Part shown: piece by piece, positions 1-64,000 of the stretch
How positions within the stretch are numbered: position 1 is the stretch's first letter
How the letters are laid out: each line of letters opens with the position of its first letter
Origin: a virus
Taxonomy: Duplodnaviria; Heunggongvirae; Uroviricota; Caudoviricetes
Length of the DNA stretch: 64,000 bases
Reading direction: 5' to 3' (one strand)
Virus record (IMG/VR): IMGVR_UViG_3300027708_000034
Span: 18,332 to 82,331 of that record
The notes under the pieces: model-generated
The model's database searches: none
The model's input: only the letters and a program-made list of their open reading frames with translations
What the model was told of the DNA's origin: nothing
Position numbers and translations under genes: made by a program

Positions 1-312
1 CTACAAGATTACTGGTCCATTGAACAATGGCAAAAATGCATCGATAAACTGGATGAAGGTCACCACGATACAGTTGGTTGTCTATACAGAGAGTTTCCTT
101 TAAACCATTTTAGTGGTAATGTATATTGGGTAAAATCCAGTTTTATTAAAAAGTGTAATAAATTACCGCTATGTGATGCCAATCGAATTCCAAATGAACT
201 ATGGCCGGAAATGTGGGTCGGGGCTAATGGTGCAAAATTTTATAGTTTTCATGATACTTCACATAATCTTTACTATGTAGAGTATCCCCCGGATCGTTAT
301 AGAATCAAATAG
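1..312 (+). CDS. Hypothetical protein, 5'-truncated at the window edge (C-terminal ~103 aa, ends at TAG 310-312)
   Basis: Open frame 1 from the window start to a stop at 310-312. No recognisable motif. It is one of the few plus-strand genes. Confidence 0.35.
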   Translation, partial: LQDYWSIEQWQKCIDKLDEGHHDTVGCLYREFPLNHFSGNVYWVKSSFIKKCNKLPLCDANRIPNELWPEMWVGANGAKFYSFHDTSHNLYYVEYPPDRYRIK

Positions 313-318
313 ATTCCA

Positions 319-984
319 TCAGGGCGGCAACGGTGCATCCGGGATTCTAAATGCCTGATTAACTGGTATTTGCTTTTTATCAAACACAATGATACTGTCA
401 TAAAAACTTATACAGAATGTGTCTCTTGTAAAAGACGTTGGCTTAATTGTGAAATTACTATGCCAAACATGATCAGCGGCAAGTGAATCAGTTATTGCTT
501 TGACCTGATTAATGAATGACATGGGATTAGACAAACTGTTCCCGTGCGGCGCTTCATAAGTTCTGTGTAGATCTTCGACAAAATAACACCCATTCTCTGT
601 TACTTTAGAATATAAAAAATTAAAAGTCGCTGTTATATGATCGCTAATGTGGCTACCGTCGTCGATAACTATATCAAACGGGCCAAATTCATCGATTACT
701 CGTTGTAGGAATTCTGTATCAGTCTGATCCCCAATGCGTACATGTGTGCCAGGTGGTTCATGACGGGCGCAATTGGGATCAATATCGATTCCCACGATGG
801 TAGACCCTGGTCCAAAATAGTCTCGCCACATTTGTAAAGATCCCCCATGTTCAACTCCTATTTCTAAAACAGTAGCTGATTTGCCTTTCCATGGCGCAAA
901 GTGTTTTTCATATATGGGAAAATAGTTCACCCATTTGTGAATAGATTGTCCAGTGTTGTTTAACCAATATTGTTGTAAGTCCAT
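319..984 (-). CDS. Class I SAM-dependent methyltransferase (CmcI/TylF-like O-methyltransferase fold)
   Basis: VLEIGVEHGGS glycine-rich SAM motif I and a downstream acidic IDDGSH motif. Size 221 aa is typical of sugar/glycan O-methyltransferases. Confidence 0.6.
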   Translation of the reverse strand: MDLQQYWLNNTGQSIHKWVNYFPIYEKHFAPWKGKSATVLEIGVEHGGSLQMWRDYFGPGSTIVGIDIDPNCARHEPPGTHVRIGDQTDTEFLQRVIDEFGPFDIVIDDGSHISDHITATFNFLYSKVTENGCYFVEDLHRTYEAPHGNSLSNPMSFINQVKAITDSLAADHVWHSNFTIKPTSFTRDTFCISFYDSIIVFDKKQIPVNQAFRIPDAPLPP

Positions 985-992
985 TTTATCTC

Positions 993-1925
993 CTAATATT
1001 TTGTTATCACATTTAAAAAGTAATCAGCCAGCGCATCAGTGGTACAATATTTTTCAAAATGTATTTGTATTTGGTCATTTATCTCATACCAAAAATCTTT
1101 TCCTGAATCAGTAGTAAACCAATCTATGCCCAAATCTCTTGCTTGTTTAACGGTTTTGATCAGTACCTCTTTGGGCATTGTGGTCATGATGTCATCCGGA
1201 CATTGTTCTATGTCCAGGAATAGCGGCACGCAATTATTGGCCATAATTTCATAGTGTCGAACACAATCCCAACCATTCTTTTTCATAGTTACACCAAACA
1301 TACTTTCTGCATACTGTTTATAATATGCATCTTCTTGAGTATATATGTAAGTTGATGGATCTCTAGGATCCATCGGGGCCAATAATTTATCTTTATCAGT
1401 TTCGATAGTACCAATTTTTTCCTTGGGCATCGCAAAATTTATAGGATGCAAACCGGTATAAGTGTCTGTTATTTCTCTTTTAAAATATATAGACTTGTCC
1501 ACTGCCCAAGGAGTTAAATCACTCCATAGGTCCCCGCCATCTATCCATGCTATTTTATTTTTAGGATAATGATTAGTTACCAAGTCCCAAGAACCGGGTC
1601 TAAGTCCATAATGTGTATAGCCGAAAATTACTAGATCAAAATATTGATTTTTGATTTTATTCTCAATATCAGTTCGATCTATATTGCTATCGTCTCCCAG
1701 TGTTCGATAGATAGTGAATCCCCTATGTACATCATCACCTAATTTGCCCGGCCCAAAATCACCATAGTACATCCACCATGATCTCTCATATTCCACAACA
1801 CTGTCTCCAAACTTTCCCCTGAGTCCGTGTAGTAACATATCAGTTAGATAGCAAGCACCGCCTGAGCGTCCGCCGGGATATCTTCCAGCAGGCTTCTCCG
1901 GTTCTCTTAATATCAAAATTTTCAT
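993..1925 (-). CDS. Hypothetical protein (310 aa)
   Basis: Long ORF tightly packed with its neighbours (4-nt overlap with the next gene). No motif recognised. Confidence 0.5.
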   Translation of the reverse strand: MKILILREPEKPAGRYPGGRSGGACYLTDMLLHGLRGKFGDSVVEYERSWWMYYGDFGPGKLGDDVHRGFTIYRTLGDDSNIDRTDIENKIKNQYFDLVIFGYTHYGLRPGSWDLVTNHYPKNKIAWIDGGDLWSDLTPWAVDKSIYFKREITDTYTGLHPINFAMPKEKIGTIETDKDKLLAPMDPRDPSTYIYTQEDAYYKQYAESMFGVTMKKNGWDCVRHYEIMANNCVPLFLDIEQCPDDIMTTMPKEVLIKTVKQARDLGIDWFTTDSGKDFWYEINDQIQIHFEKYCTTDALADYFLNVITKY

Positions 1926-2836
1926 AGCAATGTGGCTAACCCTTGATCAAGCATTAGTGATTGTGGGTTGAGACTCATTGAAACTTGAACATTATTGCCT
2001 ACCCTATATTTGTTTAGAACTTCAAAGTTTCTAAAAACGATTTCGCCGGGATTCGAACAAGGGCCGTGATAAAAATAAGTTGCCCAGTCAGTAAAAATAA
2101 ATTCGTGGCCGCCTTTGATCCAGATTCTATCTTTTGGCAGCAACTTACTAGCAAAACATGCTAGGCTGCTTGAACACATGATAGCGGCTTCCGCTCCAGC
2201 AATGATTGGCCAAGTCTCTCTAAGTTTAGTTAGGTTAGTAAGATCCATCAATTTGGGATGAAAAGGTGGAAAATTTTTACTTTTGTTTACAACCACACCT
2301 ATGCAATTGATTGTTTCCAAAAATTGTATGATGTTATTCCAATCAGTATCATCAAATTCTCTTCCACAGATCTCAGCATCACTCCATGGATGTATTACAA
2401 CGTATCGATCAGGTAATTGGAAATTGCTAATGTTCAACCAGTTACGACGAACAGTTGTACACCTGCTGCTTTGCCAACGATGCCCAGCAAATATTCGCTG
2501 CAGGGTAGCATCTAAACTATGATCGCTTATTTCATTGATCTCTGTTTGACTTAAATTTAAATTGCACTTTAGATTCAATTCATGCTTCATTCCTATGTTC
2601 ATAAACCTATCTCCCGGCCGCCAAGGTCTAGTGGGCCTCTCATCGCAGAAATCATCAAACATGATTCGTTCTTCTTTTAGATTAGGGAAGATATCAGTCA
2701 TATCAAATGCTGCTTGGATCTCTTTCCTGTTCCTGGTAGCCCATAAAAGCGTAGTTACTGCATCTTTTTCGGCCTCGGTCATAAATGATTCTGCACCAAT
2801 AAAATCTCCCAGTGCTCCGGTGAACAATGCTTGCAT
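1922..2836 (-). CDS. Hypothetical protein, possibly a GT9 (heptosyltransferase-like) glycosyltransferase
   Basis: The C-terminal segment IAGAEAAIMCSSSLACFASKLL resembles the GT9 nucleotide-sugar binding segment (IAGADLVIGNDSGPMHLAAA). Weak. Confidence 0.35.
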   Translation of the reverse strand: MQALFTGALGDFIGAESFMTEAEKDAVTTLLWATRNRKEIQAAFDMTDIFPNLKEERIMFDDFCDERPTRPWRPGDRFMNIGMKHELNLKCNLNLSQTEINEISDHSLDATLQRIFAGHRWQSSRCTTVRRNWLNISNFQLPDRYVVIHPWSDAEICGREFDDTDWNNIIQFLETINCIGVVVNKSKNFPPFHPKLMDLTNLTKLRETWPIIAGAEAAIMCSSSLACFASKLLPKDRIWIKGGHEFIFTDWATYFYHGPCSNPGEIVFRNFEVLNKYRVGNNVQVSMSLNPQSLMLDQGLATLL

Positions 2837-3010
2837 GTTGATATATCCTTTAATCTAACGTTGCTATTACTTATGTTTCATTTTATTATACTTTAATTTT
2901 TTGTAAAATACAACTCCATGTAGCCATAAATATAGGATTATTGCCAAATCTATGATTAGAAGACTTCAAGTCAATAGCATAAATATCATATTAACTAGGT
3001 ACTCCAAACC

Positions 3011-6000
3011 ATGAGCCGACAATGTATATCGAATTTACCAGCATTAACCAATGCTACTGCTGCTGAAACCAAATTCATCGTACTGGATAGTACTGTTGAG
3101 CAGACATTAACAGTAGCAAGAGCACAGGCGTTACTAGCAACTCCTGGTCCAACTGGACCGCAGGGACCGCAAGGTGTCATAGGATATGCCGGTAGTAGGG
3201 GATATTCTGGAAGTTTGGGATATGCTGGATCTGTTGGTCCACAAGGTCCTGCCGGCCCACAGGGTCCTATTGGGTTTACTGGCAGTCGTGGATTCTCGGG
3301 ATCAGTCGGCGCCCAAGGCCCTTTGGGATTTACGGGCAGCAGGGGATATGCGGGCAGCATTGGATATACAGGAAGTGCAAGCACCGCCTCCGGATATGCT
3401 GGCAGTAAGGGCCCAACGGGTCCACAGGGGCAAATAGGCTATGCTGGAAGTGCAGCAGCCAATGCTAACACCACACAAAATATCGCCGGCGGCGCTGCTG
3501 GATCCATTCCGATTCAAGCAGCCACCAGCAGTACTACATTTATTCCATTGGGTGCTGTAGGGACTCTACTATATTCAGATGGTACTACTGCTACTTGGAT
3601 TAGCACTAGTACTATAATACCAGCATCTTCGGGACAAGCTGGCAAGGTATTGGTTAACTGTATTGCAGCAAACAGCGCCACAACATACTATCCTGGATTG
3701 TTTTCAACTCCGGGAGTATACGACACTCCCGGAATTAGCACAAAACTATCATTTGTTGCATCCACAGGTGTCTTATCGGCACCTAAGATACAATTAGGCA
3801 ATGGAGCAGTAGTTCAAGATGGTACTAACGGATCATTGACCTTCGGCTCAGCAACATCTAATCAAGGGGTCAATGCTGTCGCTATCGGTAAATGTGCAGG
3901 TAAGACTAGCCAAGGCGCAGCCGCTATTGCAATTGGTTGCAAGGCCGGAGTTACTAGCCAAGCCGCTAACAGCATTATATTAAATGCATCTAGTCAAACT
4001 GTAAATTCCAGTGTGGCTGGATTTTTTGTAGCGCCTGTTAGACGTGATAGTACTTGTGCCGGAACAGCTTATTCAATATACTATAATACTGCCACTAGCG
4101 AAGTAACGTATTCTGCTACTGTTCCCGCTGGATATACGGGTAGTGCAAGCACCGCAGCTGGATATATAGGCAGTAGAGGGCCGACAGGTCCACAAGGTCC
4201 ATCGGGGCCTACTGGTCCAACGGGCCCACAAGGGCCATTGGGATATACTGGTAGTATTGGTCCGACTGGTGTAGGACTCAGTGGTTATTTTGGATCAAGA
4301 GGATACACTGGGTCAGTTGGCCCGACTGGGCCTCAAGGTGCTATCGGTTATACAGGCAGCATGGGAACCACAGGCACTACTGGTTATTCGGGGTCAATAG
4401 GGGTGCAGGGCCCACAAGGATATGCGGGCAGTAGAGGTTATACTGGTAGCCAAGGCTCCACTGGAACTACTGGTTATTCAGGGTCAATAGGTGCAGGCAT
4501 TGCACTCAAAGGCACCGCTGCAACTACAGGTACTGGATATTCGGGAATTTATGGAGTCGTACCCCAAGGAACTGCCGTACAAGGCGATGCTGTTTTAATC
4601 AGTTCAAACGAACATTTATGGATCAGTAGCGGTGTTAGTGGCGGCCCAAGCAACCCGTGCGGATGGTCAGACGGTGGAAGTCTAGCTGGACCGCAGGGAC
4701 CGCAGGGATATACAGGATCTGCTGGCGCAGTGGGGCCGCAGGGCCCGCAAGGAATTACCGGCCCGCAGGGACCACAGGGATATACAGGATCTGCTAGCAC
4801 TGCCAGTGGATATGTTGGCTCAACAGGACCAACCGGTCCAACTGGTCCGCAGGGGCCTATAGGGTATGCTGGATCTGCAGGTGCAGCCAGTACAATGAAT
4901 TTCAAAGGAACTGTACTTGGTGTTACCTGTTTGCCAAAAACAGGACAGACTGTTGGTAATGCATGGGTAGTTTACAATGGCGGTTCACCAGGTAGTGGAA
5001 AAAGTTCCAACGGATCTACTTGGTTCTACGTCAATGGCGCAAGTGATGCGGGAAGATGTGTAAGTTGCGGTCCTTATTATGGATTTATTTACATTGGAAA
5101 CTTTACCGGGTATACTGGTAGTAAAGGTGACCTAGGATATTCCGGATCAGCTGGGCCGCAGGGACCTTTAGGATACTCTGGCAGCGGCGGCGGCTTTGGC
5201 TGCAGAGGATATACTGGCAGCATCGGTTATGCTGGCAGTGCTGGATATTGGGGTTCTACAGGCTATGTAGGTAGCCAAGGGACTTCATTTAACATCGTTG
5301 GTACAGTAGCAGGATACTTAAACTTGCCCGGATCAGGATCTGCAGGTGACGGATATGTTACTCAGAACAACAATACTATTTGGTTGTATAAAGGCTATGC
5401 TGGATCTGCATATGCAGGTTGTGGCAGTGCATTGGGCAAACAATATAATGGATGGTTGGCTATCGGACTATTGGGTGGCACTGGTTATACTGGCAGTGCA
5501 GGATACAATGGTAGTGCAGGATATACAGGATCTGCTAGCACCCAAGCTGGTCCACAAGGACCAGCCGGATATTCAGGCAGTGCAGGAGCCGCAGGTTGCA
5601 AGGGCTGTATAGGATACACCGGCAGTGCTGGAACATCGGGTATAGGTACCAAAGGATGTATTGGATTTACCGGTAGTGCAGGTGCTGGTTACGGCGGTAG
5701 TATTGGCTCAACTGGTTATACAGGCAGTGGTGGCGCTGGATATACAGGAAGCATAGGTAACGCCGGTCCACAAGGACCAATTGGATTTTCGGGAAGTGGC
5801 GGCGCTGGATACAATGGTAGTAGAGGATATGATGGATCAGTTGGTCCTAGTGGCCCAACTGGACCTACTGGACCACAGGGGTGTATGGGATACACAGGAT
5901 CTGCCAGCACCGCATCGGGGTATGTTGGTTCAACTGGATTTACTGGCAGTATAGGTAATTTGGGATATTATGGTAGTATAGGTTGCAGGGGATATACCGG

Positions 6001-6691
6001 ATCATCTGGTGCATTACCGTGCTGTGCCGGCCCTTGTAAACTCTACGCAAGAGTTTGGTGTAGTGGTCAAGTTAGAGGACCATTGTTATATCCAACTCTA
6101 GTGGCCAGATCAGGTACATGTACTGTCTACATGTCCGGAGCAAGTCCGTCAAACTTGTTTAGCTTCTGTGCTGCTAACGGTAAAGTAACAATTGGCGGGG
6201 CAGTATGTGCCAACGGCAACATAACCTCAGCTCAAGGCGTCCGCGCCTGCGGGTCCGTAACATCTGTGCAAAAGATGTATGCCCAAGGTGCATTGTGTGT
6301 CACTGGAAAAATCTGTGCATCATCATGTATTTCTACGCTGGGTAGTGTGATTGCCGCGGGCAACGTCATTGGTTATTGTGCAGCTTCTGATAGAAGATTA
6401 AAACAAAACATTAGACCAATCGCAGACGCGTTGGATAAAATTAGAACACTACAGGGTGTATTGTACGACTGGACTGACGAGTTCATGGAAACAGTCCCGG
6501 ATAATATTTCCAGACATGATACCGGATTGATTGCCCAGGATGTTCAGCAGGTCCTACCAGAGGTAGTGTTCCTCAGAGAAAACGGATACTTGGGTATTAA
6601 GTATGACAAAGTCGTAGGATTGATTGTACAAGCAATCAACGAACTAGCAGAAAAAGTAGATGCTATAGAGAAAACTCTAGCATCGGAATAA
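3011..6691 (+). CDS. Collagen-like tail fiber/tailspike protein with C-terminal S74 intramolecular chaperone (auto-cleaving) domain
   Basis: Many G-x-y triplet runs ([20 protein letters not shown]...). The C-terminus has the SDRRLKQNI...LQGVLYDW...[15 protein letters not shown] signature of the phage fiber chaperone/peptidase S74 domain. Confidence 0.85.
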
Positions 6692-6692
6692 G

Positions 6693-6989
6693 TTATTCTG
6701 ACGCATTAGCTCTAAACTTGTAGCCTTCTCCACTGTGTAATACACAGGCCATGTTTCCATCGTATTGAACTACGGTCCAAGTTAGGGTCGTGGGGTTTAC
6801 CATTACTACTGTATCAGTTCCGGTTTCTTCATCCTTACCGGACCAAATTGGTTTTTCTTTGGCAGCTTTAGTCAATGTTTCAAGAACAAATTTAGTCTTG
6901 CCGCAGGTAAATTTTCTTTCATATTCACTTACTTGAGCACCAGCAACGGAGCTGATTAGGCACAGCACGGCCAATAATAGATATCTCAT
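6693..6989 (-). CDS. Small secreted protein (signal peptide MRYLLLAVLCLISSVAGA)
   Basis: N-terminal hydrophobic signal with an AxA site. Convergent with the collagen fiber gene. A late-promoter-like TATAAATA lies 21 nt upstream. Confidence 0.5.
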   Translation of the reverse strand: MRYLLLAVLCLISSVAGAQVSEYERKFTCGKTKFVLETLTKAAKEKPIWSGKDEETGTDTVVMVNPTTLTWTVVQYDGNMACVLHSGEGYKFRANASE

Positions 6990-7010
6990 GGGTCACCCCT
7001 CCTTGTTAGA

Positions 7011-7018
7011 TATTTATA
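7011..7018 (-). promoter_or_regulatory. T4-type late promoter motif TATAAATA (minus strand), followed by SD AAGGAGG and the ATG of the 98-aa secreted protein
   Basis: Plus-strand tatttata = TATAAATA on the minus strand, 21 nt before the start codon at 6989. Confidence 0.45.
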
Positions 7019-7069
7019 GCCAATATATTATTACGCTTGTGTTAAAAAATATTAAATATTTTTTACTTC

Positions 7070-7077
7070 TATAAATA
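7070..7077 (+). promoter_or_regulatory. T4-type late promoter motif TATAAATA (plus strand), 16 nt upstream of the 7094 ATG, with a GAGG SD
   Basis: Exact TATAAATA. Divergent from the 7011 motif, so the pair may form a divergent late promoter. Confidence 0.45.
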
Positions 7078-7093
7078 AAACGAGGAAAACAAT

Positions 7094-7702
7094 ATGACCA
7101 TACTTGAAACATTAAAAGTCCAACGCTGGGACGATCACAGATATTACCATCATAGCCGAATCAATCAATTCTTACATTTAATCAGTGCCCTATCATTCAT
7201 AGTAGCCTACATTTATCTGTTTATCGATCCTGTTGTCAGTGCTTATATAGCATGGTTGATATCCATGACCACAAGACAGGCAGGACATTTTTTCTTTGAA
7301 CCCAAAGACTACGACACTTACAATCAGGCCACACAAGATCACAAAGAGGCTATCAAGATTGGATACAACCTCAAACGCAAACGAGTATTGATCGCTTGCT
7401 GGTTGGCTGTGCCCGTGCTGGCATACTTTGATGCGGCATTGTTTAATTTTGTCATGCCAGACGCTGCTCCAGACACATTGCTGGATAGAATTGGATGGGG
7501 ATGGTTATGGCTGGCTGTGGTTGCTGTGGTGTTCCGCATGATACAACTCACTGCCATACAGAGCCGCAGAGTTGCTATAGTATGGTGTATCAAGATATTG
7601 ACAGATCCATTCCATGATGCTGTGATCTATCGCAAGAGCCCGATCTATTTGTTGAAGGGTCAGTTGATTGATCCTGACCTACGCCAAGACTACGAAGATT
7701 GA
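7094..7702 (+). CDS. Integral membrane protein (possibly DUF962/Mpo1-like)
   Basis: Several hydrophobic helices. N-terminal HHSRINQFLHLIS histidine-rich segment. Low certainty on family. Confidence 0.5.
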   Translation: MTILETLKVQRWDDHRYYHHSRINQFLHLISALSFIVAYIYLFIDPVVSAYIAWLISMTTRQAGHFFFEPKDYDTYNQATQDHKEAIKIGYNLKRKRVLIACWLAVPVLAYFDAALFNFVMPDAAPDTLLDRIGWGWLWLAVVAVVFRMIQLTAIQSRRVAIVWCIKILTDPFHDAVIYRKSPIYLLKGQLIDPDLRQDYED

Positions 7703-8691
7703 ACTGGAGTAAGGTTGCTGCGGAATATACGCCAGGCATTGTCCCAGGACCATCTCTGGCTACCCACTAGGACCTGATTGCGATCTAACTTCAACGCTGC
7801 GTCTACAGCATCTTTAAGGTTACCACGGATACAACCAGTGACACCATCGTCGACTACATCTTCAGGTCCTTGGCAAGGATATGCTGCTACAGGGGTGCCG
7901 CAGGCCATGGCTTCGATCATGACTATACCAAATGTTTCCCATCGGCTGGGAAATACAAACACTTCTGCATTGGAATAATAACGTGCCAAGTCTATACCGG
8001 TCTTAAATCCTGTAAAGTGTACATCAGGATAACGCTTGCGATATGTTTCTAACATGGGTCCATCGCCTACCATGATCTTCTGATATCCTGGATAGTCCAG
8101 TTCGAAGAAATCTTCCAAATTCTTTTCTTTGCTGACACGGCTAACACACAGTAGATATTTGCCAGGAAAGTCTTCTCTCAAATCCGGTCGGAATATATCA
8201 CGATCAACACCGCGAGTCCAAGGAACCACCTCGCCACGGAATCCATGTCGTTCTAATTCTCGTACCATGCTGTCAGTAGTGGTCAACACACGGCCACTGT
8301 GCTTATGGAACCAACGAACGAATCTCCATGTGATCCATTCTGGTATACCAAACAGTTTCTTTAGACCTTCAGGAAACTTAGTATGATAAGCGGTATTGTG
8401 CCTAATATTATATAATGAAAGATACTTTCGAGACCACAGACCAAGAGGACCTTCTGTCGCGATGTGGATATAATCTGGATTGATCTCCGCAATCTTCTTG
8501 CCCAAGTTCCGGGGATAGGCAATCTTGACTTCGTTATATTTAGGGCAATCAATGTAGCGGAACCACCCGGGATGAAGCACCACAAAGTTATAACCGTCCA
8601 GAACCGCACATGTCTCAATATTCTTATATGTCGTGACAACGCCATTGATCTGATCCGGTAGATTATCAGTTATTATTAATATCGTTTTCAT
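7690..8691 (-). CDS. Glycosyltransferase family 4 (GT-B, GT1 superfamily)
   Basis: C-terminal VFVFPSRWETFGIVMIEAMACGTPV (EX7E motif region) typical of GT4 retaining glycosyltransferases. Confidence 0.8.
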   Translation of the reverse strand: MKTILIITDNLPDQINGVVTTYKNIETCAVLDGYNFVVLHPGWFRYIDCPKYNEVKIAYPRNLGKKIAEINPDYIHIATEGPLGLWSRKYLSLYNIRHNTAYHTKFPEGLKKLFGIPEWITWRFVRWFHKHSGRVLTTTDSMVRELERHGFRGEVVPWTRGVDRDIFRPDLREDFPGKYLLCVSRVSKEKNLEDFFELDYPGYQKIMVGDGPMLETYRKRYPDVHFTGFKTGIDLARYYSNAEVFVFPSRWETFGIVMIEAMACGTPVAAYPCQGPEDVVDDGVTGCIRGNLKDAVDAALKLDRNQVLVGSQRWSWDNAWRIFRSNLTPVQSS

Positions 8692-9578
8692 TGTATCTTC
8701 AATTTAATGAAATCAACAATGTGTTGTGCCATGTCCTGCCCACAATGCTTATCCATTCCTTTGAATCCAGGACTGCTGTTTGCCTCACATACTTTATACC
8801 CATCTTTATCGAATAATAAGTCAACTCCTGCTATCTGTAGGCCTAGCACACGAGCAGTTTCTCTTGCGATATAATCAATCTCCGGCGTGATATTAAATAA
8901 TTCACCGTGACCGCCTTGGCTGATATTAGCGCGGAAGTCTCCTTCTGCCCCTGTTCGTTTCATGGCTACGACGGTTTTACCACCTATCACCCATACTCTT
9001 AAATCAGTTCCTGGCATGGCATCTACAAATTCTTGTATGATCAATGTTTTCTTTAATGCTATGCTTGATAGCAATTCCATTAGACCTTCGAAAATTTTTC
9101 GTGTCTCGCATAGATAAACTGTCTTACCTCTACTGCCGCTAGTGGCTTTTACTACGCATGGAAACCCAATCTCTTTTTCAATCAACTCAATATCAACATC
9201 TCCGTTGACCAATATAGTTTTAGGAATAGGTAAACCTGCGCTGGCCAATACTTGACTGGTCATTAATTTATCACTAACTATTGCCACACTTTCGGTATCG
9301 TTAATAACCGGCACGCCTAACTTTTCAAACTGACGCATCAATGCCAGTGTAAAATAAGCACTACCTGATCCGGTTCGGCTTAATATCAAATCTGGTAAAT
9401 CGATCTTTTCGCCCCGATATCTGATACTTTTAGAATTTCCACGATTGACAATAATATCAAAATATTTTGGTTCAAGTATTTTGCTATCTATTCCGTTCTG
9501 TTGAAGACATTCAATCAGTCTGGTATTTTCATAAGCAGTAATTCCACTAGCGTGATGAAGTATCCATACTCGTTTCAT
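8688..9578 (-). CDS. rimK: RimK-like ATP-grasp ligase (alpha-L-glutamate ligase family)
   Basis: Colinear with E. coli RimK: DFRANISQGGHGE and EANSSPGFKGM motifs at the ATP-grasp C-terminus. Size 296 aa. Confidence 0.85.
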   Translation of the reverse strand: MKRVWILHHASGITAYENTRLIECLQQNGIDSKILEPKYFDIIVNRGNSKSIRYRGEKIDLPDLILSRTGSGSAYFTLALMRQFEKLGVPVINDTESVAIVSDKLMTSQVLASAGLPIPKTILVNGDVDIELIEKEIGFPCVVKATSGSRGKTVYLCETRKIFEGLMELLSSIALKKTLIIQEFVDAMPGTDLRVWVIGGKTVVAMKRTGAEGDFRANISQGGHGELFNITPEIDYIARETARVLGLQIAGVDLLFDKDGYKVCEANSSPGFKGMDKHCGQDMAQHIVDFIKLKIQ

Positions 9579-10359
9579 TTTCGTCCTTTTCTTGAGTCCA
9601 TGTAATTATTTCCCATGTACCGTCGTGATGTTCGACTAGCGCAGTACACGATTCGACCCAGTCACCGTCATTCATATATTTAATACCATCTATGGTCTTG
9701 ATCTCGGCATGATGAATGTGTCCACATATCACCCCATCGAACCCACGCTTCTTACAATAGCCTGCTAGATTACGTTCAAATTGAAACATGAAGTCAATGG
9801 CCTTCTTCACACGCTGTTTTAAGTATTGACTCAAACTCCAATAACCAAATCCAAACTTGTGTCGTAACCAATTGAATCTAGTGTTCCATATCAAGATCCA
9901 GTCATAAGCAGTATCGCCTAAAAAACTCAACCACGGCGCTAGTCTAGTGATGCCATCGAACATGTCTCCATGCACTACGAGATAATGTTTACCGTCCGCA
10001 CCTATGTGTTCGGTTTGATTACATATCTCTATCAAGCCAAAACTGAACCCATATGGGATCATGGGCCGAAGAAATTCGTCATGATTGCCAGCCACATACA
10101 CAACCCTAGTGCCACGTTTAGCATGACCAAGAACACGGCGAACCACGTTAGTATGGCTTTGTTTCCACCGCCACTTGTTTTGTTGGATTCTCCAGGCATC
10201 GATAATATCTCCTACAAGGTATAGGGTATCACAGGAATTATGTTTGAGAAAGTTGTTGAGCTGGTCGGCTTTACAATCTCTAGTACCGAGATGGACATCA
10301 CTGACGAAGATGGATCGGTATGTCTTCATAACCATATTTACTGCAAAAATGGGGTTCAA
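9547..10359 (-). CDS. Calcineurin-like metallophosphoesterase, LpxH-like (UDP-2,3-diacylglucosamine pyrophosphatase family)
   Basis: FVSDVHLG...YLVGDIIDAW...AGNHDEF...VVHGDMFDG...GHIHHAEI matches the LpxH motif order (DLHL...ILGDLFEAW...GNRDF...MHGD...GHTHRP). The true start may be an internal Met. Confidence 0.55.
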   Translation of the reverse strand: MNPIFAVNMVMKTYRSIFVSDVHLGTRDCKADQLNNFLKHNSCDTLYLVGDIIDAWRIQQNKWRWKQSHTNVVRRVLGHAKRGTRVVYVAGNHDEFLRPMIPYGFSFGLIEICNQTEHIGADGKHYLVVHGDMFDGITRLAPWLSFLGDTAYDWILIWNTRFNWLRHKFGFGYWSLSQYLKQRVKKAIDFMFQFERNLAGYCKKRGFDGVICGHIHHAEIKTIDGIKYMNDGDWVESCTALVEHHDGTWEIITWTQEKDENETSMDTSSR

Positions 10360-10391
10360 ATATTACAGTTCTATTAAACAGGTATATTAAG

Positions 10392-10399
10392 TATAAATA
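10392..10399 (+). promoter_or_regulatory. TATAAATA motif immediately upstream of the 10405 ORF
   Basis: Exact 8-mer 5 nt before the ATG. Either a late promoter for a transcript with almost no leader, or the real start is the second Met. Confidence 0.25.
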
Positions 10400-10404
10400 T
10401 TATA

Positions 10405-11052
10405 GTGAAAAAGCCCAAAATAGCAGTATTCATGCATCAACCCATGTGCTCGGTACAATCGGGCAACGGGATCATTAACGCCCTAAAATCACACTACGAT
10501 TTCAAAATATTCACCAAACATGAATTAGAGTCTGTATTCTTCAAAGATGTTGATATGGTTGCCTTTCCCGGTGGGTTTGGCAATTCTGATAGTTATGACT
10601 ACTTGCTGAAAATAAACGGCGACCCCATAAGGGAATTTGTCGATCGTGGCGGCAAGTATCTAGGCATTTGTATGGGCGCCTATTGGACCGGCAGTCACTA
10701 CTTTGACCTGCTGGATGGCATTGATGCTGTACAATACTACAAACGACCCACGGCCTGTACACATCGCCCACATACAAAGGCCATGCCCGTGACATGGAAT
10801 GGGCGGCCTGAAAAGATGTTCTTCAATGATGGATGCACCTTTGTGGGCAACCCTAAAAAGTATGAAACCATAGCCACTTATTCAAATGGTGATCCAATGG
10901 CCATCATACAAAACGGTATGGGATTAGTCGGCTGTCATCCAGAGAGCGAACAGTTTTGGTATGACAGTTATCGTTGGATGCCACCACATTGGCATGAGCA
11001 CAGACATCACAGCCTATTGCTTAAATTCGTGGACCAGCTGATGCAGCGGTAG
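10405..11052 (+). CDS. Class I glutamine amidotransferase-like protein (GATase1/BPL_N-like)
   Basis: GICMGAYW nucleophile-elbow (G-x-C-x-G) and an upstream AFPGGFG motif. The 3' end overlaps the convergent minus-strand gene by about 30 nt. Confidence 0.5.
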   Translation: MKKPKIAVFMHQPMCSVQSGNGIINALKSHYDFKIFTKHELESVFFKDVDMVAFPGGFGNSDSYDYLLKINGDPIREFVDRGGKYLGICMGAYWTGSHYFDLLDGIDAVQYYKRPTACTHRPHTKAMPVTWNGRPEKMFFNDGCTFVGNPKKYETIATYSNGDPMAIIQNGMGLVGCHPESEQFWYDSYRWMPPHWHEHRHHSLLLKFVDQLMQR

Positions 11053-12727
11053 CAGCTTTAGTACCCATTGGTATTTTAGATCCATCTGGCTTATTTAGAT
11101 TTTGTATACCCGGGGGATCTTGTGTAGTCGGCACAGGTTGCTGTTGTTGTACCGGTGCAGGTTGCTGTTGTACTGGTGCAGGTTGTTGCATAGTTTGCTG
11201 TTGAACAGGTTCTGATTGATTGGGATTCTGTTCTATATAGTTTTCGATATCGGCAATATTCTTTAACAACGGACCCATATTAATTCTATTTCTAACAGCT
11301 TTTGATCTATTATCAAATTGAGATCTAAGATCAATCAATCTAGCTGGATCACCTCTTGATGGGGTGAATTTTTTGGCCAAATCAGTTTTAGGCAATCCGT
11401 ATATAGAAATTACATATCCCTTTTCTTGTCTCAGCTCAACAAACAATTTAAGTTGTTTTAGTGCTTGTTCGAACTCTGTTCCAAAAGACAACTCTGCAAA
11501 GGCTCTTTTACTATCCGGTTCTAAGATAACCATTTCAACGCCTTCTTCTTTTCTGGTCAGATGTGTTAGTAATCCTTGATAAACATTTTCAATAAGGCTG
11601 TCTGGATTGCTTTTTGCCAAAACTTGTAACTGTTTGCTAATGTATTGATAACTATGAGAAAAAGCATTTTGAAAGTTTTGTTCTTTTTTATCATTCCAAG
11701 TAGCAGGTGCTTTGTAAGGAATTTCGTAGAATTTTTTTCTAAGATCTTCTGATAATGGTATTCCTACAATAGAGGTAAAAAAATCATTTAAGTTATCAAA
11801 ATTATGTCCGCCGGCCTGTCCAAACTGTTCAACGCCGCCTGCCTTAACACTTAGCAGTCTCTTTGCGGTTTCTTTACCGTCGATTAAAATCTTCAAGTCT
11901 ACCTTGGTTGTATTTTGATTTTCTTTTTCTGCACCATCGCTGATGACATCGATCTTATTTTCTCTCGGGTCCGTTACTGCTTCGTTAACTGCGCCAGATA
12001 TGCGTTTGGATTTATTAGCATATTCAATTGCACTTTTTAAACGTTGATCAAAAAGTGCAATTTTGTCTTTAGGAACATTATAGTCTTTTAAAGTTTTTCC
12101 TCTACTGTCTTCATTTAACCAAGCATAAAATGCTTTATTATCCATGAAGGGAATACTTACTTTAAACTCTAATATATCTTTTCCTGCTTGAATTTGTATA
12201 CTTCCTTTATTTCTTGCCAACTCTTTGGCTATGCTTATTACCTGCATTTCTGTAATAATTGAACCTTGGTTGGAAAATTTAGCAGCGACAGCACACCCTA
12301 AAATTGCCTCGGATACATTTCCCATGTTAGGATCAATTTCACCTTTGACTTTTTCATCTTTATAAATTTGTTTTGGAATAACATTTTCCCACTCTTCGCC
12401 AGTAGGTTCGAAAGTCTGATCATCAACTTCTGCCACAGTGAAAAACACATTACTGAAGTCTTTAAGTTTTATAGCACGTTTCATTTGTGCGATAACATTC
12501 TCAGGGTTTTGTATAATTCCTAAAAATCTATTCTCAGTTTTTTCTGCTTTTCTTGAACCGGGCAACTTTTCAGAAGTTACAACATTGAAAGCATACACTT
12601 GATTGTTAATTAACCCGTCAAAAAATAAATTATAATACTGAGGTTTAAGCCAATCGTTATCATTGCCTGTCTGGCTCATGAGCTTTTCAAGTAGTATTGA
12701 TTCGGATAAAAATTCTCTTGCTCGCAT
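11021..12727 (-). CDS. Putative head internal protein with T4-like capsid targeting sequence (start taken at MRAREFLSE)
   Basis: The N-terminus MRAREFLSE resembles the T4 internal-protein capsid targeting sequence MKTYQEFIAE, including the L/I-x-E prohead-protease site. C-terminal PAPVQQQ repeats. It is the last gene of the dnaK operon. Confidence 0.5.
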   Translation of the reverse strand: MRAREFLSESILLEKLMSQTGNDNDWLKPQYYNLFFDGLINNQVYAFNVVTSEKLPGSRKAEKTENRFLGIIQNPENVIAQMKRAIKLKDFSNVFFTVAEVDDQTFEPTGEEWENVIPKQIYKDEKVKGEIDPNMGNVSEAILGCAVAAKFSNQGSIITEMQVISIAKELARNKGSIQIQAGKDILEFKVSIPFMDNKAFYAWLNEDSRGKTLKDYNVPKDKIALFDQRLKSAIEYANKSKRISGAVNEAVTDPRENKIDVISDGAEKENQNTTKVDLKILIDGKETAKRLLSVKAGGVEQFGQAGGHNFDNLNDFFTSIVGIPLSEDLRKKFYEIPYKAPATWNDKKEQNFQNAFSHSYQYISKQLQVLAKSNPDSLIENVYQGLLTHLTRKEEGVEMVILEPDSKRAFAELSFGTEFEQALKQLKLFVELRQEKGYVISIYGLPKTDLAKKFTPSRGDPARLIDLRSQFDNRSKAVRNRINMGPLLKNIADIENYIEQNPNQSEPVQQQTMQQPAPVQQQPAPVQQQQPVPTTQDPPGIQNLNKPDGSKIPMGTKAATAASAGPRI

Positions 12728-12737
12728 AGTAGTATAT

Positions 12738-13409
12738 TTATACCACTTCTGGGAACAGGACTTCGTCCACAAACCGCTTCATCTTAGATTCATCTATGCC
12801 CATACTGACCATGCTGCGTATGACATGGGGGTTTTGCTTTTGATAATAGCAATAACGGTTCTGCGCCATATGGAAATCTGCTAGATCCTGCTGCGTATTG
12901 CCTACATTTAATAGATAATAATCCAAGGTTCTTGTGGCCAGCTCGCATAGATTATTCAACTCTTCCTCGGTTGATACATTGCCAGCAGCAACCATGTTGG
13001 GACTAAAAATTTGCTGAGCCCATTCTGGCAGATTCCTAGACTTACCCCACTCGTAAAACAATGCTTCGGTCCCGAACCACTTCATCATAGGATGGGCAGG
13101 ATCTCCTGCTGCGCTGAAGTCGCAGAATGCACCTGTGATTTTATTGGGACCGCAGACTGCATCAAAGCCCCAAATAGGGCTAGGATCGTTAAAGTGTGGA
13201 AATACTGTAGAGTGCAGTATATAGATATTGTGGCTCTCCCTATGGTCTACGATTTCCACATGGGCTCTGCGATATCGCGGGCTGGTCCAAAGGTCATTGT
13301 GCCATTCATAATCACTACTGATCTTGCCGTGTACAGCCTCACCGGTGGCATTGAATCTCGATTTGATATCCTCAGCTAATTTTTCAATTTTGTCCCAAAC
13401 GTTCGCCAT
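12738..13409 (-). CDS. Ferredoxin-dependent bilin reductase (PcyA/PebS/PcyX family)
   Basis: WTSPRYRRAHVEIV...ILHSTVFPHFNDPSPIWGFDAVCGPNKITGAFCDFS aligns with the PcyA core (YQTPQFRKMHLEL...ILHCVMFPEP...[20 protein letters not shown]). Confidence 0.85.
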   Translation of the reverse strand: MANVWDKIEKLAEDIKSRFNATGEAVHGKISSDYEWHNDLWTSPRYRRAHVEIVDHRESHNIYILHSTVFPHFNDPSPIWGFDAVCGPNKITGAFCDFSAAGDPAHPMMKWFGTEALFYEWGKSRNLPEWAQQIFSPNMVAAGNVSTEEELNNLCELATRTLDYYLLNVGNTQQDLADFHMAQNRYCYYQKQNPHVIRSMVSMGIDESKMKRFVDEVLFPEVV

Positions 13410-13926
13410 ATGATTCCATTATTTTAATCGCCCAGTCAAAGGCTATGTTAGCTTCATCTCCCATGTCGTCTGACAGCATACTACGCATATTAGTCATCAA
13501 CATTTTAGGATCTTCAAAGTCTAAATGTGAGTGCGGTGCGTCCACGATCTTCTTGATCATCTGCCCACCAAACAAGTCGCCCATATGCCAAGTGTATAAG
13601 TGTGCCATGATGCGTTTAGGATCATCTAGTGATCTAATGTAGCTGGCGTAATCCTTTGTCTCTTGCTTATATGTATTGTAACTACCCGTGGGTTTATCCA
13701 TGCTTTGGTAATCATCCATTATCAGTCCTGCCCGTTCAATCCCGGGCAATGCATTTAGCAATCCTGCTTTTCGAGCAGCATGTTCGATCTCTTTATACCA
13801 AAGTTGTTTTTGATAGGTAAAATCTACCCATAGTTCAAAGGGCAATGTTTTGTCAAATACTGCTTTCATGAAAGCAGTGCTTTCGGCAGCAGTGTGTTTG
13901 TCTTTGGTGAGATCTTTTAGGCTCAT
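13384..13926 (-). CDS. Heme oxygenase (short phage-type HO)
   Basis: LKDLTKDKHTAAESTAFMKAV matches HO-1 LKEATKEVHTQAENAEFMRNF. AHLYTWHMGDLFGGQMIKKI matches [20 protein letters not shown]. Confidence 0.85.
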   Translation of the reverse strand: MSLKDLTKDKHTAAESTAFMKAVFDKTLPFELWVDFTYQKQLWYKEIEHAARKAGLLNALPGIERAGLIMDDYQSMDKPTGSYNTYKQETKDYASYIRSLDDPKRIMAHLYTWHMGDLFGGQMIKKIVDAPHSHLDFEDPKMLMTNMRSMLSDDMGDEANIAFDWAIKIMESYGERLGQN

Positions 13927-14225
13927 TCCTGTACTGCCTTAGTGACCAAAGGATGACCGTTTAGTCTAGACAGCTCAGTGGCCTCTGCGACTTTCTGTTC
14001 GGCGATTTCATAACTGTAGATGCCCACTGCCGCACTACCTTGTTCATGAATCTGATAAGTCAATCTAATAGCAGATTCAGTGCTTATAGAAAACACCTTA
14101 ACCAGCAATGCTATCACAAATTCTACAGGAGTATAATCGTCGTTCATGACGACTACTTTATATTTGCTAGGTTCTTTTAACTTCCTAGTAACTCTTGTTT
14201 TTTCTTCAATTGCAGTATCAGTCAT
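13923..14225 (-). CDS. clpS: ClpS ATP-dependent Clp protease adaptor (N-degron recognin)
   Basis: YKVVVMNDDYTPVEFVIALLVKVF...GHPL is colinear with E. coli ClpS ([24 protein letters not shown]...EHPL). Confidence 0.85.
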   Translation of the reverse strand: MTDTAIEEKTRVTRKLKEPSKYKVVVMNDDYTPVEFVIALLVKVFSISTESAIRLTYQIHEQGSAAVGIYSYEIAEQKVAEATELSRLNGHPLVTKAVQE

Positions 14226-14269
14226 CTAATTCTTTCTTTATAAATGGGGGAGATTTACTCCCCCGATGT

Positions 14270-14704
14270 TTAATCGCCTTTGATAGTTAGTACACGCGGC
14301 TTCAATGCTTCGGGTACCACGCGATCTATTTTAATGGTTAAAACACCATTTTTAATAGCGCCTTCGCCTACGATCATATGTTCAGCCAGTGTCCACGAAC
14401 GAGTAAAGTCGCGGAATGCCAAACCACGGTGTAGAAATTCAGCATCGACATCACTGTCTTTGCTGCGAACACCTTTAACGATCAATTGGTTTTGATCGAT
14501 CTCAACCGCAACTTCATCCTTGGCAAAACCTGTCACAGCGATTTCGATCTCGTAAGTATCTTCATCGTGCTTGACGATATTGTAAGGTGGATAGCTGTTG
14601 TTGATTTGATTTGCAAAACGATTTTCGAAATCGTTGAACATGGTATCAAAACCTAGTAGTGCTCTATTAAGAGCATGGGTGTCAAAACGTACTAATTGTG
14701 TCAT
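14270..14704 (-). CDS. Small heat shock protein Hsp20 (IbpA/IbpB-like)
   Basis: FDTMFNDFENRF...YPPYNIVKHDEDTYEIEIAVTGFAKDEV...VPEALKPRVLTI is colinear with E. coli IbpA (alpha-crystallin domain, IxI-like C-terminus). Confidence 0.9.
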   Translation of the reverse strand: MTQLVRFDTHALNRALLGFDTMFNDFENRFANQINNSYPPYNIVKHDEDTYEIEIAVTGFAKDEVAVEIDQNQLIVKGVRSKDSDVDAEFLHRGLAFRDFTRSWTLAEHMIVGEGAIKNGVLTIKIDRVVPEALKPRVLTIKGD

Positions 14705-14791
14705 ATTTTTCTCCTTTAAAAGTAAGTGACAACATTGGGCATTGTGCCCTATAAAGTGGGACCCTAAATAGGTATCCCACGATATTATTTA

Positions 14792-16693
14792 TTATACAGT
14801 TTCCTTAGCCTCTGCGTCAACGACTCCATCAGCCGCATCCTTTTTAGCCTGTTCTTCAGCCTTCTTGGCTGCTTCCTCGGCTTGGTTTTTCTTAGCAGTG
14901 ACTGGGTTCATGGCTTGATAAAGTTTAGGAATAGTATCTTGGATGAGTTTTACATCATCGCCCGACATGGCATCCTCAAGCGCCTTGACCGCGTCTTCAG
15001 CAGTAGCACGTTCTTCTTCAGTGAGTTGGTCACTGTATTTTTCTAGATCCTCTTTGAATCCGTTCAATGTACCTTCTGCACGATTGCGTTCCTCAATCAA
15101 CTCGCGCTGCTTCTTATCTGCTTCAGCATTGAGTTCAGCATCTTGGACCATGCGATCGATTTCCTCTTTGGTCAATCCGCTGTCGGACTTGATAGTGATC
15201 TTGTTCTCTTTGCCTGTGCCTTTATCAGCTGCTTTGATATTCATGATACCGTTGGCATCGATATCTAGCGTGACTTCGATCTGTGGAACACCTTTGCGAG
15301 CAGGTGGGATGCCTTCTAATTTGAATTCGCCCAACAATTTATTATGCTGGACGAATTCACGCTCGCCTTGGAATACTTTGATGTCCACTGCAGATTGATT
15401 ATCTTCGGCTGTTGAGAACACTTGACTATGCTTGGTAGGAATAGTGGTATTCTTTTGAATCAACTTGGCCATCACCCCGCCCATGGTTTCGATACCAAGA
15501 CTCAATGGGGTAACGTCTAGCAATAGAACGTCTGTACGTCCACCACCTAGCACATCGCCTTGGATAGCAGCACCTGCGGCCACTGCTTCGTCTGGATTGA
15601 CGTCTTTGCGAGGAGCCTTGCCAAACAACTTCTCAACTGTTTCAACTACCTTAGGCATACGTGTCATACCACCGACAAGGATAACTTCGTCGATATCGCT
15701 GGCTGTGACTTTGGCATCTGCCATAGCTGTCTTGCATGGCTCGATACTGCGTTGGATCAGTTCGTCTACCAAACTTTCCAATTTAGCACGGGTCAACTTA
15801 ACGTTCATGTGTTTAGGACCTGATGCATCTGCTGTGATGTAAGGCAAGTTAACATCGGTCTGTGCTGAACTTGACAGTTCAATCTTGGCCTTTTCTGCTG
15901 CCTCTTTAAGACGTTGTAGTGCCAACATGTCTTTCTTGAGATCAACGCCGTTGTCCCGCTTGAATTCATCGACCAAGAAGTCCATGATACGTTGGTCAAA
16001 GTCTTCACCACCCAGGAATGTATCACCGTTGGTGCTTAGTACTTCGATTTGTTTCTCGCCATCAACATTGGCAATTTCGATGATGGATACGTCAAATGTA
16101 CCGCCACCCAAGTCATATACAGCAATCTTGCGATCACGCTTGTCTGCTTTATCAACACCATAGGCCAGTGCAGCAGCAGTAGGTTCGTTGATGATACGCA
16201 ACACTTCAAGTCCAGCGATCTTACCTGCATCTTTAGTTGCTTGACGTTGCTGGTCGTTGAAGTAGGCAGGAACTGTGATAACAGCCTGCGTGACTTCGTG
16301 TCCCAAATAGTCCTCAGCAGTCAGTTTCATCTTGCGAAGTACTTCAGCTGAAATCTGTGGTGGGGCAAGTTCTTGTTCGTTGGCCTTGACCCAAGCATCG
16401 CCATTACTGGCTTCGATGATTTTGTAGGGCATCAGATCGATGTCCTTCTGCACAGCCTGTTCTTTGAACTTACGTCCAATCAAACGCTTGGCTGCATAAA
16501 TTGTGTTTTTTGGATTGGTGATTGCTTGTCGTTTGGCACTTGCACCTACCAGAATTTCATCGCTAGCATATGCAATGATGCTGGGAGTAGTCCTCGCACC
16601 TTCGCTGTTTTCGATTACTTTGGGGATACCGTTTTCAATAACGGCTACGCATGAATTGGTTGTACCGAGGTCGATACCGATTACTTTACTCAT
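14792..16693 (-). CDS. dnaK: Molecular chaperone DnaK (bacterial-type Hsp70)
   Basis: N-terminus [31 protein letters not shown], and an acidic, lid-like C-terminus. Full length 633 aa. Confidence 0.95.
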
Positions 16694-16736
16694 TTTTTCT
16701 CCTTTAAATTAAGTAAGATTTTTTGGTGTTACACCG

Positions 16737-16763
16737 TTGTAGATGCCATTAGGTCATCTACAC
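16737..16763 (-). promoter_or_regulatory. 9-bp inverted repeat with 9-bp spacer (TTGTAGATG-N9-CATCTACAC) in the dnaK leader. CIRCE-like geometry but a different sequence.
   Basis: Lies between the predicted dnaK promoter (-10 at 16772-16777) and the SD. Eight of nine arm positions are complementary. Confidence 0.45.
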
Positions 16764-16771
16764 ATTTATTT

Positions 16772-16800
16772 AGTATAGCTAGATTAGCTGGATGTGTCAA
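16772..16800 (-). promoter_or_regulatory. Sigma70-type promoter for dnaK (minus strand: TTGACA-N17-TATACT)
   Basis: -35 TTGACA (RC of 16795-16800), 17-nt spacer, -10 TATACT (RC of 16772-16777). Sits about 70 nt upstream of the dnaK ATG. Confidence 0.5.
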
Positions 16801-17038
16801 CGTGGTCCGCAGCTTTTTCGACTCCACGCATGGCTTCGTCATATTCTCTTCTACTCTTTCCCACATCGAAATTATCAGGCACAGATTCTCGGATGGCAGT
16901 TAAAATTGGATGTAATAGTTTACTTGTGATTCCTCGGCTCATGTCTTCCATGACCTCTGCAGGATCGTCACCATTGGCGATCCGTTGAAGGGCCCGACCT
17001 TTTTCGAACATTTCTACTCTAGCCGCCCATGACTCCAT
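16784..17038 (-). CDS. Orphan glutamyl-tRNA reductase (HemA) C-terminal dimerisation-domain-like protein, 85 aa from the internal Met METMESW
   Basis: RALQRIANGDDPAEVMEDMSRGITSKLLHPILTAIRE parallels the GluTR dimerisation domain (E. coli [37 protein letters not shown], B. subtilis GIVNKLLHDPVVRLKE). No catalytic or NADPH domain is present. The longer 153-aa ORF form overlaps the upstream gene. Confidence 0.4.
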   Translation of the reverse strand: MESWAARVEMFEKGRALQRIANGDDPAEVMEDMSRGITSKLLHPILTAIRESVPDNFDVGKSRREYDEAMRGVEKAADHVDTSS

Positions 17039-17042
17039 TGTT

Positions 17043-17348
17043 TCACCCGGTTTTATTTTCACGATTAGACTTAATATGATGTCCGTATTTAAGCACAAAA
17101 AAAGTAGCGTACTTTTCTGTATAAAAAGCAAATACAGCATTGGGCGCAGGTATTGGTGGATCGTTGTATGTTCTATATGGAGCAGGATGATACGCCCAAT
17201 CAAAATCGTGACCCATGATCCATCCCTGTTCTCGTAGTTCTTCAACTATGTCCAACAGTGCGGGCACTTTGATATCGTGGAGTGTTATTTGATTCATGAC
17301 CACCTTATCAAGAACATGGTCAGGTCCTGTGGTCGTTTGAAATACCAC
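17043..17348 (-). CDS. Hypothetical protein (true start probably the internal Met MNQITLHD)
   Basis: ORF in the minus-strand gene train. Its N-terminal region overlaps the upstream paralog gene. Confidence 0.4.
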   Translation of the reverse strand: MVFQTTTGPDHVLDKVVMNQITLHDIKVPALLDIVEELREQGWIMGHDFDWAYHPAPYRTYNDPPIPAPNAVFAFYTEKYATFFVLKYGHHIKSNRENKTG

Positions 17349-17563
17349 CTGCCGTCGTGATAGACACAGGTTTCAGATTTGAAAGTTTCTGCACACCATT
17401 GGCTTTGATCCCATAACTCACGGCCAGGAGTGAGCGCATGGGCCGCTGGGGTGCTATGAGTCAGTCGAACTCTGCGGCGGCCGTAATCAATGATCAATAC
17501 GGGCCGTTCTGCTGTTATGACCACCTCTGCTGTCATAACCACCTCAGGATAAACATAGTCCAT
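17294..17563 (-). CDS. Small protein, TMFILRWS family member 1 (C-terminus TMFLIRWS)
   Basis: Shares the C-terminal motif W-x-F-x(6-7)-TMF(I/L)(L/I)RW(S/L) with the next two genes. Its start overlaps the end of the upstream paralog. Confidence 0.5.
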   Translation of the reverse strand: MDYVYPEVVMTAEVVITAERPVLIIDYGRRRVRLTHSTPAAHALTPGRELWDQSQWCAETFKSETCVYHDGRWYFKRPQDLTMFLIRWS

Positions 17564-17793
17564 TGTTGCTCAGTAAATTCAAAGGTCACCCAAGAATTTT
17601 CACTGCGATACATTCTATTCATACCAAAATATTCAGGCGCTGTTGAAAATAATCCGTCGAATCCATGCTCACGCCAACTTTCCTGCATATCATCTGGTAA
17701 CTGATTTACGATAACATCTTTAACCATTCTCCACCCGGCCTTCTCCGCATGATCGTCTATCCCCATTTCAGCACCTAATACTATCATGACCAC
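17533..17793 (-). CDS. Small protein, TMFILRWS family member 2 (C-terminus TMFILRWL)
   Basis: Same C-terminal motif. Overlapping start/stop with its neighbours. Confidence 0.5.
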   Translation of the reverse strand: MVMIVLGAEMGIDDHAEKAGWRMVKDVIVNQLPDDMQESWREHGFDGLFSTAPEYFGMNRMYRSENSWVTFEFTEQQWTMFILRWL

Positions 17794-18074
17794 CTCAAGA
17801 TAAACATAGTGCGATCCCGCTCATCACGGAACCACAACTTTTGATTACTGCCTATACAGCGAGCATTCGCCGATGACCAATCACTCTCTCCTATAGTTTC
17901 AGTGATCCAATCAGACATATCAAGCCATTCGTCCGCAGAGTAATTCAATGGTTTGACCCAATAAGGATATTTAGGTTGTATCTCAGCATAGCCGGTTTCA
18001 AGACGTTTTGCAGGTATAAAACTATCAACATCATCTACCCATCTTGCTTGAGACATAGCACGTTTCTTAAACAT
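17784..18074 (-). CDS. Small protein, TMFILRWS family member 3 (C-terminus TMFILRWS)
   Basis: Same C-terminal motif. Confidence 0.5.
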   Translation of the reverse strand: MFKKRAMSQARWVDDVDSFIPAKRLETGYAEIQPKYPYWVKPLNYSADEWLDMSDWITETIGESDWSSANARCIGSNQKLWFRDERDRTMFILRWS

Positions 18075-18321
18075 TAATCATCTTACCAACATGTTCCACA
18101 GTGAGATCATTGTTGGGCACGATAGGAGCGTTCCACATCAAGGCCATCATCAATGCGTCCTTGTTGCTGTTAAAAACAAAGTCCATATGCTCGGTATCGA
18201 CACGGGTATGAAATCTATCACCAGGTAGGCCAAAGTATTCTACAGCCCATGCGCAGACTTCATTCCATTTTTGCTCATTATCGAATTCACGACCCCATGC
18301 TATGCGTACTGTGCTGCTCAT
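18067..18321 (-). CDS. Small protein, divergent relative of the TMFILRWS family (internal DFVFNSNKDALMMALMWNA)
   Basis: Motif-like segment F-x-F-x5-ALMMALMW followed by a C-terminal extension. Adjacent to the family. Confidence 0.4.
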   Translation of the reverse strand: MSSTVRIAWGREFDNEQKWNEVCAWAVEYFGLPGDRFHTRVDTEHMDFVFNSNKDALMMALMWNAPIVPNNDLTVEHVGKMINV

Positions 18322-18542
18322 GTCTGCTTCTTAGGATCTTCGATTTTAGCGTCGATACAGGTGCCTTCTAGTATGGTCATCTTTCCGGCATTGGCCTGCT
18401 CAGCAACTTCCAGCATATGTATTTTTTGACTGTCGATGCTGGCTCTGCATTGTGCCTCACTTCGATAAACTGTTTGGGCCTGCATAAAATTACAGTTGCC
18501 ATTCATACAGATGAACAGCACAGGTATAAAAATTTCAATCAT
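18318..18542 (-). CDS. Small hypothetical protein with hydrophobic N-terminus and four Cys
   Basis: ORF in an ATGA-overlap chain. IFIPVLFICMNGNC N-terminal hydrophobic segment. Confidence 0.4.
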   Translation of the reverse strand: MIEIFIPVLFICMNGNCNFMQAQTVYRSEAQCRASIDSQKIHMLEVAEQANAGKMTILEGTCIDAKIEDPKKQT

Positions 18543-18784
18543 AGTTCAACTCCAAAAAATTCTCTAAGGTGTTTCTGCACCTGTGATGCACCCTCGTAAC
18601 TCAAATCTGAATTTTCATCACGCAGGACATCACGCACACATTCGATAGCATGACCAACAATCAACTCGGCAAACTTTTCTAAGTCTGTTTCTCGACCATC
18701 CACAACAGGCACCATTGGATTGCTCATCAGTTGAGTAAATCTCAGCCCAGCCTGTTCGGCAAGTTCTTTAATTCGTTCGTTCAT
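18539..18784 (-). CDS. Small protein, MNERIKELAEQA/KFAELIV/FGVE family member (start taken at the internal MNERIKELAEQAG)
   Basis: Shares the N-terminal MNERIKELAEQA, central KFAELIVGHAIEC and C-terminal FFGVEL motifs with four paralogs at 30.3-31.5 kb. Confidence 0.5.
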   Translation of the reverse strand: MNERIKELAEQAGLRFTQLMSNPMVPVVDGRETDLEKFAELIVGHAIECVRDVLRDENSDLSYEGASQVQKHLREFFGVEL

Positions 18785-18785
18785 A

Positions 18786-19601
18786 TCATACCTCAAAGTA
18801 AAAGTCGGGATTGAAACTGCTGGTATCCTCATGCCCAACATAACCACGAGGATTGCTTACTATACGGGTATCACCTATCATGTAGTCAACTGGATCATGC
18901 ATATGCCCATGCACCCAAGTTTTGATGTTGGGAAAATCCAAAATCAATTCACTTAGATCACTGGTATACCCACCATTCATCACAGTGTCACGGGCATATT
19001 TTTCGTTGATACTCATAAAACTCGGACCATGGTGAGTTATGACAACGAATGGTTTGTCACGATTCATTTCCAATACAGTTCTAAAATACTGCTTGGTTTT
19101 GAAATGCACTTCGGCAGTATGTTCTGGCGTCAACTTATGATACACATCTTTAGCAGGGTAATGATTTGTGATGACCCTATAGTCGTTCATGTATTGCTTG
19201 AGATGAAATGCAGTAATGCTATCACCCTTGTTAAGGTCAGTCCATAGTGTAGCACCCATAAACATGACACCTTTATAGTCAACTGCTTCGTTTTCTAACA
19301 AGGTCACATTCTTGGGCAGGATGCGTTTCAGTTCGTCATAGGTCTTATCAAAACGATTGTGATAGTGCTCATGATTACCAAGCACCATAAACACTTGATC
19401 ATACTTTTCACATTCCCACTTGAAGAACTCTGAACAACGATAGAACGTGTCTGGCGTGTCTTGTACAAGTTTGGTGCTGTGGTGATGCTTGCTGATGCTA
19501 CGTACTTCAGCGATATCTCCGGCCAAGATCAATACTTCGCCGCCGGGGAGTTCTTGGTAGCCGAATTCTAGGTGGAGGTCTGATACTAAACCGATTTTCA
19601 T
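18786..19601 (-). CDS. Calcineurin-like metallophosphoesterase
   Basis: MKIGLVSDLHLEFG ... LILAGDIAE ... VLGNHEHY ... GHMHDPVDY: the canonical phosphoesterase motif set. Confidence 0.75.
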   Translation of the reverse strand: MKIGLVSDLHLEFGYQELPGGEVLILAGDIAEVRSISKHHHSTKLVQDTPDTFYRCSEFFKWECEKYDQVFMVLGNHEHYHNRFDKTYDELKRILPKNVTLLENEAVDYKGVMFMGATLWTDLNKGDSITAFHLKQYMNDYRVITNHYPAKDVYHKLTPEHTAEVHFKTKQYFRTVLEMNRDKPFVVITHHGPSFMSINEKYARDTVMNGGYTSDLSELILDFPNIKTWVHGHMHDPVDYMIGDTRIVSNPRGYVGHEDTSSFNPDFYFEV

Positions 19602-19996
19602 GTTATCTTAACCTTGTGTGTTTCTGCTCGATCGCTGTACAACTTATGGCCGCGTTCCCTGATCAATTCTGCTGTAAATTGTGGGTGTTCCTCCCACTGT
19701 TCTCGCCAAAATTTCTCATCCATTTCTTCAGTACAATCCACAGCATAGATTTCATAATGCCGCTGTGAATTGTATTTGGCCCGCAATATTAAATTTCGGA
19801 CGATACCATCTAGTGGATTTTTTATTGTGGGCTTTTCGCTGAGAATACGGATTAAATTTTGCTGTTCAATGTGCTCATATTGAGAGATAGGAACGATGGA
19901 TTCGATACCCATGTTATCCCAACTAAAGATAAATGCGTTTTTGGTTGCCATGCCACTATTATACACTAATTCATTAATCTTGTCAAGGATTTCCAA
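19598..19996 (-). CDS. Hypothetical protein (132 aa)
   Basis: ORF with a 4-nt overlap to the downstream gene. Confidence 0.45.
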   Translation of the reverse strand: MEILDKINELVYNSGMATKNAFIFSWDNMGIESIVPISQYEHIEQQNLIRILSEKPTIKNPLDGIVRNLILRAKYNSQRHYEIYAVDCTEEMDEKFWREQWEEHPQFTAELIRERGHKLYSDRAETHKVKIT

Positions 19997-20023
19997 AGTT
20001 GTTAAATAGTCAAAAGGGACGAT

Positions 20024-20446
20024 ATGTTATCTAAAATTAAGAAAGTACTTTGGTTTACAGCAGGTATGCTGTTTTTAGGCCTGGCCTATATTGGTATTAT
20101 CGTTCCTGGAATTCCTTGGTCGACACCAAGTCTTATTGCAACATACTGCTTCGCCCGTAGCAGTAAACGGTTCCACGACTACATGATGAACCATAAACTA
20201 TTTGGACCGTTCATTCGTGATTGGCAAGATGGTAGTGTATTTCCAACCAAAGGCAAATGGTTCATGTTTATCAGCATGGATTGTAGCCTTGTGATCTTTT
20301 GGTTTGCTACACAGAACTGGAAAGCTACGATGGGCATGGGCATATTCTTTGCTCTGATTATACTATGGGCAAGCCGATTGCCAGGCAGCAAAGAAGAAGC
20401 TCTACGCAGAAAAGAAGCTGGCGAAAAATTAGGCTGGTTTCGTTAA
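20024..20446 (+). CDS. DUF454/YbaN-like inner membrane protein
   Basis: GIIVPGIPWSTPSLIATYCFARSSKRFHDYMMNHKLFGPFIRDWQ parallels E. coli YbaN ([39 protein letters not shown]). Confidence 0.7.
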   Translation: MLSKIKKVLWFTAGMLFLGLAYIGIIVPGIPWSTPSLIATYCFARSSKRFHDYMMNHKLFGPFIRDWQDGSVFPTKGKWFMFISMDCSLVIFWFATQNWKATMGMGIFFALIILWASRLPGSKEEALRRKEAGEKLGWFR

Positions 20447-21213
20447 ATCTTATAATCGTAGTTGACCTGAGTCCAACGATTATTGTTCCATCTAGAATTA
20501 ATCTGTGCCATAGATCCTGCACGGCGATCATGATAAAATAATCTCGCATCAGTCGAATTGAACACACTGTCCACTAGCCAGAAAAAGCTGGTGTTGACGC
20601 AATGGATTTCTTTGGCATTCTTTATCAAATCAATGTAGTGCATCATGTTGTTGGTCGTGCCAATGTTGACTTCGATGATTTTCATATTGGGCATATTGCT
20701 TGCTTGCCTAAAGCCCTCTAGATCGATACCCATTCCGTTCTTATGATCACCAGTCTGTTGATTCCATAATACATAATCCGTCACGCCGCCAGTCAATTGT
20801 TGATACAGTTCTCGAGATCCGGGAATGTGATCGGGCAAGACAAATTCTCTATATCGCTGGGAGTACAATATATCAAAGTATTCATAAATTTGACGATCCC
20901 AATTAACTGATGACTGCACATATCTAGGAGGATTGTCCCTATGCACCATAGTGGGATAGATTGGGGGTGATTCTATCCTAGTTAAATTATGCAGTTTGAT
21001 AAATTCATTTTCGTGAAGTGGGCTGTCAAAGCCCACTACTTCGATGTTGGATTCATCAGCATATAACGACGACAAAGTATCAAAGTATTCACGACGGCAT
21101 GGCAAGTACATCTTCTCTGTGGTTCTAGCTACTATCCTAGAAATTGGATAATAGACGAAGGCATCGCCTAAAGACATCGCACCGCAGAAAAATAACCTGT
21201 TCAATATCCTCAC
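20443..21213 (-). CDS. Hypothetical protein (256 aa)
   Basis: Long ORF. No motif recognised. Confidence 0.5.
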   Translation of the reverse strand: MRILNRLFFCGAMSLGDAFVYYPISRIVARTTEKMYLPCRREYFDTLSSLYADESNIEVVGFDSPLHENEFIKLHNLTRIESPPIYPTMVHRDNPPRYVQSSVNWDRQIYEYFDILYSQRYREFVLPDHIPGSRELYQQLTGGVTDYVLWNQQTGDHKNGMGIDLEGFRQASNMPNMKIIEVNIGTTNNMMHYIDLIKNAKEIHCVNTSFFWLVDSVFNSTDARLFYHDRRAGSMAQINSRWNNNRWTQVNYDYKI

Positions 21214-21216
21214 AGA

Positions 21217-21747
21217 TTAGTGTTCCCGAATTTTTAGTTTGGTGTAGACATTTTGTACACCTATGGCTTGACGGATAGCATCTTGTAATGCATCATGCTT
21301 GCTGGCAGTGGGCATGTCTGGATCTACACCTAGATCAAACAGTGTACGAGTGTCTCTAAGTTGCCAGAAATTCCACGGTAGAGGTTTACCGATCTGTCGA
21401 TAGATATTTTCTAAAATCACTAGGTCAAATGTAGCACCGTGACTCCAAAAAGTTGAACAGCCCCAAGCAAATTTATGGAATCGATCCATAGCTTCTACCA
21501 AGGGCAACCGGTCATCTGGACTGAAGGCTTCTTCCATGATGGCAGGGTCCTGTTTCGACCACCATTCGATGGTATTAGGATCTACTTCCCTGCCTAATGC
21601 ATCTTGATCGTCGATGCTGATACGGAAATATATTTTGTCTCCGTAGCCATTACCATAGGGATTGAAGTGTACTGCCCCGAGAGTCAGTACAGTTGCATTT
21701 GGGCCAGTGGCCATCGTTTCCATATCCACCATCAATGCTTTTGTCAT
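21217..21747 (-). CDS. DEDDh-type 3'-5' exonuclease (DnaQ/RNase T-like fold)
   Basis: MVDMETMATGPNATVLTLGAV (Exo I D-x-E) ... SHGATFDLVILEN (Exo II) ... HDALQDAIRQA (Exo III H-x4-D). Confidence 0.6.
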   Translation of the reverse strand: MTKALMVDMETMATGPNATVLTLGAVHFNPYGNGYGDKIYFRISIDDQDALGREVDPNTIEWWSKQDPAIMEEAFSPDDRLPLVEAMDRFHKFAWGCSTFWSHGATFDLVILENIYRQIGKPLPWNFWQLRDTRTLFDLGVDPDMPTASKHDALQDAIRQAIGVQNVYTKLKIREH

Positions 21748-21784
21748 TGTTGTCTTTCTATAGTTTTAAACAACTATTATAGCA

Positions 21785-23020
21785 CTATGCGGCAGGTGTG
21801 TCAACGGCTTTTTTATTAAATTCCATCAAGGCGTTGCCTTTGCCGCCCACAGTGTTTTTATCTATAACAATTTTAACCAGTCCTCGTTCCACTAGATCCA
21901 TGGCTTCAAACTGATACGGCAGTAATATTTTTTCGATGATGTTTTTCAATCCACGAGCGTTAGTTTTAAGTTCCTTGGCTTTCTCAGCTATCTGTGATAA
22001 TGCTTCTTTTTCAAACATTAGTTCGATGCCATCTAATTTAAAAATGTATTGATACTGTTTGACAATGCTGTTCTTTGGCTCGTCCAATACCTGCACGAGA
22101 TTTTCGATAGACAATTCATCCACGTTGGTGATCAATCCAAACCTGCCTACAAACTCAGGAATCAATCCGTACTGTATAAGGTCCTTGGTGCTGACTAATC
22201 TGTAGGGGTTTTCTACCACTGTTTTATCTACAGAAGCTGAGTGGAATCCCACGCTGCGAGTATCCATACGTTTTTCGATCAGCTTGTCTAAGCCAACAAA
22301 TGCCCCGCCGCATATAAACAAGATGCTGCTGGTATCGATTTCCTGCATGTCACCGCCCGGGTGCTTACGCTTGCTGGTAGAAGGGATACGCATGATGCTG
22401 CCTTCGATCATTTTTAAGAGTGCCTGCTGTACGCCTTCTCCTGACACATCTCTTGTTATGCTGACGTTTTCGCCTTTACGTGCGATTTTATCTATCTCGT
22501 CGATATAAACAATACCCCGAGATGCTTTGGCTACATCACCATCAGCTTCGTTGATTAGTCGTGTTAGAATGCTTTCCACATCATCACCCACATAGCCCGC
22601 TTCTGTGATACCTGTGGCATCACATATGACAAAAGGCAGATCCAAATACTCGGCAATCTTTCTTGCCAGCATGGTCTTGCCGCAACCAGTAGGTCCTAGT
22701 AATAGTACATTGGTCTTTTCTAGTCGTATTTCTTTACTTGGATTGTTGATGCGCTTGAAGTGTTGACTGACTGCTACACTAAGAGCAATTTTAGCATCGT
22801 CCTGTCCGACAACATAATCGTCTAGGTAATCTTTGATCAACGTGGGATTCAAAAGATTTTTATGATCGTGAGGTTTTTTACCCTTTTCATCATTTAGTAT
22901 TTCCGAGCATAGGTCTATGCAGTCATTGCAAATAGCAGCATGTTCACCGACTATAAGTTTTTCAACATCTTCTTTGCTCTTACCGCAAAAATCGCAATTA
23001 TGATTTGTTTGTGTCGTCAC
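21785..23020 (-). CDS. clpX: ClpX ATP-dependent protease ATPase subunit (N-terminal C4 zinc finger plus AAA+ domain)
   Basis: CDFCGKSKEDVEKLIVGEHAAICNDCIDLC zinc-binding domain. LLLGPTGCGKTMLARKIAEYLDLPFVICDATGITEAGYVGDDVESIL is colinear with E. coli ClpX. Confidence 0.9.
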   Translation of the reverse strand: MTTQTNHNCDFCGKSKEDVEKLIVGEHAAICNDCIDLCSEILNDEKGKKPHDHKNLLNPTLIKDYLDDYVVGQDDAKIALSVAVSQHFKRINNPSKEIRLEKTNVLLLGPTGCGKTMLARKIAEYLDLPFVICDATGITEAGYVGDDVESILTRLINEADGDVAKASRGIVYIDEIDKIARKGENVSITRDVSGEGVQQALLKMIEGSIMRIPSTSKRKHPGGDMQEIDTSSILFICGGAFVGLDKLIEKRMDTRSVGFHSASVDKTVVENPYRLVSTKDLIQYGLIPEFVGRFGLITNVDELSIENLVQVLDEPKNSIVKQYQYIFKLDGIELMFEKEALSQIAEKAKELKTNARGLKNIIEKILLPYQFEAMDLVERGLVKIVIDKNTVGGKGNALMEFNKKAVDTPAA

Positions 23021-23402
23021 CTAAAATGGTCTCCAAAAATTCTTCGATGTTACTTACTCTATTGTGATTGATGTGTTGATATATTTCTACAAGCTCGTAA
23101 TTTGATGTAGAGTAATAGACTCCGCGCTTGCTCAATATATGCCCTGCCAGTGCCTGTGTAATAAAATTGCAATCATCTAAGTTAATGTACTTATGCTCAC
23201 ATAAACTCATGGTGTAAAAAAGCCACTTCATATTCTTCTCGCCCGAGTAAACATAAAAATTTATGTCTTGATTTACATTGGAATTTTTCAACCAAACACT
23301 GGCAGCATCTTGATCTTTAGCATTTAGGTGCATGAACAATATACTGGCATTGCTGTTCTCAAAAAAATCCGGTTCAGTGATTAGGGTAATTTTTCCTTGC
23401 AT
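22998..23402 (-). CDS. Hypothetical protein (134 aa)
   Basis: ORF overlapping the clpX start by about 20 nt. Confidence 0.4.
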   Translation of the reverse strand: MQGKITLITEPDFFENSNASILFMHLNAKDQDAASVWLKNSNVNQDINFYVYSGEKNMKWLFYTMSLCEHKYINLDDCNFITQALAGHILSKRGVYYSTSNYELVEIYQHINHNRVSNIEEFLETILGDDTNKS

Positions 23403-23403
23403 A

Positions 23404-24669
23404 TTATAACTTGGCCGATACTTCTTGTTTTATATATCTAGGAACATCGTCGATGGACAGTTCGTTGTTTTTAACTCGTTCAGCTAGTTCATTGACATGC
23501 TGTTCTATTTTTGCCTTGCTGGTCTTGACATAGTCATCTCTGCTGATGCTATTGACTTTGCTCCACACATTGCTGGTAGATTGTTCTTCATTTTGCACAT
23601 ACCCGCTTGCGTTTAATGCAGTCATGTTATTGAATGCTTCGTCTTCTTCGGGAGTGGATTCGCCGTACATGACTGTGCTGGCAGTTTCTTTTATTGGTTC
23701 GATTTCTTCTTCAGTCAATGGCCCCTCATTGGGTTCAATTTCTTCTTCGGGGATATATTCTTGTGGTTGGGGTACAATATCGTTAATGCTTACAGCCTTA
23801 ACAGGTTCGGTGTCTCTACTCCTAAACATTTCAAAACTGATTTGGCTGGCAATCAACAGTATCAATGCCAAGGGATCAAATACCACGATGATCAGTATGA
23901 TCACCCAAGTAACTGCACGTTCTAGAATAGTTTCATTAGTGCTGCCGTATACAAATGCCGCTATGTATTTGATTGGTCCAACTTCAGCTTCTACCTTTCG
24001 AACTTCCGCTGCGATTGGCGCACGCTCTTCATTAAGCTGACTAATTGCTGCCTGGAAGGTTTGGATTTCCTCTTGTAAGCGAGCACGCTCTTTCTGTTGG
24101 GACCTCCGAATGTTAACTGATTTTTCTGCACCCTTTTGGTCGTTACTGCGACCCATGACCTGATCCACAGCCTCATCGAGCTGTTTAAGTGCTTTGCGAT
24201 TGGCATCTATGTTCTCCTTGGCTATGTTAATTTTTTCATCGTACACTGCTATCTTGGCCGCAACATCTCCCGACACTAGATTTTGGTCACTATGCGCTTT
24301 GCTTAGAAAGCCAAAGATACCCATGCTGGTAATGACCATAAGCATGGCGATGGCTATGCACAGATACGTTTTAACAGTCAGCGGAGAGATGCTCCAGTTT
24401 TGTTTGAGCCACACAGTGGCCACAATCTTGCTGACTTCCAGTGCCACACCCATGATGATAATGGGTATGACTGCTGCTGAGAAGATTGCTGTAAGTCCTG
24501 CAACGCTGTAGTATATTGCCACTGCTGACAGTGCCAGTCCGCTGAGTAGTGCTAGATAAGCGATTAGCCGTTCATTGAGTGTAGTTTTCATTATATATTT
24601 ATCGTCCATTTTATCTACGCATGGAGGAAATGCTAATGGCTTCTTCGTCGCTGAACACCGGTACTGCAT
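23404..24669 (-). CDS. Membrane protein with N-terminal transmembrane helices and a central coiled-coil (start probably an internal Met)
   Basis: Four hydrophobic helices, then a long K/E/Q-rich heptad region, then another hydrophobic helix (VTWVIILIIVVFDPLALILLIA). Confidence 0.5.
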   Translation of the reverse strand: MQYRCSATKKPLAFPPCVDKMDDKYIMKTTLNERLIAYLALLSGLALSAVAIYYSVAGLTAIFSAAVIPIIIMGVALEVSKIVATVWLKQNWSISPLTVKTYLCIAIAMLMVITSMGIFGFLSKAHSDQNLVSGDVAAKIAVYDEKINIAKENIDANRKALKQLDEAVDQVMGRSNDQKGAEKSVNIRRSQQKERARLQEEIQTFQAAISQLNEERAPIAAEVRKVEAEVGPIKYIAAFVYGSTNETILERAVTWVIILIIVVFDPLALILLIASQISFEMFRSRDTEPVKAVSINDIVPQPQEYIPEEEIEPNEGPLTEEEIEPIKETASTVMYGESTPEEDEAFNNMTALNASGYVQNEEQSTSNVWSKVNSISRDDYVKTSKAKIEQHVNELAERVKNNELSIDDVPRYIKQEVSAKL

Positions 24670-25006
24670 TGCTCTTATGCATGGTACCGATGCCTAAAAT
24701 TTTTGTGCCTGTATATTGTGGATTGGGTTTGCTGGAGACTGGGCCAGAATGTCCAGTGTCTAAACTTTTGATATGATGCGTATTAGTCCTGCCCACAGGA
24801 GTAGGCAATGAATACACAAGGGGTTCAGCAGCAAGGGCACGTCGACGCTTTTTTTCGTCAGCTTCGACGCCCCACCGCTTTTGCATGTCTTTCCAGGATT
24901 CTTCCAATTCCCTGGCCTTACGTGCTTGTTCAGAATTTCGATATTTTTGTTTGCCCTTCTTCTTACCACTCAGGCTCAAAGAAGGATGTACAAGATGCAT
25001 AGTCAT
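24611..25006 (-). CDS. Hypothetical basic protein (131 aa)
   Basis: Lys/Arg-rich N-terminal half. No motif recognised. Confidence 0.4.
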   Translation of the reverse strand: MTMHLVHPSLSLSGKKKGKQKYRNSEQARKARELEESWKDMQKRWGVEADEKKRRRALAAEPLVYSLPTPVGRTNTHHIKSLDTGHSGPVSSKPNPQYTGTKILGIGTMHKSNAVPVFSDEEAISISSMRR

Positions 25007-25066
25007 AAGTTATCCTAGAAGTAATTCTAAATACTAGTATAACTTACTACTAGTGCTAAGTCAACA

Positions 25067-25249
25067 TTACAGAACTTCAATTAGCAATTTGTGCAGATTG
25101 TCCCTGCGCTCTGATTCATCGACTAACATCTCGTAATCTTCTTTACCACAGCCACATTCTGGGCAGGTAAAATCATCGGCTAGGTTTTCCCACTTGCCTT
25201 CGGTCGCTTCATCGTGGACATGCCCACATACTACGCATACTGGTTTCAT
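25067..25249 (-). CDS. Rubredoxin-like protein (60 aa)
   Basis: CVVCGHVHDE...W...FTCPECGCGKEDYE: two CxxC(G) knuckles with the conserved Trp/aromatic spacing of rubredoxins. Confidence 0.65.
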   Translation of the reverse strand: MKPVCVVCGHVHDEATEGKWENLADDFTCPECGCGKEDYEMLVDESERRDNLHKLLIEVL

Positions 25250-25698
25250 TATAGTGCCTCCAATTTTGATTGATATGCTGCCGCATGGCGCTGTTCGATT
25301 TTTGCCAATGCTGCAAAACGCTTTTCTGCCTTAGCCAATACTGCTGCAAATTTCTCTGCATGTTCTTGGCTTTCGGCGATTTGATGATCAGCTTCGATCA
25401 CTGCACGGGCATTACCTTCGTGTTCCGCTGCTCTCTTGAACTCTGGATACATGGTGGTAAACTCATAGGTTTCACCTTCGATAGCCTTCTCCAAACACTC
25501 TCGGGTTGATGGTTTGCCAACGAGCAATTCCAAATGACCCCAAGCGTGTAGCAGTTCTTGATCTGCGGTATGCTCAAAATGTTGAGCAATTTCCTCATGG
25601 CCTTCTTCACGGGCGATCCGGGCAAAGTAGCGATACTTGATGTGTGCTTGGCTTTCCCCTGCCAAGGCACTTTCAAGATTTTTAATTGTAATAGACAT
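25249..25698 (-). CDS. Rubrerythrin/ferritin-like diiron protein (no fused rubredoxin domain)
   Basis: Paired E...ExxH motifs (ESQAHIKY...EEGHEEI and EGETYEF...ESQEHAEKF) typical of rubrerythrin diiron four-helix bundles. Confidence 0.7.
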   Translation of the reverse strand: MSITIKNLESALAGESQAHIKYRYFARIAREEGHEEIAQHFEHTADQELLHAWGHLELLVGKPSTRECLEKAIEGETYEFTTMYPEFKRAAEHEGNARAVIEADHQIAESQEHAEKFAAVLAKAEKRFAALAKIEQRHAAAYQSKLEAL

Positions 25699-25794
25699 AG
25701 TCTTTCTCCTTTATGTATATATTATATATCCTATTAATTACTAAAATCAATAGGTTTTTTTAATAATTGTTCCTATAACAGGAATTAAAGAAAC

Positions 25795-26202
25795 TTATGA
25801 AGGCCTAGTTTCTTTCAATACCTTTAGCACACCTTCTAAACGGGCAATGTCTTCATAAGTTGCATCGTTTTTCATTCGATTACACCGCATACAGATAACC
25901 CATAGATTAGCCAAGTCATTAGTTCCGCCAATGCTTTGGGGAATTAGATGATCAGTGCTGGGAGTTTCGTAGTCCTTCTTACCGTGATTGTTTTTACCTA
26001 AACCATAATTTAGTTCAGTACCACAGCAAGGACAGTGTGTTTGACACTTGGCCAAAAATGGCTCGTATTCCACACCCCAAGTAATGCTGCTCGATTTAGC
26101 CCAAACTGGACGTAGGTCCCCGGTGGCACATACCTGAGCATATAGATCCCTACTCAGATATGTTTCCGGATTATACTTTGGATATAACTGGAATGTGGAC
26201 AT
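25795..26202 (-). CDS. HNH endonuclease
   Basis: CPCCGTEL...DHLIPQSIGGTNDLANLWVICMRCNRMKND: HNH H-N-H and Cys zinc knuckles. Confidence 0.65.
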   Translation of the reverse strand: MSTFQLYPKYNPETYLSRDLYAQVCATGDLRPVWAKSSSITWGVEYEPFLAKCQTHCPCCGTELNYGLGKNNHGKKDYETPSTDHLIPQSIGGTNDLANLWVICMRCNRMKNDATYEDIARLEGVLKVLKETRPS

Positions 26203-27209
26203 TATGCTTCCTCCGTCATTTCTTCTTCAACGTGAACACTTACCTTGGGCATGGAAATATCAAAAGGCTTGTCGCATAATTTGTTGCCTTTGGCCTTCTC
26301 ATAGATGTCAATGATACCTGAAGCAATCTTTTCACGAACGCCCATACCTTTATAGTTTGTAGGATATGTAGTTTGGAATGCATGGTTAATGCCCAAGTGC
26401 AGATCTTTATTGGTCTCTGCATAATTACTACATTCAAAAACAACGTCATTGAATGTACTGTCGTTCCACAAGCCGTCATCTACCATGATCTCTCGTAGTT
26501 TCAAAAAGCCCAACGCTGTAGGCATTTCAATTTTATCCTGCGGCCAGAATTGACGCATCTTGTTCAGCACTAATGTCAGTGCGCCTGCGCCGTAGTTTTC
26601 GTAAGCATCTTGTAAATGGCTAACGTGTGTGATACAACCAGGAGAACGTTTCTTGTAGGCAGTTTCGCAGTTAGCATCAGTTACTGCTTTTTCCAAAGCA
26701 ATGGCATGCTTGTCGCCCATCATGATTTTTTGCTGATGGATAAAGAACTTGGCCATGGGCTCGCTGTCAGTGTTCAATGCCAATAATTGGATTGACTCAA
26801 CATTTTCATCGGCACTTTCAACATAAAAACATGGGATATGTGTGAGCATGCCGTACTTCAGTAACCAAACAGTCATATGCTGTTGACCATCTGCCCCATA
26901 GTATTTGTCCTCAATGGGATCATAACGGCATTGAAGTGGAGTTACGCATCGGATATCCCACTTACCGAGCAACTTTTTCATGTGCTTAGGTTCAGGCCAC
27001 CGCTGGCGTTTATAATTGATAAGAATTTTATCTGCTGGTACCCAACCAAATTTCAGAACATCCTGGACGGACACGTCTGCTTTATTTTGGACTTTTTCCC
27101 CAATGCGTTTGGAGATTTGTTTAGCTACATCCGTGATAGGAATTCGCTTGTCTGCTAGACCCGCCGAGGGATCAAATGGAGCCAAAGAGGCCGTTGCTGT
27201 CTTACTCAT
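26202..27209 (-). CDS. ParB/sulfiredoxin-fold protein with a DGQHR-like motif (ADGQQHM)
   Basis: ILINYKRQRW...YYGADGQQHMTVWLL resembles the DGQHR-domain (DndB/DpdB-like ParB nuclease superfamily). Translationally coupled to the HNH gene (shared ATGA). Confidence 0.35.
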   Translation of the reverse strand: MSKTATASLAPFDPSAGLADKRIPITDVAKQISKRIGEKVQNKADVSVQDVLKFGWVPADKILINYKRQRWPEPKHMKKLLGKWDIRCVTPLQCRYDPIEDKYYGADGQQHMTVWLLKYGMLTHIPCFYVESADENVESIQLLALNTDSEPMAKFFIHQQKIMMGDKHAIALEKAVTDANCETAYKKRSPGCITHVSHLQDAYENYGAGALTLVLNKMRQFWPQDKIEMPTALGFLKLREIMVDDGLWNDSTFNDVVFECSNYAETNKDLHLGINHAFQTTYPTNYKGMGVREKIASGIIDIYEKAKGNKLCDKPFDISMPKVSVHVEEEMTEEA

Positions 27210-27295
27210 AATATACCTTTCTGTTTATCAACAAAGTTATGTTAGTATTTGGCATTCGCCCTAACATTTGTACCACACCGTGCAGTACAGTAGTA

Positions 27296-27324
27296 ATTAT
27301 ACAGTCGAAAGCATTAAAAGTCAA
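27296..27324 (-). promoter_or_regulatory. Sigma70-type promoter with extended -10 (minus strand TTGACT-N15-TGTATAAT), upstream of the ParB-like gene
   Basis: -35 RC of 27319-27324, -10 RC of 27296-27301, preceded by TG. Located immediately after the porin terminator. Confidence 0.5.
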
Positions 27325-27353
27325 TAAAAAAGGCAGTAAAAACTGCCTTTTTC
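27325..27353 (-). terminator. Rho-independent terminator of the porin gene (hairpin aggcagt-aaaaa-actgcct plus T-run on the minus strand)
   Basis: 7-bp GC-containing stem, then U-tract, 17 nt downstream of the porin stop. Confidence 0.6.
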
Positions 27354-27369
27354 GGAATAAAAACTTCGA

Positions 27370-28260
27370 TTAGAAGCTATATTCTAAACCAACGCCATAG
27401 CGCGTGGTATCAGAGCTTGCATCTTCCAACAAGTAACGAGCCAATACTTTGGTATTTTTACCTATGTCATAGTTAAGACCCACGTTGTAGGCCTTGGTAG
27501 AACTGACTTCACCGTAGCTGGCCATTGCGGTCAATTTTGGCATCACTGTTTGAGTAACACCAACGCTTCTACCTGTGGTTGCTACACCGCTGACTGTGTC
27601 GTCGGAATATAGACCAAATACAGTTGTACCAGTCTTAGCCAGGGTGTACTTAACGCCATAGGCATTGGTTAGACTTGTTACACCGTTGTCAAAACGAGCA
27701 TATGTAAGTCCAACTGGACCAGCAGCGAAAACTAAACTGGCAGTATAAGAGTTTGGTGTACCAGCGACTTCACTGTTGCTGTATACATAGTTGGCTGTCA
27801 AACCATCTACGAATGTATTGGTAGATAGGAATATGCCATTGCTCAAACGTGTACCTTGATATGCATGGATAGTGCCTGCACTGGATCCAAACAAATCACC
27901 ACCCATGGCATCAAACGAGTCAAGTGCTTTGGTTAGGGAAGTCTTATCACGACCCAATCCCATTGTGCCATACTCATTCTTAAGTCCGATCAAGGCAATG
28001 CGATCGCCAATGGTGCTGGCGGTTGGTGTATCAATACCCACACCTACTTCGATTTGACCAAATGCTGATAGTCCATCACCGAGGTTGTCGCCTGCCTTGA
28101 AACCAAGACGGCTTTTGTCGTTGGTTAAAGAAGTAACAGCGGCTGCTGTGCCAACGGTGGAGGATTCCTCGTAGACACGGCCCATGCCGTAAACGGTGAC
28201 ATCGGCTTGGGCTAATCCCATGAATCCGATTAATGCTGCAAAGATTGCAAGTTTTTTCAT
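27370..28260 (-). CDS. Outer-membrane general porin (Gram-negative porin, Porin_4/OmpC-like beta-barrel)
   Basis: Signal peptide MKKLAIFAALIGFMGLAQA. Alternating amphipathic beta-strands. C-terminal ...YGVGLEYSF with terminal Phe (OMP sorting signal). DVTVYG start typical of neisserial/betaproteobacterial porins. Confidence 0.8.
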   Translation of the reverse strand: MKKLAIFAALIGFMGLAQADVTVYGMGRVYEESSTVGTAAAVTSLTNDKSRLGFKAGDNLGDGLSAFGQIEVGVGIDTPTASTIGDRIALIGLKNEYGTMGLGRDKTSLTKALDSFDAMGGDLFGSSAGTIHAYQGTRLSNGIFLSTNTFVDGLTANYVYSNSEVAGTPNSYTASLVFAAGPVGLTYARFDNGVTSLTNAYGVKYTLAKTGTTVFGLYSDDTVSGVATTGRSVGVTQTVMPKLTAMASYGEVSSTKAYNVGLNYDIGKNTKVLARYLLEDASSDTTRYGVGLEYSF

Positions 28261-28348
28261 TTTTCAATTTCCTTTATTTTATACAGTCTGTGTGACCATA
28301 ATATAGTATATATGCCTGCGAGGATCGCAGTCAACAAAAACAAGCGCC

Positions 28349-28591
28349 TTAAAATTCTTTTAGTCGGGCAATGTCTTTATGTTTGACGATTATTATATGT
28401 TTAATTTCGTCGTTGTATTTAATGGGCAAGTCTAGGTGTATGGTTATTTCAGGACCGGAGTCATTGATTTTACGGTCATTTCCCACTGAACCGACAAAAG
28501 GAATCTCGTTCCAATAGCCAAATACTCTATCTCCTATAGAATACTTGGGCTTGTAGCCTTTTTCGTTAAAATAGTCTGCGAGGCTTGGCAT
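28349..28591 (-). CDS. Small hypothetical protein (start uncertain; the long N-terminal extension of the 145-aa ORF overlaps the GDSL gene and is probably not translated)
   Basis: Conserved-looking C-terminal 80 aa after the internal Met MPSLADYF. Confidence 0.3.
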   Translation of the reverse strand: MPSLADYFNEKGYKPKYSIGDRVFGYWNEIPFVGSVGNDRKINDSGPEITIHLDLPIKYNDEIKHIIIVKHKDIARLKEF

Positions 28592-29021
28592 CTTTGGTTT
28601 GCTCCGCAAGGTCCCTATATCCAGACCAACTGGGATGGATGTTGTCTTTTTGTACACGAGTGAAGGGTAAAACAATGTCACCATTTTCCGCGGCGACTGC
28701 CTTGACGAAACGTTGTATCCATTCAATATCCATACCACCGGCAGGGTTGTTGCCATGTGGCAAGATCCAAAACACATGCTCGGCATTGACTGCCTTACGT
28801 ATCTGTTGTAATTCGAAGATAGTTCTCACATTTTTATGATCATTGGAGCCTAAACTGATGATCACAGTTTTAGCCTCGGGCAATACACCCTGATCACTTT
28901 TTAGATATTGTTTGTTCCATTGCTGACTATTGATACCACCTTTGGCCATGACCGCACACTCAGGTCTAAACTGTTGTGTACCTACTGCTATACTATCACC
29001 TAAAATCAAACATTCAATCAT
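28566..29021 (-). CDS. SGNH/GDSL hydrolase family protein
   Basis: Block I GDSIAVG, block III GSNDH, block V DNIHP (DxxH). Confidence 0.65.
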   Translation of the reverse strand: MIECLILGDSIAVGTQQFRPECAVMAKGGINSQQWNKQYLKSDQGVLPEAKTVIISLGSNDHKNVRTIFELQQIRKAVNAEHVFWILPHGNNPAGGMDIEWIQRFVKAVAAENGDIVLPFTRVQKDNIHPSWSGYRDLAEQTKDAKPRRLF

Positions 29022-29029
29022 TTTTAGTC

Positions 29030-29257
29030 CTATACAATCGTGGTTCTGCGTTTCTTTGAGTTTGGAAAGAATACCAAAGAGAAGACGGGGAAGTCCATTG
29101 GCTCGTCCGGAGTAACTGTCTCGACGTTGATTAGCACAGCACCTTGCGCCATGTGCCTACGTAGTTCACCATTGCTCATGTTGGTACATGGCCTCTCCGC
29201 ACTCATGGGTATGGCTGGGCGTAGGTTGTTAAGGTATTGCATCACGCTCATACTCAT
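29030..29257 (-). CDS. Small hypothetical protein
   Basis: ORF only. Confidence 0.3.
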   Translation of the reverse strand: MSMSVMQYLNNLRPAIPMSAERPCTNMSNGELRRHMAQGAVLINVETVTPDEPMDFPVFSLVFFPNSKKRRTTIV

Positions 29258-29417
29258 TTTTTAAACCCCCGATAAAATGTTAAACACAATGCACTCCACC
29301 ACAATCGTAAAAGATAAACTGTTCCTGCTTTTCCATAATAGTGACGAGACACTCCGAACCCTGGCGAGATCCCGGTTCGCTTGTGGAAAGTGATTTGCAT
29401 TTTCATTCGTTTTTGTT

Positions 29418-29642
29418 TCATTTCTCAATCTTCACATTTTTTCGAAAGTCGCAGGCTCTACAATGTGTTCCACTAAAGTATTCACCTTGTTTATTATGCC
29501 AAATGAATAGTTTAGTTGTCATCCAATGATCGCCAATCTTACATTGTTTGCGACGGTCGTCCCAGGTCATGTGATCCGCAAACACCAACCAACCCCATCC
29601 TGCCAGGGCCGCGATAAACAATACAGCACTAAAGTAGATCAT
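29418..29642 (-). CDS. Small membrane protein
   Basis: Hydrophobic segment YFSAVLFIAALAGWGWLVF. Coupled to the next gene by an ATGA overlap. Confidence 0.4.
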   Translation of the reverse strand: MIYFSAVLFIAALAGWGWLVFADHMTWDDRRKQCKIGDHWMTTKLFIWHNKQGEYFSGTHCRACDFRKNVKIEK

Positions 29643-30046
29643 AATATTTCTTCTTCCAAATATCGTTTCAATTCTTTGTCCAAGGGCTGTACTGTGTAAT
29701 TCTGTTTGAAAAATATTTCATAACTGTCACTGCCGTACTTGCCAATCCCATACAACACTGTAGCATCATCGCCGTCCCAAGTCAACCAGTCACGACTCAT
29801 GCCCACCAACCTCTTGTAGCGCACATTGGTCATGCCCAGGGGTTTGATAATGCTTTTGACAAATTCCTCATCGGCGGAGATCAATGCCTCGGGTGTGGGA
29901 AACCAATATAGGAATTCAGGCAAGGTGGTCTTGACTGGTTTGCGTCCGGTTTGGTTCAGCATGATCACGCCCACCATATGTTCCCAACTGTTCTGTATCT
30001 GTTGCTGTACCATTAGGTCATCGCGTAGGGGTTCGAAAAATTTCAT
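29639..30046 (-). CDS. Short HhH-GPD-like protein (possible DNA glycosylase)
   Basis: VGVIMLNQTGRKPVKTT...FPTPEAL...VLYGIGKYGSDSYEIF...QPLD: helix-hairpin-helix Gly-rich turn followed by a P-x-D about 18 aa later. Confidence 0.4.
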   Translation of the reverse strand: MKFFEPLRDDLMVQQQIQNSWEHMVGVIMLNQTGRKPVKTTLPEFLYWFPTPEALISADEEFVKSIIKPLGMTNVRYKRLVGMSRDWLTWDGDDATVLYGIGKYGSDSYEIFFKQNYTVQPLDKELKRYLEEEIL

Positions 30047-30321
30047 TTATAGCATTCCCAGGTGTTGGCATCATAGTTCCAGTGCCGTGTGTCGTAGAAT
30101 TCTAGTTCAATTTCATAACCAAATACTCCAAACATCAATCTAGCACCTGCATGGTCGCCTCGTAGTGTCCAGTGGAAATCTACATTAATGATATGACCAG
30201 TGCGGTATCCGTTAAACTCCCAGGCCTTGTTCTGGGAGATGAATCCCGACTTGTTCCACAGGATATCCCAGATCTTGGCGGACCTCCATGGCATGGCCAT
30301 GCTAAAGTTTAGATTGATCAC
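30043..30321 (-). CDS. Hypothetical protein (GTG start)
   Basis: ORF. Its start codon overlaps the stop of the downstream small paralog. Confidence 0.4.
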   Translation of the reverse strand: MINLNFSMAMPWRSAKIWDILWNKSGFISQNKAWEFNGYRTGHIINVDFHWTLRGDHAGARLMFGVFGYEIELEFYDTRHWNYDANTWECYK

Positions 30322-30479
30322 GATTCAACTCCGAAATGTTCTTTAATCCTACGGTTAATCTCCGTTAATACCTCTTCGGTAACATCTTTGACCTTGCCTG
30401 TTAGAACACAATGTTCGTGTTCCCAAGTGCAGATTGTTTTACTTTTTCCATCTTGCTCAACCACAACCGATAGTTTCAT
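30318..30479 (-). CDS. 53-aa protein with the C-terminal IKEHFGVES motif (short member of the FGVE family, not in the ORF track)
   Basis: Translates as MKLSVVVEQDGKSKTICTWEHEHCVLTGKVKDVTEEVLTEINRRIKEHFGVES. Shares the 17-nt 3' DNA repeat ttcaactccgaaatgtt with two paralogs. Confidence 0.4.
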   Translation of the reverse strand: MKLSVVVEQDGKSKTICTWEHEHCVLTGKVKDVTEEVLTEINRRIKEHFGVES

Positions 30480-30736
30480 TCTTCAACTCCGAAATGTTTT
30501 ATTACACGGACGATGTCTTTTTGTAAAAGATTAGCACCATTCAAATCTCCCTTGTCTAGTAGTTGCTTACGATCTTTTCCAAGAGTAAGTTCTAAACATT
30601 CCCTAACAATCAACTCGGCGAACTTTGGCAAAAAGATTTCGTTATAGAGACGTCTGTTTCTACGACTTTCATCTTCATATTCTGCCTTGATTTCTTCTTC
30701 AGCCTGTGACCAAAGTTCTTTAATTCGTTCGTTCAT
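30476..30736 (-). CDS. Small protein, MNERIKEL.../KFAELIV/FGVEE family member
   Basis: MNERIKELWSQAEEE...KFAELIVRECLE...HFGVEE. Confidence 0.55.
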   Translation of the reverse strand: MNERIKELWSQAEEEIKAEYEDESRRNRRLYNEIFLPKFAELIVRECLELTLGKDRKQLLDKGDLNGANLLQKDIVRVIKHFGVEE

Positions 30737-30996
30737 TCTTCAACTCCGAAAATGTTCTTAATCGTTTCACCGGCATCAAACATACCATCTTCCCAACCCA
30801 CTTGATAATCAGTGCTTTTGTCCCGACGCAATTCCTGTGTATCAAGAACCGTATATCGCAATTCTTCGAGACATTCCTTGACAATCAACTCGGCGAACTT
30901 TTCTCGGTCAAACACTTCAAAGGTAAGTGGATTGTAAGGTGTAGGGCCTTGAATAGAGGTAGCCTGCTCAGCAAGTTGTTTAATTCGTTCGTTCAT
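30733..30996 (-). CDS. Small protein, MNERIKQLAEQA/KFAELIV/FGVEE family member
   Basis: MNERIKQLAEQATS...KFAELIVKECLEE...IFGVEE. ATGA overlap with the previous member. Confidence 0.55.
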   Translation of the reverse strand: MNERIKQLAEQATSIQGPTPYNPLTFEVFDREKFAELIVKECLEELRYTVLDTQELRRDKSTDYQVGWEDGMFDAGETIKNIFGVEE

Positions 30997-31245
30997 TTAC
31001 ATTCCTTCACATTTAACGCCGCCGCCATTATCACCAATCACCTGCTGTGGAAATCCACGTTGACCGATAATGAATTTATAACCATCTATACAGCGTGATT
31101 CAGTCAAGCCATTAATGCCCATGCTAACATTGCTGGAACCGTTTTGAGATACAGCAAAAAAGCCAAAGACCGCTATAACAATAATAAAACCTATTGCTAT
31201 AACCATCATCAATTCAATTAAAGTAAATCCGTGATTAGTTTTCAT
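30997..31245 (-). CDS. Type IV pilin/pseudopilin-like protein (prepilin-type N-terminal cleavage/methylation domain), 82 aa
   Basis: MKTNHGFTLIELMMVIAIGFIIVIAVFGF: G^FTLIE with Glu at +5 and a hydrophobic alpha1 helix. Short C-terminal domain with one Cys pair. Confidence 0.6.
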   Translation of the reverse strand: MKTNHGFTLIELMMVIAIGFIIVIAVFGFFAVSQNGSSNVSMGINGLTESRCIDGYKFIIGQRGFPQQVIGDNGGGVKCEGM

Positions 31246-31481
31246 TCTTTAACTCCAAATTGGCGTGCGATTCTATATGCCACAATGCCTACCGCATTTG
31301 ATTCTTTAACAAGTTTGGCATTTACCAGTTGATCATCCCAATTTTTAGCAATATTCAAACAGTCTCGCACAATCAACTCGGCAAACTTACTTGCTGTAAA
31401 ATCGGAATAATCAATCCCCTCGGCACCAAAGCGAGCACCAGCCTTGTGTAGAAGGCTATCTATTAGTTGTTGATTCATCAT
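31242..31481 (-). CDS. Small protein, KFAELIV/FGVKE family member
   Basis: ...SKFAELIVRDCLNIA...RQFGVKE. First gene after the promoter at 31512-31540. Confidence 0.5.
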   Translation of the reverse strand: MMNQQLIDSLLHKAGARFGAEGIDYSDFTASKFAELIVRDCLNIAKNWDDQLVNAKLVKESNAVGIVAYRIARQFGVKE

Positions 31482-31511
31482 TCAACTCCAAAATCGCTTA
31501 GTTAAAACAAT

Positions 31512-31546
31512 ATTATACACAAAAAGAAGGGGCCTGTCAAGGCCCC
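31512..31546 (-). promoter_or_regulatory. Compact terminator-promoter module: the hairpin ggggcc-TTGACA-ggcccc terminates the SPFH gene, and its loop supplies the -35 of a TTGACA-N17-TATAAT promoter for the paralog/pilin cassette
   Basis: Minus-strand hairpin followed by TTCTTTTT. -35 in the loop (RC of 31535-31540). -10 TATAAT (RC of 31512-31517). Confidence 0.55.
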
Positions 31547-31564
31547 TGTGTTGTTTATCGACGA

Positions 31565-32422
31565 TTACTTACCAATGTTCATCAGGGTCTTTGTATCGCC
31601 GCCCAACATTGTGCTAGGCAATGCACCGTTCCACTTTTCAATCCACTGCAACTTGACATAGTTCTCACCACCGTTGCTTTGGATAGCAGCGGCTTGGATC
31701 GCGATGGCCTTGGCTTCACCATCTGCTTGTGCGATACGACTTGCAGCCTCAACTTTGATACGCTCCAGGTCTTGTTGAGCCTTGGCAGTTTGTTGCACAG
31801 AGATCACCTTGGCTTCGATGGCCTTTTGATATTCAGGACTGAATCCAAAATTCACCAAACTAATATTGCTCACCGTGATGTTGAACGGAGCCATCTTTTC
31901 CACCAAGTGCTGTAGAATTTCTGCACTGACCAAATCACGTTTGGTAACCAATTCTTCACTGGTGTAGTGACCAGTCACACTCTTGAACGCTTCGTTGATG
32001 CCAGGGCCAAGAACCTTTTCATCCACATTGAGACCGAACTCTTTATAGATATGTGGTACTTTGAGTGGATCTAGACGATAGTTAACCACGATGTCAGTAT
32101 GCACAACCTGCAGGTCTTTGGTACCTGCATTGGCACCTTTTAGTTCCGCCTTCTGTAGACGAACATCCACATCCTTGATTGAACTGATTGGATTCACAAA
32201 GTGAACACCTTCAGTCAAGGGCAAGGGATTGACTTCACCAAGTGTAACCTGTACACCAGTGTGTCCTGCACTGATCACAGTAAATGCTGAAACTCCAATT
32301 GATATGAGAATAATTGCTAGACCTGTAAGTACGCCCAACGCAATCTTTTTGAATTCTGACATAAAAATAATAGCACCTGCTACTAGCAAACCTACGATGA
32401 CACCCACAAGAATTGTGAACAT
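31565..32422 (-). CDS. SPFH/band-7 (prohibitin/HflC-like) membrane protein
   Basis: N-terminal TM helix. SPFH core (QVVHTDIVVNYRLDPLKVPHIYKEFG...) and a C-terminal coiled-coil alanine-rich region. Confidence 0.8.
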   Translation of the reverse strand: MFTILVGVIVGLLVAGAIIFMSEFKKIALGVLTGLAIILISIGVSAFTVISAGHTGVQVTLGEVNPLPLTEGVHFVNPISSIKDVDVRLQKAELKGANAGTKDLQVVHTDIVVNYRLDPLKVPHIYKEFGLNVDEKVLGPGINEAFKSVTGHYTSEELVTKRDLVSAEILQHLVEKMAPFNITVSNISLVNFGFSPEYQKAIEAKVISVQQTAKAQQDLERIKVEAASRIAQADGEAKAIAIQAAAIQSNGGENYVKLQWIEKWNGALPSTMLGGDTKTLMNIGK

Positions 32423-32445
32423 GATATTCCTTTGTTAAAAATTAA

Positions 32446-32479
32446 ATTATACACAAAAAGAAAGGGCCCGTCAAGGCCC
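32446..32479 (-). promoter_or_regulatory. Second compact terminator-promoter module (hairpin gggcc-TTGACG-ggccc, T-run, -10 TATAAT), near-identical in architecture to 31512-31546. Promoter for the SPFH gene.
   Basis: -35 in the loop (RC of 32469-32474), 17-nt spacer, -10 (RC of 32446-32451). Hairpin followed by TTTCTTTTT on the minus strand. Confidence 0.55.
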
Positions 32480-32574
32480 TTTGGTTGTTTTGATAATAAG
32501 GTAAGTCCTACCTCACCAAAGCCTAAGCGGCGATGGAATATAACTCGTCGTTTGCAGTTATGAAATTTGCTTGA

Positions 32575-32802
32575 TTAACGGTCATCGCCTACCGTGTTGC
32601 CGTCGCCACTATCTAGCCCAATCGATCCTGTGTCAGGCCCAACATAAAGAAACTTTGGAATAGGATTATTAAATCCTTTAAATCCTGTAAAACGATATCC
32701 TAGATTAGGAATATCCCAAAGTAAAGGTGCCCAACACACTCTTTTTACTGTGTCATCTTTGTCTACTACAACAAAATACTGTTTTACTTTTTCCAATTTC
32801 AT
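32575..32802 (-). CDS. Small hypothetical protein (ATG at 32802; the track shows a TTG start one codon upstream)
   Basis: ORF. Preceded by a GC-rich structured leader. Confidence 0.4.
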   Translation of the reverse strand: MKLEKVKQYFVVVDKDDTVKRVCWAPLLWDIPNLGYRFTGFKGFNNPIPKFLYVGPDTGSIGLDSGDGNTVGDDR

Positions 32803-32894
32803 CAAATTTCCTTATGGTGGACCTGCCGGGCACTGCCCCCGGGTCTTGGCCTCCTTCGTTTTGAAGGGATTACAACAATAACTCTTACTTATCT

Positions 32895-33131
32895 TCAATG
32901 TCTCACAGCAAACATACTGCTGATCATCGCTCTTACCAAAACTAAGTCACTTTCACATGTGACCACTATGGGTTCATCCAAATCTTCGTCATCTTCCCAT
33001 GCCTCTTTTGGAAACTGTAAAAAATCGAAAATAGTTCTAAAGGTCACAGTCCTACCTTGTGTGTAGGCCAATTCTATCACATCCACTATAGAATTTACTA
33101 TTTGTTGAGTTTTAAAATCCAAAGGAGTCAT
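32895..33131 (-). CDS. Small acidic hypothetical protein
   Basis: ORF only. Confidence 0.4.
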   Translation of the reverse strand: MTPLDFKTQQIVNSIVDVIELAYTQGRTVTFRTIFDFLQFPKEAWEDDEDLDEPIVVTCESDLVLVRAMISSMFAVRH

Positions 33132-33268
33132 GATATCTTCTAATAAATTTGACGGACTCCCCAGGGCGTGTATAGAGCCTCCGCCTAGCCAAGTAGCTTC
33201 GCACTACCCCAAGCCGCTATGCAACTTTATCCCTGCAAGATGCAATATTTATAAGTAATTCTCCATTC

Positions 33269-33685
33269 TCAAAAATTATCAGTGTGCATCACAGGTGACT
33301 CCTTCAAGATCAACATAACTTCCTCTTTGGTAGTGTAGATTAGATGATGTTGTTCTAATATTGCTCTACGCTCGTGATCTGCCAAGGCCAGCCAGTCTTT
33401 GACCTCGTCATAACTGCCCCAGGCTTGATTGGGCATGTGTGCAGTTATCCATCCTGTCAGTTTTTTAAGAGCAGGAATGGTGTTACTAGGGTGGCTGGAC
33501 CTCACGGCATCCATGAAGTTATTAGCCAGCACCGCAGTAAAGAAACTGCCTGGCTCAAATCCATTAATCAAATATTCATACATAGGGCCCATGTAGTCCA
33601 ATTCGTCCACGCCCCATTCAGTGAAAGTCTCCCGCAGTCGTTGTTTACTATGATCAGACAGTTTCATTTTTACCCTACTTATCAC
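33269..33685 (-). CDS. Hypothetical protein (138 aa)
   Basis: ORF. 11-nt overlap with the next gene. Confidence 0.45.
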   Translation of the reverse strand: MISRVKMKLSDHSKQRLRETFTEWGVDELDYMGPMYEYLINGFEPGSFFTAVLANNFMDAVRSSHPSNTIPALKKLTGWITAHMPNQAWGSYDEVKDWLALADHERRAILEQHHLIYTTKEEVMLILKESPVMHTDNF

Positions 33686-34007
33686 TATTTTTAATAATTT
33701 CCATCAATTCTTTATTACGCAGGTCTTGTTCTTTTCGAGCTCGCTTGGCATTGAGATTTTTATCAATGGTGAAAAGATCGTAATCCCGTGCCCACATGAT
33801 CCCTTGCATGAAATGATCAGCACCCTCAAGTGAGCCAGCAAATAGCTGAGCATCACGGGTGTAGATGGGCAGCGAGTCCTGATCCTTGGGCACCAGTGCC
33901 ACATTTTCGCCAAAATTATCATAATGGTAAGGAGCCAATTTCATACCTAATCGATCAGCTCGCAGTTCCAGTTCTCGGATCTGTTTGATTACGTTCCAGC
34001 CTGCCAT
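33675..34007 (-). CDS. Hypothetical protein (110 aa)
   Basis: ORF only. Confidence 0.45.
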   Translation of the reverse strand: MAGWNVIKQIRELELRADRLGMKLAPYHYDNFGENVALVPKDQDSLPIYTRDAQLFAGSLEGADHFMQGIMWARDYDLFTIDKNLNAKRARKEQDLRNKELMEIIKNSDK

Positions 34008-34008
34008 G

Positions 34009-34182
34009 TTAGTAAGTCTCTTTTACGATGTCGAACAGTTCCGGCGGCCACTTGGCTTTGAACTCCTCAGTTTTGACATAGTCATTGTAGTCCTTGGCAT
34101 TGAAAAACACCTTGTGGAAGGCAGTTATAAATGTGCCTTTGGGGTTGATTGTGAGATACACTGATTTTGCTTTGCCTGCCAT
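34009..34182 (-). CDS. Small protein (57 aa, MAGKAKSVYLTINPKG...), not in the ORF track
   Basis: Continuous minus-strand frame with an ATG at 34182 and TAA at 34009, filling the gap between neighbouring genes. Confidence 0.3.
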   Translation of the reverse strand: MAGKAKSVYLTINPKGTFITAFHKVFFNAKDYNDYVKTEEFKAKWPPELFDIVKETY

Positions 34183-34190
34183 GATAGTTC

Positions 34191-34331
34191 CTAAGTTAAA
34201 ACATTGTTGATAAAATCTAAAGCCATTTGCACCAATTCTGTAGTGATATTAAGTTTAGCAGCGATGTCTGACACTGTGAAATGCCTATCAGCTAATTCAC
34301 GTACTGCTAAAATAATATCTCTGCGGATCAT
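34191..34331 (-). CDS. Small protein (46 aa) with a helix-turn-helix-like segment (FTVSDIAAKLNITTELVQMAL), not in the ORF track
   Basis: ATGA overlap with the upstream gene stop at 34328-34330. HTH-like hydrophobic pattern. Confidence 0.3.
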   Translation of the reverse strand: MIRRDIILAVRELADRHFTVSDIAAKLNITTELVQMALDFINNVLT

Positions 34332-34564
34332 ACTACATGACCGAGAACAGTATAGATCAGTTGATCCAGTTCTGTTTGGTAATCTTGATTGCCCACTCTG
34401 CGTTTCAGCCAGATTGCTTCTAGCAATTCTTTAGAATCAAATTGACCGCTACTGGAACTGCATCCAGTCCATTCTCCTCGATCCTCTAACTCTTCGATAA
34501 GATCCTCGGTGTCGAACTCTGACAAGTCAACTTCAACATCTGTAGTAATTGTTCTATATGTCAT
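34328..34564 (-). CDS. Small acidic hypothetical protein
   Basis: ORF. Asp/Glu-rich. Confidence 0.4.
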   Translation of the reverse strand: MTYRTITTDVEVDLSEFDTEDLIEELEDRGEWTGCSSSSGQFDSKELLEAIWLKRRVGNQDYQTELDQLIYTVLGHVV

Positions 34565-35018
34565 GTTTTTCTTCCTTGGTTAGTTTACACATTAAAATAA
34601 AGTGATCGTATGCTTTCTTCACTGCTGGATTAGAGTATAACACATTTGCTTCCTTTTGTAAAGCCCTTAGGCCTGCTTGAACGATATCGTGTGTGCTGAC
34701 TCCATTCAATTGGTATAGTTCCTCACCAAACTCTTTGGCCAGTTTTCGCCATGCTCGGCGTTGTCCAGATGTAATTGGTGTCTTGCTTGGCTTCAGTTGA
34801 CTAGCATTATACATGGCCGTACTCATGGCTTCTTCAGCCACCCGCCCGGCAGCAATCATTCCAGCATAGTCCGGATCGATGTTGTACCTACGACTCCGTC
34901 CACCTGGATAGCACATGATGATGTGAGTACCTTTTGGAAAACTATCCAAGTAATCACTATCGTATTCGGCTACAGGAACATACCGTCCTCCGACCTTTTC
35001 ATAATACGTCTTCTTCAT
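34554..35018 (-). CDS. Hypothetical protein (154 aa)
   Basis: ORF only. Confidence 0.45.
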   Translation of the reverse strand: MKKTYYEKVGGRYVPVAEYDSDYLDSFPKGTHIIMCYPGGRSRRYNIDPDYAGMIAAGRVAEEAMSTAMYNASQLKPSKTPITSGQRRAWRKLAKEFGEELYQLNGVSTHDIVQAGLRALQKEANVLYSNPAVKKAYDHFILMCKLTKEEKHDI

Positions 35019-35443
35019 ATCTGTTCAATCTTTACACCCGATGACACAAGGAACTTAACACCGCCAGTGTCCCGATAAGAATTACGGTATAGTACGTGCC
35101 CAATGCCGCTTTGATGTATAAGTTTGGCACATTCCATACATGGAGCATGGGTAACGAACATAGTAGCACCCAAGCCACTGTTAGTAGATTTTGCCAATTT
35201 GGCGATTGCATTAGATTCTGCATGTAGTACCTCTGGTTTGGTTTTAAGTACAGGGCCCTTTGTATCATATCCTACAATATTTTCGCAGTTGTTATCCCAA
35301 CCTGCAGGCATGCCATTGTACCCGTAACTGATCACACAGTCGTCATTGACGATGACTGCACCCACTTGCAGTCTTTTAGCATGGCTAAGTTCAGCTGTGC
35401 GCTCAGCCCATGCCATGTAAAGATCTATGAATTTCTGTTTCAT
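35015..35443 (-). CDS. cd: dCMP deaminase (cytidine/deoxycytidylate deaminase zinc-binding family)
   Basis: HAESNAI ... THAPCMECAKLI (H-A-E and PCxxC zinc ligands). Size 142 aa as in phage dCMP deaminases. Confidence 0.85.
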   Translation of the reverse strand: MKQKFIDLYMAWAERTAELSHAKRLQVGAVIVNDDCVISYGYNGMPAGWDNNCENIVGYDTKGPVLKTKPEVLHAESNAIAKLAKSTNSGLGATMFVTHAPCMECAKLIHQSGIGHVLYRNSYRDTGGVKFLVSSGVKIEQI

Positions 35444-35469
35444 GTACTAATTATACATGAAAATTGGCC

Positions 35470-36528
35470 TTATGTCAAGGGCAATATTTCAACAGCACAG
35501 AAAGTCAGTGGTATGGTTATAACAGTCCAACTCAACAGGGTTTCTAAACTTGGAATGAGGGCTTTTAATATGTCAACTATTGCTTGGATGAATGCTTTGA
35601 TGATGGAGATAACATAGTTCTGCACCCAAACTTTGATATCAACTAGCATTTGGCGGAAATTTAAATCAGGCTTTTGGGGGTTGAACCAAGGTGGTGTCCA
35701 ATCAAATGGCCTCAGTTTCAGTATGGGTATTTCAAAATCACGTAAGATAGCCATTATCTCTTCGTATGTTAACAACAGTTTACCGTAGTAGTTTCTTGCA
35801 AATTCTAAGATCCATTCTTTGATCTGTTCTAGGGTAGGCGGGTTCAATATGAAATCCAGAATTTTTCCAAAAATTTGTTCTTTGATTGTCTTCCACAATG
35901 TGGCAAATATAGTCCTGCCTTGGTTAACAACTTCATCGTATATTTCCAGTGCTAGTTGTATGAGGCCAATTATCTTGCCAACCGTTTTAATAACTATATC
36001 CCATAGCGCATGTACGATGGCAGACATAATCTGCTCTATGATTTTTTGGGGACTTTCTACATTATCAAACCAAGGCCAACCGAGACCCAGAGATTTTAAA
36101 AGTGCTTCTAGTTCTGCTTTGGCATTGTCCCAAAGATATTGGATTCTTGCTTTTATTTTATCATAGAGACCGGGCTTGAACAAATCACCTATAGTTAGAT
36201 CTAAAATTGGTAATCGATAGTCCAGCACCTCATCTATGAGGTCGCCCAAGAACTCCAGAATTGCCATTAGTACGTCCCATATAGGTTTGAATATGGCCCG
36301 CATGAGCTCGTCAAAAAGTCTAGATATAGCTGCTTTTATATCACTGACTGGATCGATGACACCAAACCCCTTACATTCAGCATTGACAATAGGTATGGCG
36401 ATTCCGTCTATTCGATACTTGTCCTTGCCTGGAAATGAAGTCATGATGGTATCAGACAAGGTCTGCATGTTCAGAGCTTTCTTAAGATCGATTACGATTT
36501 CACCATCTATTGGTATATGTTTATACAT
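35470..36528 (-). CDS. Hypothetical alpha-helical protein (352 aa)
   Basis: Long ORF rich in I/L/E/K heptad-like repeats. Confidence 0.5.
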   Translation of the reverse strand: MYKHIPIDGEIVIDLKKALNMQTLSDTIMTSFPGKDKYRIDGIAIPIVNAECKGFGVIDPVSDIKAAISRLFDELMRAIFKPIWDVLMAILEFLGDLIDEVLDYRLPILDLTIGDLFKPGLYDKIKARIQYLWDNAKAELEALLKSLGLGWPWFDNVESPQKIIEQIMSAIVHALWDIVIKTVGKIIGLIQLALEIYDEVVNQGRTIFATLWKTIKEQIFGKILDFILNPPTLEQIKEWILEFARNYYGKLLLTYEEIMAILRDFEIPILKLRPFDWTPPWFNPQKPDLNFRQMLVDIKVWVQNYVISIIKAFIQAIVDILKALIPSLETLLSWTVITIPLTFCAVEILPLT

Positions 36529-36811
36529 TGCTTTCTATTCTGGCCATGTTCTTTGTGTATTCTTCTGCTGCGTCGAGTTTGGCTGGCACCATGGAATATA
36601 CGTGTGTCATCTTGATATTTACCACACTGGCATCACCTAGTGCAAACCATGGAATTGCCCCCGCACCCTCTTCTGATACAGCAACCACCATGGGATTGGT
36701 CAATGTTACTGATTCGGCAGTTGAATCTAGTAGTCTAGCAATTAATTCATCTCCATTTAAAATCCTGAGACTCACGATAGATCCCGGAGTCATTGCTTTT
36801 GATTTTAACAT
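36521..36811 (-). CDS. Hypothetical protein (96 aa)
   Basis: ORF only. Confidence 0.4.
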   Translation of the reverse strand: MLKSKAMTPGSIVSLRILNGDELIARLLDSTAESVTLTNPMVVAVSEEGAGAIPWFALGDASVVNIKMTHVYSMVPAKLDAAEEYTKNMARIESNV

Positions 36812-36812
36812 T

Positions 36813-37262
36813 TTATTCCTTGGTTTCTTTTGGTATTTCGCATAATGCCTCTAACAACTTGTAGTGATCGTATGCTTTCTTCAGTGCTTCAAAGTGTTCT
36901 AATTTTTCTGGGTCTGGTACGAGTATGGCCAAACGCTTGCTCATTGCTTCCATAAACTCGCCAAGGTCTCGCTTGTTTATCGTAACCCGGCCTTCAAACT
37001 CAGCATCACCTTTAATTTGTACCGATGATTTTGTGGTACCAATATTACTCCAATTTGGGAGGCTGGTGGTGCCGATCGTGTAGGGAGAAGTTGTCCACAT
37101 AGGGCTGGTGCTGTTGGTAGTGAGAACCGAGCCGCTTGCGCCAACGCTATAAGTTCCATTGACACCTGTGCTTGATCCAATACCTACATTATAATCAGGA
37201 TATGGACCAATGATAGAAGAATTGTCTATGTTCCACTGATCTATATCCTTAATATCGCTCAT
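36813..37262 (-). CDS. Hypothetical Ser/Thr/Gly-rich protein
   Basis: ORF. Low-complexity N-terminal half. Confidence 0.45.
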   Translation of the reverse strand: MSDIKDIDQWNIDNSSIIGPYPDYNVGIGSSTGVNGTYSVGASGSVLTTNSTSPMWTTSPYTIGTTSLPNWSNIGTTKSSVQIKGDAEFEGRVTINKRDLGEFMEAMSKRLAILVPDPEKLEHFEALKKAYDHYKLLEALCEIPKETKE

Positions 37263-37480
37263 TTCAAATACTCTTTCAATTCGTTGTATCCTCCTACATG
37301 TCCATCTTCGATAAAGATTTGCGGAACACTACGAGCATTGGGTACTGCTTCTAACAGTTCTTCTCGACTAAATCCATCACCGATCTTGCGTTCTTCAATT
37401 TCATAACCTTTAGATTTTAGCAATGCATGTGCTTGATCACAGTAAGGGCAGTGATACTTACTCCATAATACGGCTTTCAT
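37259..37480 (-). CDS. Glutaredoxin (CPYC active site), likely the RNR reductant
   Basis: KYHCPYCDQA ... SVPQIFIEDGHVGGYNEL: canonical Grx fold motifs. Adjacent to nrdB/nrdA. Confidence 0.8.
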   Translation of the reverse strand: MKAVLWSKYHCPYCDQAHALLKSKGYEIEERKIGDGFSREELLEAVPNARSVPQIFIEDGHVGGYNELKEYLK

Positions 37481-37689
37481 TTTTTATCTCCAATTTTGAT
37501 AATACATGGGCTGTCGATTCTGTCGGATACTTTCTTGACACGCACACTCCAGTCCGCCAGTTGATAACTCAACCAATCTAAAAAACGCACACGGAGGCAA
37601 CGATTCTTTTCTTCGATTCGTTCGAACTCCTTCATCACCTTACTGATTACTTTAAAATCTTCAGTTTCTCTTAATTTTTCATTTAACAT
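37477..37689 (-). CDS. Small hypothetical protein
   Basis: ORF between the glutaredoxin gene and nrdB. Confidence 0.4.
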   Translation of the reverse strand: MLNEKLRETEDFKVISKVMKEFERIEEKNRCLRVRFLDWLSYQLADWSVRVKKVSDRIDSPCIIKIGDKK

Positions 37690-37700
37690 TTTTGTTTCCT

Positions 37701-38834
37701 TTATAAGTCAGGTAATTCATCATAGCTGACGTTGTCACTCATCACACCAATAACATAGTTGGTGCTTTCAGTTTCCTGTAGAGCACTTTGCTTCTTGCCA
37801 ATATTGACATGCTTGTTGAACCATGGAATAGGACTGCTACGTGGATGCTCTTCAGCATACTTGATACCAATGTCTTTTAGTCTGACGAATGCAGTATGAT
37901 CCACAAAGTCTTTGAGAATAGCAGCATTGAGACCAATCACTGGACCTTTCTTGAACAAGTAGTCTGCCCAGGCCTTTTCTTCTTCTATGACCTCTATATA
38001 CATAGCATATACTTCCTCACGGCATTCTTCAACTATTTCGGCAAAACGTTCATCATCTTTTACCACATTGTTGATCAACCAAGCGGTCCACTCTGCATGT
38101 AGTAATTCGTCCTGCAAGATTAGGCTGATGATATTGCCATTGCCAATGTAGATCTTGTTCTCTACCATGGCCAAACTGGTGGCAAATGACACCATAAAGC
38201 GGAATGCCTCCAGTGCATAACTGGCATTGAGTGCCAACCAGATGGCCTTAATATGACTACGATCACTGACTGATCCAGGATTTACTTCCTTGAAACAATT
38301 TAGTTCATGCAGCTTGTCATAGTGATTGCCAACACTAGCTGCCATGTCTACTATTTCAGATGTGTCATGTATGGTGTTGAATACGTCTTTTGGCACACCA
38401 TAGACATTGCGGATGATATGACTGTAGCTCTTGCTGTGTATATTTGTCTCGAAGAAACTCCAGTTGCTTACCAGTGCTTCAAGTTCAGGCAAGCTGATCA
38501 CAGGACTGAAGATCTGACTCGGAGCACGACCTTGGATACTGTCTAGTGCTGTCTGTCGTAGCAGGTTACTGGTGAAGATATGCTTGACGGCATCACTAGC
38601 ATCCTTGTGATCTATTTTATCTTTGGTCAAACTGATCTCCTCTGGCACCCAAAAGAACCCACGGGCTAATTCTTCAAACTTGGCTATGCGTGGATACTTG
38701 ACTTCTTCAAAACGCTGTACAGTTACAGGACCCTCTGGATCCAAAAACATCTTGCGTTTTAGATAGTTTGTTTGTTTTGATAAATTGTATTGTTCTTTTG
38801 ACATAATATTTCCTATAATTTGCAGGCCTCGCAA
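37701..38834 (-). CDS. nrdB: Ribonucleotide reductase class Ia small (beta) subunit
   Basis: Ferritin-like diiron motifs (…ELLHAEWTAWL…) and the C-terminal tail. Overlaps nrdA by 22 nt. Confidence 0.9.
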   Translation of the reverse strand: MRGLQIIGNIMSKEQYNLSKQTNYLKRKMFLDPEGPVTVQRFEEVKYPRIAKFEELARGFFWVPEEISLTKDKIDHKDASDAVKHIFTSNLLRQTALDSIQGRAPSQIFSPVISLPELEALVSNWSFFETNIHSKSYSHIIRNVYGVPKDVFNTIHDTSEIVDMAASVGNHYDKLHELNCFKEVNPGSVSDRSHIKAIWLALNASYALEAFRFMVSFATSLAMVENKIYIGNGNIISLILQDELLHAEWTAWLINNVVKDDERFAEIVEECREEVYAMYIEVIEEEKAWADYLFKKGPVIGLNAAILKDFVDHTAFVRLKDIGIKYAEEHPRSSPIPWFNKHVNIGKKQSALQETESTNYVIGVMSDNVSYDELPDL

Positions 38835-41140
38835 TTTTCTTCATCTTCACTATAAATCGTAACAGGTTCCGCTGCTATTAATCTATCACTTTGTGTGTTT
38901 AATATATTCTTACTACCTACTTTGTCGATAAGTGAGTAGTACATGGTCTTAAGACCCCACTTGTAGGCCAACATTAGGTTCTTGGCAATTAATGTGCCCG
39001 GAACCTTGCCATCTTTGAAATGACGTGGACTGTAGAATGTATTGGTACTTAGGCTTTGATCAATGTACACTGCTAATACTGCTGATGTCTTTAAGTATTC
39101 AACACAGTCAGTCTGTTCCCACATGAGTTGATAACGGTTCTTTAGTCGTCGATATTCTGGAACCACCTGTACAAAACTACCTGCTTTACTTTCTTTAACA
39201 CTGATCAGTTCCATGGGCATTTCGATGCCATTAGTGCTGTTGAGAACAACACTGGAACTCTCTACAGGAGCCACAGCCATCAATGTAGCATTACGTATTC
39301 CATACTTCTTCATACGCTCACGTAGTGGTTCCCAATCCATGCTAGGTGTAAAGTCTGTTAGTTCGTTAACACCTTTGGCCCTACGCTCCCAGGGAAATAC
39401 TCCCCGACCGTAATAGGTGTGTTCGCTACGCAGACATGGGCCACGCTCTTGGGCCAATTCCACACTGGTTTCGGTTAGGTAGTATGCTTGATGTTCCATC
39501 CAACGCTTGACTTCGGCCAGTGCTTCTGGAGTGCCATATTTAAAACTGCGACGAGCATGCCAATAAGCCAAGTTGGTGATGCCAACACCAAGAGGCTCAA
39601 AATCTGTATTAGCCAACTTGCTCTGTATGCTTAGGAAGTCTTGATAGTTTAGTAGATTACTAAGGCTACGCACTAGTACACGGCAAGCCTTTCGCATCTC
39701 TTGCGGGTTACGGAAGGCGCCCCAGTTTATGCTGCCAAGAGTGCAAAGAGCAATGCGCCCATCTGGATCTTCAATTCTCTGGAAAGGTCGCGTGGGTAGA
39801 AGTATTTCCTGGCATAGATTTGATTGGTAAATGGGATCAAGCGTTGTATCAAATGAACCCTGATTGATGACGTTGTCGATATTGACAAGATAAATGCGCC
39901 CCGTATCAGTACGCTCTTTAAGAATGCCATTTTTGAATATCTCATCTGCCGATATGCGTTTCTTTTTAATTGTCGGATGCTTTTCATAGTTGATATATAA
40001 AGTTTCAAATTCTTTGATGTCTCTGTAATAGGCCTCGTATAGGTCCGGAACATCATGCGGGTCAAATAATGTAACCATCTCTCCACGCTTGTAACGATTC
40101 CAGAACATGGCATTGACTACTACTGAGTAATCCATTTGACGCACACGAGTTTCATCTGTACCTTGATTGTTCTTCAATACAATAAGGTCTTCGAACTGAT
40201 AATGCCAAATAGGGAATGTGACTGTGCAACTTGCATTGCGTATACCACCTTGACTACAACTACGCAGATCAGCAAACCATTTCTTCAGGAATGGTATCAT
40301 ACCCGTATGCTTGATCTCACCGTTGCGGATTGGAGCACCTACGGGTCTGATTCTGCCAATTTCAAGGCCAATTCCGGCTCGTTTTGACGCATATTTGGCC
40401 ATCATTTCACCACTAGCGAAGATACTGTCCAAAGTATCATCACTGCTGATAAGTACACAGCTACTGAACTGCTTAGTAGTAGTACCAAGCCCAGCAAGCA
40501 CAGGTGTAGCCAACGTGAAATGCCCTGCGCTGGCACATTCATAATATTCTTTAACATACTTGAGTCTAGCCTCCTTGGGTTCGTTGTGGAATGCTGTTGC
40601 TGCGGCAATAGCATATCGTACCTGAGGAGTCTCGAATATCTGTCCAGTGGCACGATTCTGTACTAGATACTTTTCACATAACTGCGCTATGGCAGCATAG
40701 GTGTAGGTTTCGTCTTTGTCATGATCAATAAAGAGATCAATGATATTCCATTCATCTTCTGTATACCAGTCTAGTAGTTCTGTAGTATACATGCCCGATG
40801 TTACATTTTGTTTTACGATATCATAAAGTTTAGGCGGCTCGTATTCGCCATACACTTCTTTGCGTAGCATACTGACTCGCTGTCTACCTGCTACATATTG
40901 GTAGTTGACATTGTTTATTTCTGGATTTTCTGTTTCGTCAATCAAATCTACCATGGCCTTGAGCAAGAGTTGATCTATCGTCTCTGTGGTCATCCCGTCG
41001 TGTAGTTCTATTTGGGCTTTGATCTCTACCATGCTTGGGCTAACACCGTCTATGCCCTTACATGCATGGGCCACTTGCCTCTGTATTTTGCTAATATCTA
41101 AAGGTACTTTTACCCCATTTCTTTTGACCACTGTGATCAT
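38813..41140 (-). CDS. nrdA: Ribonucleotide reductase class Ia large (alpha) subunit with N-terminal ATP-cone
   Basis: MITVVKRNGVKVPLDISKI ATP-cone start. Catalytic-core Cys/Asn/Glu region. C-terminal CxxC tail (CEACKL). Confidence 0.9.
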   Translation of the reverse strand: MITVVKRNGVKVPLDISKIQRQVAHACKGIDGVSPSMVEIKAQIELHDGMTTETIDQLLLKAMVDLIDETENPEINNVNYQYVAGRQRVSMLRKEVYGEYEPPKLYDIVKQNVTSGMYTTELLDWYTEDEWNIIDLFIDHDKDETYTYAAIAQLCEKYLVQNRATGQIFETPQVRYAIAAATAFHNEPKEARLKYVKEYYECASAGHFTLATPVLAGLGTTTKQFSSCVLISSDDTLDSIFASGEMMAKYASKRAGIGLEIGRIRPVGAPIRNGEIKHTGMIPFLKKWFADLRSCSQGGIRNASCTVTFPIWHYQFEDLIVLKNNQGTDETRVRQMDYSVVVNAMFWNRYKRGEMVTLFDPHDVPDLYEAYYRDIKEFETLYINYEKHPTIKKKRISADEIFKNGILKERTDTGRIYLVNIDNVINQGSFDTTLDPIYQSNLCQEILLPTRPFQRIEDPDGRIALCTLGSINWGAFRNPQEMRKACRVLVRSLSNLLNYQDFLSIQSKLANTDFEPLGVGITNLAYWHARRSFKYGTPEALAEVKRWMEHQAYYLTETSVELAQERGPCLRSEHTYYGRGVFPWERRAKGVNELTDFTPSMDWEPLRERMKKYGIRNATLMAVAPVESSSVVLNSTNGIEMPMELISVKESKAGSFVQVVPEYRRLKNRYQLMWEQTDCVEYLKTSAVLAVYIDQSLSTNTFYSPRHFKDGKVPGTLIAKNLMLAYKWGLKTMYYSLIDKVGSKNILNTQSDRLIAAEPVTIYSEDEENCEACKL

Positions 41141-41175
41141 GTTTTTCTTACCTTTTTAATGTGCTGAGATAATAT

Positions 41176-41604
41176 TTACCGAGAAGCGTTAACTTCGATT
41201 AGATTTTCTATCAAAAGTGACTCGGGGATGGATTCTTTGCTTATTACCCCTTTATCGTCGATGGCCCATTTATCGTCAATGCACACTACATTGTAACAAA
41301 TGCTTTTGGAACTGTCTACTAATGTGTGTACTTCTATCACTGAGTTTTTAAATCTTTGAGTGTATTTTATGGTATACGCTATCATCAAAGATCGAGTAAA
41401 ATCATCATATTTGTTTTCAGCAATGATTTCCCAGGGTGTAGGCCAACTGTTTTGATTATAGGGATCAATATTTCTATTGTAGGGAATGAATGGAGCCTGA
41501 CTCCAAAAATCAAATGTGGCTATCAATGGGTCTGAGCTGTCTTCTAAAGCCGATCGATGATCCGCCCATGACGATAGCCTATCTTCTGTAGATAGAGTGA
41601 ACAT
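41176..41604 (-). CDS. Hypothetical protein (142 aa)
   Basis: ORF only. Confidence 0.45.
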   Translation of the reverse strand: MFTLSTEDRLSSWADHRSALEDSSDPLIATFDFWSQAPFIPYNRNIDPYNQNSWPTPWEIIAENKYDDFTRSLMIAYTIKYTQRFKNSVIEVHTLVDSSKSICYNVVCIDDKWAIDDKGVISKESIPESLLIENLIEVNASR

Positions 41605-41605
41605 G

Positions 41606-43921
41606 TTATTTCTGAAAAATTTCTGTTTGGAAAGTTATATTATATGTTACACCTGAGCTAGTGTTTACTACTCCGGTGCTGTCGCAATTTAATGTAATGA
41701 AATTAGATGCTGTATTAATGTAGGTTCCAAATATAGGATTATCAGCAGTTAACAGTGACCAGCGTTCAGTGGGGTAGATAACAGGATCATAATTAAATTG
41801 TGGATTAGAACTCTGAGTAACGATTTGGAATGTAGAGGAAGTAATCGCAGATATAGAAATTACATAAGCAGCTTGCCCAGAAAAATCATTATTCCCGGTA
41901 ACATACAATGTGCTATTTCCGCCATTGATATTTTTACTGACCAAATCATTAAAGACTGCCAGGCGCCCGGGTGAATTAGCAGTGACTAAAAGAGAATCAT
42001 ACGATGAATTATTATCAGCTAATAAATTATTTGTGTAGGCTACATTATATGGAGATTGTTCTTCTGTGTATATGTAGTTGTCTGACACACTGACCGGACT
42101 GGTAGACGTTGAATTGGCTCTAACATTCAACGATGCAGTGCCTTTTCTAGATAAAAATTCGTTACTCATCTGATATTTTACTTCGATGAGTTGCTCAGTA
42201 CCAGTCAATGGGAAACTGACAACGGGAGTTATCTGATTATTTGGTACTGTGATTGATCTTGCTGTTTGATCTTGTATGTTAGTTGAGCCTTTGGCCACTA
42301 AATTATAAAAGAATGTGGTCGATGTTGTCCCAGTCGTGGCTTCAAAAGATCTATTAAAAAAATCATTAGAACTTAAATTGCCTTGACTACCAAATTCTAT
42401 GATCGGATATGCTGAGTAAGTTATATTACTATCGCTCACACCTTTGGTAGGCTGTTCTAACCCGTTGCCAACCTGTGTAAAATAATTGTAGGAACTTAGA
42501 ACATTACTTGGCATATTGTTAGGATTGCTGCCAACCATTATACCCTGCTTGTAAACAGTGTCGAAAATATTTCTTGTAATTTGTACACTCAACGGTCCGT
42601 TGGCAGTATTATTAGCAGAGTCTGTATACAATTTAATTCCGTTATAGGAATTTCTAAAAGTACTATTTGTGATCACTGTCTTGAATGTTGAACCAGTGCT
42701 TATCACACCTGTAACTAGACTGTTAAAATCGCAATCTATCAATTGCGTGTTTTCACTGAAAGGTATGTTATTGGAGTTGGCATTAGCACCACCATCATCC
42801 TGAGTTCGCACATATACACCGGTGCCACCGCCCTCAAAAATATACACTGAATATACCTCACTCGGGCTTGATCCAAAATTCATAGCAATACCAGATGCCG
42901 ATGAAGTGGTAACCATTCTAATAAAGCCACCGGCATATGAGAAACTGCTGACTTCGACTGCGATATCACTGTATAAAGAATTGCCGGTTATCATGTACTT
43001 TGCATTTTGAGATAGGCCGGCTAGTGCAGGGTATGTTGCGGTTCCTGCGACGAATAAATTTTGTGTAGACCCAGATGCTGTGCTGGCTCCGGTGACTACG
43101 GTGGTAAACCCAGTATAAGTACTGCCAGTAAATCTCACTGATCGTGCAATGGCATTGCGAGTATTGTCAAAACTTAATAGACTCTTGGTTGACCGTGTAC
43201 CAGTGTTAAATGCCAGAGTCATATTTTCGATGCATATGTTGAACGGATTTACGAACTGGTTATTAGACGATGCCATACTGCCAAATGTATTTCCCTGTTT
43301 ATCAACAGTCTGCATCAAGTTAACTGAATCATTGATTAAATTTAACACAGTTATATCTTTGCCCTCACCTACTAGATGAGTGTTTGGCGGTAGATTTAAT
43401 GCTGAGTGTACATAATAATTTCCTGCCGGTATTTTTAAAACACGTGGCATATATGTGGTAACCGTATTAGCATAGAGATCTTTTAACACAGCATTGGTCA
43501 ACAATGTTATGTCACGGCCCACTGGTGGCCATATGTCACTGAAATCTGCTAGGCTAACTGTTTGATCCAATTTAAGCGCCATGCTGATTGATGGTCGTTT
43601 TTGCCCCACATATAAAGCATTTACATTGGCAAATGTTGCTGTGGTGACTCCGTCCTGTACTCCAAACTCTCGATATTGGTAGCTGCTGGTGCTAGCCACT
43701 GTGCTGCCCGGAGCGATCATGGCAAACACATTCACTAGATCATTTTCAGTTAATATGCGTGTATTATTATCATCCTTGGCACCCTCGATGATACGCTTGC
43801 CAATATATAAGTGCTCAGTGTCTTCTGCCCAGCCCAGTTCTCCCGGCGCTAGTTGTGGAACCCCGGTTACTGATTCTTGTCCACGTCTAACTTGTATGCG
43901 GGCAATCTCTATTACAGCCAT
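41606..43921 (-). CDS. Tail fiber/tailspike protein with conserved phage-fiber N-terminal domain and right-handed beta-helix
   Basis: N-terminus IQVRRGQESVTGVPQLAPGELGWAEDTEHLYIG (the RRG...P.L..GE.G...DT..LYIG pattern seen in Mtd_N-type fiber N-termini). Repetitive N/S/T/G-rich beta-helix-like body. Confidence 0.55.
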   Translation of the reverse strand: MAVIEIARIQVRRGQESVTGVPQLAPGELGWAEDTEHLYIGKRIIEGAKDDNNTRILTENDLVNVFAMIAPGSTVASTSSYQYREFGVQDGVTTATFANVNALYVGQKRPSISMALKLDQTVSLADFSDIWPPVGRDITLLTNAVLKDLYANTVTTYMPRVLKIPAGNYYVHSALNLPPNTHLVGEGKDITVLNLINDSVNLMQTVDKQGNTFGSMASSNNQFVNPFNICIENMTLAFNTGTRSTKSLLSFDNTRNAIARSVRFTGSTYTGFTTVVTGASTASGSTQNLFVAGTATYPALAGLSQNAKYMITGNSLYSDIAVEVSSFSYAGGFIRMVTTSSASGIAMNFGSSPSEVYSVYIFEGGGTGVYVRTQDDGGANANSNNIPFSENTQLIDCDFNSLVTGVISTGSTFKTVITNSTFRNSYNGIKLYTDSANNTANGPLSVQITRNIFDTVYKQGIMVGSNPNNMPSNVLSSYNYFTQVGNGLEQPTKGVSDSNITYSAYPIIEFGSQGNLSSNDFFNRSFEATTGTTSTTFFYNLVAKGSTNIQDQTARSITVPNNQITPVVSFPLTGTEQLIEVKYQMSNEFLSRKGTASLNVRANSTSTSPVSVSDNYIYTEEQSPYNVAYTNNLLADNNSSYDSLLVTANSPGRLAVFNDLVSKNINGGNSTLYVTGNNDFSGQAAYVISISAITSSTFQIVTQSSNPQFNYDPVIYPTERWSLLTADNPIFGTYINTASNFITLNCDSTGVVNTSSGVTYNITFQTEIFQK

Positions 43922-43964
43922 ATTATCTCTCCTGATATTCTATTTATCGCGGAAGCTGTCTAGA

Positions 43965-44663
43965 CTAGGCTGTGAGTTTGTAATATTCTTCTACTTTGGC
44001 AAGCCAGAGATCTTGATACTTGTTGAAGTCTTTAGGTTCTAGTGTAAATTGCTGATATTGTAGATCTCTGCTGCACATGAATATAACACCCTTGCGTATG
44101 TTGGTTTTGTAAACTTCATTGTGTGCTAATATGTAAGCAGTTAATTGCAGATAATAATCGTCGACCCATTCTGCTTTTTTAGGCTTGTTAGTCTGTTTGT
44201 GATCACATACTGCCGGTTCATCTTCATGCACACCGATCAAGTCGGTGGTGCCGCTGTATAATCCGGGAAAGTAAAGACTCTGTTCCATGGCCCATACTTC
44301 ACTCATTTTATTGAGTCCGTTTTCAATAATGATATTGGCCATCTTGTTGGCTTGTACATGTACAGGATTATTACCGGGTTGTCTCTGTTCCCCAATTAAA
44401 AATCGTTCCAAGTTGGCGTGCATGGCTGTCCCTACTCCGGCTGCCTCTGTAGTAATTTGCTGTGCCTTGGCGTGTCCAATACGGTCGCGCCATTCATTGA
44501 GTGCAGTCATGTCTTTGGTTGCACCCAAAATAGTAGTAACGCTGGGCAAACTTTCTCCATCAGGAGTTCGGTAAACTCGTTTACGAGTTACAGGATCGTT
44601 TATCTGTTGACAGTTTTTATATTGGAATCGTTCGATGAACGGGGGAGGATTATAGTTATTCAT
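43965..44663 (-). CDS. PD-(D/E)xK nuclease (RecB/Cas4-like fold)
   Basis: D...EDEPAVCDHKQTNK (D-x(n)-E-x-K) and QLTAYILAH (Q-h-x-x-Y) motifs. Confidence 0.55.
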   Translation of the reverse strand: MNNYNPPPFIERFQYKNCQQINDPVTRKRVYRTPDGESLPSVTTILGATKDMTALNEWRDRIGHAKAQQITTEAAGVGTAMHANLERFLIGEQRQPGNNPVHVQANKMANIIIENGLNKMSEVWAMEQSLYFPGLYSGTTDLIGVHEDEPAVCDHKQTNKPKKAEWVDDYYLQLTAYILAHNEVYKTNIRKGVIFMCSRDLQYQQFTLEPKDFNKYQDLWLAKVEEYYKLTA

Positions 44664-44700
44664 ATAGTGTAATTATAACACTACATGATCTATATAGCAA

Positions 44701-45054
44701 CTATCTGGTTACGCTTTTGGCATTATGCGCTGCCATTTGATCCACTGATGGGCCTGTGGGTTGTCCAGCGCCGGGACTTAATTGATCGCTAGGCGTGTCG
44801 GTATTGAGTATGACTGTTCCATCAGGAGTTACTTCAGCCACTACTTTACCTTGTGGATCTATATCTTTGAAAATTGCCTGTAGTGCCTGTTGGCTTTCGG
44901 GGCCGCCGTTGCCAATGGCATAGTCGAAATCTGAAAATGCATGTTGGACTAGACCAAAGGGCAGCTCTGAATCGCGCCCCTGTTCGTTGGCCAAGTCCTG
45001 TAGCACTTTGAGTACAGACCTAGCACTACCTAGGTCTATTTCGAAGAATCTCAT
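44701..45054 (-). CDS. Hypothetical protein (117 aa)
   Basis: ORF only. Confidence 0.45.
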   Translation of the reverse strand: MRFFEIDLGSARSVLKVLQDLANEQGRDSELPFGLVQHAFSDFDYAIGNGGPESQQALQAIFKDIDPQGKVVAEVTPDGTVILNTDTPSDQLSPGAGQPTGPSVDQMAAHNAKSVTR

Positions 45055-46484
45055 TATGATGCGAGTTTGCTCATGATACTGTGTGACTCAGCTAGTCTGC
45101 GGGCAAACTTGCTTTCACGCATTTCACGTCCGCTAGCCTCTGGTCCACCAGCAGCAGCATCGCTAGCACCAAATTCGTCACCCCCCATCTCTGGATTCAT
45201 GGCATCTGGCGGAGCTGTATCCATACCTGGCTCCATGCCTGCATCCATGCCTGGCTCCATACCCATACCTTCCGGTGGTGCTGAACCCGAAGCTAATTGT
45301 GCAACTGCATTGCTGATAGATTCACGTTGTTGTGTCAGTGTTTCAAGTGTAGCACTCAATGCTGGACCGACTGCTTGTTTGAATACTTCAGCTTCTGCAG
45401 GTCCAAACTCAGCGCGGATCTCATCGCTTAATTCAATGATGGCTTTAGTTTGATATTGACCAACACGTTGCATCCAGCTGGTAAAGTCATTGACCATATC
45501 GCCTGCTGCTGTAATAGTCTTGGCTTTACCTTCTTCATCTTCTTGTAGCAAATAGCCGATGCTTTCGTTTACAAAACGTACATTGTGCTTGAATGCATTC
45601 ACAGACTCTTTGACTTTCTTTCTAGCACGTAGTTTGGCAAAATCGCTTTTCTCTAGTTTGCCGTCGTGGTCAACATCAAGTTTGCCTTGCTTGCCTTTTA
45701 GGCCTTCCATAGTACCCATGCACTCTTTGCAATCGCAGTCCTTAGGATGTGCCTTGCCTTCTCCAACTTTCTTATTTTTTGGCTTGTCTTCAGTGCCATT
45801 GTCAAATGTACTGGACTTGCGAGTATACTGTGTACCGGTAGTAGTTTTTTTCTTATCAAACTTACCTGTTGTGGAGTTCTTTTCTTTTGCATGATCGGAC
45901 TTGACTTTGTTCATCATATCATCCCAACTCTCATCCATCTTACCATGGACCGGACATTTGTCTTCACCTTTTGTAGAGCAGCAGCACTTCTCGCTCATTG
46001 CTTCTTTAACTGCTGATTCTTTCTTAGCAAACGGATTTACACCTTTCTTTGGACCTGCTTTTTTGTCAGCAACAGCTTTTTTCATTGGCTCTTTTTTGTC
46101 GCCATCTTTGTCCATGTCAAGGAAATCTGGTTTGCTGCCCTTAGCAGCAATTTTTGTTTTTGGAGGGCGAGTACCTTTTTTGGCCTCGCTCAGTTGGTCC
46201 ATTTTGTCACGTAGTTTTTTGATGTCTTCGCCTAGCATTTCTTTTATCCTTATGTTGAGCAATTCTAACATTGCTTTGTCTTTTTGGTAAGTCTCGTTGG
46301 TTAACAAATCATTAACGCCAGACGACCCTTCTTGTTGAAAGATACGAGTACGTAGTTTGTTACGAATATCTTCTAGTTGCTCACGATCGTACTTTTCTAA
46401 ATGGACTCGAGTACCAAATTGCTTACGCATATTTTCTAAAAGATATGCGCTGGTTATCTTGGGGCTGAAGTCTATGGTTTTCAT
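45054..46484 (-). CDS. Highly charged Lys/Glu-rich coiled protein with Met/Pro/Gly-rich C-terminal tail (start taken at ATG MKTIDF; the track's TTG start at 46496 is less likely)
   Basis: N-terminus MKTIDFSPKITSAYLLE↓N (the MKT start and L-x-E resemble T4 prohead-protease substrates). About 40% K/E/D. Possibly a scaffold or internal protein. Confidence 0.45.
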   Translation of the reverse strand: MKTIDFSPKITSAYLLENMRKQFGTRVHLEKYDREQLEDIRNKLRTRIFQQEGSSGVNDLLTNETYQKDKAMLELLNIRIKEMLGEDIKKLRDKMDQLSEAKKGTRPPKTKIAAKGSKPDFLDMDKDGDKKEPMKKAVADKKAGPKKGVNPFAKKESAVKEAMSEKCCCSTKGEDKCPVHGKMDESWDDMMNKVKSDHAKEKNSTTGKFDKKKTTTGTQYTRKSSTFDNGTEDKPKNKKVGEGKAHPKDCDCKECMGTMEGLKGKQGKLDVDHDGKLEKSDFAKLRARKKVKESVNAFKHNVRFVNESIGYLLQEDEEGKAKTITAAGDMVNDFTSWMQRVGQYQTKAIIELSDEIRAEFGPAEAEVFKQAVGPALSATLETLTQQRESISNAVAQLASGSAPPEGMGMEPGMDAGMEPGMDTAPPDAMNPEMGGDEFGASDAAAGGPEASGREMRESKFARRLAESHSIMSKLAS

Positions 46485-46510
46485 AATTGATTCCAAAAAG
46501 TGGTTAATGT

Positions 46511-46518
46511 TATTTATA
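46511..46518 (-). promoter_or_regulatory. T4-type late promoter motif TATAAATA (minus strand), 26 nt upstream of the MKTIDF start
   Basis: Plus tatttata = minus TATAAATA in the 17-nt intergenic region. Confidence 0.4.
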
Positions 46519-46978
46519 TTAATTTAGTCAGTTTCTCAAAACTCTTCATGATCTCTTGTTTGTGGGCGGCCTTCTTATGCAGGGCGATTTTGTGCTTTTC
46601 CAAGTTGATATCGAAGTAATCTAAGTTTTTGTGGTCCCGTTCGATGGCTCGCTTGTGTAACTGTTCCTTAAAATCAGCGTATCCATAGCTTTTATCCATA
46701 GCGATCAATTGAGAATCTGTATGCTTGCCCAATGCTAGACTGTTGGCAGTAATCAGTGCAGTCTGTGGCAAGTTGATTCCTGATACTATGGCTTCTTTAG
46801 TATGATCTAATATAGAGTAAGATCCATCTGGATTCCTAACCACTGTATACCAACCAAATTTGATAGTGCCGTTTTTGCTTTTGATAGGAACTACAAATCC
46901 CTTGGCCCTTAGTTGACTTTTGACTTCTCTATCGAGCTGGGATAATTTTTTTAGTAGGTCTTCAGTTAGATTTTTCAT
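46514..46978 (-). CDS. Hypothetical protein (154 aa)
   Basis: ORF only. Confidence 0.45.
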   Translation of the reverse strand: MKNLTEDLLKKLSQLDREVKSQLRAKGFVVPIKSKNGTIKFGWYTVVRNPDGSYSILDHTKEAIVSGINLPQTALITANSLALGKHTDSQLIAMDKSYGYADFKEQLHKRAIERDHKNLDYFDINLEKHKIALHKKAAHKQEIMKSFEKLTKLI

Positions 46979-47171
46979 GTAAGTTTTTGATCAGCGTACT
47001 GCTATCATTACTTAGTGAAAATACGCCCTTGCGCATTAGATTTTGAGCAACCCAACGATCGTGATCATCTAGGCTGGTGATCCTAACATCGTGCTCATGA
47101 TTTTCTAAGAAACGATGCTCTTCATTAGACAGAGCGATATCTACCTTAGATAGTAGTTGATATATTTTCAT
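46962..47171 (-). CDS. Small hypothetical protein
   Basis: ORF with overlaps on both sides. Confidence 0.35.
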   Translation of the reverse strand: MKIYQLLSKVDIALSNEEHRFLENHEHDVRITSLDDHDRWVAQNLMRKGVFSLSNDSSTLIKNLHEKSN

Positions 47172-48076
47172 GCTGATGATATGGTGTTAGGAGTTGTTCC
47201 GGCAGCGCTGGGCGGTTTCTGTGATAGATTCGTTGTTTTGCCCTGTGATCGCTGTAGTAGCTGTTGTTGTCGCTGTTGACTAGCTTGATTGATCTGACGT
47301 GTATCAAGCTGATTTTTTGGAGCAGGTGCTGCCGGATTGTAGTAAGGTGATGGAGCCTGGAATTCATCGTTTTTGTAATCAGACCATTTTGGTTCAGAAC
47401 CGGCTGCTGCACCCATGCCTGCTGCTTTGAGTTTTGCTTCGACATCTTTTTTAACAGCAGCCGCGTTTGCAAGGTTGGGTACTTGATACGAAGATACATT
47501 ATTTGGTGTCGATCCAGTAGTAGTCTGTTGTTGCTGTTGTTGTATCTGAGATTGCTTTTTTGCTCCGGTGCTGATGGCCTGTTTGATTTGATTGGCTGTA
47601 CTAGGATCCATTAATGCATCAGACAAGCCAGGTAATAGTGCCTGTAAATCTTTTTGTGCCTGTGGATTCATGGGCTGTCCCGGAACTTGAGTTGCTAGTG
47701 TCTTGCTTAATCTATTAGAATCGACATTGCCGCCGCCCGCTTGCTGTACAGCACTTTTTATATTGTCTACACCAGACTTGATGTTATTGGTTACATTAGA
47801 GGCTGCTTGTGGTGCGGCCTGTCCAATCTTCTGCACACCCTGCGCTACAGCACTGCCGACTTTCTGTACACCCTGTGCAAGTCCGCGACCCACTGCCTGT
47901 GCTCCTGTGAGTGCTGCATCGCCCGCTGCTAATGCACCTCGACCAATTGCCTGTCCGGCTGCTAGAGCACCTCGACCAATCATACCAGCAACTGGTGCAG
48001 CAGCGGCTGCTAGTGCAGGTAAAAACTCATCGAGTTTTTGGTCAGACTTCTCGGCTATGAATTCCCTGGCGCGCAT
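47168..48076 (-). CDS. Putative head internal protein with T4-like capsid targeting sequence (MRAREFIAE) and Ala/Gly/Gln-rich repeats
   Basis: N-terminus MRAREFIAEKSDQKLDEF matches the T4 CTS MKTYQEFIAE. Repeated GRGALAAGQAIGRGALAAG and AQGVQKVG/AQGVQKIG units. Confidence 0.5.
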   Translation of the reverse strand: MRAREFIAEKSDQKLDEFLPALAAAAAPVAGMIGRGALAAGQAIGRGALAAGDAALTGAQAVGRGLAQGVQKVGSAVAQGVQKIGQAAPQAASNVTNNIKSGVDNIKSAVQQAGGGNVDSNRLSKTLATQVPGQPMNPQAQKDLQALLPGLSDALMDPSTANQIKQAISTGAKKQSQIQQQQQQTTTGSTPNNVSSYQVPNLANAAAVKKDVEAKLKAAGMGAAAGSEPKWSDYKNDEFQAPSPYYNPAAPAPKNQLDTRQINQASQQRQQQLLQRSQGKTTNLSQKPPSAAGTTPNTISSA

Positions 48077-48079
48077 ATA

Positions 48080-48319
48080 TTAGTGTGCTTTAGACAGCAG
48101 AACAAATAGCACGCTGAGCACACCAGTGACGACTGTGCCAGCAGTGCCTATGATGACTTTGGTCATGCTGCTGTGGCCATCTTCGATTAACTTTTTCAAG
48201 TCACCAAACTTGCCTTCGATGGCAGTGAGTCTATCGTCAAGACTCTGATAGCGTTGAGCGCATAAATCAACGTGTGCTTCTAAATTTGTTTTTTCAATCT
48301 CAATCGGTCCAGTGGACAT
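48080..48319 (-). CDS. Small C-terminally membrane-anchored protein
   Basis: A single C-terminal TM helix (VIIGTAGTVVTGVLSVLFVLLS). Confidence 0.45.
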   Translation of the reverse strand: MSTGPIEIEKTNLEAHVDLCAQRYQSLDDRLTAIEGKFGDLKKLIEDGHSSMTKVIIGTAGTVVTGVLSVLFVLLSKAH

Positions 48320-48351
48320 AGTTGCTCCTTCAGTTGGGGTATTACGGTGCC

Positions 48352-48780
48352 TTAATTTGTGCCTAGATGAGCCGTGATGATTGTATTTTTTGCAATACTA
48401 TCATTACATGAGAATATTGCCTTACCAATATTTATACTCTCCGTGAGATTTTTAATCAAAGGAACACCGTCTAAATCGTCAAATAATAGGCCAATTTCGT
48501 TATTATTGTCATCTAAATAGACGCTTTCTCTGTCAGGATTGAATCGAAATGTCCATACCCTATGACGGCCAGCATACATGGTGCCGAAGCCCATGTCTTT
48601 TATATCCACTTCTTCTACAGTGGGCGCATGTTCATAGGACACGACACTACGCATTTCCGCGCACTGTAATAATGTTATAAAATTCCTATGCTGATCCAAT
48701 TCAAGCTGAGTACCTTGATTAGGTCTTATGACACGAGTGTGTGTGATATCTATCAAAGTGTTTATTTCTATTTGAACCAT
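48352..48780 (-). CDS. Hypothetical protein (start taken at ATG MVQIEINTL)
   Basis: ORF. A late-promoter motif lies 18 nt upstream. Confidence 0.45.
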   Translation of the reverse strand: MVQIEINTLIDITHTRVIRPNQGTQLELDQHRNFITLLQCAEMRSVVSYEHAPTVEEVDIKDMGFGTMYAGRHRVWTFRFNPDRESVYLDDNNNEIGLLFDDLDGVPLIKNLTESINIGKAIFSCNDSIAKNTIITAHLGTN

Positions 48781-48797
48781 AAAGTACCTATATAATG

Positions 48798-48805
48798 TAT
48801 TTATA
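48798..48805 (-). promoter_or_regulatory. T4-type late promoter motif (minus strand GGCTATAAATA; the same GGCTATAAATA context as at 7011)
   Basis: Exact TATAAATA immediately after the terminator of the upstream gene. Confidence 0.45.
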
Positions 48806-48806
48806 G

Positions 48807-48837
48807 CCAAAAAGAAAGGGAGTTAAAAAACTCCCTT
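48807..48837 (-). terminator. Rho-independent terminator after the 145-aa gene (hairpin aagggag-ttaaaaaa-ctccctt plus TTCTTTTT on the minus strand)
   Basis: 7-bp stem followed by a U-tract. Confidence 0.6.
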
Positions 48838-48859
48838 GCTTATTTCTTAAAGTTAAGAA

Positions 48860-49297
48860 TTATAGCGCAACGCCACGGACGTCGGCAGCAACTGCTGCAC
48901 TAGACATAGCAAAACCTTGATAAGTCTTACCGCACTGTACTAGTGTTGTCAAGTAAGCGGCCATTGATTCAGTTCCGCTAACACCATCATAGTTGTCTGC
49001 TGGATAATCGCCGCCGATAGCAGCAACACCGATTGTCAATGTTGTATCGCTAGAGCTGTAACGTGGTGTACCGATGATCTCGATGCTAACACGACTTTGG
49101 ATCAATTCCAATGCTTTAACAACTGGGCTCTTAGCTGTTTCTTCAGTTTTTGTACCAGCGACAAAAGCTGCGTAGTCAGTGGTTAACTTAGCTGTTAGGT
49201 CTGCACCTGTGAATGTGATTGTGAAAAACTGTAGTGTAACGCCGTTCTTGAAGAATGGTGCTACGACCTTTTCATTTCTATTAATTAATTGTGCCAT
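48860..49297 (-). CDS. Hypothetical protein, monocistronic and terminator-flanked (possibly an abundant virion component)
   Basis: Stand-alone transcription unit with its own upstream region and a strong terminator. Ala/Thr/Gly-rich sequence. No motif recognised. Confidence 0.45.
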   Translation of the reverse strand: MAQLINRNEKVVAPFFKNGVTLQFFTITFTGADLTAKLTTDYAAFVAGTKTEETAKSPVVKALELIQSRVSIEIIGTPRYSSSDTTLTIGVAAIGGDYPADNYDGVSGTESMAAYLTTLVQCGKTYQGFAMSSAAVAADVRGVAL

Positions 49298-49389
49298 TTT
49301 AATGACTCCTATATCTTTTTTATGAATCCCCCTATGGGACTCTGGTGTAATTATTTATCTTCTTTGGAAAAAACTTTCCCAAACACACC

Positions 49390-49716
49390 TTATTCGTCGT
49401 CTTTTAAGTCACCTTCGATTATGGTAAGACGGCTGGCAGTTTCTTTACTGTCACGTAGTCTACGTATGCTACGGGTAAATTTACTGGCATCACCACCTCT
49501 AATGCTGTTGACTAGTCTACGCTCTAGCTCATAGGCCTTTTCTGGATTGTAGGTTTCTTTGATTAATTTCAGCAGATTGATGGCACTATCGATCACATGC
49601 GTGGCACGGCTTTCGATGATAGCTTCGCTGTCTTTCCTATGCGAAATGTCATTCAGTTCTTCTAGTAAACTGCGAGTGGTACGTTTCAAGATAGTGTCCT
49701 TTGTGGTATTTAGCAT
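49390..49716 (-). CDS. Hypothetical protein (108 aa)
   Basis: ORF. The last minus-strand gene before a divergent control region. Confidence 0.45.
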   Translation of the reverse strand: MLNTTKDTILKRTTRSLLEELNDISHRKDSEAIIESRATHVIDSAINLLKLIKETYNPEKAYELERRLVNSIRGGDASKFTRSIRRLRDSKETASRLTIIEGDLKDDE

Positions 49717-49746
49717 ATTGTAGCAGGTCCTTTGGGAGAATGCAAC

Positions 49747-49783
49747 ATTGCAAATTGTGCGGTTGCAGCATATACTAGTATAA
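49747..49783 (+). promoter_or_regulatory. Divergent control region: sigma70-like TTGCAA-N17-TATACT overlapping a TATAAATA late motif (49776-49783), with a palindromic TGCAACATTGCA element just upstream
   Basis: Hexamers at 49747-49752 and 49770-75. Exact TATAAATA at 49776-83. About 50 nt upstream of the 49833 ATG. Confidence 0.4.
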
Positions 49784-49832
49784 ATACTTACGTAGAACTA
49801 CTAAGTATCTACCTTAATATACAGGAGAAAAT

Positions 49833-50006
49833 ATGTTAAAACAACTAGCTGAATACTTCCAAAAGATGTTTCAGGATTTCAGTAAGCCACAAACTTACCA
49901 GTCAGCGTTAGAAGAATACATCGTTAGAAATGCACCGCAAGATATGTGCGATGTAGATCGCCTCACTCGTCAATTTGATATGATGCAATCACGTAGAGGA
50001 TGGTAA
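49833..50006 (+). CDS. Small protein (57 aa), not in the ORF track
   Basis: ATG preceded by the SD AGGAGAAAAT. Translates as MLKQLAEYFQKMFQDF...RRGW. Confidence 0.3.
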   Translation: MLKQLAEYFQKMFQDFSKPQTYQSALEEYIVRNAPQDMCDVDRLTRQFDMMQSRRGW

Positions 50007-50008
50007 TC

Positions 50009-50134
50009 ATGAGCATACTACAAGCCATCTATAATTTTTTAAGTGAGGTGGGTCGCGCTCGTGCTGCTTCACATCTAGCACGTCTTGGAGATCACGAAGC
50101 TGCTCGACGAGTCATGTTAATGGATTTAAAATAG
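50009..50134 (+). CDS. Small protein (41 aa), not in the ORF track
   Basis: ATG 2 nt after the previous stop. Translates as MSILQAIYNFLSEVGRARAASHLARLGDHEAARRVMLMDLK. Confidence 0.25.
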   Translation: MSILQAIYNFLSEVGRARAASHLARLGDHEAARRVMLMDLK

Positions 50135-50141
50135 CCATTAA

Positions 50142-50170
50142 GGTTGTTATATAAATAACACGACAGTATA
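50142..50170 (+). promoter_or_regulatory. Plus-strand promoter candidates upstream of the 50206 gene: TTGTTA-N17-TATAAT with an embedded TATAAATA (50149-50156)
   Basis: Hexamer spacing of 17. Exact late 8-mer inside the spacer. Confidence 0.35.
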
Positions 50171-50205
50171 ATATACTGATACACATAACACACAGGGAAA
50201 TAAAA

Positions 50206-50487
50206 ATGTTTAATAAACTATTCGCACCATATCTAACACTTGACGCACACATCGATGCGTTCCAAGAAACCAAGCGAGGCCTAACAGACAAGATCATTAC
50301 TGATCCTACGCTGAATAAGGCAGCACATGAATATATCGATGCTCAGACACAGTTCGCCAAGATGTTGTCACACAACTTCACTGACATCGCCAAGTATTCT
50401 ATGGATTCCATTGCTAACAAATGGTTTCCACAGAAAGAAGAAGTCCAGGCTAAGGCTTCTGCGAGCAAGAAGGCTCGTGCCTTTTAA
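50206..50487 (+). CDS. Hypothetical protein (93 aa)
   Basis: ORF with the SD GGGAAATAAAA. Confidence 0.45.
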   Translation: MFNKLFAPYLTLDAHIDAFQETKRGLTDKIITDPTLNKAAHEYIDAQTQFAKMLSHNFTDIAKYSMDSIANKWFPQKEEVQAKASASKKARAF

Positions 50488-50514
50488 GACATACACACAC
50501 GTAAGGAGAAAATT

Positions 50515-50787
50515 ATGTCAACAGCAACAGCAAAACTACCTGAAGTAAAATTCAACAAGAACGGTTACGAAATCCGCACAGACATTCTAGCAATGGCCAA
50601 GGACCTAGTAACACACGATTATTCCATCAAATTCCAAGGATGGGAAATGACTGCCACTCGTGATGAGAAGACTGGACAAATTATCAGCAAAATTGGTATG
50701 CCAGTGTTTCCAGGACTTGAATCAGTATTAGAAACAGCAGAAAAAATGTATAGCTTTGTTAACGCAGGCGTTGCACCTAAGAAATAA
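50515..50787 (+). CDS. Hypothetical protein (90 aa)
   Basis: ORF with the SD AAGGAGAAAATT. Followed by a terminator. Confidence 0.45.
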   Translation: MSTATAKLPEVKFNKNGYEIRTDILAMAKDLVTHDYSIKFQGWEMTATRDEKTGQIISKIGMPVFPGLESVLETAEKMYSFVNAGVAPKK

Positions 50788-50816
50788 TTATAATAAAATG
50801 TAGGACGTAGTCCAGG

Positions 50817-50850
50817 AGCCCCACCAACAACAATAGAGTGGGGCTTTTTT
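50817..50850. terminator. Bidirectional rho-independent terminator between convergent genes (8-bp stem agccccac/gtggggct with TTTTTT on the plus strand and a U-rich tract on the minus strand)
   Basis: Perfect 8-bp GC-rich stem, 13-nt loop, flanking A/T runs on both sides. Confidence 0.65.
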
Positions 50851-51019
50851 ACGACTCTGTATCTGCAGGCAAGGGAGTATTACCTTCATCAAGCCATTTT
50901 AGATATTGTTGATAATCAGTATTGTCTGGGTCGAATACAAAAGATATAGTCTTATCATCTTCAATTTTTGCTGCACCACCGACTTGTCCTGTAAATTTAC
51001 ATTTAATTAATTTATACAT
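50849..51019 (-). CDS. Small protein (56 aa, MYKLIKCKFTGQVGGAAKIEDDK...), not in the ORF track
   Basis: Continuous frame from the ATG at 51019 (adjacent to the upstream stop) to a TAA overlapping the terminator T-run. Confidence 0.3.
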   Translation of the reverse strand: MYKLIKCKFTGQVGGAAKIEDDKTISFVFDPDNTDYQQYLKWLDEGNTPLPADTES

Positions 51020-52111
51020 TTATAACTCCGATGTTAACCAAAGATATGCTGTTTGACTGTTATTTATTATTAACTCGTATGCTCTTGTTGCGGTTAAACC
51101 AGTTGCGCCACCGTAAGCAAGTAGTACACTATATGGAGTAGATGCTACATCTAGAGTTGGTGTTGAAATTGTTGGTATACTAACTCCGTCATATAATGCA
51201 AAACTACCACTAGCCGTTAATGTCGGTACTGCTCTGAAAGTCACTAATGGTTTGACTTGTGCGATACCACTGGTGGTATTACTAACAGGACCATATCCAA
51301 TACGAGTATAAGCATTACTAGCCGGATTCACTGTATCTGAACCTTTGTATACTTGACAGTATCGTTGACAGAGCTGCAATTCAGTAGTATACGGACGATA
51401 ATCGAACAGGGATGCGGTCGAACTCTTTTCCAACTGCACACCGGTGATATAGAAAGTAGCACCAGACGTACTAATCCAGTTTGTAGCACCAGTAACAGTC
51501 ATGTAATTTGCACTAGCCCATGCACCAGCAGTTCCGGTATAAGTAGAACCTATGCCAAATCCTAATCGTAAACGAACACCAATACCATTAGTTGCCCCTA
51601 TCCAAGTTCCAGATGTATCACCAGGAACTGTAACAGTTTTTTGTTCCCATGTATTTGCTAAAGAAATTGTATAACTAAATGGGTATGAACGATTTTGTGC
51701 AGAATTTACTAATGCACCGCCATAGGTTCCTATAATGCTAGACCGACACCAAAATGATAAAGTTACCGTTGCTGCGTTTGCTGTTCCCCATCCGCAATCA
51801 GCAAAGTTAAAACCTTCAATTTTTTGACCAAGAAAATAATAATCACCTGCTGCCACTGTAGTTGCCGCACTTGATGTTAAAAGAAGCGAATTGTTGAAAC
51901 CAGTAGGTGCAGTTGTACTTTGTTGTGCAGTTAGTTTACTACTTACTGAAGGTGCAAATTGCCATCTATCAGTCGTATATTCTTCAGCAGTTGTAATCGT
52001 AAGACTTACCCCACTATTGCGCTGGTCAATCACCATCCCCCCATTGAAGATACGGTTCTTAAAGGACACCGAATCAGCATTGAATGAGGATAAATCACTG
52101 GCTTTTGACAT
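51020..52111 (-). CDS. Virion structural protein, fiber-like (363 aa)
   Basis: Ser/Thr/Gly/Ala-rich beta-rich composition. Sits in the structural gene block. Confidence 0.5.
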   Translation of the reverse strand: MSKASDLSSFNADSVSFKNRIFNGGMVIDQRNSGVSLTITTAEEYTTDRWQFAPSVSSKLTAQQSTTAPTGFNNSLLLTSSAATTVAAGDYYFLGQKIEGFNFADCGWGTANAATVTLSFWCRSSIIGTYGGALVNSAQNRSYPFSYTISLANTWEQKTVTVPGDTSGTWIGATNGIGVRLRLGFGIGSTYTGTAGAWASANYMTVTGATNWISTSGATFYITGVQLEKSSTASLFDYRPYTTELQLCQRYCQVYKGSDTVNPASNAYTRIGYGPVSNTTSGIAQVKPLVTFRAVPTLTASGSFALYDGVSIPTISTPTLDVASTPYSVLLAYGGATGLTATRAYELIINNSQTAYLWLTSEL

Positions 52112-52128
52112 ATGTACTTCCCGTTAAA

Positions 52129-55100
52129 TTATGCTTGAGCTTCGCCCCAACGCAGCACCAAGTTGGCATTAACCGCACTACCCTGTGTAACGTACACGTT
52201 GATCATCAACACGTCCGGACCGTTGGGATATGCACCCCTGCCGCCGATTGGTGTGTTGGTCAATTCTTTCAATGGTGTTAAATCTAATCCGTCTTTTGAT
52301 GATGGACTTGATATGAATGAGAAAATCTGTTCCCCAGGATTTGCATACTGATTTCTACCAAAGTTGAAATTACCATTAGCTACAGAGATCAACGGCTGAC
52401 TTACTGTGATGGTGCTAGCACCGATGCTAGTGACCACCGTACCGCCCTGTAAAAAGTTACCGTTATATACCGCATCACCGATGGCCACGCTGGCAGTGCT
52501 GGCCACACCTACTACAGACTGATTAGGAAATCCGCCAGTGGCACTCAATGTACCGGTGCTGACATTGTCAAATGTGATGGAATTACCCGAGGCCACCTGA
52601 CTGAAACTAGGTTGTCCGCTACTGGTCAAGTTAGTCCAGGTAATGTTGTTGGTGTTTGATGGATAGTTGCTGGGATTCAAGATACCCTCGATGATCAAGG
52701 CCTGACCCGCAGCACTAGTGCCGGCTGTAATTTCAATACCCTGTAGCAGCAGTTGAGCGCGATTGATTAATTCCCTAACTCCTAGATCGCCTGTGATAGC
52801 ATTACTAACGCTAGGTGACAATCGAATGGCAAATGCAGTGGTCTTTCTAATCTGGGCTGCAATATTGGTAGCAGCATAGTTAAAGATGTATCCTCGATCA
52901 TTGTCAAATCCACCATCAGTTAGGAATGCACTTCCCCAATGACTGATCACTGGACTTGCTGTCTGACCGACTACAATAACACCGGTTCCAGATGTATGCG
53001 CAAATGCGCCGCTGCCACTGAATGTTCTATTCTGTCCAGCTACCCATTGGGTGAAACTTGATCCCCTAGCACCCAATGTCAATTGATTAGTAGCAGTGGT
53101 TTTGGCAGTGTAAGGAATGATTTCATTATCGATCATGATCGTGCCGGAATTGGCAAAATATGTGACGTCAGTCAAGGTCATAACTGTGCCTGCACTTGAA
53201 ATATCAGTGGCCAAGGCTGACCTAGCGCCCTCATTGGTAACTTCGTATCTGACCGGCATGTTACCTGTGCGCATATACGCTTCATTATTGACGTTGGAGT
53301 TTTTGATCCTATGCATGGTTAGATAATTTCCATCAGGGCCCCTCAACATATAATCGATAAATCCTGCACCATACCAAGTCCATTGCAATCCGATCATTTG
53401 CATTTTATTAGGTATTAAATTATATCCGCTGGGATTGAACACGCTGTTGGTTCCATCACATCTATCATTATTCCATTGACTTTGCGGGATGATGATATCA
53501 CGAGTTTTTACTGCCTTGACTCCGGTGGAAGCAATCACACCTCGATAGTCTGGAGTTATGGTAATACTGGTCTGGCTATTTACTGCGCTGACCACATGGG
53601 TCATACCCCTGATCACTATCCTATCCCCGGCAATTAGCTGGTCGCGGAATCTAGTATTTGTGCCAGTGATTAAATTAGAATCCGGAATCACTGAAATTGT
53701 TCCAGCAAGTTGCAAGGTACTGGTCCTGAGACCCAAAGCCATGACCTGGCCGTCGTATTGGATAAACATACCGTTTTGTTCATCAAATGTGCCAGCTCTT
53801 ACTGTGGATCCGCTCCAAGTTACTAGCGAAACTAAACAAGGAGTATCCAATATTGCCGTTGTGGTGTCTAAAGTATTGGTTGCGAAAAATAAGAAAGTTC
53901 TCTCGTCAACGATACCGGCCACAGTATAGGTACCGTTATATCCACCACTAGTCACACCGGATATCTGTATCACTGCACTAACCTGCAGGCCGTGATCCAC
54001 ATCATCTACTACCACAGTCACAGTGGAGCCTATAGTGGTGCCCGATGCAGTTAAACTTCTTATGTCATAATTGGGGGCAAACAATCCGCCGGTATTGTAA
54101 TTGATGGCCTTACCACTTTGATAACGTATGTATTTTTTACTCATACGCACGGATTGAGCACCGTGTTGTGGGCCGCCGTTGCCTAGAGACACACCACCGT
54201 CATATGGTCTATGAACATAAAAACTATCTGACCTTACATATATGGTACCCGTCACAGTGCCAGTGATCGACCCAACACTTCTAGCCATGTAGACCAAAGA
54301 GGTTCCAGTGGTCACTGTGGATATATAGAATGGGCCTTGACACAGATTGTTATTGTTGCTGCCGTTGTCACTGCCGATGGCAACATATATACTATTTCCC
54401 GGAACTAGTCCGTGATTGGCGGCGAAACTTACAGTAACGGTGCCAGTGGTGCTGGCACCACTTCCAATCACTGTAAATGTTGGAGTTCCTATAGAAGCGC
54501 CGGTGTAAAAACCACCTTTCCTGATCTGTGTGTAGGTGCTGCTGATAGTTTCACCTATGGCAGATCCCACACGGGCCTTGGCATAATAGTTAAAAATATT
54601 AGTTCCAGTGACAGCATTTATCACGAAGGATCCCTCTGCGCGGGCATAACCAGATGCCGAAGACAGCAATGCCTTCACAGTGATGGGAGTACTGGTACTT
54701 AAATTATGCGGAGAAGAACATGTCACAGTGATGAGGCTTTCAGCATCAACAGATCCGCCGTTGGAATAATCTGTAGTTATCGAACTGATATTACTCAAAT
54801 CAGTGCCGGGGATTTCATATATGCCCGGATATCCTCGAACCATGCTGAGAGTCTGCCATTTGGTTGGTTGCAGTCCGTATTCAAAGTCAGCGTCCAACAT
54901 GCTTTGCGGTGCAGCCATACGTGTACGTTCAAAAGCATCAGTGCCCAGAGACCAGGGACGAGTGACAATTTCATTTCGTTCTACGAATATCTGTAGGGAA
55001 TCAGTGGAACTCATGGCACTGGTATCGTAGCCTAATCTAAAAGTAGTCACACCATCAGTATTTTGTAGAGCTTGGGGAAAACTGGCAGTATTGGCCCTGC

Positions 55101-55278
55101 TAAAAGTCACTGTTGTGTTATTATAGGCGATATCTGCAAAATTATAGATTATGATATTTTTTGTGATATTGGTAACAATCAGCAATTGGTTAAGATCCCA
55201 TTTGCCGGGTACACTTATAGTCCCGTTGGTGGCTGTTCCGGGTGCGAACACATAAGTTCTTAATAGTTGCTTAGCCAT
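52129..55278 (-). CDS. Large virion structural protein (1049 aa; baseplate/fiber-associated)
   Basis: Very long T/S/G/N-rich ORF with beta-rich repeats, located between fiber genes. Confidence 0.55.
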   Translation of the reverse strand: MAKQLLRTYVFAPGTATNGTISVPGKWDLNQLLIVTNITKNIIIYNFADIAYNNTTVTFSRANTASFPQALQNTDGVTTFRLGYDTSAMSSTDSLQIFVERNEIVTRPWSLGTDAFERTRMAAPQSMLDADFEYGLQPTKWQTLSMVRGYPGIYEIPGTDLSNISSITTDYSNGGSVDAESLITVTCSSPHNLSTSTPITVKALLSSASGYARAEGSFVINAVTGTNIFNYYAKARVGSAIGETISSTYTQIRKGGFYTGASIGTPTFTVIGSGASTTGTVTVSFAANHGLVPGNSIYVAIGSDNGSNNNNLCQGPFYISTVTTGTSLVYMARSVGSITGTVTGTIYVRSDSFYVHRPYDGGVSLGNGGPQHGAQSVRMSKKYIRYQSGKAINYNTGGLFAPNYDIRSLTASGTTIGSTVTVVVDDVDHGLQVSAVIQISGVTSGGYNGTYTVAGIVDERTFLFFATNTLDTTTAILDTPCLVSLVTWSGSTVRAGTFDEQNGMFIQYDGQVMALGLRTSTLQLAGTISVIPDSNLITGTNTRFRDQLIAGDRIVIRGMTHVVSAVNSQTSITITPDYRGVIASTGVKAVKTRDIIIPQSQWNNDRCDGTNSVFNPSGYNLIPNKMQMIGLQWTWYGAGFIDYMLRGPDGNYLTMHRIKNSNVNNEAYMRTGNMPVRYEVTNEGARSALATDISSAGTVMTLTDVTYFANSGTIMIDNEIIPYTAKTTATNQLTLGARGSSFTQWVAGQNRTFSGSGAFAHTSGTGVIVVGQTASPVISHWGSAFLTDGGFDNDRGYIFNYAATNIAAQIRKTTAFAIRLSPSVSNAITGDLGVRELINRAQLLLQGIEITAGTSAAGQALIIEGILNPSNYPSNTNNITWTNLTSSGQPSFSQVASGNSITFDNVSTGTLSATGGFPNQSVVGVASTASVAIGDAVYNGNFLQGGTVVTSIGASTITVSQPLISVANGNFNFGRNQYANPGEQIFSFISSPSSKDGLDLTPLKELTNTPIGGRGAYPNGPDVLMINVYVTQGSAVNANLVLRWGEAQA

Positions 55279-55302
55279 TTGTTAAAATCCTTTTAATCTT
55301 CA

Positions 55303-57258
55303 TTACATTCCCAGTACTATGGACATTGCCACACTAAAACTTTTTAGACTGTTTACACTACTTATCGGTGTAGTACTGGTCTGGCCAGAAATCACTTTCA
55401 CAACATCTCCAGCTGATCTAGCCACAGTCAGTGTTATAGTAGTACCATTCAATGCTGTAAAATCTCCTGATCCAAACAGTATGCCATTTACATAAACTTG
55501 TGCAGTACCCGGAGTATATCCACTGGGAATAGTGAATACTGTTTGACCGGCAGTGGCTATTAGTTCTTGTATATTTAATGGTATGATCTGCTGTCCGTTG
55601 GTAAAGACGTTGCCGGCATACATGCTGCCGCCAATGCCAACCCCACCTGTTACGGTCAACGCACCAGTTAGTGTAGAACTAGCAGCGGTCAATCCAGATA
55701 TAGACATCCTAGACACACCACTGATAGTTCCACCAGCAACACCAGTAGTGGCAAAACTTGACGCATAAACAGTGCCGCCAAAGCCCGCTCCGCCAGCAAC
55801 GATCAACGCGCCGGTCTGTGTAGAAGTAGCCGATGTGGCATTGGTAACAGTAAATGCAGAGGTTACATTGCCAGTGACAGTCAAATTAGTGGCAGTTATG
55901 TTTACTGCTTGGAAACTGGTCACTCCGGTGATCGAACCGCCGGTGCCAGTTGTGGTATATGAGGTGGCTGTAACAACCGTGGCTACTATATTTGTGGCAC
56001 TGACATTTGTAGCATATAGATAAGAAACACATCTAATGACGCCAAGTCCAGAGCCTCCAACGAATCCCTGAGCATAGACAGTTCCACCAACACCCAAGCC
56101 GCCTGCTACCACTAGAGCGCCGGTCTGTGTAGAAGTGGCCGATGTGGCATTAGTAAGAGTGAATGCCGAAGTTACATTACCAGTGATGCTCAAATTAGTA
56201 GCAGTCACGGTACCAGTGACGTTGATGTTTAAACCAGAATATTGATTTACTCCGGTGATCACTCCAAGTCCACCCGATCCATAAAATGCAGCGGCGTAAA
56301 TATCACCGCCGATACCCACACCACCACGTACCTGCAGAGCACCTGTAGTGGTACTGGTACTCGAAGTGGTGTTCAATATTACGAATGTAGCTGTCGTACC
56401 AGTACTGGATGAGGAGGATGCCGCGGCATACAATCCAATAGTAGCAGTGGTGATGATCTGAGCGCCGGCAATGAATGAAGAAGTGCCGATATAAACAGCG
56501 CCACCGATGCCAACTCCGCCTGTTACTATCAATGCGCCAGTCGTAGTTGATGTTGATGTAGCAGTACTGGTTATTGTGGCCGTAGATGCTGACAAAAATC
56601 CAACACCGGTAATAAATCCACTGCCAGCTACACCGGCAGTTACGATACTGGTGGCGGTTATTACTCCACCAACAAATAATCCGCCGCCAACACCAACTCC
56701 GCCTACTACCTGTAGAGCACCTGAATTGGTACTGGTTGTGCTGGCAGTGCTGGAGATAACGAATGTGCCAGTAGTACCGGTACTGGCGGTGCCTGCCGCA
56801 GCATAAAGACCAATAGTGGCAGTGGTGATGATCTGTGCACCAGCGATGAATGACGCAGTTCCTATATAAACAGCACCACTGATACCAACGCCGCCAGTTA
56901 CCTGTAAAGCGCCAGTTGTAGTCGATGTAGATGCAACATTGCCAATTATTGTGGCAGTGGATGCTGATATGAAAGCAGCACCAGTGATAGATCCAGCTCC
57001 AACACCACCTGTTACAATACTAGTAGCAGTTATCACACCGCCAACATATAAGTTACCGCCAATACCCGCCCCGCCCCTCACTTGCAGAGCACCTGTAGTG
57101 GTACTAGTAGACGATGCCGTGCTAGAAACTACTAATGTAGTGGTAGCGGTTACTGCTCCAGCAACTCTAGTCCAAGAGTTGGTGGCTGAACTATAGGTAT
57201 AGGTAATACCGTTTAGTGAGGCAGTTTGTCCATTAGTGGGTGATAAGGGGAATGACAC
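55303..57258 (-). CDS. Fiber protein with about six tandem repeats of roughly 50 aa (TSTTTGALQVxGGVGIGGxVYxG...ATSIVTGGVG)
   Basis: Internal periodicity visible in the translation. Thr/Gly/Ala/Val-rich beta-solenoid-like repeats. Confidence 0.6.
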   Translation of the reverse strand: MSFPLSPTNGQTASLNGITYTYSSATNSWTRVAGAVTATTTLVVSSTASSTSTTTGALQVRGGAGIGGNLYVGGVITATSIVTGGVGAGSITGAAFISASTATIIGNVASTSTTTGALQVTGGVGISGAVYIGTASFIAGAQIITTATIGLYAAAGTASTGTTGTFVISSTASTTSTNSGALQVVGGVGVGGGLFVGGVITATSIVTAGVAGSGFITGVGFLSASTATITSTATSTSTTTGALIVTGGVGIGGAVYIGTSSFIAGAQIITTATIGLYAAASSSSSTGTTATFVILNTTSSTSTTTGALQVRGGVGIGGDIYAAAFYGSGGLGVITGVNQYSGLNINVTGTVTATNLSITGNVTSAFTLTNATSATSTQTGALVVAGGLGVGGTVYAQGFVGGSGLGVIRCVSYLYATNVSATNIVATVVTATSYTTTGTGGSITGVTSFQAVNITATNLTVTGNVTSAFTVTNATSATSTQTGALIVAGGAGFGGTVYASSFATTGVAGGTISGVSRMSISGLTAASSTLTGALTVTGGVGIGGSMYAGNVFTNGQQIIPLNIQELIATAGQTVFTIPSGYTPGTAQVYVNGILFGSGDFTALNGTTITLTVARSAGDVVKVISGQTSTTPISSVNSLKSFSVAMSIVLGM

Positions 57259-57271
57259 CAGTAGTTCCTAT

Positions 57272-57637
57272 TTAGAGAGGCATCCAGTCAGTAGCTGCTT
57301 CGTCCCATTGATACATTTTGCCATCAGTAGGATACGGTGTCGGTGCTTCCCAAAGCCAATTAGTAGCTTCGCTGATAGTCCATGAATTGAAGGGCCTCGG
57401 CGGGTAAAAAACATCGTGTTTCGAATCGTAGATATAGCCAATACCTGCATAATTTCCCCGTAACGCAACACCGCCATCCGGTTCACCGTTGGCATTATAA
57501 TGCACATTCCCTCGGGTATTATAGCTGGTCTGTATCCATACTCCCGGCGTATCGTCTACATAACTGTCGATAAATTCTTGTTCTGCTACGATAACTCTCT
57601 GTACTTTACCGTATGCAACTTTTGCGAAATGACTCAT
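57272..57637 (-). CDS. Hypothetical protein (121 aa)
   Basis: ORF. Preceded by the conserved 24-nt BglII-palindrome element. Confidence 0.45.
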   Translation of the reverse strand: MSHFAKVAYGKVQRVIVAEQEFIDSYVDDTPGVWIQTSYNTRGNVHYNANGEPDGGVALRGNYAGIGYIYDSKHDVFYPPRPFNSWTISEATNWLWEAPTPYPTDGKMYQWDEAATDWMPL

Positions 57638-57661
57638 TTTACTATTCCTTTTTACTATTTA

Positions 57662-57686
57662 ACTCAGATGCAGATCTGTTAGAAAG
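57662..57686 (-). repeat. Conserved upstream element ACTCA(G/C)ATGCAGATCTGTTAGAA (second copy at 62672-62697), containing the palindrome CAGATCTG
   Basis: A 24-nt match with one mismatch between the two loci. In both it sits 25-50 nt upstream (minus strand) of a gene start and is followed by TAAATAGTA...AAAGGA. Confidence 0.5.
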
Positions 57687-57700
57687 ATATATTTCCTATA

Positions 57701-58627
57701 TTAGTAGTTTTTCTTAATGACAAATCTACCGCCGCTGCCACTTCCGGAACTGGTTCCTCCAGTTCCTGCTGTACCTCTATCAGCATCGGCATTATTACCC
57801 GCAACACTGCCGCTACCGGCAGTGGTGGTGCCACTGGTAATGCCCGCGCCGCCGATGTAACCAGATCCACCTCCGGCACCCGCCCCTGCGGTGTCACCGC
57901 CACCTCCACCACCGCCAAAATATCCGCCACCTCCACCACCGCCGCCTGCGTCGCCGGAACAAAGGATACCGCCGCCGCCATTACCAAATCCCAATCCGCC
58001 GGCGGCCGAAACCCCGCCACCACCTGATCCATTACCTCCATTACGACCGCTTCCAGCAACTCCTGTTCTTCTAGATCCAACCCCGCCGGCACCCGCTGCA
58101 GATTGTGTTCCGCCATAACCTCCGATGCTGCCACTACAGGTACCGTTAACACCTGTGGCACCACCACCGGCACCACCGCCGCGTGTGCCGCTGCTGTCGC
58201 CAGATCCTCCACCACCACCGGCTACAATAATTGCTGTTGATCCAACAGCGGTCTGCATGCCTGTACCAGCGCCACCGCCTGATCCAACACGGCTTGCGGC
58301 GGTTCCAGTACCGCCGCCACCTACTATAATCTGATAATTGGTTCCAGCACTAAATGTAAAGTTACCGGTTGAATTTCCACCACCACCGCCGGCGGCACCG
58401 CTGGCTGATCCACCGCCGCCGCCCCATAGCTTGAGTGTCGTAGGAACACTATTACCGGTGGCACTTATAGTATAGGTCGTATTGGCAGTGGTTATTACTA
58501 GATCGCCATCTCCTGCCAAATCCCAAGTTGTTTTCCCAGAAACTGCTGGAGAAATCGTGAGTGTAAGAGGAAATGCTCCCATGGTTAAGGTTCCTCCTAT
58601 TCTAACGCCGCTGCCGCCGATGATCAT
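57701..58627 (-). CDS. Glycine-rich protein, MIIGG family member (308 aa)
   Basis: N-terminus MIIGGSGVRIGG. More than 45% Gly with GGGGG runs. Confidence 0.55.
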   Translation of the reverse strand: MIIGGSGVRIGGTLTMGAFPLTLTISPAVSGKTTWDLAGDGDLVITTANTTYTISATGNSVPTTLKLWGGGGGSASGAAGGGGGNSTGNFTFSAGTNYQIIVGGGGTGTAASRVGSGGGAGTGMQTAVGSTAIIVAGGGGGSGDSSGTRGGGAGGGATGVNGTCSGSIGGYGGTQSAAGAGGVGSRRTGVAGSGRNGGNGSGGGGVSAAGGLGFGNGGGGILCSGDAGGGGGGGGYFGGGGGGGDTAGAGAGGGSGYIGGAGITSGTTTAGSGSVAGNNADADRGTAGTGGTSSGSGSGGRFVIKKNY

Positions 58628-58641
58628 AATATATATATTTC

Positions 58642-59547
58642 CTAGAATATTATAGAACCTGATGCAGTGAATATGTAAAATATGGTACTGCTTGTGACAT
58701 ATTGATTGGCATTTGTAGATATTGCTGCTGCGTATGTTATTGGATAACGCACTATAACCACACCACTACCGCCAGTGGCTCCAAGATTGCCGCCACCTGC
58801 TCCACCACCGGTATATGGTTGACCGTTGCCGCCTGCTAAACTCGTACCAGATCCGCCGGATGACACACCATTTCCTCCACCACCCAAAGCACCAGTTCCG
58901 CCAGTGCCGTTGGCCATGCCACCGCCACCACCTGCAAAGTAAACTTGGCCACCACTAATTTCCCCAACACCTGCTGCTGTTGCGGTTGGTACACAAATAA
59001 ATGTAGTGGCCACGCCAGCACCGCCAGCACCGCCAGTATTTGCTCCACTAGAGCCAGCGATACCAATTCCACCCACTCCTCCTGCTCCACCACCGCCACC
59101 GCCTGCACTATTGGCAGTGATACAGCTAGTCCTAGCTCGACCACCTGCAAATCCTTGTCCCGCGATACCAGCACCGCCCGCAGTACTGCTACGGCCGCCG
59201 CCCCCGCCACCAGAGCCGCCTGCAAGCCCTGCAGTATTGAACACGCCTCCACGTCCACCGCCAGTGGCTGTTACTGCATCGATAGAAGATGCGCCGCCGC
59301 AGGTCTTTACACCGCCTGGTCCAACAACAATGCTGATTGGCGTGCCTTGGACTACTGCTAAAGTTCCAGTCAATACTCCGCCAGCGCCACCAGCTGCAAT
59401 ACCTGCATTTCCATCACCGGATTGGGGTGACCCACCGCCGCCTGCCACCAAAAAATACTGGATCGAAGGCGGTGGATTTCGTATGATAAAATCTGATATG
59501 CTAAAAGGGCCACCCCCTATTGTAACGCCGCCACCGCCGATGATCAT
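58642..59547 (-). CDS. Glycine-rich protein, MIIGG family member (301 aa)
   Basis: N-terminus MIIGGGGVTIGG. C-terminus FYIFTASGSIIF shared with paralogs. Confidence 0.55.
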   Translation of the reverse strand: MIIGGGGVTIGGGPFSISDFIIRNPPPSIQYFLVAGGGGSPQSGDGNAGIAAGGAGGVLTGTLAVVQGTPISIVVGPGGVKTCGGASSIDAVTATGGGRGGVFNTAGLAGGSGGGGGGRSSTAGGAGIAGQGFAGGRARTSCITANSAGGGGGGAGGVGGIGIAGSSGANTGGAGGAGVATTFICVPTATAAGVGEISGGQVYFAGGGGGMANGTGGTGALGGGGNGVSSGGSGTSLAGGNGQPYTGGGAGGGNLGATGGSGVVIVRYPITYAAAISTNANQYVTSSTIFYIFTASGSIIF

Positions 59548-59575
59548 AATGTATATTTCCTATATTAATAATTTT

Positions 59576-61729
59576 CTAACCACCGATTAGTTGTGCTGTC
59601 GGTGGTGTGAATGCGGCTGTATATCTAGCATAGCCTTTGGTTACTCGGTAGTCATCCATATATCCATTAAAGAAAAAGGTACCGCTTAGGTATGCTACTC
59701 TACCAATGTTATAGGGAATAGTTGCATCAGTGTATATAGCACTCGATGATGTAAAAGTCCTATCCACCACACCATTTACAAAACTTCTGAATGTGCTGCC
59801 ACTGCGGGTAACAGCAATATGATACCAAGTATTTGCGGACAATAGTATGTTGCCCCTATTGCCGACAGTGTCGCATTCCAAAATGTCCCAGCTGGTGCCG
59901 TTGCTACTAGCCCACATACATACTTGCTGTCCCCATATTTCCAATCCAAATCCCTTATAGTGTGAGGCAGTGTCAGTTCCTGGGCCTGATACGTATTTTC
60001 TAGCACTAGTATCTCCAATGTATACCCATGTTTCTATTGTAAAGTCAGCTTTTGAGAAAAGGAATGAGTGTGTGTTTGGTAAAAAACAATAATCAGTTGA
60101 TCCATTGAACTTCAAGGATGCTGTACCGTATTTGACCTGGGTAGTACTGGCCTGAGCAGAACCCACAGTGATCACATCGTTCATGGCTGCTGAATCATAG
60201 ATGCCAGCGTTGGCAAAATTGAGTAACAATTGAGTATTAGTCACTGTTGTTAGTGGAGTAGTCGGAGGGGTAAAGTTACTGGTATAGACTGCCGTGCCTT
60301 TGACGATGCGAAGATCGCTAAGGTATCCATTGTATTGAAAATTGACTGTACCTACATCGTCGTACCCAATTCTCAGAGTCTGCGCAGCCGAACTAGGAAG
60401 TGTTATGGTAGTTGGGCCCGCTACTGAAACTCCGTTGACATATATCCTTGCGCTGCCGGCATTACACACCACTGCTATATGATACCAATTGTTCAATGCT
60501 ATAGTACCGGATGGAGCTCCAATGAGGGTTCCGGGGCTACCATATGGTCTATACCATCCAAAACTTCCGTTGTTGTCGTACCCTATATCCCAGCCAGCAG
60601 CATCACCGTTGGCGCCTGCCATTAGTAATCGGCATTGATTTCCCGATGTAGGAGTAGCCATAGAGTACATCCACCATTCTATGGTCCATGTACTGCTAGA
60701 TAAGTCAAACACACTAGATGACGGAAGTGTTAATTTATCTCCACTGCCATTGAAGTACGCACTAGTACCAATTGTGCCGGCAGTATATTCAGTTTGGCCA
60801 TTTCCAAAAGGACCAAAACGTTGGATACTTGGATTGCTAACTGTGGTTACAGCAAAGGCATTGCTACTTCTATCGATGATTCTATTATCTTGGAACAACA
60901 ATAACTGTACACCCGAGGCTCCTTGACTAGTTGTTGTTACGGCAGCAGTTGGTGGTGTGAATATGGTAGTTCCAGCAGTGGTACTGGTAGTAGAGTACGA
61001 GGTAGGTACAGCGCCGATACACATCCTGAAATTGCTTATATACATTTCAGTTAAATCTCCGCCCAGTTGTGAGTTGGTTCCAAAGCTGGTATTTGAAGTT
61101 CCGTTAATGTTGGTTGAGTTTGCAGTGGCTTCGCGCAGTATTCCATTTACAAATAATCTAAGATATCCGTTTTGTCTAGATGACACTACATGTATCCATT
61201 GTCGAACATGCCCTGAACCGTTGGTGCCAGTGGTATCGTATGTTGCACTATTATATGTTTGACTATTGCCGTCGACTAGTGTTTGTATCAAGGTATCAAC
61301 AGTACCAAATGCCAATTCAACACCTATGCTGCCTGCTAGACCGTAGTTACTCTGATGACTCCAGACTCGGGTATAATTCGCCGGCTGTTTTGCTATGTAT
61401 AACCAGCACTCGATTGAAAAATCTCCAGTACCAATTGCTCTGGTAGCGCTGTATGGCAAATAAGCATAGCTGCTGGTACCGTTGGTATACAAACTCCAAT
61501 TATTACCATACGGGCTAAATGAACCCTGTGTTGTTGTACCAGTACGAGTGATAGAGAAATTGTTAGAGGAAGAATCTAAGAAAGTATTATTCTGTGCAGC
61601 GTTGGCACCATCTCCATAAAATAGTGCAGTTACATAATTGAATTGAGCGTCAGTTGGCGTTGGTACAACAGCAGGTCCTAATATTTGTACCCTACCTTGT
61701 ATTACAATTCCACTACCGGTGATAATCAT
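59576..61729 (-). CDS. Structural protein (717 aa) sharing the MIITGSGI N-terminus of the Gly-rich family but with a large non-Gly-rich beta-rich body
   Basis: N-terminus MIITGSGIVIQG. T/S/N/G-rich lectin/fiber-like body. Confidence 0.55.
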   Translation of the reverse strand: MIITGSGIVIQGRVQILGPAVVPTPTDAQFNYVTALFYGDGANAAQNNTFLDSSSNNFSITRTGTTTQGSFSPYGNNWSLYTNGTSSYAYLPYSATRAIGTGDFSIECWLYIAKQPANYTRVWSHQSNYGLAGSIGVELAFGTVDTLIQTLVDGNSQTYNSATYDTTGTNGSGHVRQWIHVVSSRQNGYLRLFVNGILREATANSTNINGTSNTSFGTNSQLGGDLTEMYISNFRMCIGAVPTSYSTTSTTAGTTIFTPPTAAVTTTSQGASGVQLLLFQDNRIIDRSSNAFAVTTVSNPSIQRFGPFGNGQTEYTAGTIGTSAYFNGSGDKLTLPSSSVFDLSSSTWTIEWWMYSMATPTSGNQCRLLMAGANGDAAGWDIGYDNNGSFGWYRPYGSPGTLIGAPSGTIALNNWYHIAVVCNAGSARIYVNGVSVAGPTTITLPSSAAQTLRIGYDDVGTVNFQYNGYLSDLRIVKGTAVYTSNFTPPTTPLTTVTNTQLLLNFANAGIYDSAAMNDVITVGSAQASTTQVKYGTASLKFNGSTDYCFLPNTHSFLFSKADFTIETWVYIGDTSARKYVSGPGTDTASHYKGFGLEIWGQQVCMWASSNGTSWDILECDTVGNRGNILLSANTWYHIAVTRSGSTFRSFVNGVVDRTFTSSSAIYTDATIPYNIGRVAYLSGTFFFNGYMDDYRVTKGYARYTAAFTPPTAQLIGG

Positions 61730-61746
61730 TTGTATTTCCCTTATTT

Positions 61747-62649
61747 TTAGAAACTTATATATCCCGATGCAGTGAATATATAAATTCTATTATTGCCCGA
61801 CAACACTGGCGTTATAGTCGTGCCCGTAATTGTCGCACTGGTATAAGAAGATGGGTAACGGATGATAACGATCCCAGAGCCGCCTGCGCCGCCAGTGTTG
61901 TTAAACTCAGAGCCAGCACCGCCACCTCCACCACTATTGGCAGTTGCGTTTGATCCGCTGAGGTTAGTATTGGCACCTGCGCCGCCGCCGCCACAGCCGC
62001 CAGTTCCAGGTCTCGATCCGTTGTGCGTAGCGCCTCCACCACCACCTGCGTAGTAGGTTGCTGTGCCAGAAATAGAAGACAAAATTCCAATACCACCATT
62101 ACCTCTTATCGCAGTGTTTGCGTCGTTATATGAAACACCTGCCCCGCCTGCGCCGCCGCCGCCGCCACCCACGTCTAGATTGTTATTACTATCTGATCCG
62201 CCAGTGCCACCAGCAAATCCTTGGCCACAGGTTCCGCCGCCACCCGCAGCTCCAGCACTGGCGCCAACACCGCCGCCGCCACCAGACCCCCCAGCAACAC
62301 CAGCTAGTCCAACACTCGACCTATAAGAGCCGCCGCCGCCGCCACCTGCTGAAGTGATTGTAGAAAAAGCTGAAGGATTGCCACTAGATCCAGCAGGTCT
62401 ACAACCGTTGCCGCCTGAAGCAGTCCCTGGCCCACCAGGACCAATAGTCACTGTGTAACTGATACCTGCTGATACAGCAAAACCAACGGCAGTTCTAGCA
62501 CCACCAGCGCCGCCGCCGCCACCTGACTGCGTACCGCCGCCGCCGCCTCCGGCAACTACTAGATATTCTACCGTAGGTGGGGCAGTTGGAGCAGATGTAT
62601 CTCCTATTTGAATAAACCCACCCATCGTAATTCCAGCACCGATAATCAT
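61747..62649 (-). CDS. Glycine-rich protein, MIIGG family member (300 aa)
   Basis: N-terminus MIIGAGITMGG. C-terminus RIYIFTASGYISF. Confidence 0.55.
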   Translation of the reverse strand: MIIGAGITMGGFIQIGDTSAPTAPPTVEYLVVAGGGGGGTQSGGGGGAGGARTAVGFAVSAGISYTVTIGPGGPGTASGGNGCRPAGSSGNPSAFSTITSAGGGGGGSYRSSVGLAGVAGGSGGGGGVGASAGAAGGGGTCGQGFAGGTGGSDSNNNLDVGGGGGGAGGAGVSYNDANTAIRGNGGIGILSSISGTATYYAGGGGGATHNGSRPGTGGCGGGGAGANTNLSGSNATANSGGGGGAGSEFNNTGGAGGSGIVIIRYPSSYTSATITGTTITPVLSGNNRIYIFTASGYISF

Positions 62650-62692
62650 TGTGTCAACTGTCCTTTGTACTATTTACTCACATGCAGATCTG

Positions 62693-64000
62693 TTAGAATT
62701 TAATAGTTCCTGATGAAGTGGTCCACGAGTATGTTCTATAACCGCCAGCAACAGTGACAGTTGCAAAAGTAGACGATGTTGCCTCGGCATATACATCGGA
62801 ATAGCGAATGACCACTATACCACTGCCGCCGTCGCGCACACTGCTTCCACCATTGCCGGTATTTGCTGAGCCAGATACCAGCTGTGCGCCTCGTCCACCA
62901 GCACTAAATGTAGCATTACCAATTGAACTAAACAAGCCTGCCCCCGGAGTAAAGGAAACTGCGGCTCCGCCAGCGCCACCACCGCCGCCACTATCCCAGC
63001 CACCATTTGAGTTTATTGCTGGTGCCGTGCCACCAGCAAATCCTTGTCCAGTTGTACCGGCGCCGCCAACATTACTGCCGCCGTTGATATCGCCACCGCC
63101 ACCACCTGATCCACCCGCGCCGCCACTATTATTTCGTGTCCCGCCATAGCCGCCGCCTATAGCAGTCAAGCCAAATGCACTGGAATTTACACCTTGGGTT
63201 CCATTGCTGCCTCCGCCGGTTCCTGTATTATCTGGACCAGTACCTCGAGGTCCGCCAGCACCAACCGTGATCGTATACGTTGTTCCAGCAGATATCGCAA
63301 GGCTACTGGAAGTTAAGAATCCGCCGCCACCGCCGCCACCACCTACATCAACGTCAGATCCACCACCACCTCCGCCTGCAACTATCAAGTATTCAATTGT
63401 AGGCGTAGGTATTGGAACTGGTGCAACTGACAGTGTTCCTGATGCAGTAAACACATGAGCAACGTAAGAAGTTCCACAAACAGTATATGAGTAAACAGAT
63501 CCGCCAGTCGCTCGCTGGATTAAGGATTGGTATCTAACGATGACAACTCCACTGCCGCCATTACCACCGCCGTGTGTAGTATCTCCACCAGCACCACCAC
63601 CTCCACCGCCAGTGAATGCTGTAGCCGCCGTTCCATTGGCATTGACTCCCCCAGCACCGCCGCCGCCCAGTCCTCCCGAACCTGCTGGACGACCTGCATT
63701 GACGGTATTGATTCCACCACCTCCGCCACCTGCAAAATATAAACTGGTGCTAGTGGTCTGTCCTATGCCTGCAGATACTGCTGTACTGGTGGAAATTATC
63801 GTAGTCAATGTACCGATACCACCGTTACCGCCTACTAGAGTGGTACCAGCAGCGCCAACTCCACCCGCGCCACCACCACCTCCGCCTGCGTAGTTTTGTC
63901 CAGTAGTTTCTCCATTGCCGCCCGCAAATCCCTGTCCAGCTACGCCAGCGGCACCCGTTTGTCCAGTACCGCCACCTCCCCCGCCACCACCGCCACCGCT
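62693..64000 (-). CDS. Glycine-rich protein, family member, 5'-truncated by the window edge (the frame stays open to position 64000; the track's TTG start at 63808 is an edge artifact)
   Basis: The minus-strand frame continues without a stop through 63809-64000, encoding further GGGGGG-rich sequence. C-terminus TSSGTIKF. Confidence 0.5.
   Translation of the reverse strand, partial: SGGGGGGGGGGTGQTGAAGVAGQGFAGGNGETTGQNYAGGGGGGAGGVGAAGTTLVGGNGGIGTLTTIISTSTAVSAGIGQTTSTSLYFAGGGGGGINTVNAGRPAGSGGLGGGGAGGVNANGTAATAFTGGGGGGAGGDTTHGGGNGGSGVVIVRYQSLIQRATGGSVYSYTVCGTSYVAHVFTASGTLSVAPVPIPTPTIEYLIVAGGGGGGSDVDVGGGGGGGGFLTSSSLAISAGTTYTITVGAGGPRGTGPDNTGTGGGSNGTQGVNSSAFGLTAIGGGYGGTRNNSGGAGGSGGGGGDINGGSNVGGAGTTGQGFAGGTAPAINSNGGWDSGGGGGAGGAAVSFTPGAGLFSSIGNATFSAGGRGAQLVSGSANTGNGGSSVRDGGSGIVVIRYSDVYAEATSSTFATVTVAGGYRTYSWTTSSGTIKF

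Follow-up and report, generated by a model that had tools for sequence, protein, structure and literature searches.

Our analysis of 64 kb of viral DNA (the whole stretch of 64,000 nucleotides, hereafter the window) revealed two near-identical elements, E1 and E2, which together enclose one single gene, encoding an SPFH/Band-7 membrane protein, and in each of which the -35 hexamer of a promoter sits in the loop of a terminator hairpin. Judging from the sequence, we consider it probable that both are punctuation cassettes of the PeSL (promoter-early stem-loop) type, in which an intrinsic terminator and a host sigma-70-type early promoter occupy the same ~35 nt. That two near-identical elements flank the SPFH gene, and that the -35 box is placed in the hairpin loop, had been stated in the original prediction, and both observations are borne out here. 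E1 and E2 are read on the minus strand, following the gene strand, as all predicted genes at about 29-37 kb lie on it. In the direction of transcription, the features are:

32523..32877, minus strand: permuted (two-piece) tmRNA gene with the tag ANDELYSIAA*, identified by RF04321 and ARAGORN
32482..32461, minus strand: E2 terminator hairpin, AAAGGGCCT-TGAC-GGGCCCTTT, 9 bp, -13.3 kcal/mol alone
32474..32469, minus strand: E2 -35 hexamer TTGACG, covering the closing pair and loop of the hairpin
32452..32460, minus strand: E2 T-run CTTTTTGTG, U-tract and part of the spacer
32451..32446, minus strand: E2 -10 hexamer TATAAT; predicted start at ~32439, then an AAGGA ribosome-binding site and the SPFH ATG at 32422
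31565..32422, minus strand: gene for the SPFH/Band-7 membrane protein, 285 aa (PF01145, Pfam Band_7, E=1.3e-29)
31547..31528, minus strand: E1 terminator hairpin, AGGGGCCT-TGAC-AGGCCCCT, 8 bp with 6 G-C pairs, -14.8 kcal/mol alone
31540..31535, minus strand: E1 -35 hexamer TTGACA, covering the closing pair and loop of the hairpin
31518..31527, minus strand: E1 T-run TCTTTTTGTG, serving as terminator U-tract and as part of the 17-nt promoter spacer
31517..31512, minus strand: E1 -10 hexamer TATAAT; predicted start at ~31505, then a GGAG ribosome-binding site and an ATG at 31481
31242..31481, minus strand: 79-aa gene, heading the unit that E1 would begin

The -35 and -10 hexamers are separated by exactly 17 nt in both elements, and a sigma-70 scan of the window scored E1 at 12/12 and E2 at 11/12, against a consensus that may not be the preference of the host polymerase. 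A terminator scan of the window called both elements as well, and each has the hallmarks of an intrinsic (Rho-independent) terminator: a GC-rich hairpin, a U-run directly 3' of it on the sense strand (UUCUUUUUGUG in E1, CUUUUUGUG in E2), and a position downstream of a gene, E1 lying 17 nt past the SPFH stop codon and E2 41 nt past the stop codon of the tmRNA tag. With their flanks included, the hairpins have predicted energies of -17.2 (E1) and -15.0 kcal/mol (E2), corresponding to z = -3.8 and -2.8 versus shuffles. From the hairpin through the -10 hexamer the two copies are identical at 32/35 positions, and the likeness stretches to 45 nt (AAACAAC...TATAAT, 40/45 identical), beginning at the AAACAAC. 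Among the differences is a compensatory pair, G-C in E1 and A-T in E2. The surroundings are alike too, with AAACAAC(A/C).A 5' of the hairpin and, past the -10, AAGGA or GGAG followed by an ATG at a distance of 24-31 nt.

Within the window the arrangement is confined to these two sites. A search for the core GGCCTTGACRGGCC, which the original prediction had proposed for the whole genome and which we ran on the 64-kb window, returned exactly two occurrences with no mismatch, E1 and E2; shuffled sequences yielded a mean of 0.44 matches even when up to 2 mismatches were allowed. The only other modules in the 64 kb are one tandem terminator-promoter at 27353..27296 and one hairpin-only remnant. Several Rfam models (STnc50, Atu_C8, SraG and others) matched over E1 and E2, all below threshold, and we regard these as generic matches to a terminator hairpin.

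We propose the following model for the action of the two elements. An incoming RNA polymerase would transcribe the GC-rich hairpin and the U-run (UUCUUUUUGUG) and be released. In duplex DNA, the hairpin loop and its closing pair would be read as the -35 box (TTGACA/G), with the 3' arm and the T-run forming the 17-bp spacer, and host polymerase would begin a new transcript ~7 nt past TATAAT. This new transcript would not carry the hairpin, because its start site lies downstream of it. Applied to the region, a 12/12 promoter at 35478 would drive small genes and the tmRNA in a unit ending at E2; E2 would end the tmRNA gene and its early unit and start a monocistronic SPFH mRNA of ~0.9 kb; and E1 would end the SPFH mRNA and start a further unit comprising the 79-aa gene, a pilin-like gene and its paralogues. 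Termination and initiation at E1 and E2, as well as their early timing and efficiency, are predictions that we draw from these sequence signals. It had also been suggested that the SPFH and paralogue/pilin units are separately tunable, a suggestion that finds no footing here: the two are near-identical consensus promoters, differing as TTGACA versus TTGACG with the same spacer and -10.

What does E2 terminate? The stretch upstream of it, at 32877..32523(-), matches the Rfam family RF04321 (122.6 bits; gathering score 47; E=2e-23), and ARAGORN reads the tag ANDELYSIAA* from the same tmRNA gene 5' of E2. A 76-aa open reading frame at 32575..32805(-), with a TTG start, is spurious, the stretch being the permuted tmRNA gene. 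The beta_tmRNA model scores 70 bits, below its threshold of 84; its alignment reaches 32459, with the E2 hairpin taking the place of the terminal hairpin. Furthermore, five other tmRNA lineages in IMG/VR (L083, L097, L108, L123 and L157) have the same module 42-47 nt past the tag stop; their tags are ANDSQYSMAA, ANDEQFALAA, ANDSQFALAA (in two of them) and AKTSTFEYFTVEGFTADEGLVAA, and the genes that follow the tmRNA module differ among the six phage lineages, the window included. Because the module recurs at a like distance past the tag stop in other lineages and the model ends on the hairpin, we take it that E2 terminates the tmRNA gene and that the promoter for the gene that follows is built into this terminator. 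The original prediction had viewed the elements as compact punctuation between consecutive early genes; the compact layout stands, and the assumption that the unit ended by E2 is protein-coding falls, the permuted tmRNA gene having been overlooked. Two-piece tmRNAs of phages are known from aquatic T4-like phages such as the methylophage Melnitz (PMC9004378), in which a permuted gene likewise lies in the early region, bounded by predicted terminators. Whereas that paper makes no mention of a promoter embedded in the tmRNA terminator, the terminator loop here is also the -35 of the next gene, and is so in six tmRNA lineages.

The remaining gene content of the region gives some indication of its source. 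Located 3' of the 79-aa gene are a pilin-like 82-aa gene, whose product carries an N_methyl motif, and two paralogues. Elsewhere the window encodes a ribonucleotide reductase, an exonuclease, DnaK, collagen-like tail fibres and baseplate-wedge-like proteins, and its PHROG matches include baseplate wedge, long tail fibre and NrdA/NrdB. A 1049-aa virion protein shares 52% identity with its counterpart in the T4-like cyanophage S-CAM1, and there are 10 copies of the T4 late-promoter motif TATAAATA where 4.2 are expected, several of them just 5' of gene starts. Given the likeness to S-CAM1 and the enrichment of the late-promoter motif, the source is probably an uncultured aquatic T4-like myovirus; T4 core genes such as gp23 or gp43 were not found within the 64-kb window. 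A megablast search of the 2.3-kb region against cultured phages gave no match, and relatives were therefore gathered through the SPFH protein, yielding 63 contigs in IMG/VR with 58-95% identity, on contigs of up to 364 kb.

Composite elements of this sort have precedents. PeSLs have been described in the T4-like phages RB49/phi1, PST/T4 and nt-1/KVP40 as composite cassettes of a sigma-70 promoter and a stem-loop, A/T-rich upstream and with a ribosome-binding site downstream, and a part in modular shuffling and in the formation of mini-circles has been attributed to them (PMC2839356; Comeau et al. 2014, PMC4122927). In reporter assays they acted as strong promoters and terminators (PMC2839356), and among the five positional subclasses listed, one has the stem-loop over the -35 (Arbiol et al. 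2010, PMC2839356). E1 and E2 share with PeSLs a near-consensus TTGACA-N17-TATAAT promoter, a stable G/C-rich stem-loop placed as terminator or attenuator, an A/T-rich stretch on the 5' side, and a ribosome-binding site and start codon on the 3' side; like PeSLs, they are present in more than one copy, here two in 64 kb, next to small accessory genes in a plastic region. The stems of the nt-1 PeSLs (A3-4 G3-loop-C3 T3-4) in particular resemble the AAAGGGCC...GGCCCTTT of E1 and E2.

The geometry nevertheless differs from that of the RB49 elements. In our scan of a 50-kb plastic region of RB49, the dominant arrangement was a hairpin GGGGATC..GATCCCC within the 17-nt spacer, or a hairpin over the -10, with no U-run, and a GC-rich hairpin centred on the -35 was found nowhere in the 50 kb scanned. 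Here, by contrast, the loop is formed by the -35, and the 3' arm and a canonical U-run make up the spacer, so that the element is also a textbook terminator; there are two near-identical copies in 64 kb, with 45 nt conserved versus ~100 nt; and one copy, E2, doubles as the terminator of a tmRNA gene. Classical tandem terminator-promoter regions, present in many phage early regions, provide the same two functions in the same order, but the complete overlap of these signals in E1 and E2 saves ~20 nt relative to the tandem arrangement in one SPFH relative (L009). A specific description of a -35 box in a terminator loop was not found in the literature outside the PeSL papers. On these likenesses, E1 and E2 are of the same kind as PeSLs in a different and more compact geometry, and the design is not new in kind.

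Given the shuffling attributed to PeSLs, one may ask whether the elements are mainly recombination modules, with cassettes such as SPFH being inserted, excised and swapped together with their own promoter and terminator. Two 45-nt direct repeats bracket a single gene, and the neighbourhood of SPFH is highly mosaic. The closest relatives, with 90-95% SPFH identity, join SPFH directly to a homologue of a 154-aa gene and lack the ~2.1 kb that lies between this gene and SPFH in the window, including the tmRNA. When two of the tmRNA lineages (L097 and L157) are compared with a third (L108), identity is 78-82% on the tmRNA side and falls to background right past the -10, and the gene that comes after the tmRNA and its module is not the same in L083 as in L108. 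Mini-circles flanked by PeSLs have moreover been demonstrated for RB49/phi1 (PMC2839356). Weighing on the other side, the window holds only two near-identical copies, sharing 45 nt as compared with ~100 nt in the RB49 PeSLs, and intergenic regulatory breakpoints are expected anyway, since rearrangements are tolerated there. The junction that excision of SPFH would leave, with the tmRNA module directly followed by the 79-aa gene, was not found among the relatives. We regard recombination as the main role as conceivable if somewhat unlikely; such a role would add to the regulatory one and not replace it. By analogy with PeSLs, the elements likely provide, as a secondary role, short homologous patches for the exchange of gene cassettes.

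If E1 and E2 are regulatory punctuation, as we favor, the corresponding sites in relatives are of interest. Upstream of SPFH, the same fused element is present in two of the contigs (L018, L019), and in others (L001-L008, L022) the element is also fused but its stem, ACAATAG-ACAA-CTATTGT, is AT-rich and unrelated; here the loop contains TAGACA, and TATACT lies 17 nt further on. L009 has two separate signals at the site, a classical terminator and, after it, a TTGACA-17-TATACT promoter; some relatives have a promoter alone; and in many of the more distant ones SPFH abuts the upstream coding sequence with no recognisable signal. Downstream of SPFH, fused elements occur with the stems GGGTC/GGACC (L035), GGCACAT/ATGTGCC (L043), GCGGTT/AACCGC and GCGATT/AATCGC (L038 and L039), and AGAATTCGG/CCGAATTCT (L020). 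Tandem terminator-promoter pairs are found at SPFH flanks in L009, L018, L028 and L049. The presence of a terminator and a promoter at the orthologous site, fused or separate, suggests that both functions are kept whatever the layout. An initial positional hairpin profile, covering every promoter-like site with a score of 10/12 or more, contained much noise, as many of these sites lie in coding sequence, and was replaced by score-stratified counts with flank-shuffle nulls. In these loci, picked only via the SPFH protein, 8 of the 29 perfect promoters have the -35 at the centre of a hairpin of at least 6 bp, compared with 1.8 +/- 1.3 (maximum 5) in 200 flank shuffles; the sample over-represents the very kind of intergenic site that is being studied.

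Two broader searches of IMG/VR extended the comparison. The exact 16-mer GGGCCTTGACRGGCCC gave 83 matches in 63 unique contexts, a raw number close to a rough chance estimate for a collection of this size and therefore not evidence alone; it is the flanking context, T-run and -10, that separates real modules from chance matches. Counting 6 or more T among the 9 nt that follow as a T-run, and a match of at least 5/6 at exactly 17 nt as a -10, we found both together in 41 of the 63 contexts and a T-run with a weaker or shifted -10 in 7, while the 15 contexts with neither look like chance matches in GC-rich DNA. A -10 lacking a T-run occurred in 0 of the 63. Promoter spacers need no T-run, and its strict co-occurrence with the -10 thus argues that terminator function is under selection. 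Among the same contexts the outer stem pairs covary (AAA/TTT, ATA/TAT, AGA/TCT, AAT/ATT).

The second search was agnostic with respect to the stem, using the pattern TTGACR-N6-TT-N-TTTT-N4-TATAAT, which imposes the T-run and so provides no test of it, and retrieved at least 112 unique promoters. Among the matches listed, the -35 lies at the centre of a hairpin of at least 6 bp in 39 of 112, whereas 300 shuffles of the 5' flank gave 3.5 +/- 1.7 (maximum 10); dozens of different stems are represented, with no sequence relationship between them. An ungapped alignment of the unselected matches listed has 60.7% paired cells versus 51.0 +/- 1.2%, 164 double-change cells versus 108 +/- 10 and a covariation score of 0.320 versus 0.195, each of the three above all 500 shuffles, and the proposed register beats every slid register on cells paired and on covariation score. 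The same geometry is present in coliphage G17/121Q as AAAGCTCGTC-TATT-GACGGGCTTT-TCTTTTATGTG-TATAAT, where it is annotated only as a terminator, and in the cultured Synechococcus phage MA10 and Pseudomonas phage Kremar. Weak BLAST matches in Acinetobacter phage AbTZA1, Xanthomonas phage PhiXhv-12 and Listonella phage phiHSIC proved to be plain terminators with other loops and not fused modules. Taken with the separate signals in relatives, the co-occurrence of T-run and -10 and the covariation of the stems support the earlier proposal that a terminator is fused to a promoter, predicted to end one transcript and start the next.

Could the elements be promoters only, with the hairpin a by-product or a DNA-level feature, such as a cruciform or a means of supercoil sensitivity at the -35, and no transcript ending there? 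Some related hairpins do lack a convincing U-run, namely those of L020, of L017/L038/L039/L052 and of the GCGGTT...AACCGC group, and the RB49 PeSL hairpins lie in the spacer with no U-run. Not every related hairpin can therefore be an efficient terminator, and some may have another or an additional role. This account fits E1 and E2 themselves poorly, however, and we consider it improbable: their hairpin and U-run form a canonical intrinsic terminator, L009 has an ordinary terminator at the same site, E2 ends a stable-RNA gene, which needs a defined 3' end, and the T-run accompanies the -10 without exception.

Alternatively, the inverted repeat could be an operator over the -35, bound by a dimeric phage or host regulator that shuts the early promoters off, with no RNA terminator involved. 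A perfect palindrome centred on the -35 box is indeed the classical layout of a repressor operator, and early promoters of T4-like phages are off later in infection. Yet the stems are unrelated between modules (GGGCC, GGGTC, GCGGTT, GGCACAT, ACAATAG, GGAGTG, GGGGGTG and others), and pairing alone is kept, with compensatory changes, a degree of variation that binding by a sequence-specific protein would not allow. In every case with a -10, the hairpin is followed by a T-run, which an operator would not need, and in the alignment to the tmRNA model the E2 hairpin takes the position of the terminal one. Because the pairing and not the stem sequence is conserved, we consider an operator very improbable. 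Finally, T-rich tails and AT-rich DNA 3' of terminators readily yield weak -10-like matches, but that E1 and E2 are merely two ordinary terminators resembling promoters by chance is excluded for practical purposes by the co-occurrence statistics, given 12/12 and 11/12 consensus matches with a 17-nt spacer, a -10 of at least 5/6 at exactly 17 nt in 41 of 63 independent IMG/VR contexts, and the 0.44 core matches expected from shuffles at 2 mismatches.

What is the relevance of fusing the two signals? The PeSL-type punctuation proposed for E1 and E2 refines a known theme and overturns nothing; what is new is that this geometry is common in environmental phages, that it is associated with the tmRNA and tRNA genes of phages, and that E2 ends a tmRNA gene. 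We speculate, as a tentative and rather unlikely extension, that the cassette with the -35 in the loop and the U-run as spacer is more than a local compaction and represents a distinct, widespread, portable and mobile regulatory class, occurring in aquatic and some enteric phages (T4-like phages, coliphage 121Q/G17, Pseudomonas phage Kremar), located preferentially on stable-RNA genes (permuted tmRNA, amber-suppressor tRNA, tRNA-Met), and recombining between genomes while taking downstream cassettes such as SPFH along.

If the dual function holds true, 35 nt would suffice to end one transcript and begin the next at full consensus strength, and the element would be a natural minimal insulator part for synthetic biology. 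For the annotation of uncultured phages, a hairpin that encloses TTGACA and has a T-run and TATAAT downstream of it may be taken as the boundary of a transcription unit; in the present case the annotation is also corrected, a permuted tmRNA gene replacing the 76-aa open reading frame. The PeSL concept, known so far from a handful of cultured T4-like phages, is thereby widened to many environmental phage contigs, and cassettes of the PeSL type become linked to the tmRNA and tRNA genes of phages.

The neighbourhood of the SPFH gene, which encodes a Band-7 membrane protein, combines a phage-encoded RNA gene beside E2, one of the two fused terminator-promoter modules flanking SPFH, with a group of small protein genes:

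32523-32877 (-), with a 3' extension to the E2 hairpin at 32461: permuted (two-piece) tmRNA gene
30476-31481 (-): three small paralogous proteins of 79, 87 and 86 aa, with ...KFAELIV(R/K)(D/E)CL... in common and FGV(E/K)E at the C-terminus
30476-31481 (-), interleaved with the paralogues: 82-aa protein whose N-terminus matches the type IV pilin methylation motif (PF07963, E=2.5e-7)

The tmRNA gene matches Rfam family RF04321 at 122.6 bits, is also called by ARAGORN, and specifies the tag peptide ANDELYSIAA*; an ORF at 32575..32805(-) was rejected as spurious, the tmRNA gene occupying the same stretch. Comparison of 31200-35100 with the IMG/VR loci retrieved via the SPFH protein (L001-L063) revealed strong mosaicism around this gene. 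In the closest relatives, with SPFH proteins 90-95% identical, SPFH directly follows a homologue of the 154-aa gene, and the approximately 2.1 kb that separates the two in the window, comprising six small genes and the tmRNA, is missing; in other relatives the SPFH neighbours differ again.

Promoter-like elements of a second type, and further hairpins, occur elsewhere in the window:

7070-7077 (+), 10392-10399 (+), 46511-46518 (-), 12735-12742 (-): example sites of the T4-type late-promoter motif TATAAATA
48798-48837 (-): terminator hairpin AAGGGAGTT-TTTT-AACTCCCTT and T-run, followed immediately by TATAAATA
27296-27353 (-): terminator and promoter in tandem, not fused, with TTGACT-17-TATAAT abutting the 12-bp hairpin GAAAAAGGCAGT-TTTT-ACTGCCTTTTTT
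21017-21037 (-), within predicted ORF 20443..21213: third hairpin with a TTGAC loop, AGTGGGCT-TTGAC-AGCCCACT, 8 bp

The late-promoter motif is enriched (10 sites versus 4.2 +/- 1.5 expected), and the placement of several copies a few nucleotides 5' of gene starts suggests T4-like late transcription in this phage. Judged by its sequence, the composite at 48798-48837 is a predicted terminator joined to a late promoter, not an early one. The hairpin at 21017-21037 lacks both a T-run and a -10 element at 17 nt; it could represent a module decayed to a 'half', as described for the promoter-early stem-loop cassettes (PeSLs) of T4-like phages, or have arisen by chance.

Other parts of the window carry the following:

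14792-16693 (-): full-length DnaK/Hsp70 homologue
3011-6691 (+) and 55300-64000 (-): structural genes with highly repetitive sequences

This DnaK shares 66-68% identity with dnaK sequences from several records labelled as phage, and Lak megaphages carry genes like it. One of the repetitive genes encodes a collagen-like (G-X-Y) tail fibre of 1226 aa; several others encode Gly-rich proteins with repeats, and these dominate the window's direct-repeat families.

Among other IMG/VR loci, the GGGCC-TTGACR-GGCCC module lies upstream of tRNA-Met in L101. It also stands 5' of a tRNA with anticodon CUA, an amber suppressor labelled tRNA-Pyl by ARAGORN, at a distance of about 25 nt in L113, L115, L121, L125 and L128 and about 70 nt in L151. 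These arrangements hint at suppression of stop codons in this group of phages.

Follow-up and report, generated by a model that had tools for sequence, protein, structure and literature searches.

Proteins carried in the capsid act ahead of any phage gene expression; some of those in T4 inhibit host restriction. Because their mature parts change quickly and lack recognisable domains, such proteins are difficult to detect. In T4, the first 10 residues of such proteins, the capsid targeting sequence (CTS), are enough for packaging; targeting goes through residues 4 and 7, and processing through residues 8 and 10 (PMC9026906). The T4 proteins with a CTS are ejected along with the DNA (PMC9026906, PMC3012670). 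In the T4 genome (NC_000866), the N-termini of IPII and IPIII both read MKTYQEFIAE, and that of IPI reads MKTFKEFTSTTTPVSTITE. The T4 head also contains the enzyme Alt, which is cleaved at its two ends (PMC9026906). In the giant phages phiKZ and SPN3US, many head-internal proteins have N-terminal propeptides, which are removed by the prohead protease, and the proteins are ejected into the host cell (PMC5694885, PMC7411985, PMC10052503). A literature search returned no description of the motif treated below, nor of any CTS beyond the T-even group.

We analysed a 64-kb stretch of phage DNA, which is called the window here. Its source is an uncultured freshwater T4-like phage.

Two unrelated window proteins with a common N-terminus

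Two ORFs on the minus strand begin with nearly the same nine residues. The first encodes p302 (47168-48076; ATG start, 302 aa, MRAREFIAEKSDQKLDEF), which starts with MRAREFIAE (codons 1-9, 48050-48076, minus strand). The second encodes p568 (11021-12727; 568 aa, MRAREFLSESILLEKLM), which starts with MRAREFLSE (codons 1-9, 12701-12727, minus strand). The mechanical ORF of p568 reaches a TTG at 12772, and public gene calls give the 568-aa form (P0022). The resemblance had been noticed in the initial annotation and was confirmed; the proteins are otherwise unrelated, as BLASTP found no similarity between them past residues 1-9. When all ORFs of the 64-kb window were searched with the pattern M[KR]x(1-4)[EDQ]F[ILVM]xE, only p302 and p568 fitted. 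Six of eight residues were common in positions 2-9 in only three of 13,203 ORF pairs of the window, and the other two pairs were adjacent paralogues. The N-terminal match between p302 and p568 exceeds chance. At the DNA level, the two copies of the tag differ at 8 of 27 bases, and six of these differences are synonymous.

The p302 tag had been described as a near-copy of T4 MKTYQEFIAE. The initial Met, the basic residue and EF-I-A-E are indeed shared, but the tag has one residue fewer before the Glu.

Conservation and distribution of the tag

In an alignment of 118 homologues of p568, R2 was found in 106, A3 in 94, E5 in 107, F6 in 100, [LI]7 in 115 and E9 in 108, and position 8 was variable. 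In 128 tagged genes, codon choice for Arg, Ala, Glu, Phe and Ile is unconstrained, and yet the amino acids stay the same. Selection on the tag is at the protein level, because its residues are preserved throughout the 118 homologues of p568 and synonymous codons are free to change. It could also be supposed that what the genes have in common is a feature of the nucleic acid, either a cassette for translation initiation or regulation or a joint at which gene starts are moved by recombination, and that the peptide has no function. The IP loci of T-even phages were reportedly described by Repoila et al. in 1994 as recombination-prone cassettes, and tagged genes often stand in tandem, with up to four in a row. 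We consider this supposition very improbable, given the freely varying codons and the mostly synonymous differences between the window copies. In addition, the upstream DNA is not conserved.

The tag pattern matched at least 120 IMG/VR stretches, compared with 8 for a permuted-codon control. The matches lay at the start of an ORF in 124 of 132 IMG/VR cases, compared with 25 of 120 in prokaryote genomes. The tag is borne by 33 unrelated cargo clusters, including GNAT, LysM+SLT, DUF6321 and DUF6934 proteins. The largest tagged family (~125 aa, 82 members) is located near gp4 and gp17. DUF6321 is a tagged stand-alone protein in tagged phages, is untagged in podophages and forms an internal C-terminal domain in cyanophages; the tag is joined exactly at the domain boundary. 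A 129-aa tagged family has no member in any isolate phage, and no tagged ORF was found in the cultured relatives S-CAM1 and HTVC008M or in the 50 kb of PA5oct that were checked (100-150 kb). These comparisons of sequences support the MRAREF tag as a portable protein-level N-terminal signal of T4-like phages.

T4-type gene context

The initial annotation placed this phage in the T4 morphogenetic scheme, which is partly supported. The window looks T4-like: a virion protein is 52% identical to S-CAM1, TATAAATA motifs are present and a syntenic relative has rIIB. The rIIB of this relative was not detectable in the window. On related contigs, the tag co-occurs with T4-type gp21, gp22, gp23, gp20, gp17, gp18 and gp4. 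T4-type gp17, gp4, gp18, gp43, UvsX, gp23 or gp21 lies within ~7 kb at 73 of the 120 tagged loci, and in L076 a tagged ORF comes directly after gp21-gp22-gp23. Where loci of gp21 relatives had enough upstream DNA, a tagged ORF was found 2.5-5.5 kb upstream of the portal gene in 25 of 35, against a background of 2 among 350 other ORFs. Sixteen of these 25 ORFs also have [LI][DE]E, as p302 does.

A gp21-like prohead protease, which the initial annotation expected elsewhere in the genome, was sought in the 64-kb window and its 10-kb flanks. Neither gp21 nor gp22 nor gp23 was found there, so we infer the prohead protease of this phage from its relatives only. The gp21 loci of the relatives share no DNA with the window, and the DNA reached via the window-edge proteins contained only fibre and glycosyltransferase genes.

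p302 and its neighbourhood

p302 is basic (pI 9.85) and rich in Ala, Gly and Gln. In 21 metagenomic homologues, M1, R2, A3, E5, F6 and I7 are invariant. At residue 9, 11 of the 21 have Asp and 7 have Glu; in T4, Asp at the cut position blocks cleavage. A second [LI]xE site, L-D-E (codons 15-17; 48026-48034, minus strand), is followed by the conserved FLPALAAAAAP, and L15, D16, E17, L19, P20, A21, L22 and A24 are all invariant columns. IAE and LDE are the only two such sites in p302, both in its first 17 residues. The FIAE of p302, annotated as a cleavage site, has the [LI]-x-E form, but its Glu is a minority residue in the family. Because residue 9 is so often Asp and L15-D16-E17 is invariant, the conserved cut probably lies elsewhere than at FIAE. 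The tag-plus-LDE layout recurs in head-module genes of relatives, where a p302-like gene stands two genes upstream of the portal gene of a gp20-gp21-gp22-gp23 module.

Residues 30-117 (47726-47989, minus strand) comprise eight Gly/Ala-rich 11-residue repeats, which were seen by autocorrelation: the identity was 0.37 at lag 11, 0.28 at lag 22 and ~0.1 elsewhere. No Pfam or PHROG match was found for p302. Searches against cultured phages by tblastn (p302 and p476) and by megablast (the region) found nothing. Upstream of p302, a 79-aa ORF with a C-terminal hydrophobic segment (48080-48319, minus strand) stops 3 nt before the p302 start, and the two are probably co-transcribed. Between p302 and p476, the ORF list has two small ORFs of 154 aa and 69 aa (46514-47171, minus strand). 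In a 213.8-kb relative (L139), genes of 157 aa and 71 aa lie directly upstream of the p476 homologue and were likened to them by position and size only.

p568, its probable late promoter and the chaperone genes

Besides [LI]7-x-E9, the p568 family has a second conserved L-x-E, L12-x-E14 (codons 12-14; 12686-12694, minus strand). E14 is kept in 113 of 118 homologues, and an invariant Met17 follows. Residues 2-12 have a pLDDT below 50, so the tag is predicted to be disordered, and the protein ends in a disordered Pro/Gln-rich tail. A candidate PD-(D/E)xK active site was recognised in residues 260-283 (11879-11950, minus strand), VISD264G ... KVD277-L-K279 ... D283G. In the family, D264, D277 and D283 are invariant and K279 is nearly so, and strands are predicted at 258-264 and 277-282. 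The p568 core is a candidate for a restriction-endonuclease-like fold. A Foldseek search of its model against the PDB gave no match. Pfam and PHROGs gave nothing useful for p302, p568 and p476, and PDB sequence profiles gave nothing. The only tblastn match of p568 in cultured phages was a weak, untagged one in ACG-2014f. A nuclease packaged beside the genome would need some protection.

A copy of the T4 late-promoter consensus, TATAAATA, precedes the p568 ATG by 7 nt (12735-12742, minus strand). Two further copies lie on the minus strand near the other genes of interest, one 26 nt upstream of the p476 ATG (46511-46518) and one ~110 nt upstream of the 79-aa ORF (48429-48436), the latter being the nearest one upstream of p302. 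The window has 10 copies, compared with 4.2 expected, and none of 100 shuffles attained 10. We also considered the motif as a general feature of tagged genes and rejected this, since it was upstream of only 1 of the 128 IMG/VR tagged genes, which is no enrichment. Placing one of the two tagged proteins within a chaperone/bilin operon, the initial annotation had suggested that it might act as an early effector. With a late-promoter motif so close to the start codon of p568, this idea is unsupported.

The neighbourhood of p568 raises another question, namely whether the tag is a portable signal for a destination other than the capsid, such as proteostasis (timing or degradation) or phage export through CsgG/CsgF or Tat. 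The window has genes for Hsp70, Hsp20, ClpS and a ClpX-like ATPase; those for ClpS, Hsp20 and Hsp70 stand immediately upstream of p568 in conserved synteny, and in L136, CsgF and CsgG come after the p568 homologue. In one tagged LysM-SLT protein, the tag is immediately followed by a Tat signal of near-threshold score. We infer, moreover, that p302 cut at LDE would begin with Phe, which under the N-end rule is a ClpS-type N-degron. Nevertheless, such a destination seems unlikely. HTVC008M has CsgF, CsgG and Hsp20, yet no tagged ORF, and secretion through CsgG was rejected on the same grounds. Tagged genes cluster with genes of the head and of packaging (gp4, gp17, portal and gp21-23), not with chaperone genes, and a gp21-type cut accounts for the conserved [LI]-x-E ending, as these other destinations do not. 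The tag is not itself a Sec or Tat signal, because it has no hydrophobic core.

p476

The highly charged protein p476 (45054-46484, minus strand; 476 aa; P0311) had been listed as a possible third carrier of the tag. It was found to have an N-terminus of its own, MKTIDFSPKITSAYLLE (codons 1-17; 46434-46484, minus strand), which is IPI-like. M1, K2, T3, F6, L15 and E17 are invariant in the family. This 17-residue form, MKTxDF...LxE with an invariant L15-x-E17, shares MKTxxF...LxE with T4 IPI (MKTFKEF...ITE) and resembles the longer IPI propeptide rather than the tag. Relatives of p476 form 1107 clusters at 50% identity, with more than 2191 matches at 1e-20. AF2 predicts a long-helix protein with helices at 12-104, 279-399 and 450-475 and a disordered middle; the confidence of the model was too low for a fold search. 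Among PHROGs, there was a weak match to phrog_14154, 'virion structural protein'. The prohead protease of T4 cuts Alt, gp22, gp67, gp68, gp23 and gp24, all proteins of the head, at [LI]-x-E. p476, in turn, has an invariant L-x-E close to each end (L15-x-E17 and L464-x-E466), although it has no sequence similarity to Alt or to the other gp21-processed head proteins. Two other identities were rejected. An identity with the gp22 scaffold had an hhalign probability below 1% against both S-CAM1 gp22 and the gp22-like protein of L076, and homology with the ~800-aa or the acidic head-module proteins was ruled out by hhalign. It seems that p476 is probably a processed internal or core component of the head rather than a tagged cargo.

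The wide occurrence of this conserved, long-helix protein bears on the fate of the tagged proteins. The tag might be a virion-incorporation signal on structural parts of the head or neck (core or portal-associated), which would not be injected as effectors. The p302-type gene is fixed in position within the head module, and the largest tagged family is near gp4 and gp17. However, for many of the cargos, which are enzymes (GNAT, SLT and nuclease folds), a structural role is not apparent, and the T4 proteins with a CTS leave the head with the DNA, as mentioned above. We therefore regard a purely structural role as improbable.

Discussion

Our preferred reading is that of a capsid-targeting propeptide, and under it the following course can be proposed. 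p302 and p568 would be synthesised late in infection, with p568 probably transcribed from a late promoter of its own. The tag would bind the scaffolding core of the assembling prohead, and the tagged proteins would be enclosed. A gp21-type protease would then cut the tag off, at E9, at the second site (E17 for p302, E14 for p568) or at both. The mature proteins would remain with the DNA and may exit alongside it at infection. Mature p568 would be a preformed nuclease-fold protein. Mature p302 would be a basic protein with 11-residue repeats and, if cut at LDE, a hydrophobic Ala-rich start.

A broader proposal, which we put forward tentatively and hold to be somewhat less than an even chance, is that many proteins of uncultured T4-type phages, jumbo phages of 330-355 kb among them, are loaded into the capsid and injected into the host, and that the tag marks this large and so far unrecognised set. 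If so, the MRAxEF[IL]xE tag and its MRI/MKI variants would be the mark of injected proteins, and the injected repertoire of uncultured phages could be read straight from N-terminal sequence. Preformed nuclease-fold proteins such as p568 and GNAT acetyltransferases would be among the injected set, together with a cell-wall hydrolase that exposes a Tat signal after removal of the tag. If the tag acts as the T4 signal does, such proteins could be listed by sequence across thousands of uncultured T4-type phages of lakes and oceans, with nuclease-fold, acetyltransferase and wall-hydrolase proteins as candidate effectors. It would also provide a second natural targeting peptide for loading cargo into T4-type capsids.

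Other known systems share some of these features. Encapsulin cargo-loading peptides are short and portable, like the tag, and bring unrelated enzymes into an HK97-fold shell. They differ in that their usual place is the C-terminus, they stay on the cargo and the shell they enter is not viral. The propeptides of phiKZ and SPN3US have the same N-terminal place as the tag but differ in length and motif. They are long, share no short tag and have (S/A/G)-x-E as the cleavage motif, and these giant phages are not T4-type.

The closest likeness is to the CTS of T4 IPII and IPIII and to the 19-residue propeptide of IPI. Like them, the tag is at the extreme N-terminus and falls within ~9-19 residues. 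It also has a basic position 2, an E-F-[IL]-x-E core and the gp21 motif [LI]-x-E at its end. Both are found in T4-type phages on unrelated, fast-evolving cargo, often in tandem genes. There are differences as well. The tag has the consensus MRA[RKS]EF[IL]xE, with MRI/MKI-x-[ED]-L-[IL]-x-E as variants, and lacks one residue relative to T4. Unlike the CTS, it often has another conserved [LI]-x-E behind it, 5-8 residues further downstream. In the T4 IP sites a small residue follows the cut, whereas the residue after E9 of the tag is not small. The tagged lineages are uncultured, freshwater and marine, and their gp17 is only ~33% identical to that of a cyanophage. The range of cargo, as known from sequence alone, is far wider than in T4 and includes enzymes of 300-570 aa. 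Homology of the two peptides is not proven, because the tag is one residue shorter and too short a peptide for a statistical test. On the other hand, when aligned from the Glu, F7, I8, A9 and E10 of T4 are mirrored by F6, [LI]7, the variable position 8 and E9 of the p568 family, and the residues mapped in T4 for targeting and processing match the pattern of conserved and variable positions in the tag. We consider it fairly likely that the tag, whose local form is MRAREF[I/L]xE, serves as a capsid-targeting propeptide of the T4 type with a novel variant of the sequence.

Shared N-terminal tag of p302 and p568

Three minus-strand genes, p302 (47168-48076, 302 aa), p568 (11021-12727, 568 aa) and p476 (45054-46484, 476 aa), encode proteins starting with MRAREFIAEKSDQKLDEF, MRAREFLSESILLEKLM and MKTIDFSPKITSAYLLE. 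Their starts agree with the public gene calls P0001, P0022 and P0311, respectively. In T4 (NC_000866), the internal proteins IPII and IPIII start with MKTYQEFIAE, and IPI with MKTFKEFTSTTTPVSTITE. We read all three ORFs and the T4 starts directly, and the N-termini reported in the initial annotation were correct as written. When the predicted N-termini of the window were compared, p302 and p568 were the sole matches to M[KR]x(1-4)[EDQ]F[ILVM]xE. They are identical at six of the eight residues from positions 2 to 9; only three of 13,203 ORF pairs reach this level, and the other two are adjacent paralogues. No similarity was found by BLASTP between p302 and p568 past residue 9, and the DNA upstream of their tags (MRAREF[I/L]xE) did not align. 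The two tag copies show 8 differences over 27 bases, six of them synonymous, and synonymous positions were free to vary across 128 tagged genes. The idea that the tag is a cassette acting at the nucleic-acid level is contradicted by these codon data and seems very improbable.

Conservation of the tag as protein

A search by similarity over the whole length gathered 118 full-length homologues of p568, the most distant sharing about 45% identity. Their N-terminus reads M-R(106)-A(94)-[RK]-E(107)-F(100)-[LI](115)-x-E(108)-S-[KR]-L-x-E(113)-G-L-M(118), with counts out of 118. In the p302 family (21 members), MRAxEFI is invariant, whereas position 9 holds Glu in 7 members, Asp in 11 and another residue in 3. 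In T4 IPIII, residues 1-10 suffice for packaging; residues 4 and 7 serve targeting and residues 8 and 10 cleavage, and Asp at position 10 blocks cleavage and keeps targeting (PMC9026906). L15-D16-E17 and the following L-P-A-L-A-A are also invariant in the p302 family. As residue 9 is variable and L15-D16-E17 is not, the conserved cut in this family is more likely to fall after E17.

Met17 of p568 (12677-12679), directly past the second L-x-E site, is invariant in 118 of 118 homologues and could be an internal start giving an untagged, non-packaged isoform.

Distribution over unrelated proteins

A degenerate DNA pattern for M-R-A-[RS]-E-F-[ILFM]-x-E was searched in IMG/VR. It gave at least 132 matches in at least 120 stretches, against 8 stretches in the entire collection for a control pattern made by permuting the codon order. 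Among the 132 matches listed, 124 lie at the start of an ORF of 60 aa or more. In prokaryote genomes (596 Gb), the same pattern had at least 120 matches, and 25 of the 120 listed were at ORF starts, several of which seem to be from phage contigs that were binned into MAGs. Because the pattern itself fixes most tag residues, unbiased evidence of conservation comes from the p568 family, the p302 family and the positional homologues upstream of the portal gene described below.

After removal of the tag, 126 proteins from the listed IMG/VR matches fell into 33 unrelated groups, with cargo types including GNAT acetyltransferases, a LysM-SLT wall hydrolase, DUF6934 and DUF6321. Tandem tagged genes are common, with up to four in one locus (L048). 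DUF6321 clearly illustrates modular attachment. It adjoins the capsid gene and lacks the tag in Pelagibacter podophages, is found in cyanomyoviruses as the C-terminal domain of larger proteins (396-457 aa), and stands alone in the tagged lineage, where MRAHEFI is fused exactly at the domain boundary.

The tagged LysM-SLT transglycosylase (413-1297 of locus L063) has a Tat-type signal, SRRGFLRGLGAAG, directly after MRASEFIAE (22.1 bits against a cut-off of 22.7); tag removal would expose a near-canonical Tat signal as the new N-terminus. The largest tagged family comprises 82 of the 126 proteins, of about 125-130 aa (e.g. 366-755 of L036 and 1280-2034 of L038). Many of the members seen end in F(K/R)GYPR, two tandem paralogues often lie near gp4 and gp17, and no homologue was found among cultured phages.

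T4-type head genes near tagged genes

T4-type genes occur within about 7 kb in 73 of the 120 tagged IMG/VR loci listed: gp17 in 39, gp4 in 14, gp43 and gp18 in 11 each, UvsX in 6, gp23 in 2 and gp21 in 1. In locus L076, a 67-aa tagged ORF directly follows gp21-gp22-gp23. Its gp21, used as bait, retrieved 80 loci, many from the window's own lake metagenomes. Their head module consists of a tagged Gly/Ala-rich protein (150-385 aa), an approximately 800-aa protein, portal, an 81-aa protein, an acidic protein of about 340 aa, gp21, gp22 and gp23. Among 35 loci with at least 5 kb upstream of portal, the gene at the tagged position starts with M[KR]h-x-[EDQT]-h-h in 25 (e.g. MRINELLAEQEQLDEL and MKITELLSEEQLDEL), 16 of which also have [LI][DE]E within residues 10-30. 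Such a start was seen in only 2 of 350 other ORFs of those loci. These genes and p302 have the same N-terminal architecture, and profile comparison aligns the first 16-18 residues only. Given the shared tag and [LI][DE]E architecture, p302 is, judged from sequence, the local version of a positionally conserved class of head-module genes.

The 81-aa ORF between portal and the acidic protein starts with MILREFIYF in two loci (8554-8802 of L302 and 8532-8777 of L352), another EF-I N-terminus in the head module. In a typical tagged locus, gp17 has its closest relatives in jumbo phages such as PA5oct (51%), Phosso and Atu_ph07. No tag was found in the cultured relatives S-CAM1 and HTVC008M or in the part of PA5oct covered.

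Features of the three proteins

p302 is basic (pI 9.85), with two [LI]xE sites, both in its first 17 residues, eight Gly/Ala-rich 11-residue repeats (residues 30-117) and a Gln-rich tail. A 79-aa ORF precedes it with a 3-nt gap, and no late-promoter motif TATAAATA belongs to p302 itself. It exceeds most homologues (about 195 aa) by about 100 residues. The extra part, in the C-terminal third (47168-47500), ends with a second copy of G-(S/T)-T-P-N-x-(I/V)-S-S, suggesting that the protein was internally duplicated or extended.

p568 has TATAAATA 7 nt 5′ of its ATG. In its AlphaFold model (pLDDT 80), tag residues 2-12 and a Pro/Gln-rich tail are disordered, and Foldseek found no match in the PDB. 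D264 and D277-L-K279, with both Asp residues invariant and K279 nearly so, lie on adjacent predicted strands and fit a PD-(D/E)xK site; p568 is tentatively assigned as a nuclease. The gene belongs to a tight minus-strand block with Hsp70/DnaK (14792-16693), Hsp20 (14270-14704), ClpS (13923-14225), heme oxygenase (13384-13926) and a ferredoxin-dependent bilin reductase (12738-13409). Together with a ClpX-like AAA+ protein that has a ClpX zinc finger (21785-23020, minus), the block (12738-16693) gives this freshwater T4-like phage a full proteostasis set. The tag might direct its carriers to a destination other than the capsid, such as phage chaperone/Clp proteins or an export route, which we consider unlikely.

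The order Hsp20-ClpS-heme oxygenase-bilin reductase-p568 is kept in a 192.8-kb relative (L136), which also has T4 rIIB. Around its p568 homologue (6899-20701) lie a ketoacyl synthase, two bilin reductases in tandem, the curli-secretion genes CsgF/CsgG, a FecR-like protein and a CHASE2-guanylate cyclase. CsgF/G/B and a cyclase are encoded by HTVC008M as well.

The p476 family is very large (1107 clusters at 50% identity; more than 2191 matches at 1e-20). M1, K2, T3, F6, L15, E17 and L464-x-E466 are invariant; conserved helical domains at the two termini flank a charged middle that varies. TATAAATA lies 26 nt upstream, and no similarity to gp22 scaffolds was found. The Lys-rich middle (45600-46150) contains EF-hand-like DxDxDG loops (DMDKDGDKKE and DVDHDGKLEKSD) and a Cys-rich motif, CCCSTKGEDKCPVHG, which recur in differing numbers across homologues.

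Identity of the phage and other window genes

This phage had no nucleotide match to cultured phages, and freshwater lake metagenomes are the source of the contigs. One virion protein (1049 aa; 52129-55278) shares 52% identity with a protein of cyanomyoviruses S-CAM1 and S-CAM3. The window, S-CAM1 and pelagimyophage HTVC008M have in common tail-fibre/baseplate-like proteins, NrdA/NrdB, an exonuclease, Hsp20 and glutaredoxin. In a published survey, lake and ocean hemO-pcyA/X contigs grouped with pelagimyophages (PMC11480375). The T4 late-promoter consensus occurs 10 times in the window against 4.2 expected (0 of 100 shuffles reached 10), several copies sitting just upstream of gene starts.

A 108-aa protein (49390-49716, minus; phrog_11854, virion structural protein) seems by eye to resemble PA5oct gp259, also annotated as a virion structural protein; if real, this likeness would link the window to jumbo T4-core phages. 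A 1226-aa protein (3011-6691, plus), encoded on the strand opposite to its neighbours, combines collagen triple-helix repeats with a Peptidase_S74 intramolecular chaperone domain at the C-terminus, and is probably a fibre. Most ORFs of a minus-strand run (57701-63808) start with MII(G/T)G. Several contain Gly_rich_2 (58642-59547, 61747-62649 and 62693-63808), and a 717-aa protein (59576-61729, minus) has three Laminin_G_3 lectin-like domains; this series of large fibre-like genes extends another 10 kb in locus L127. Host-like genes (7690-10359 and 27370-32422, minus) include a GT4 glycosyltransferase, a RimK-like ATP-grasp ligase, a metallophosphoesterase-like ORF judged by eye (9547-10359, minus), a porin-like protein (27370-28260, minus) and an SPFH/Band 7 protein (31565-32422, minus). 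Two adjacent small ORFs (30476-30736 and 30733-30996, minus) share the N-terminus MNERIK(E/Q)L and are probably tandem paralogues.

Discussion

The tag is a short, disordered N-terminal module conserved at the protein level. Unrelated proteins of T4-type phages carry it, and its end is a gp21-type site; in relatives, genes of the p302 class lie with the head genes. By analogy with T4, the tag would bind the scaffolding core during prohead assembly, the tagged proteins would be enclosed within the prohead, and the prohead protease would cut the tag off; the mature proteins would remain with the DNA and might leave the capsid along with it. We favour this T4-style reading as a whole and regard it as fairly probable. 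It overlaps with the proposal that the tagged proteins are structural virion parts and are not injected, which we think improbable.

The initial annotation had proposed a T4-like capsid targeting sequence and, from it, T4 morphogenesis with a gp21-type protease. This interpretation is partly supported: the N-termini match, the tag is portable and has a gp21-type ending, and head genes lie beside tags in relatives. However, neither the gp21 protease nor gp22 or gp23 was seen in the window or in the 10-kb flanks covered. Our literature search found no paper on the motif, nor one on a capsid targeting sequence in phages other than the T-even group, and the tag merits experimental follow-up. Aligned from the Glu, F6, [LI]7, variable residue 8 and E9 of the p568 family correspond to F7, I8, A9 and E10 of T4. 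The tag is best read as a known type of signal in a new sequence form, and its range of cargo is unusually wide.
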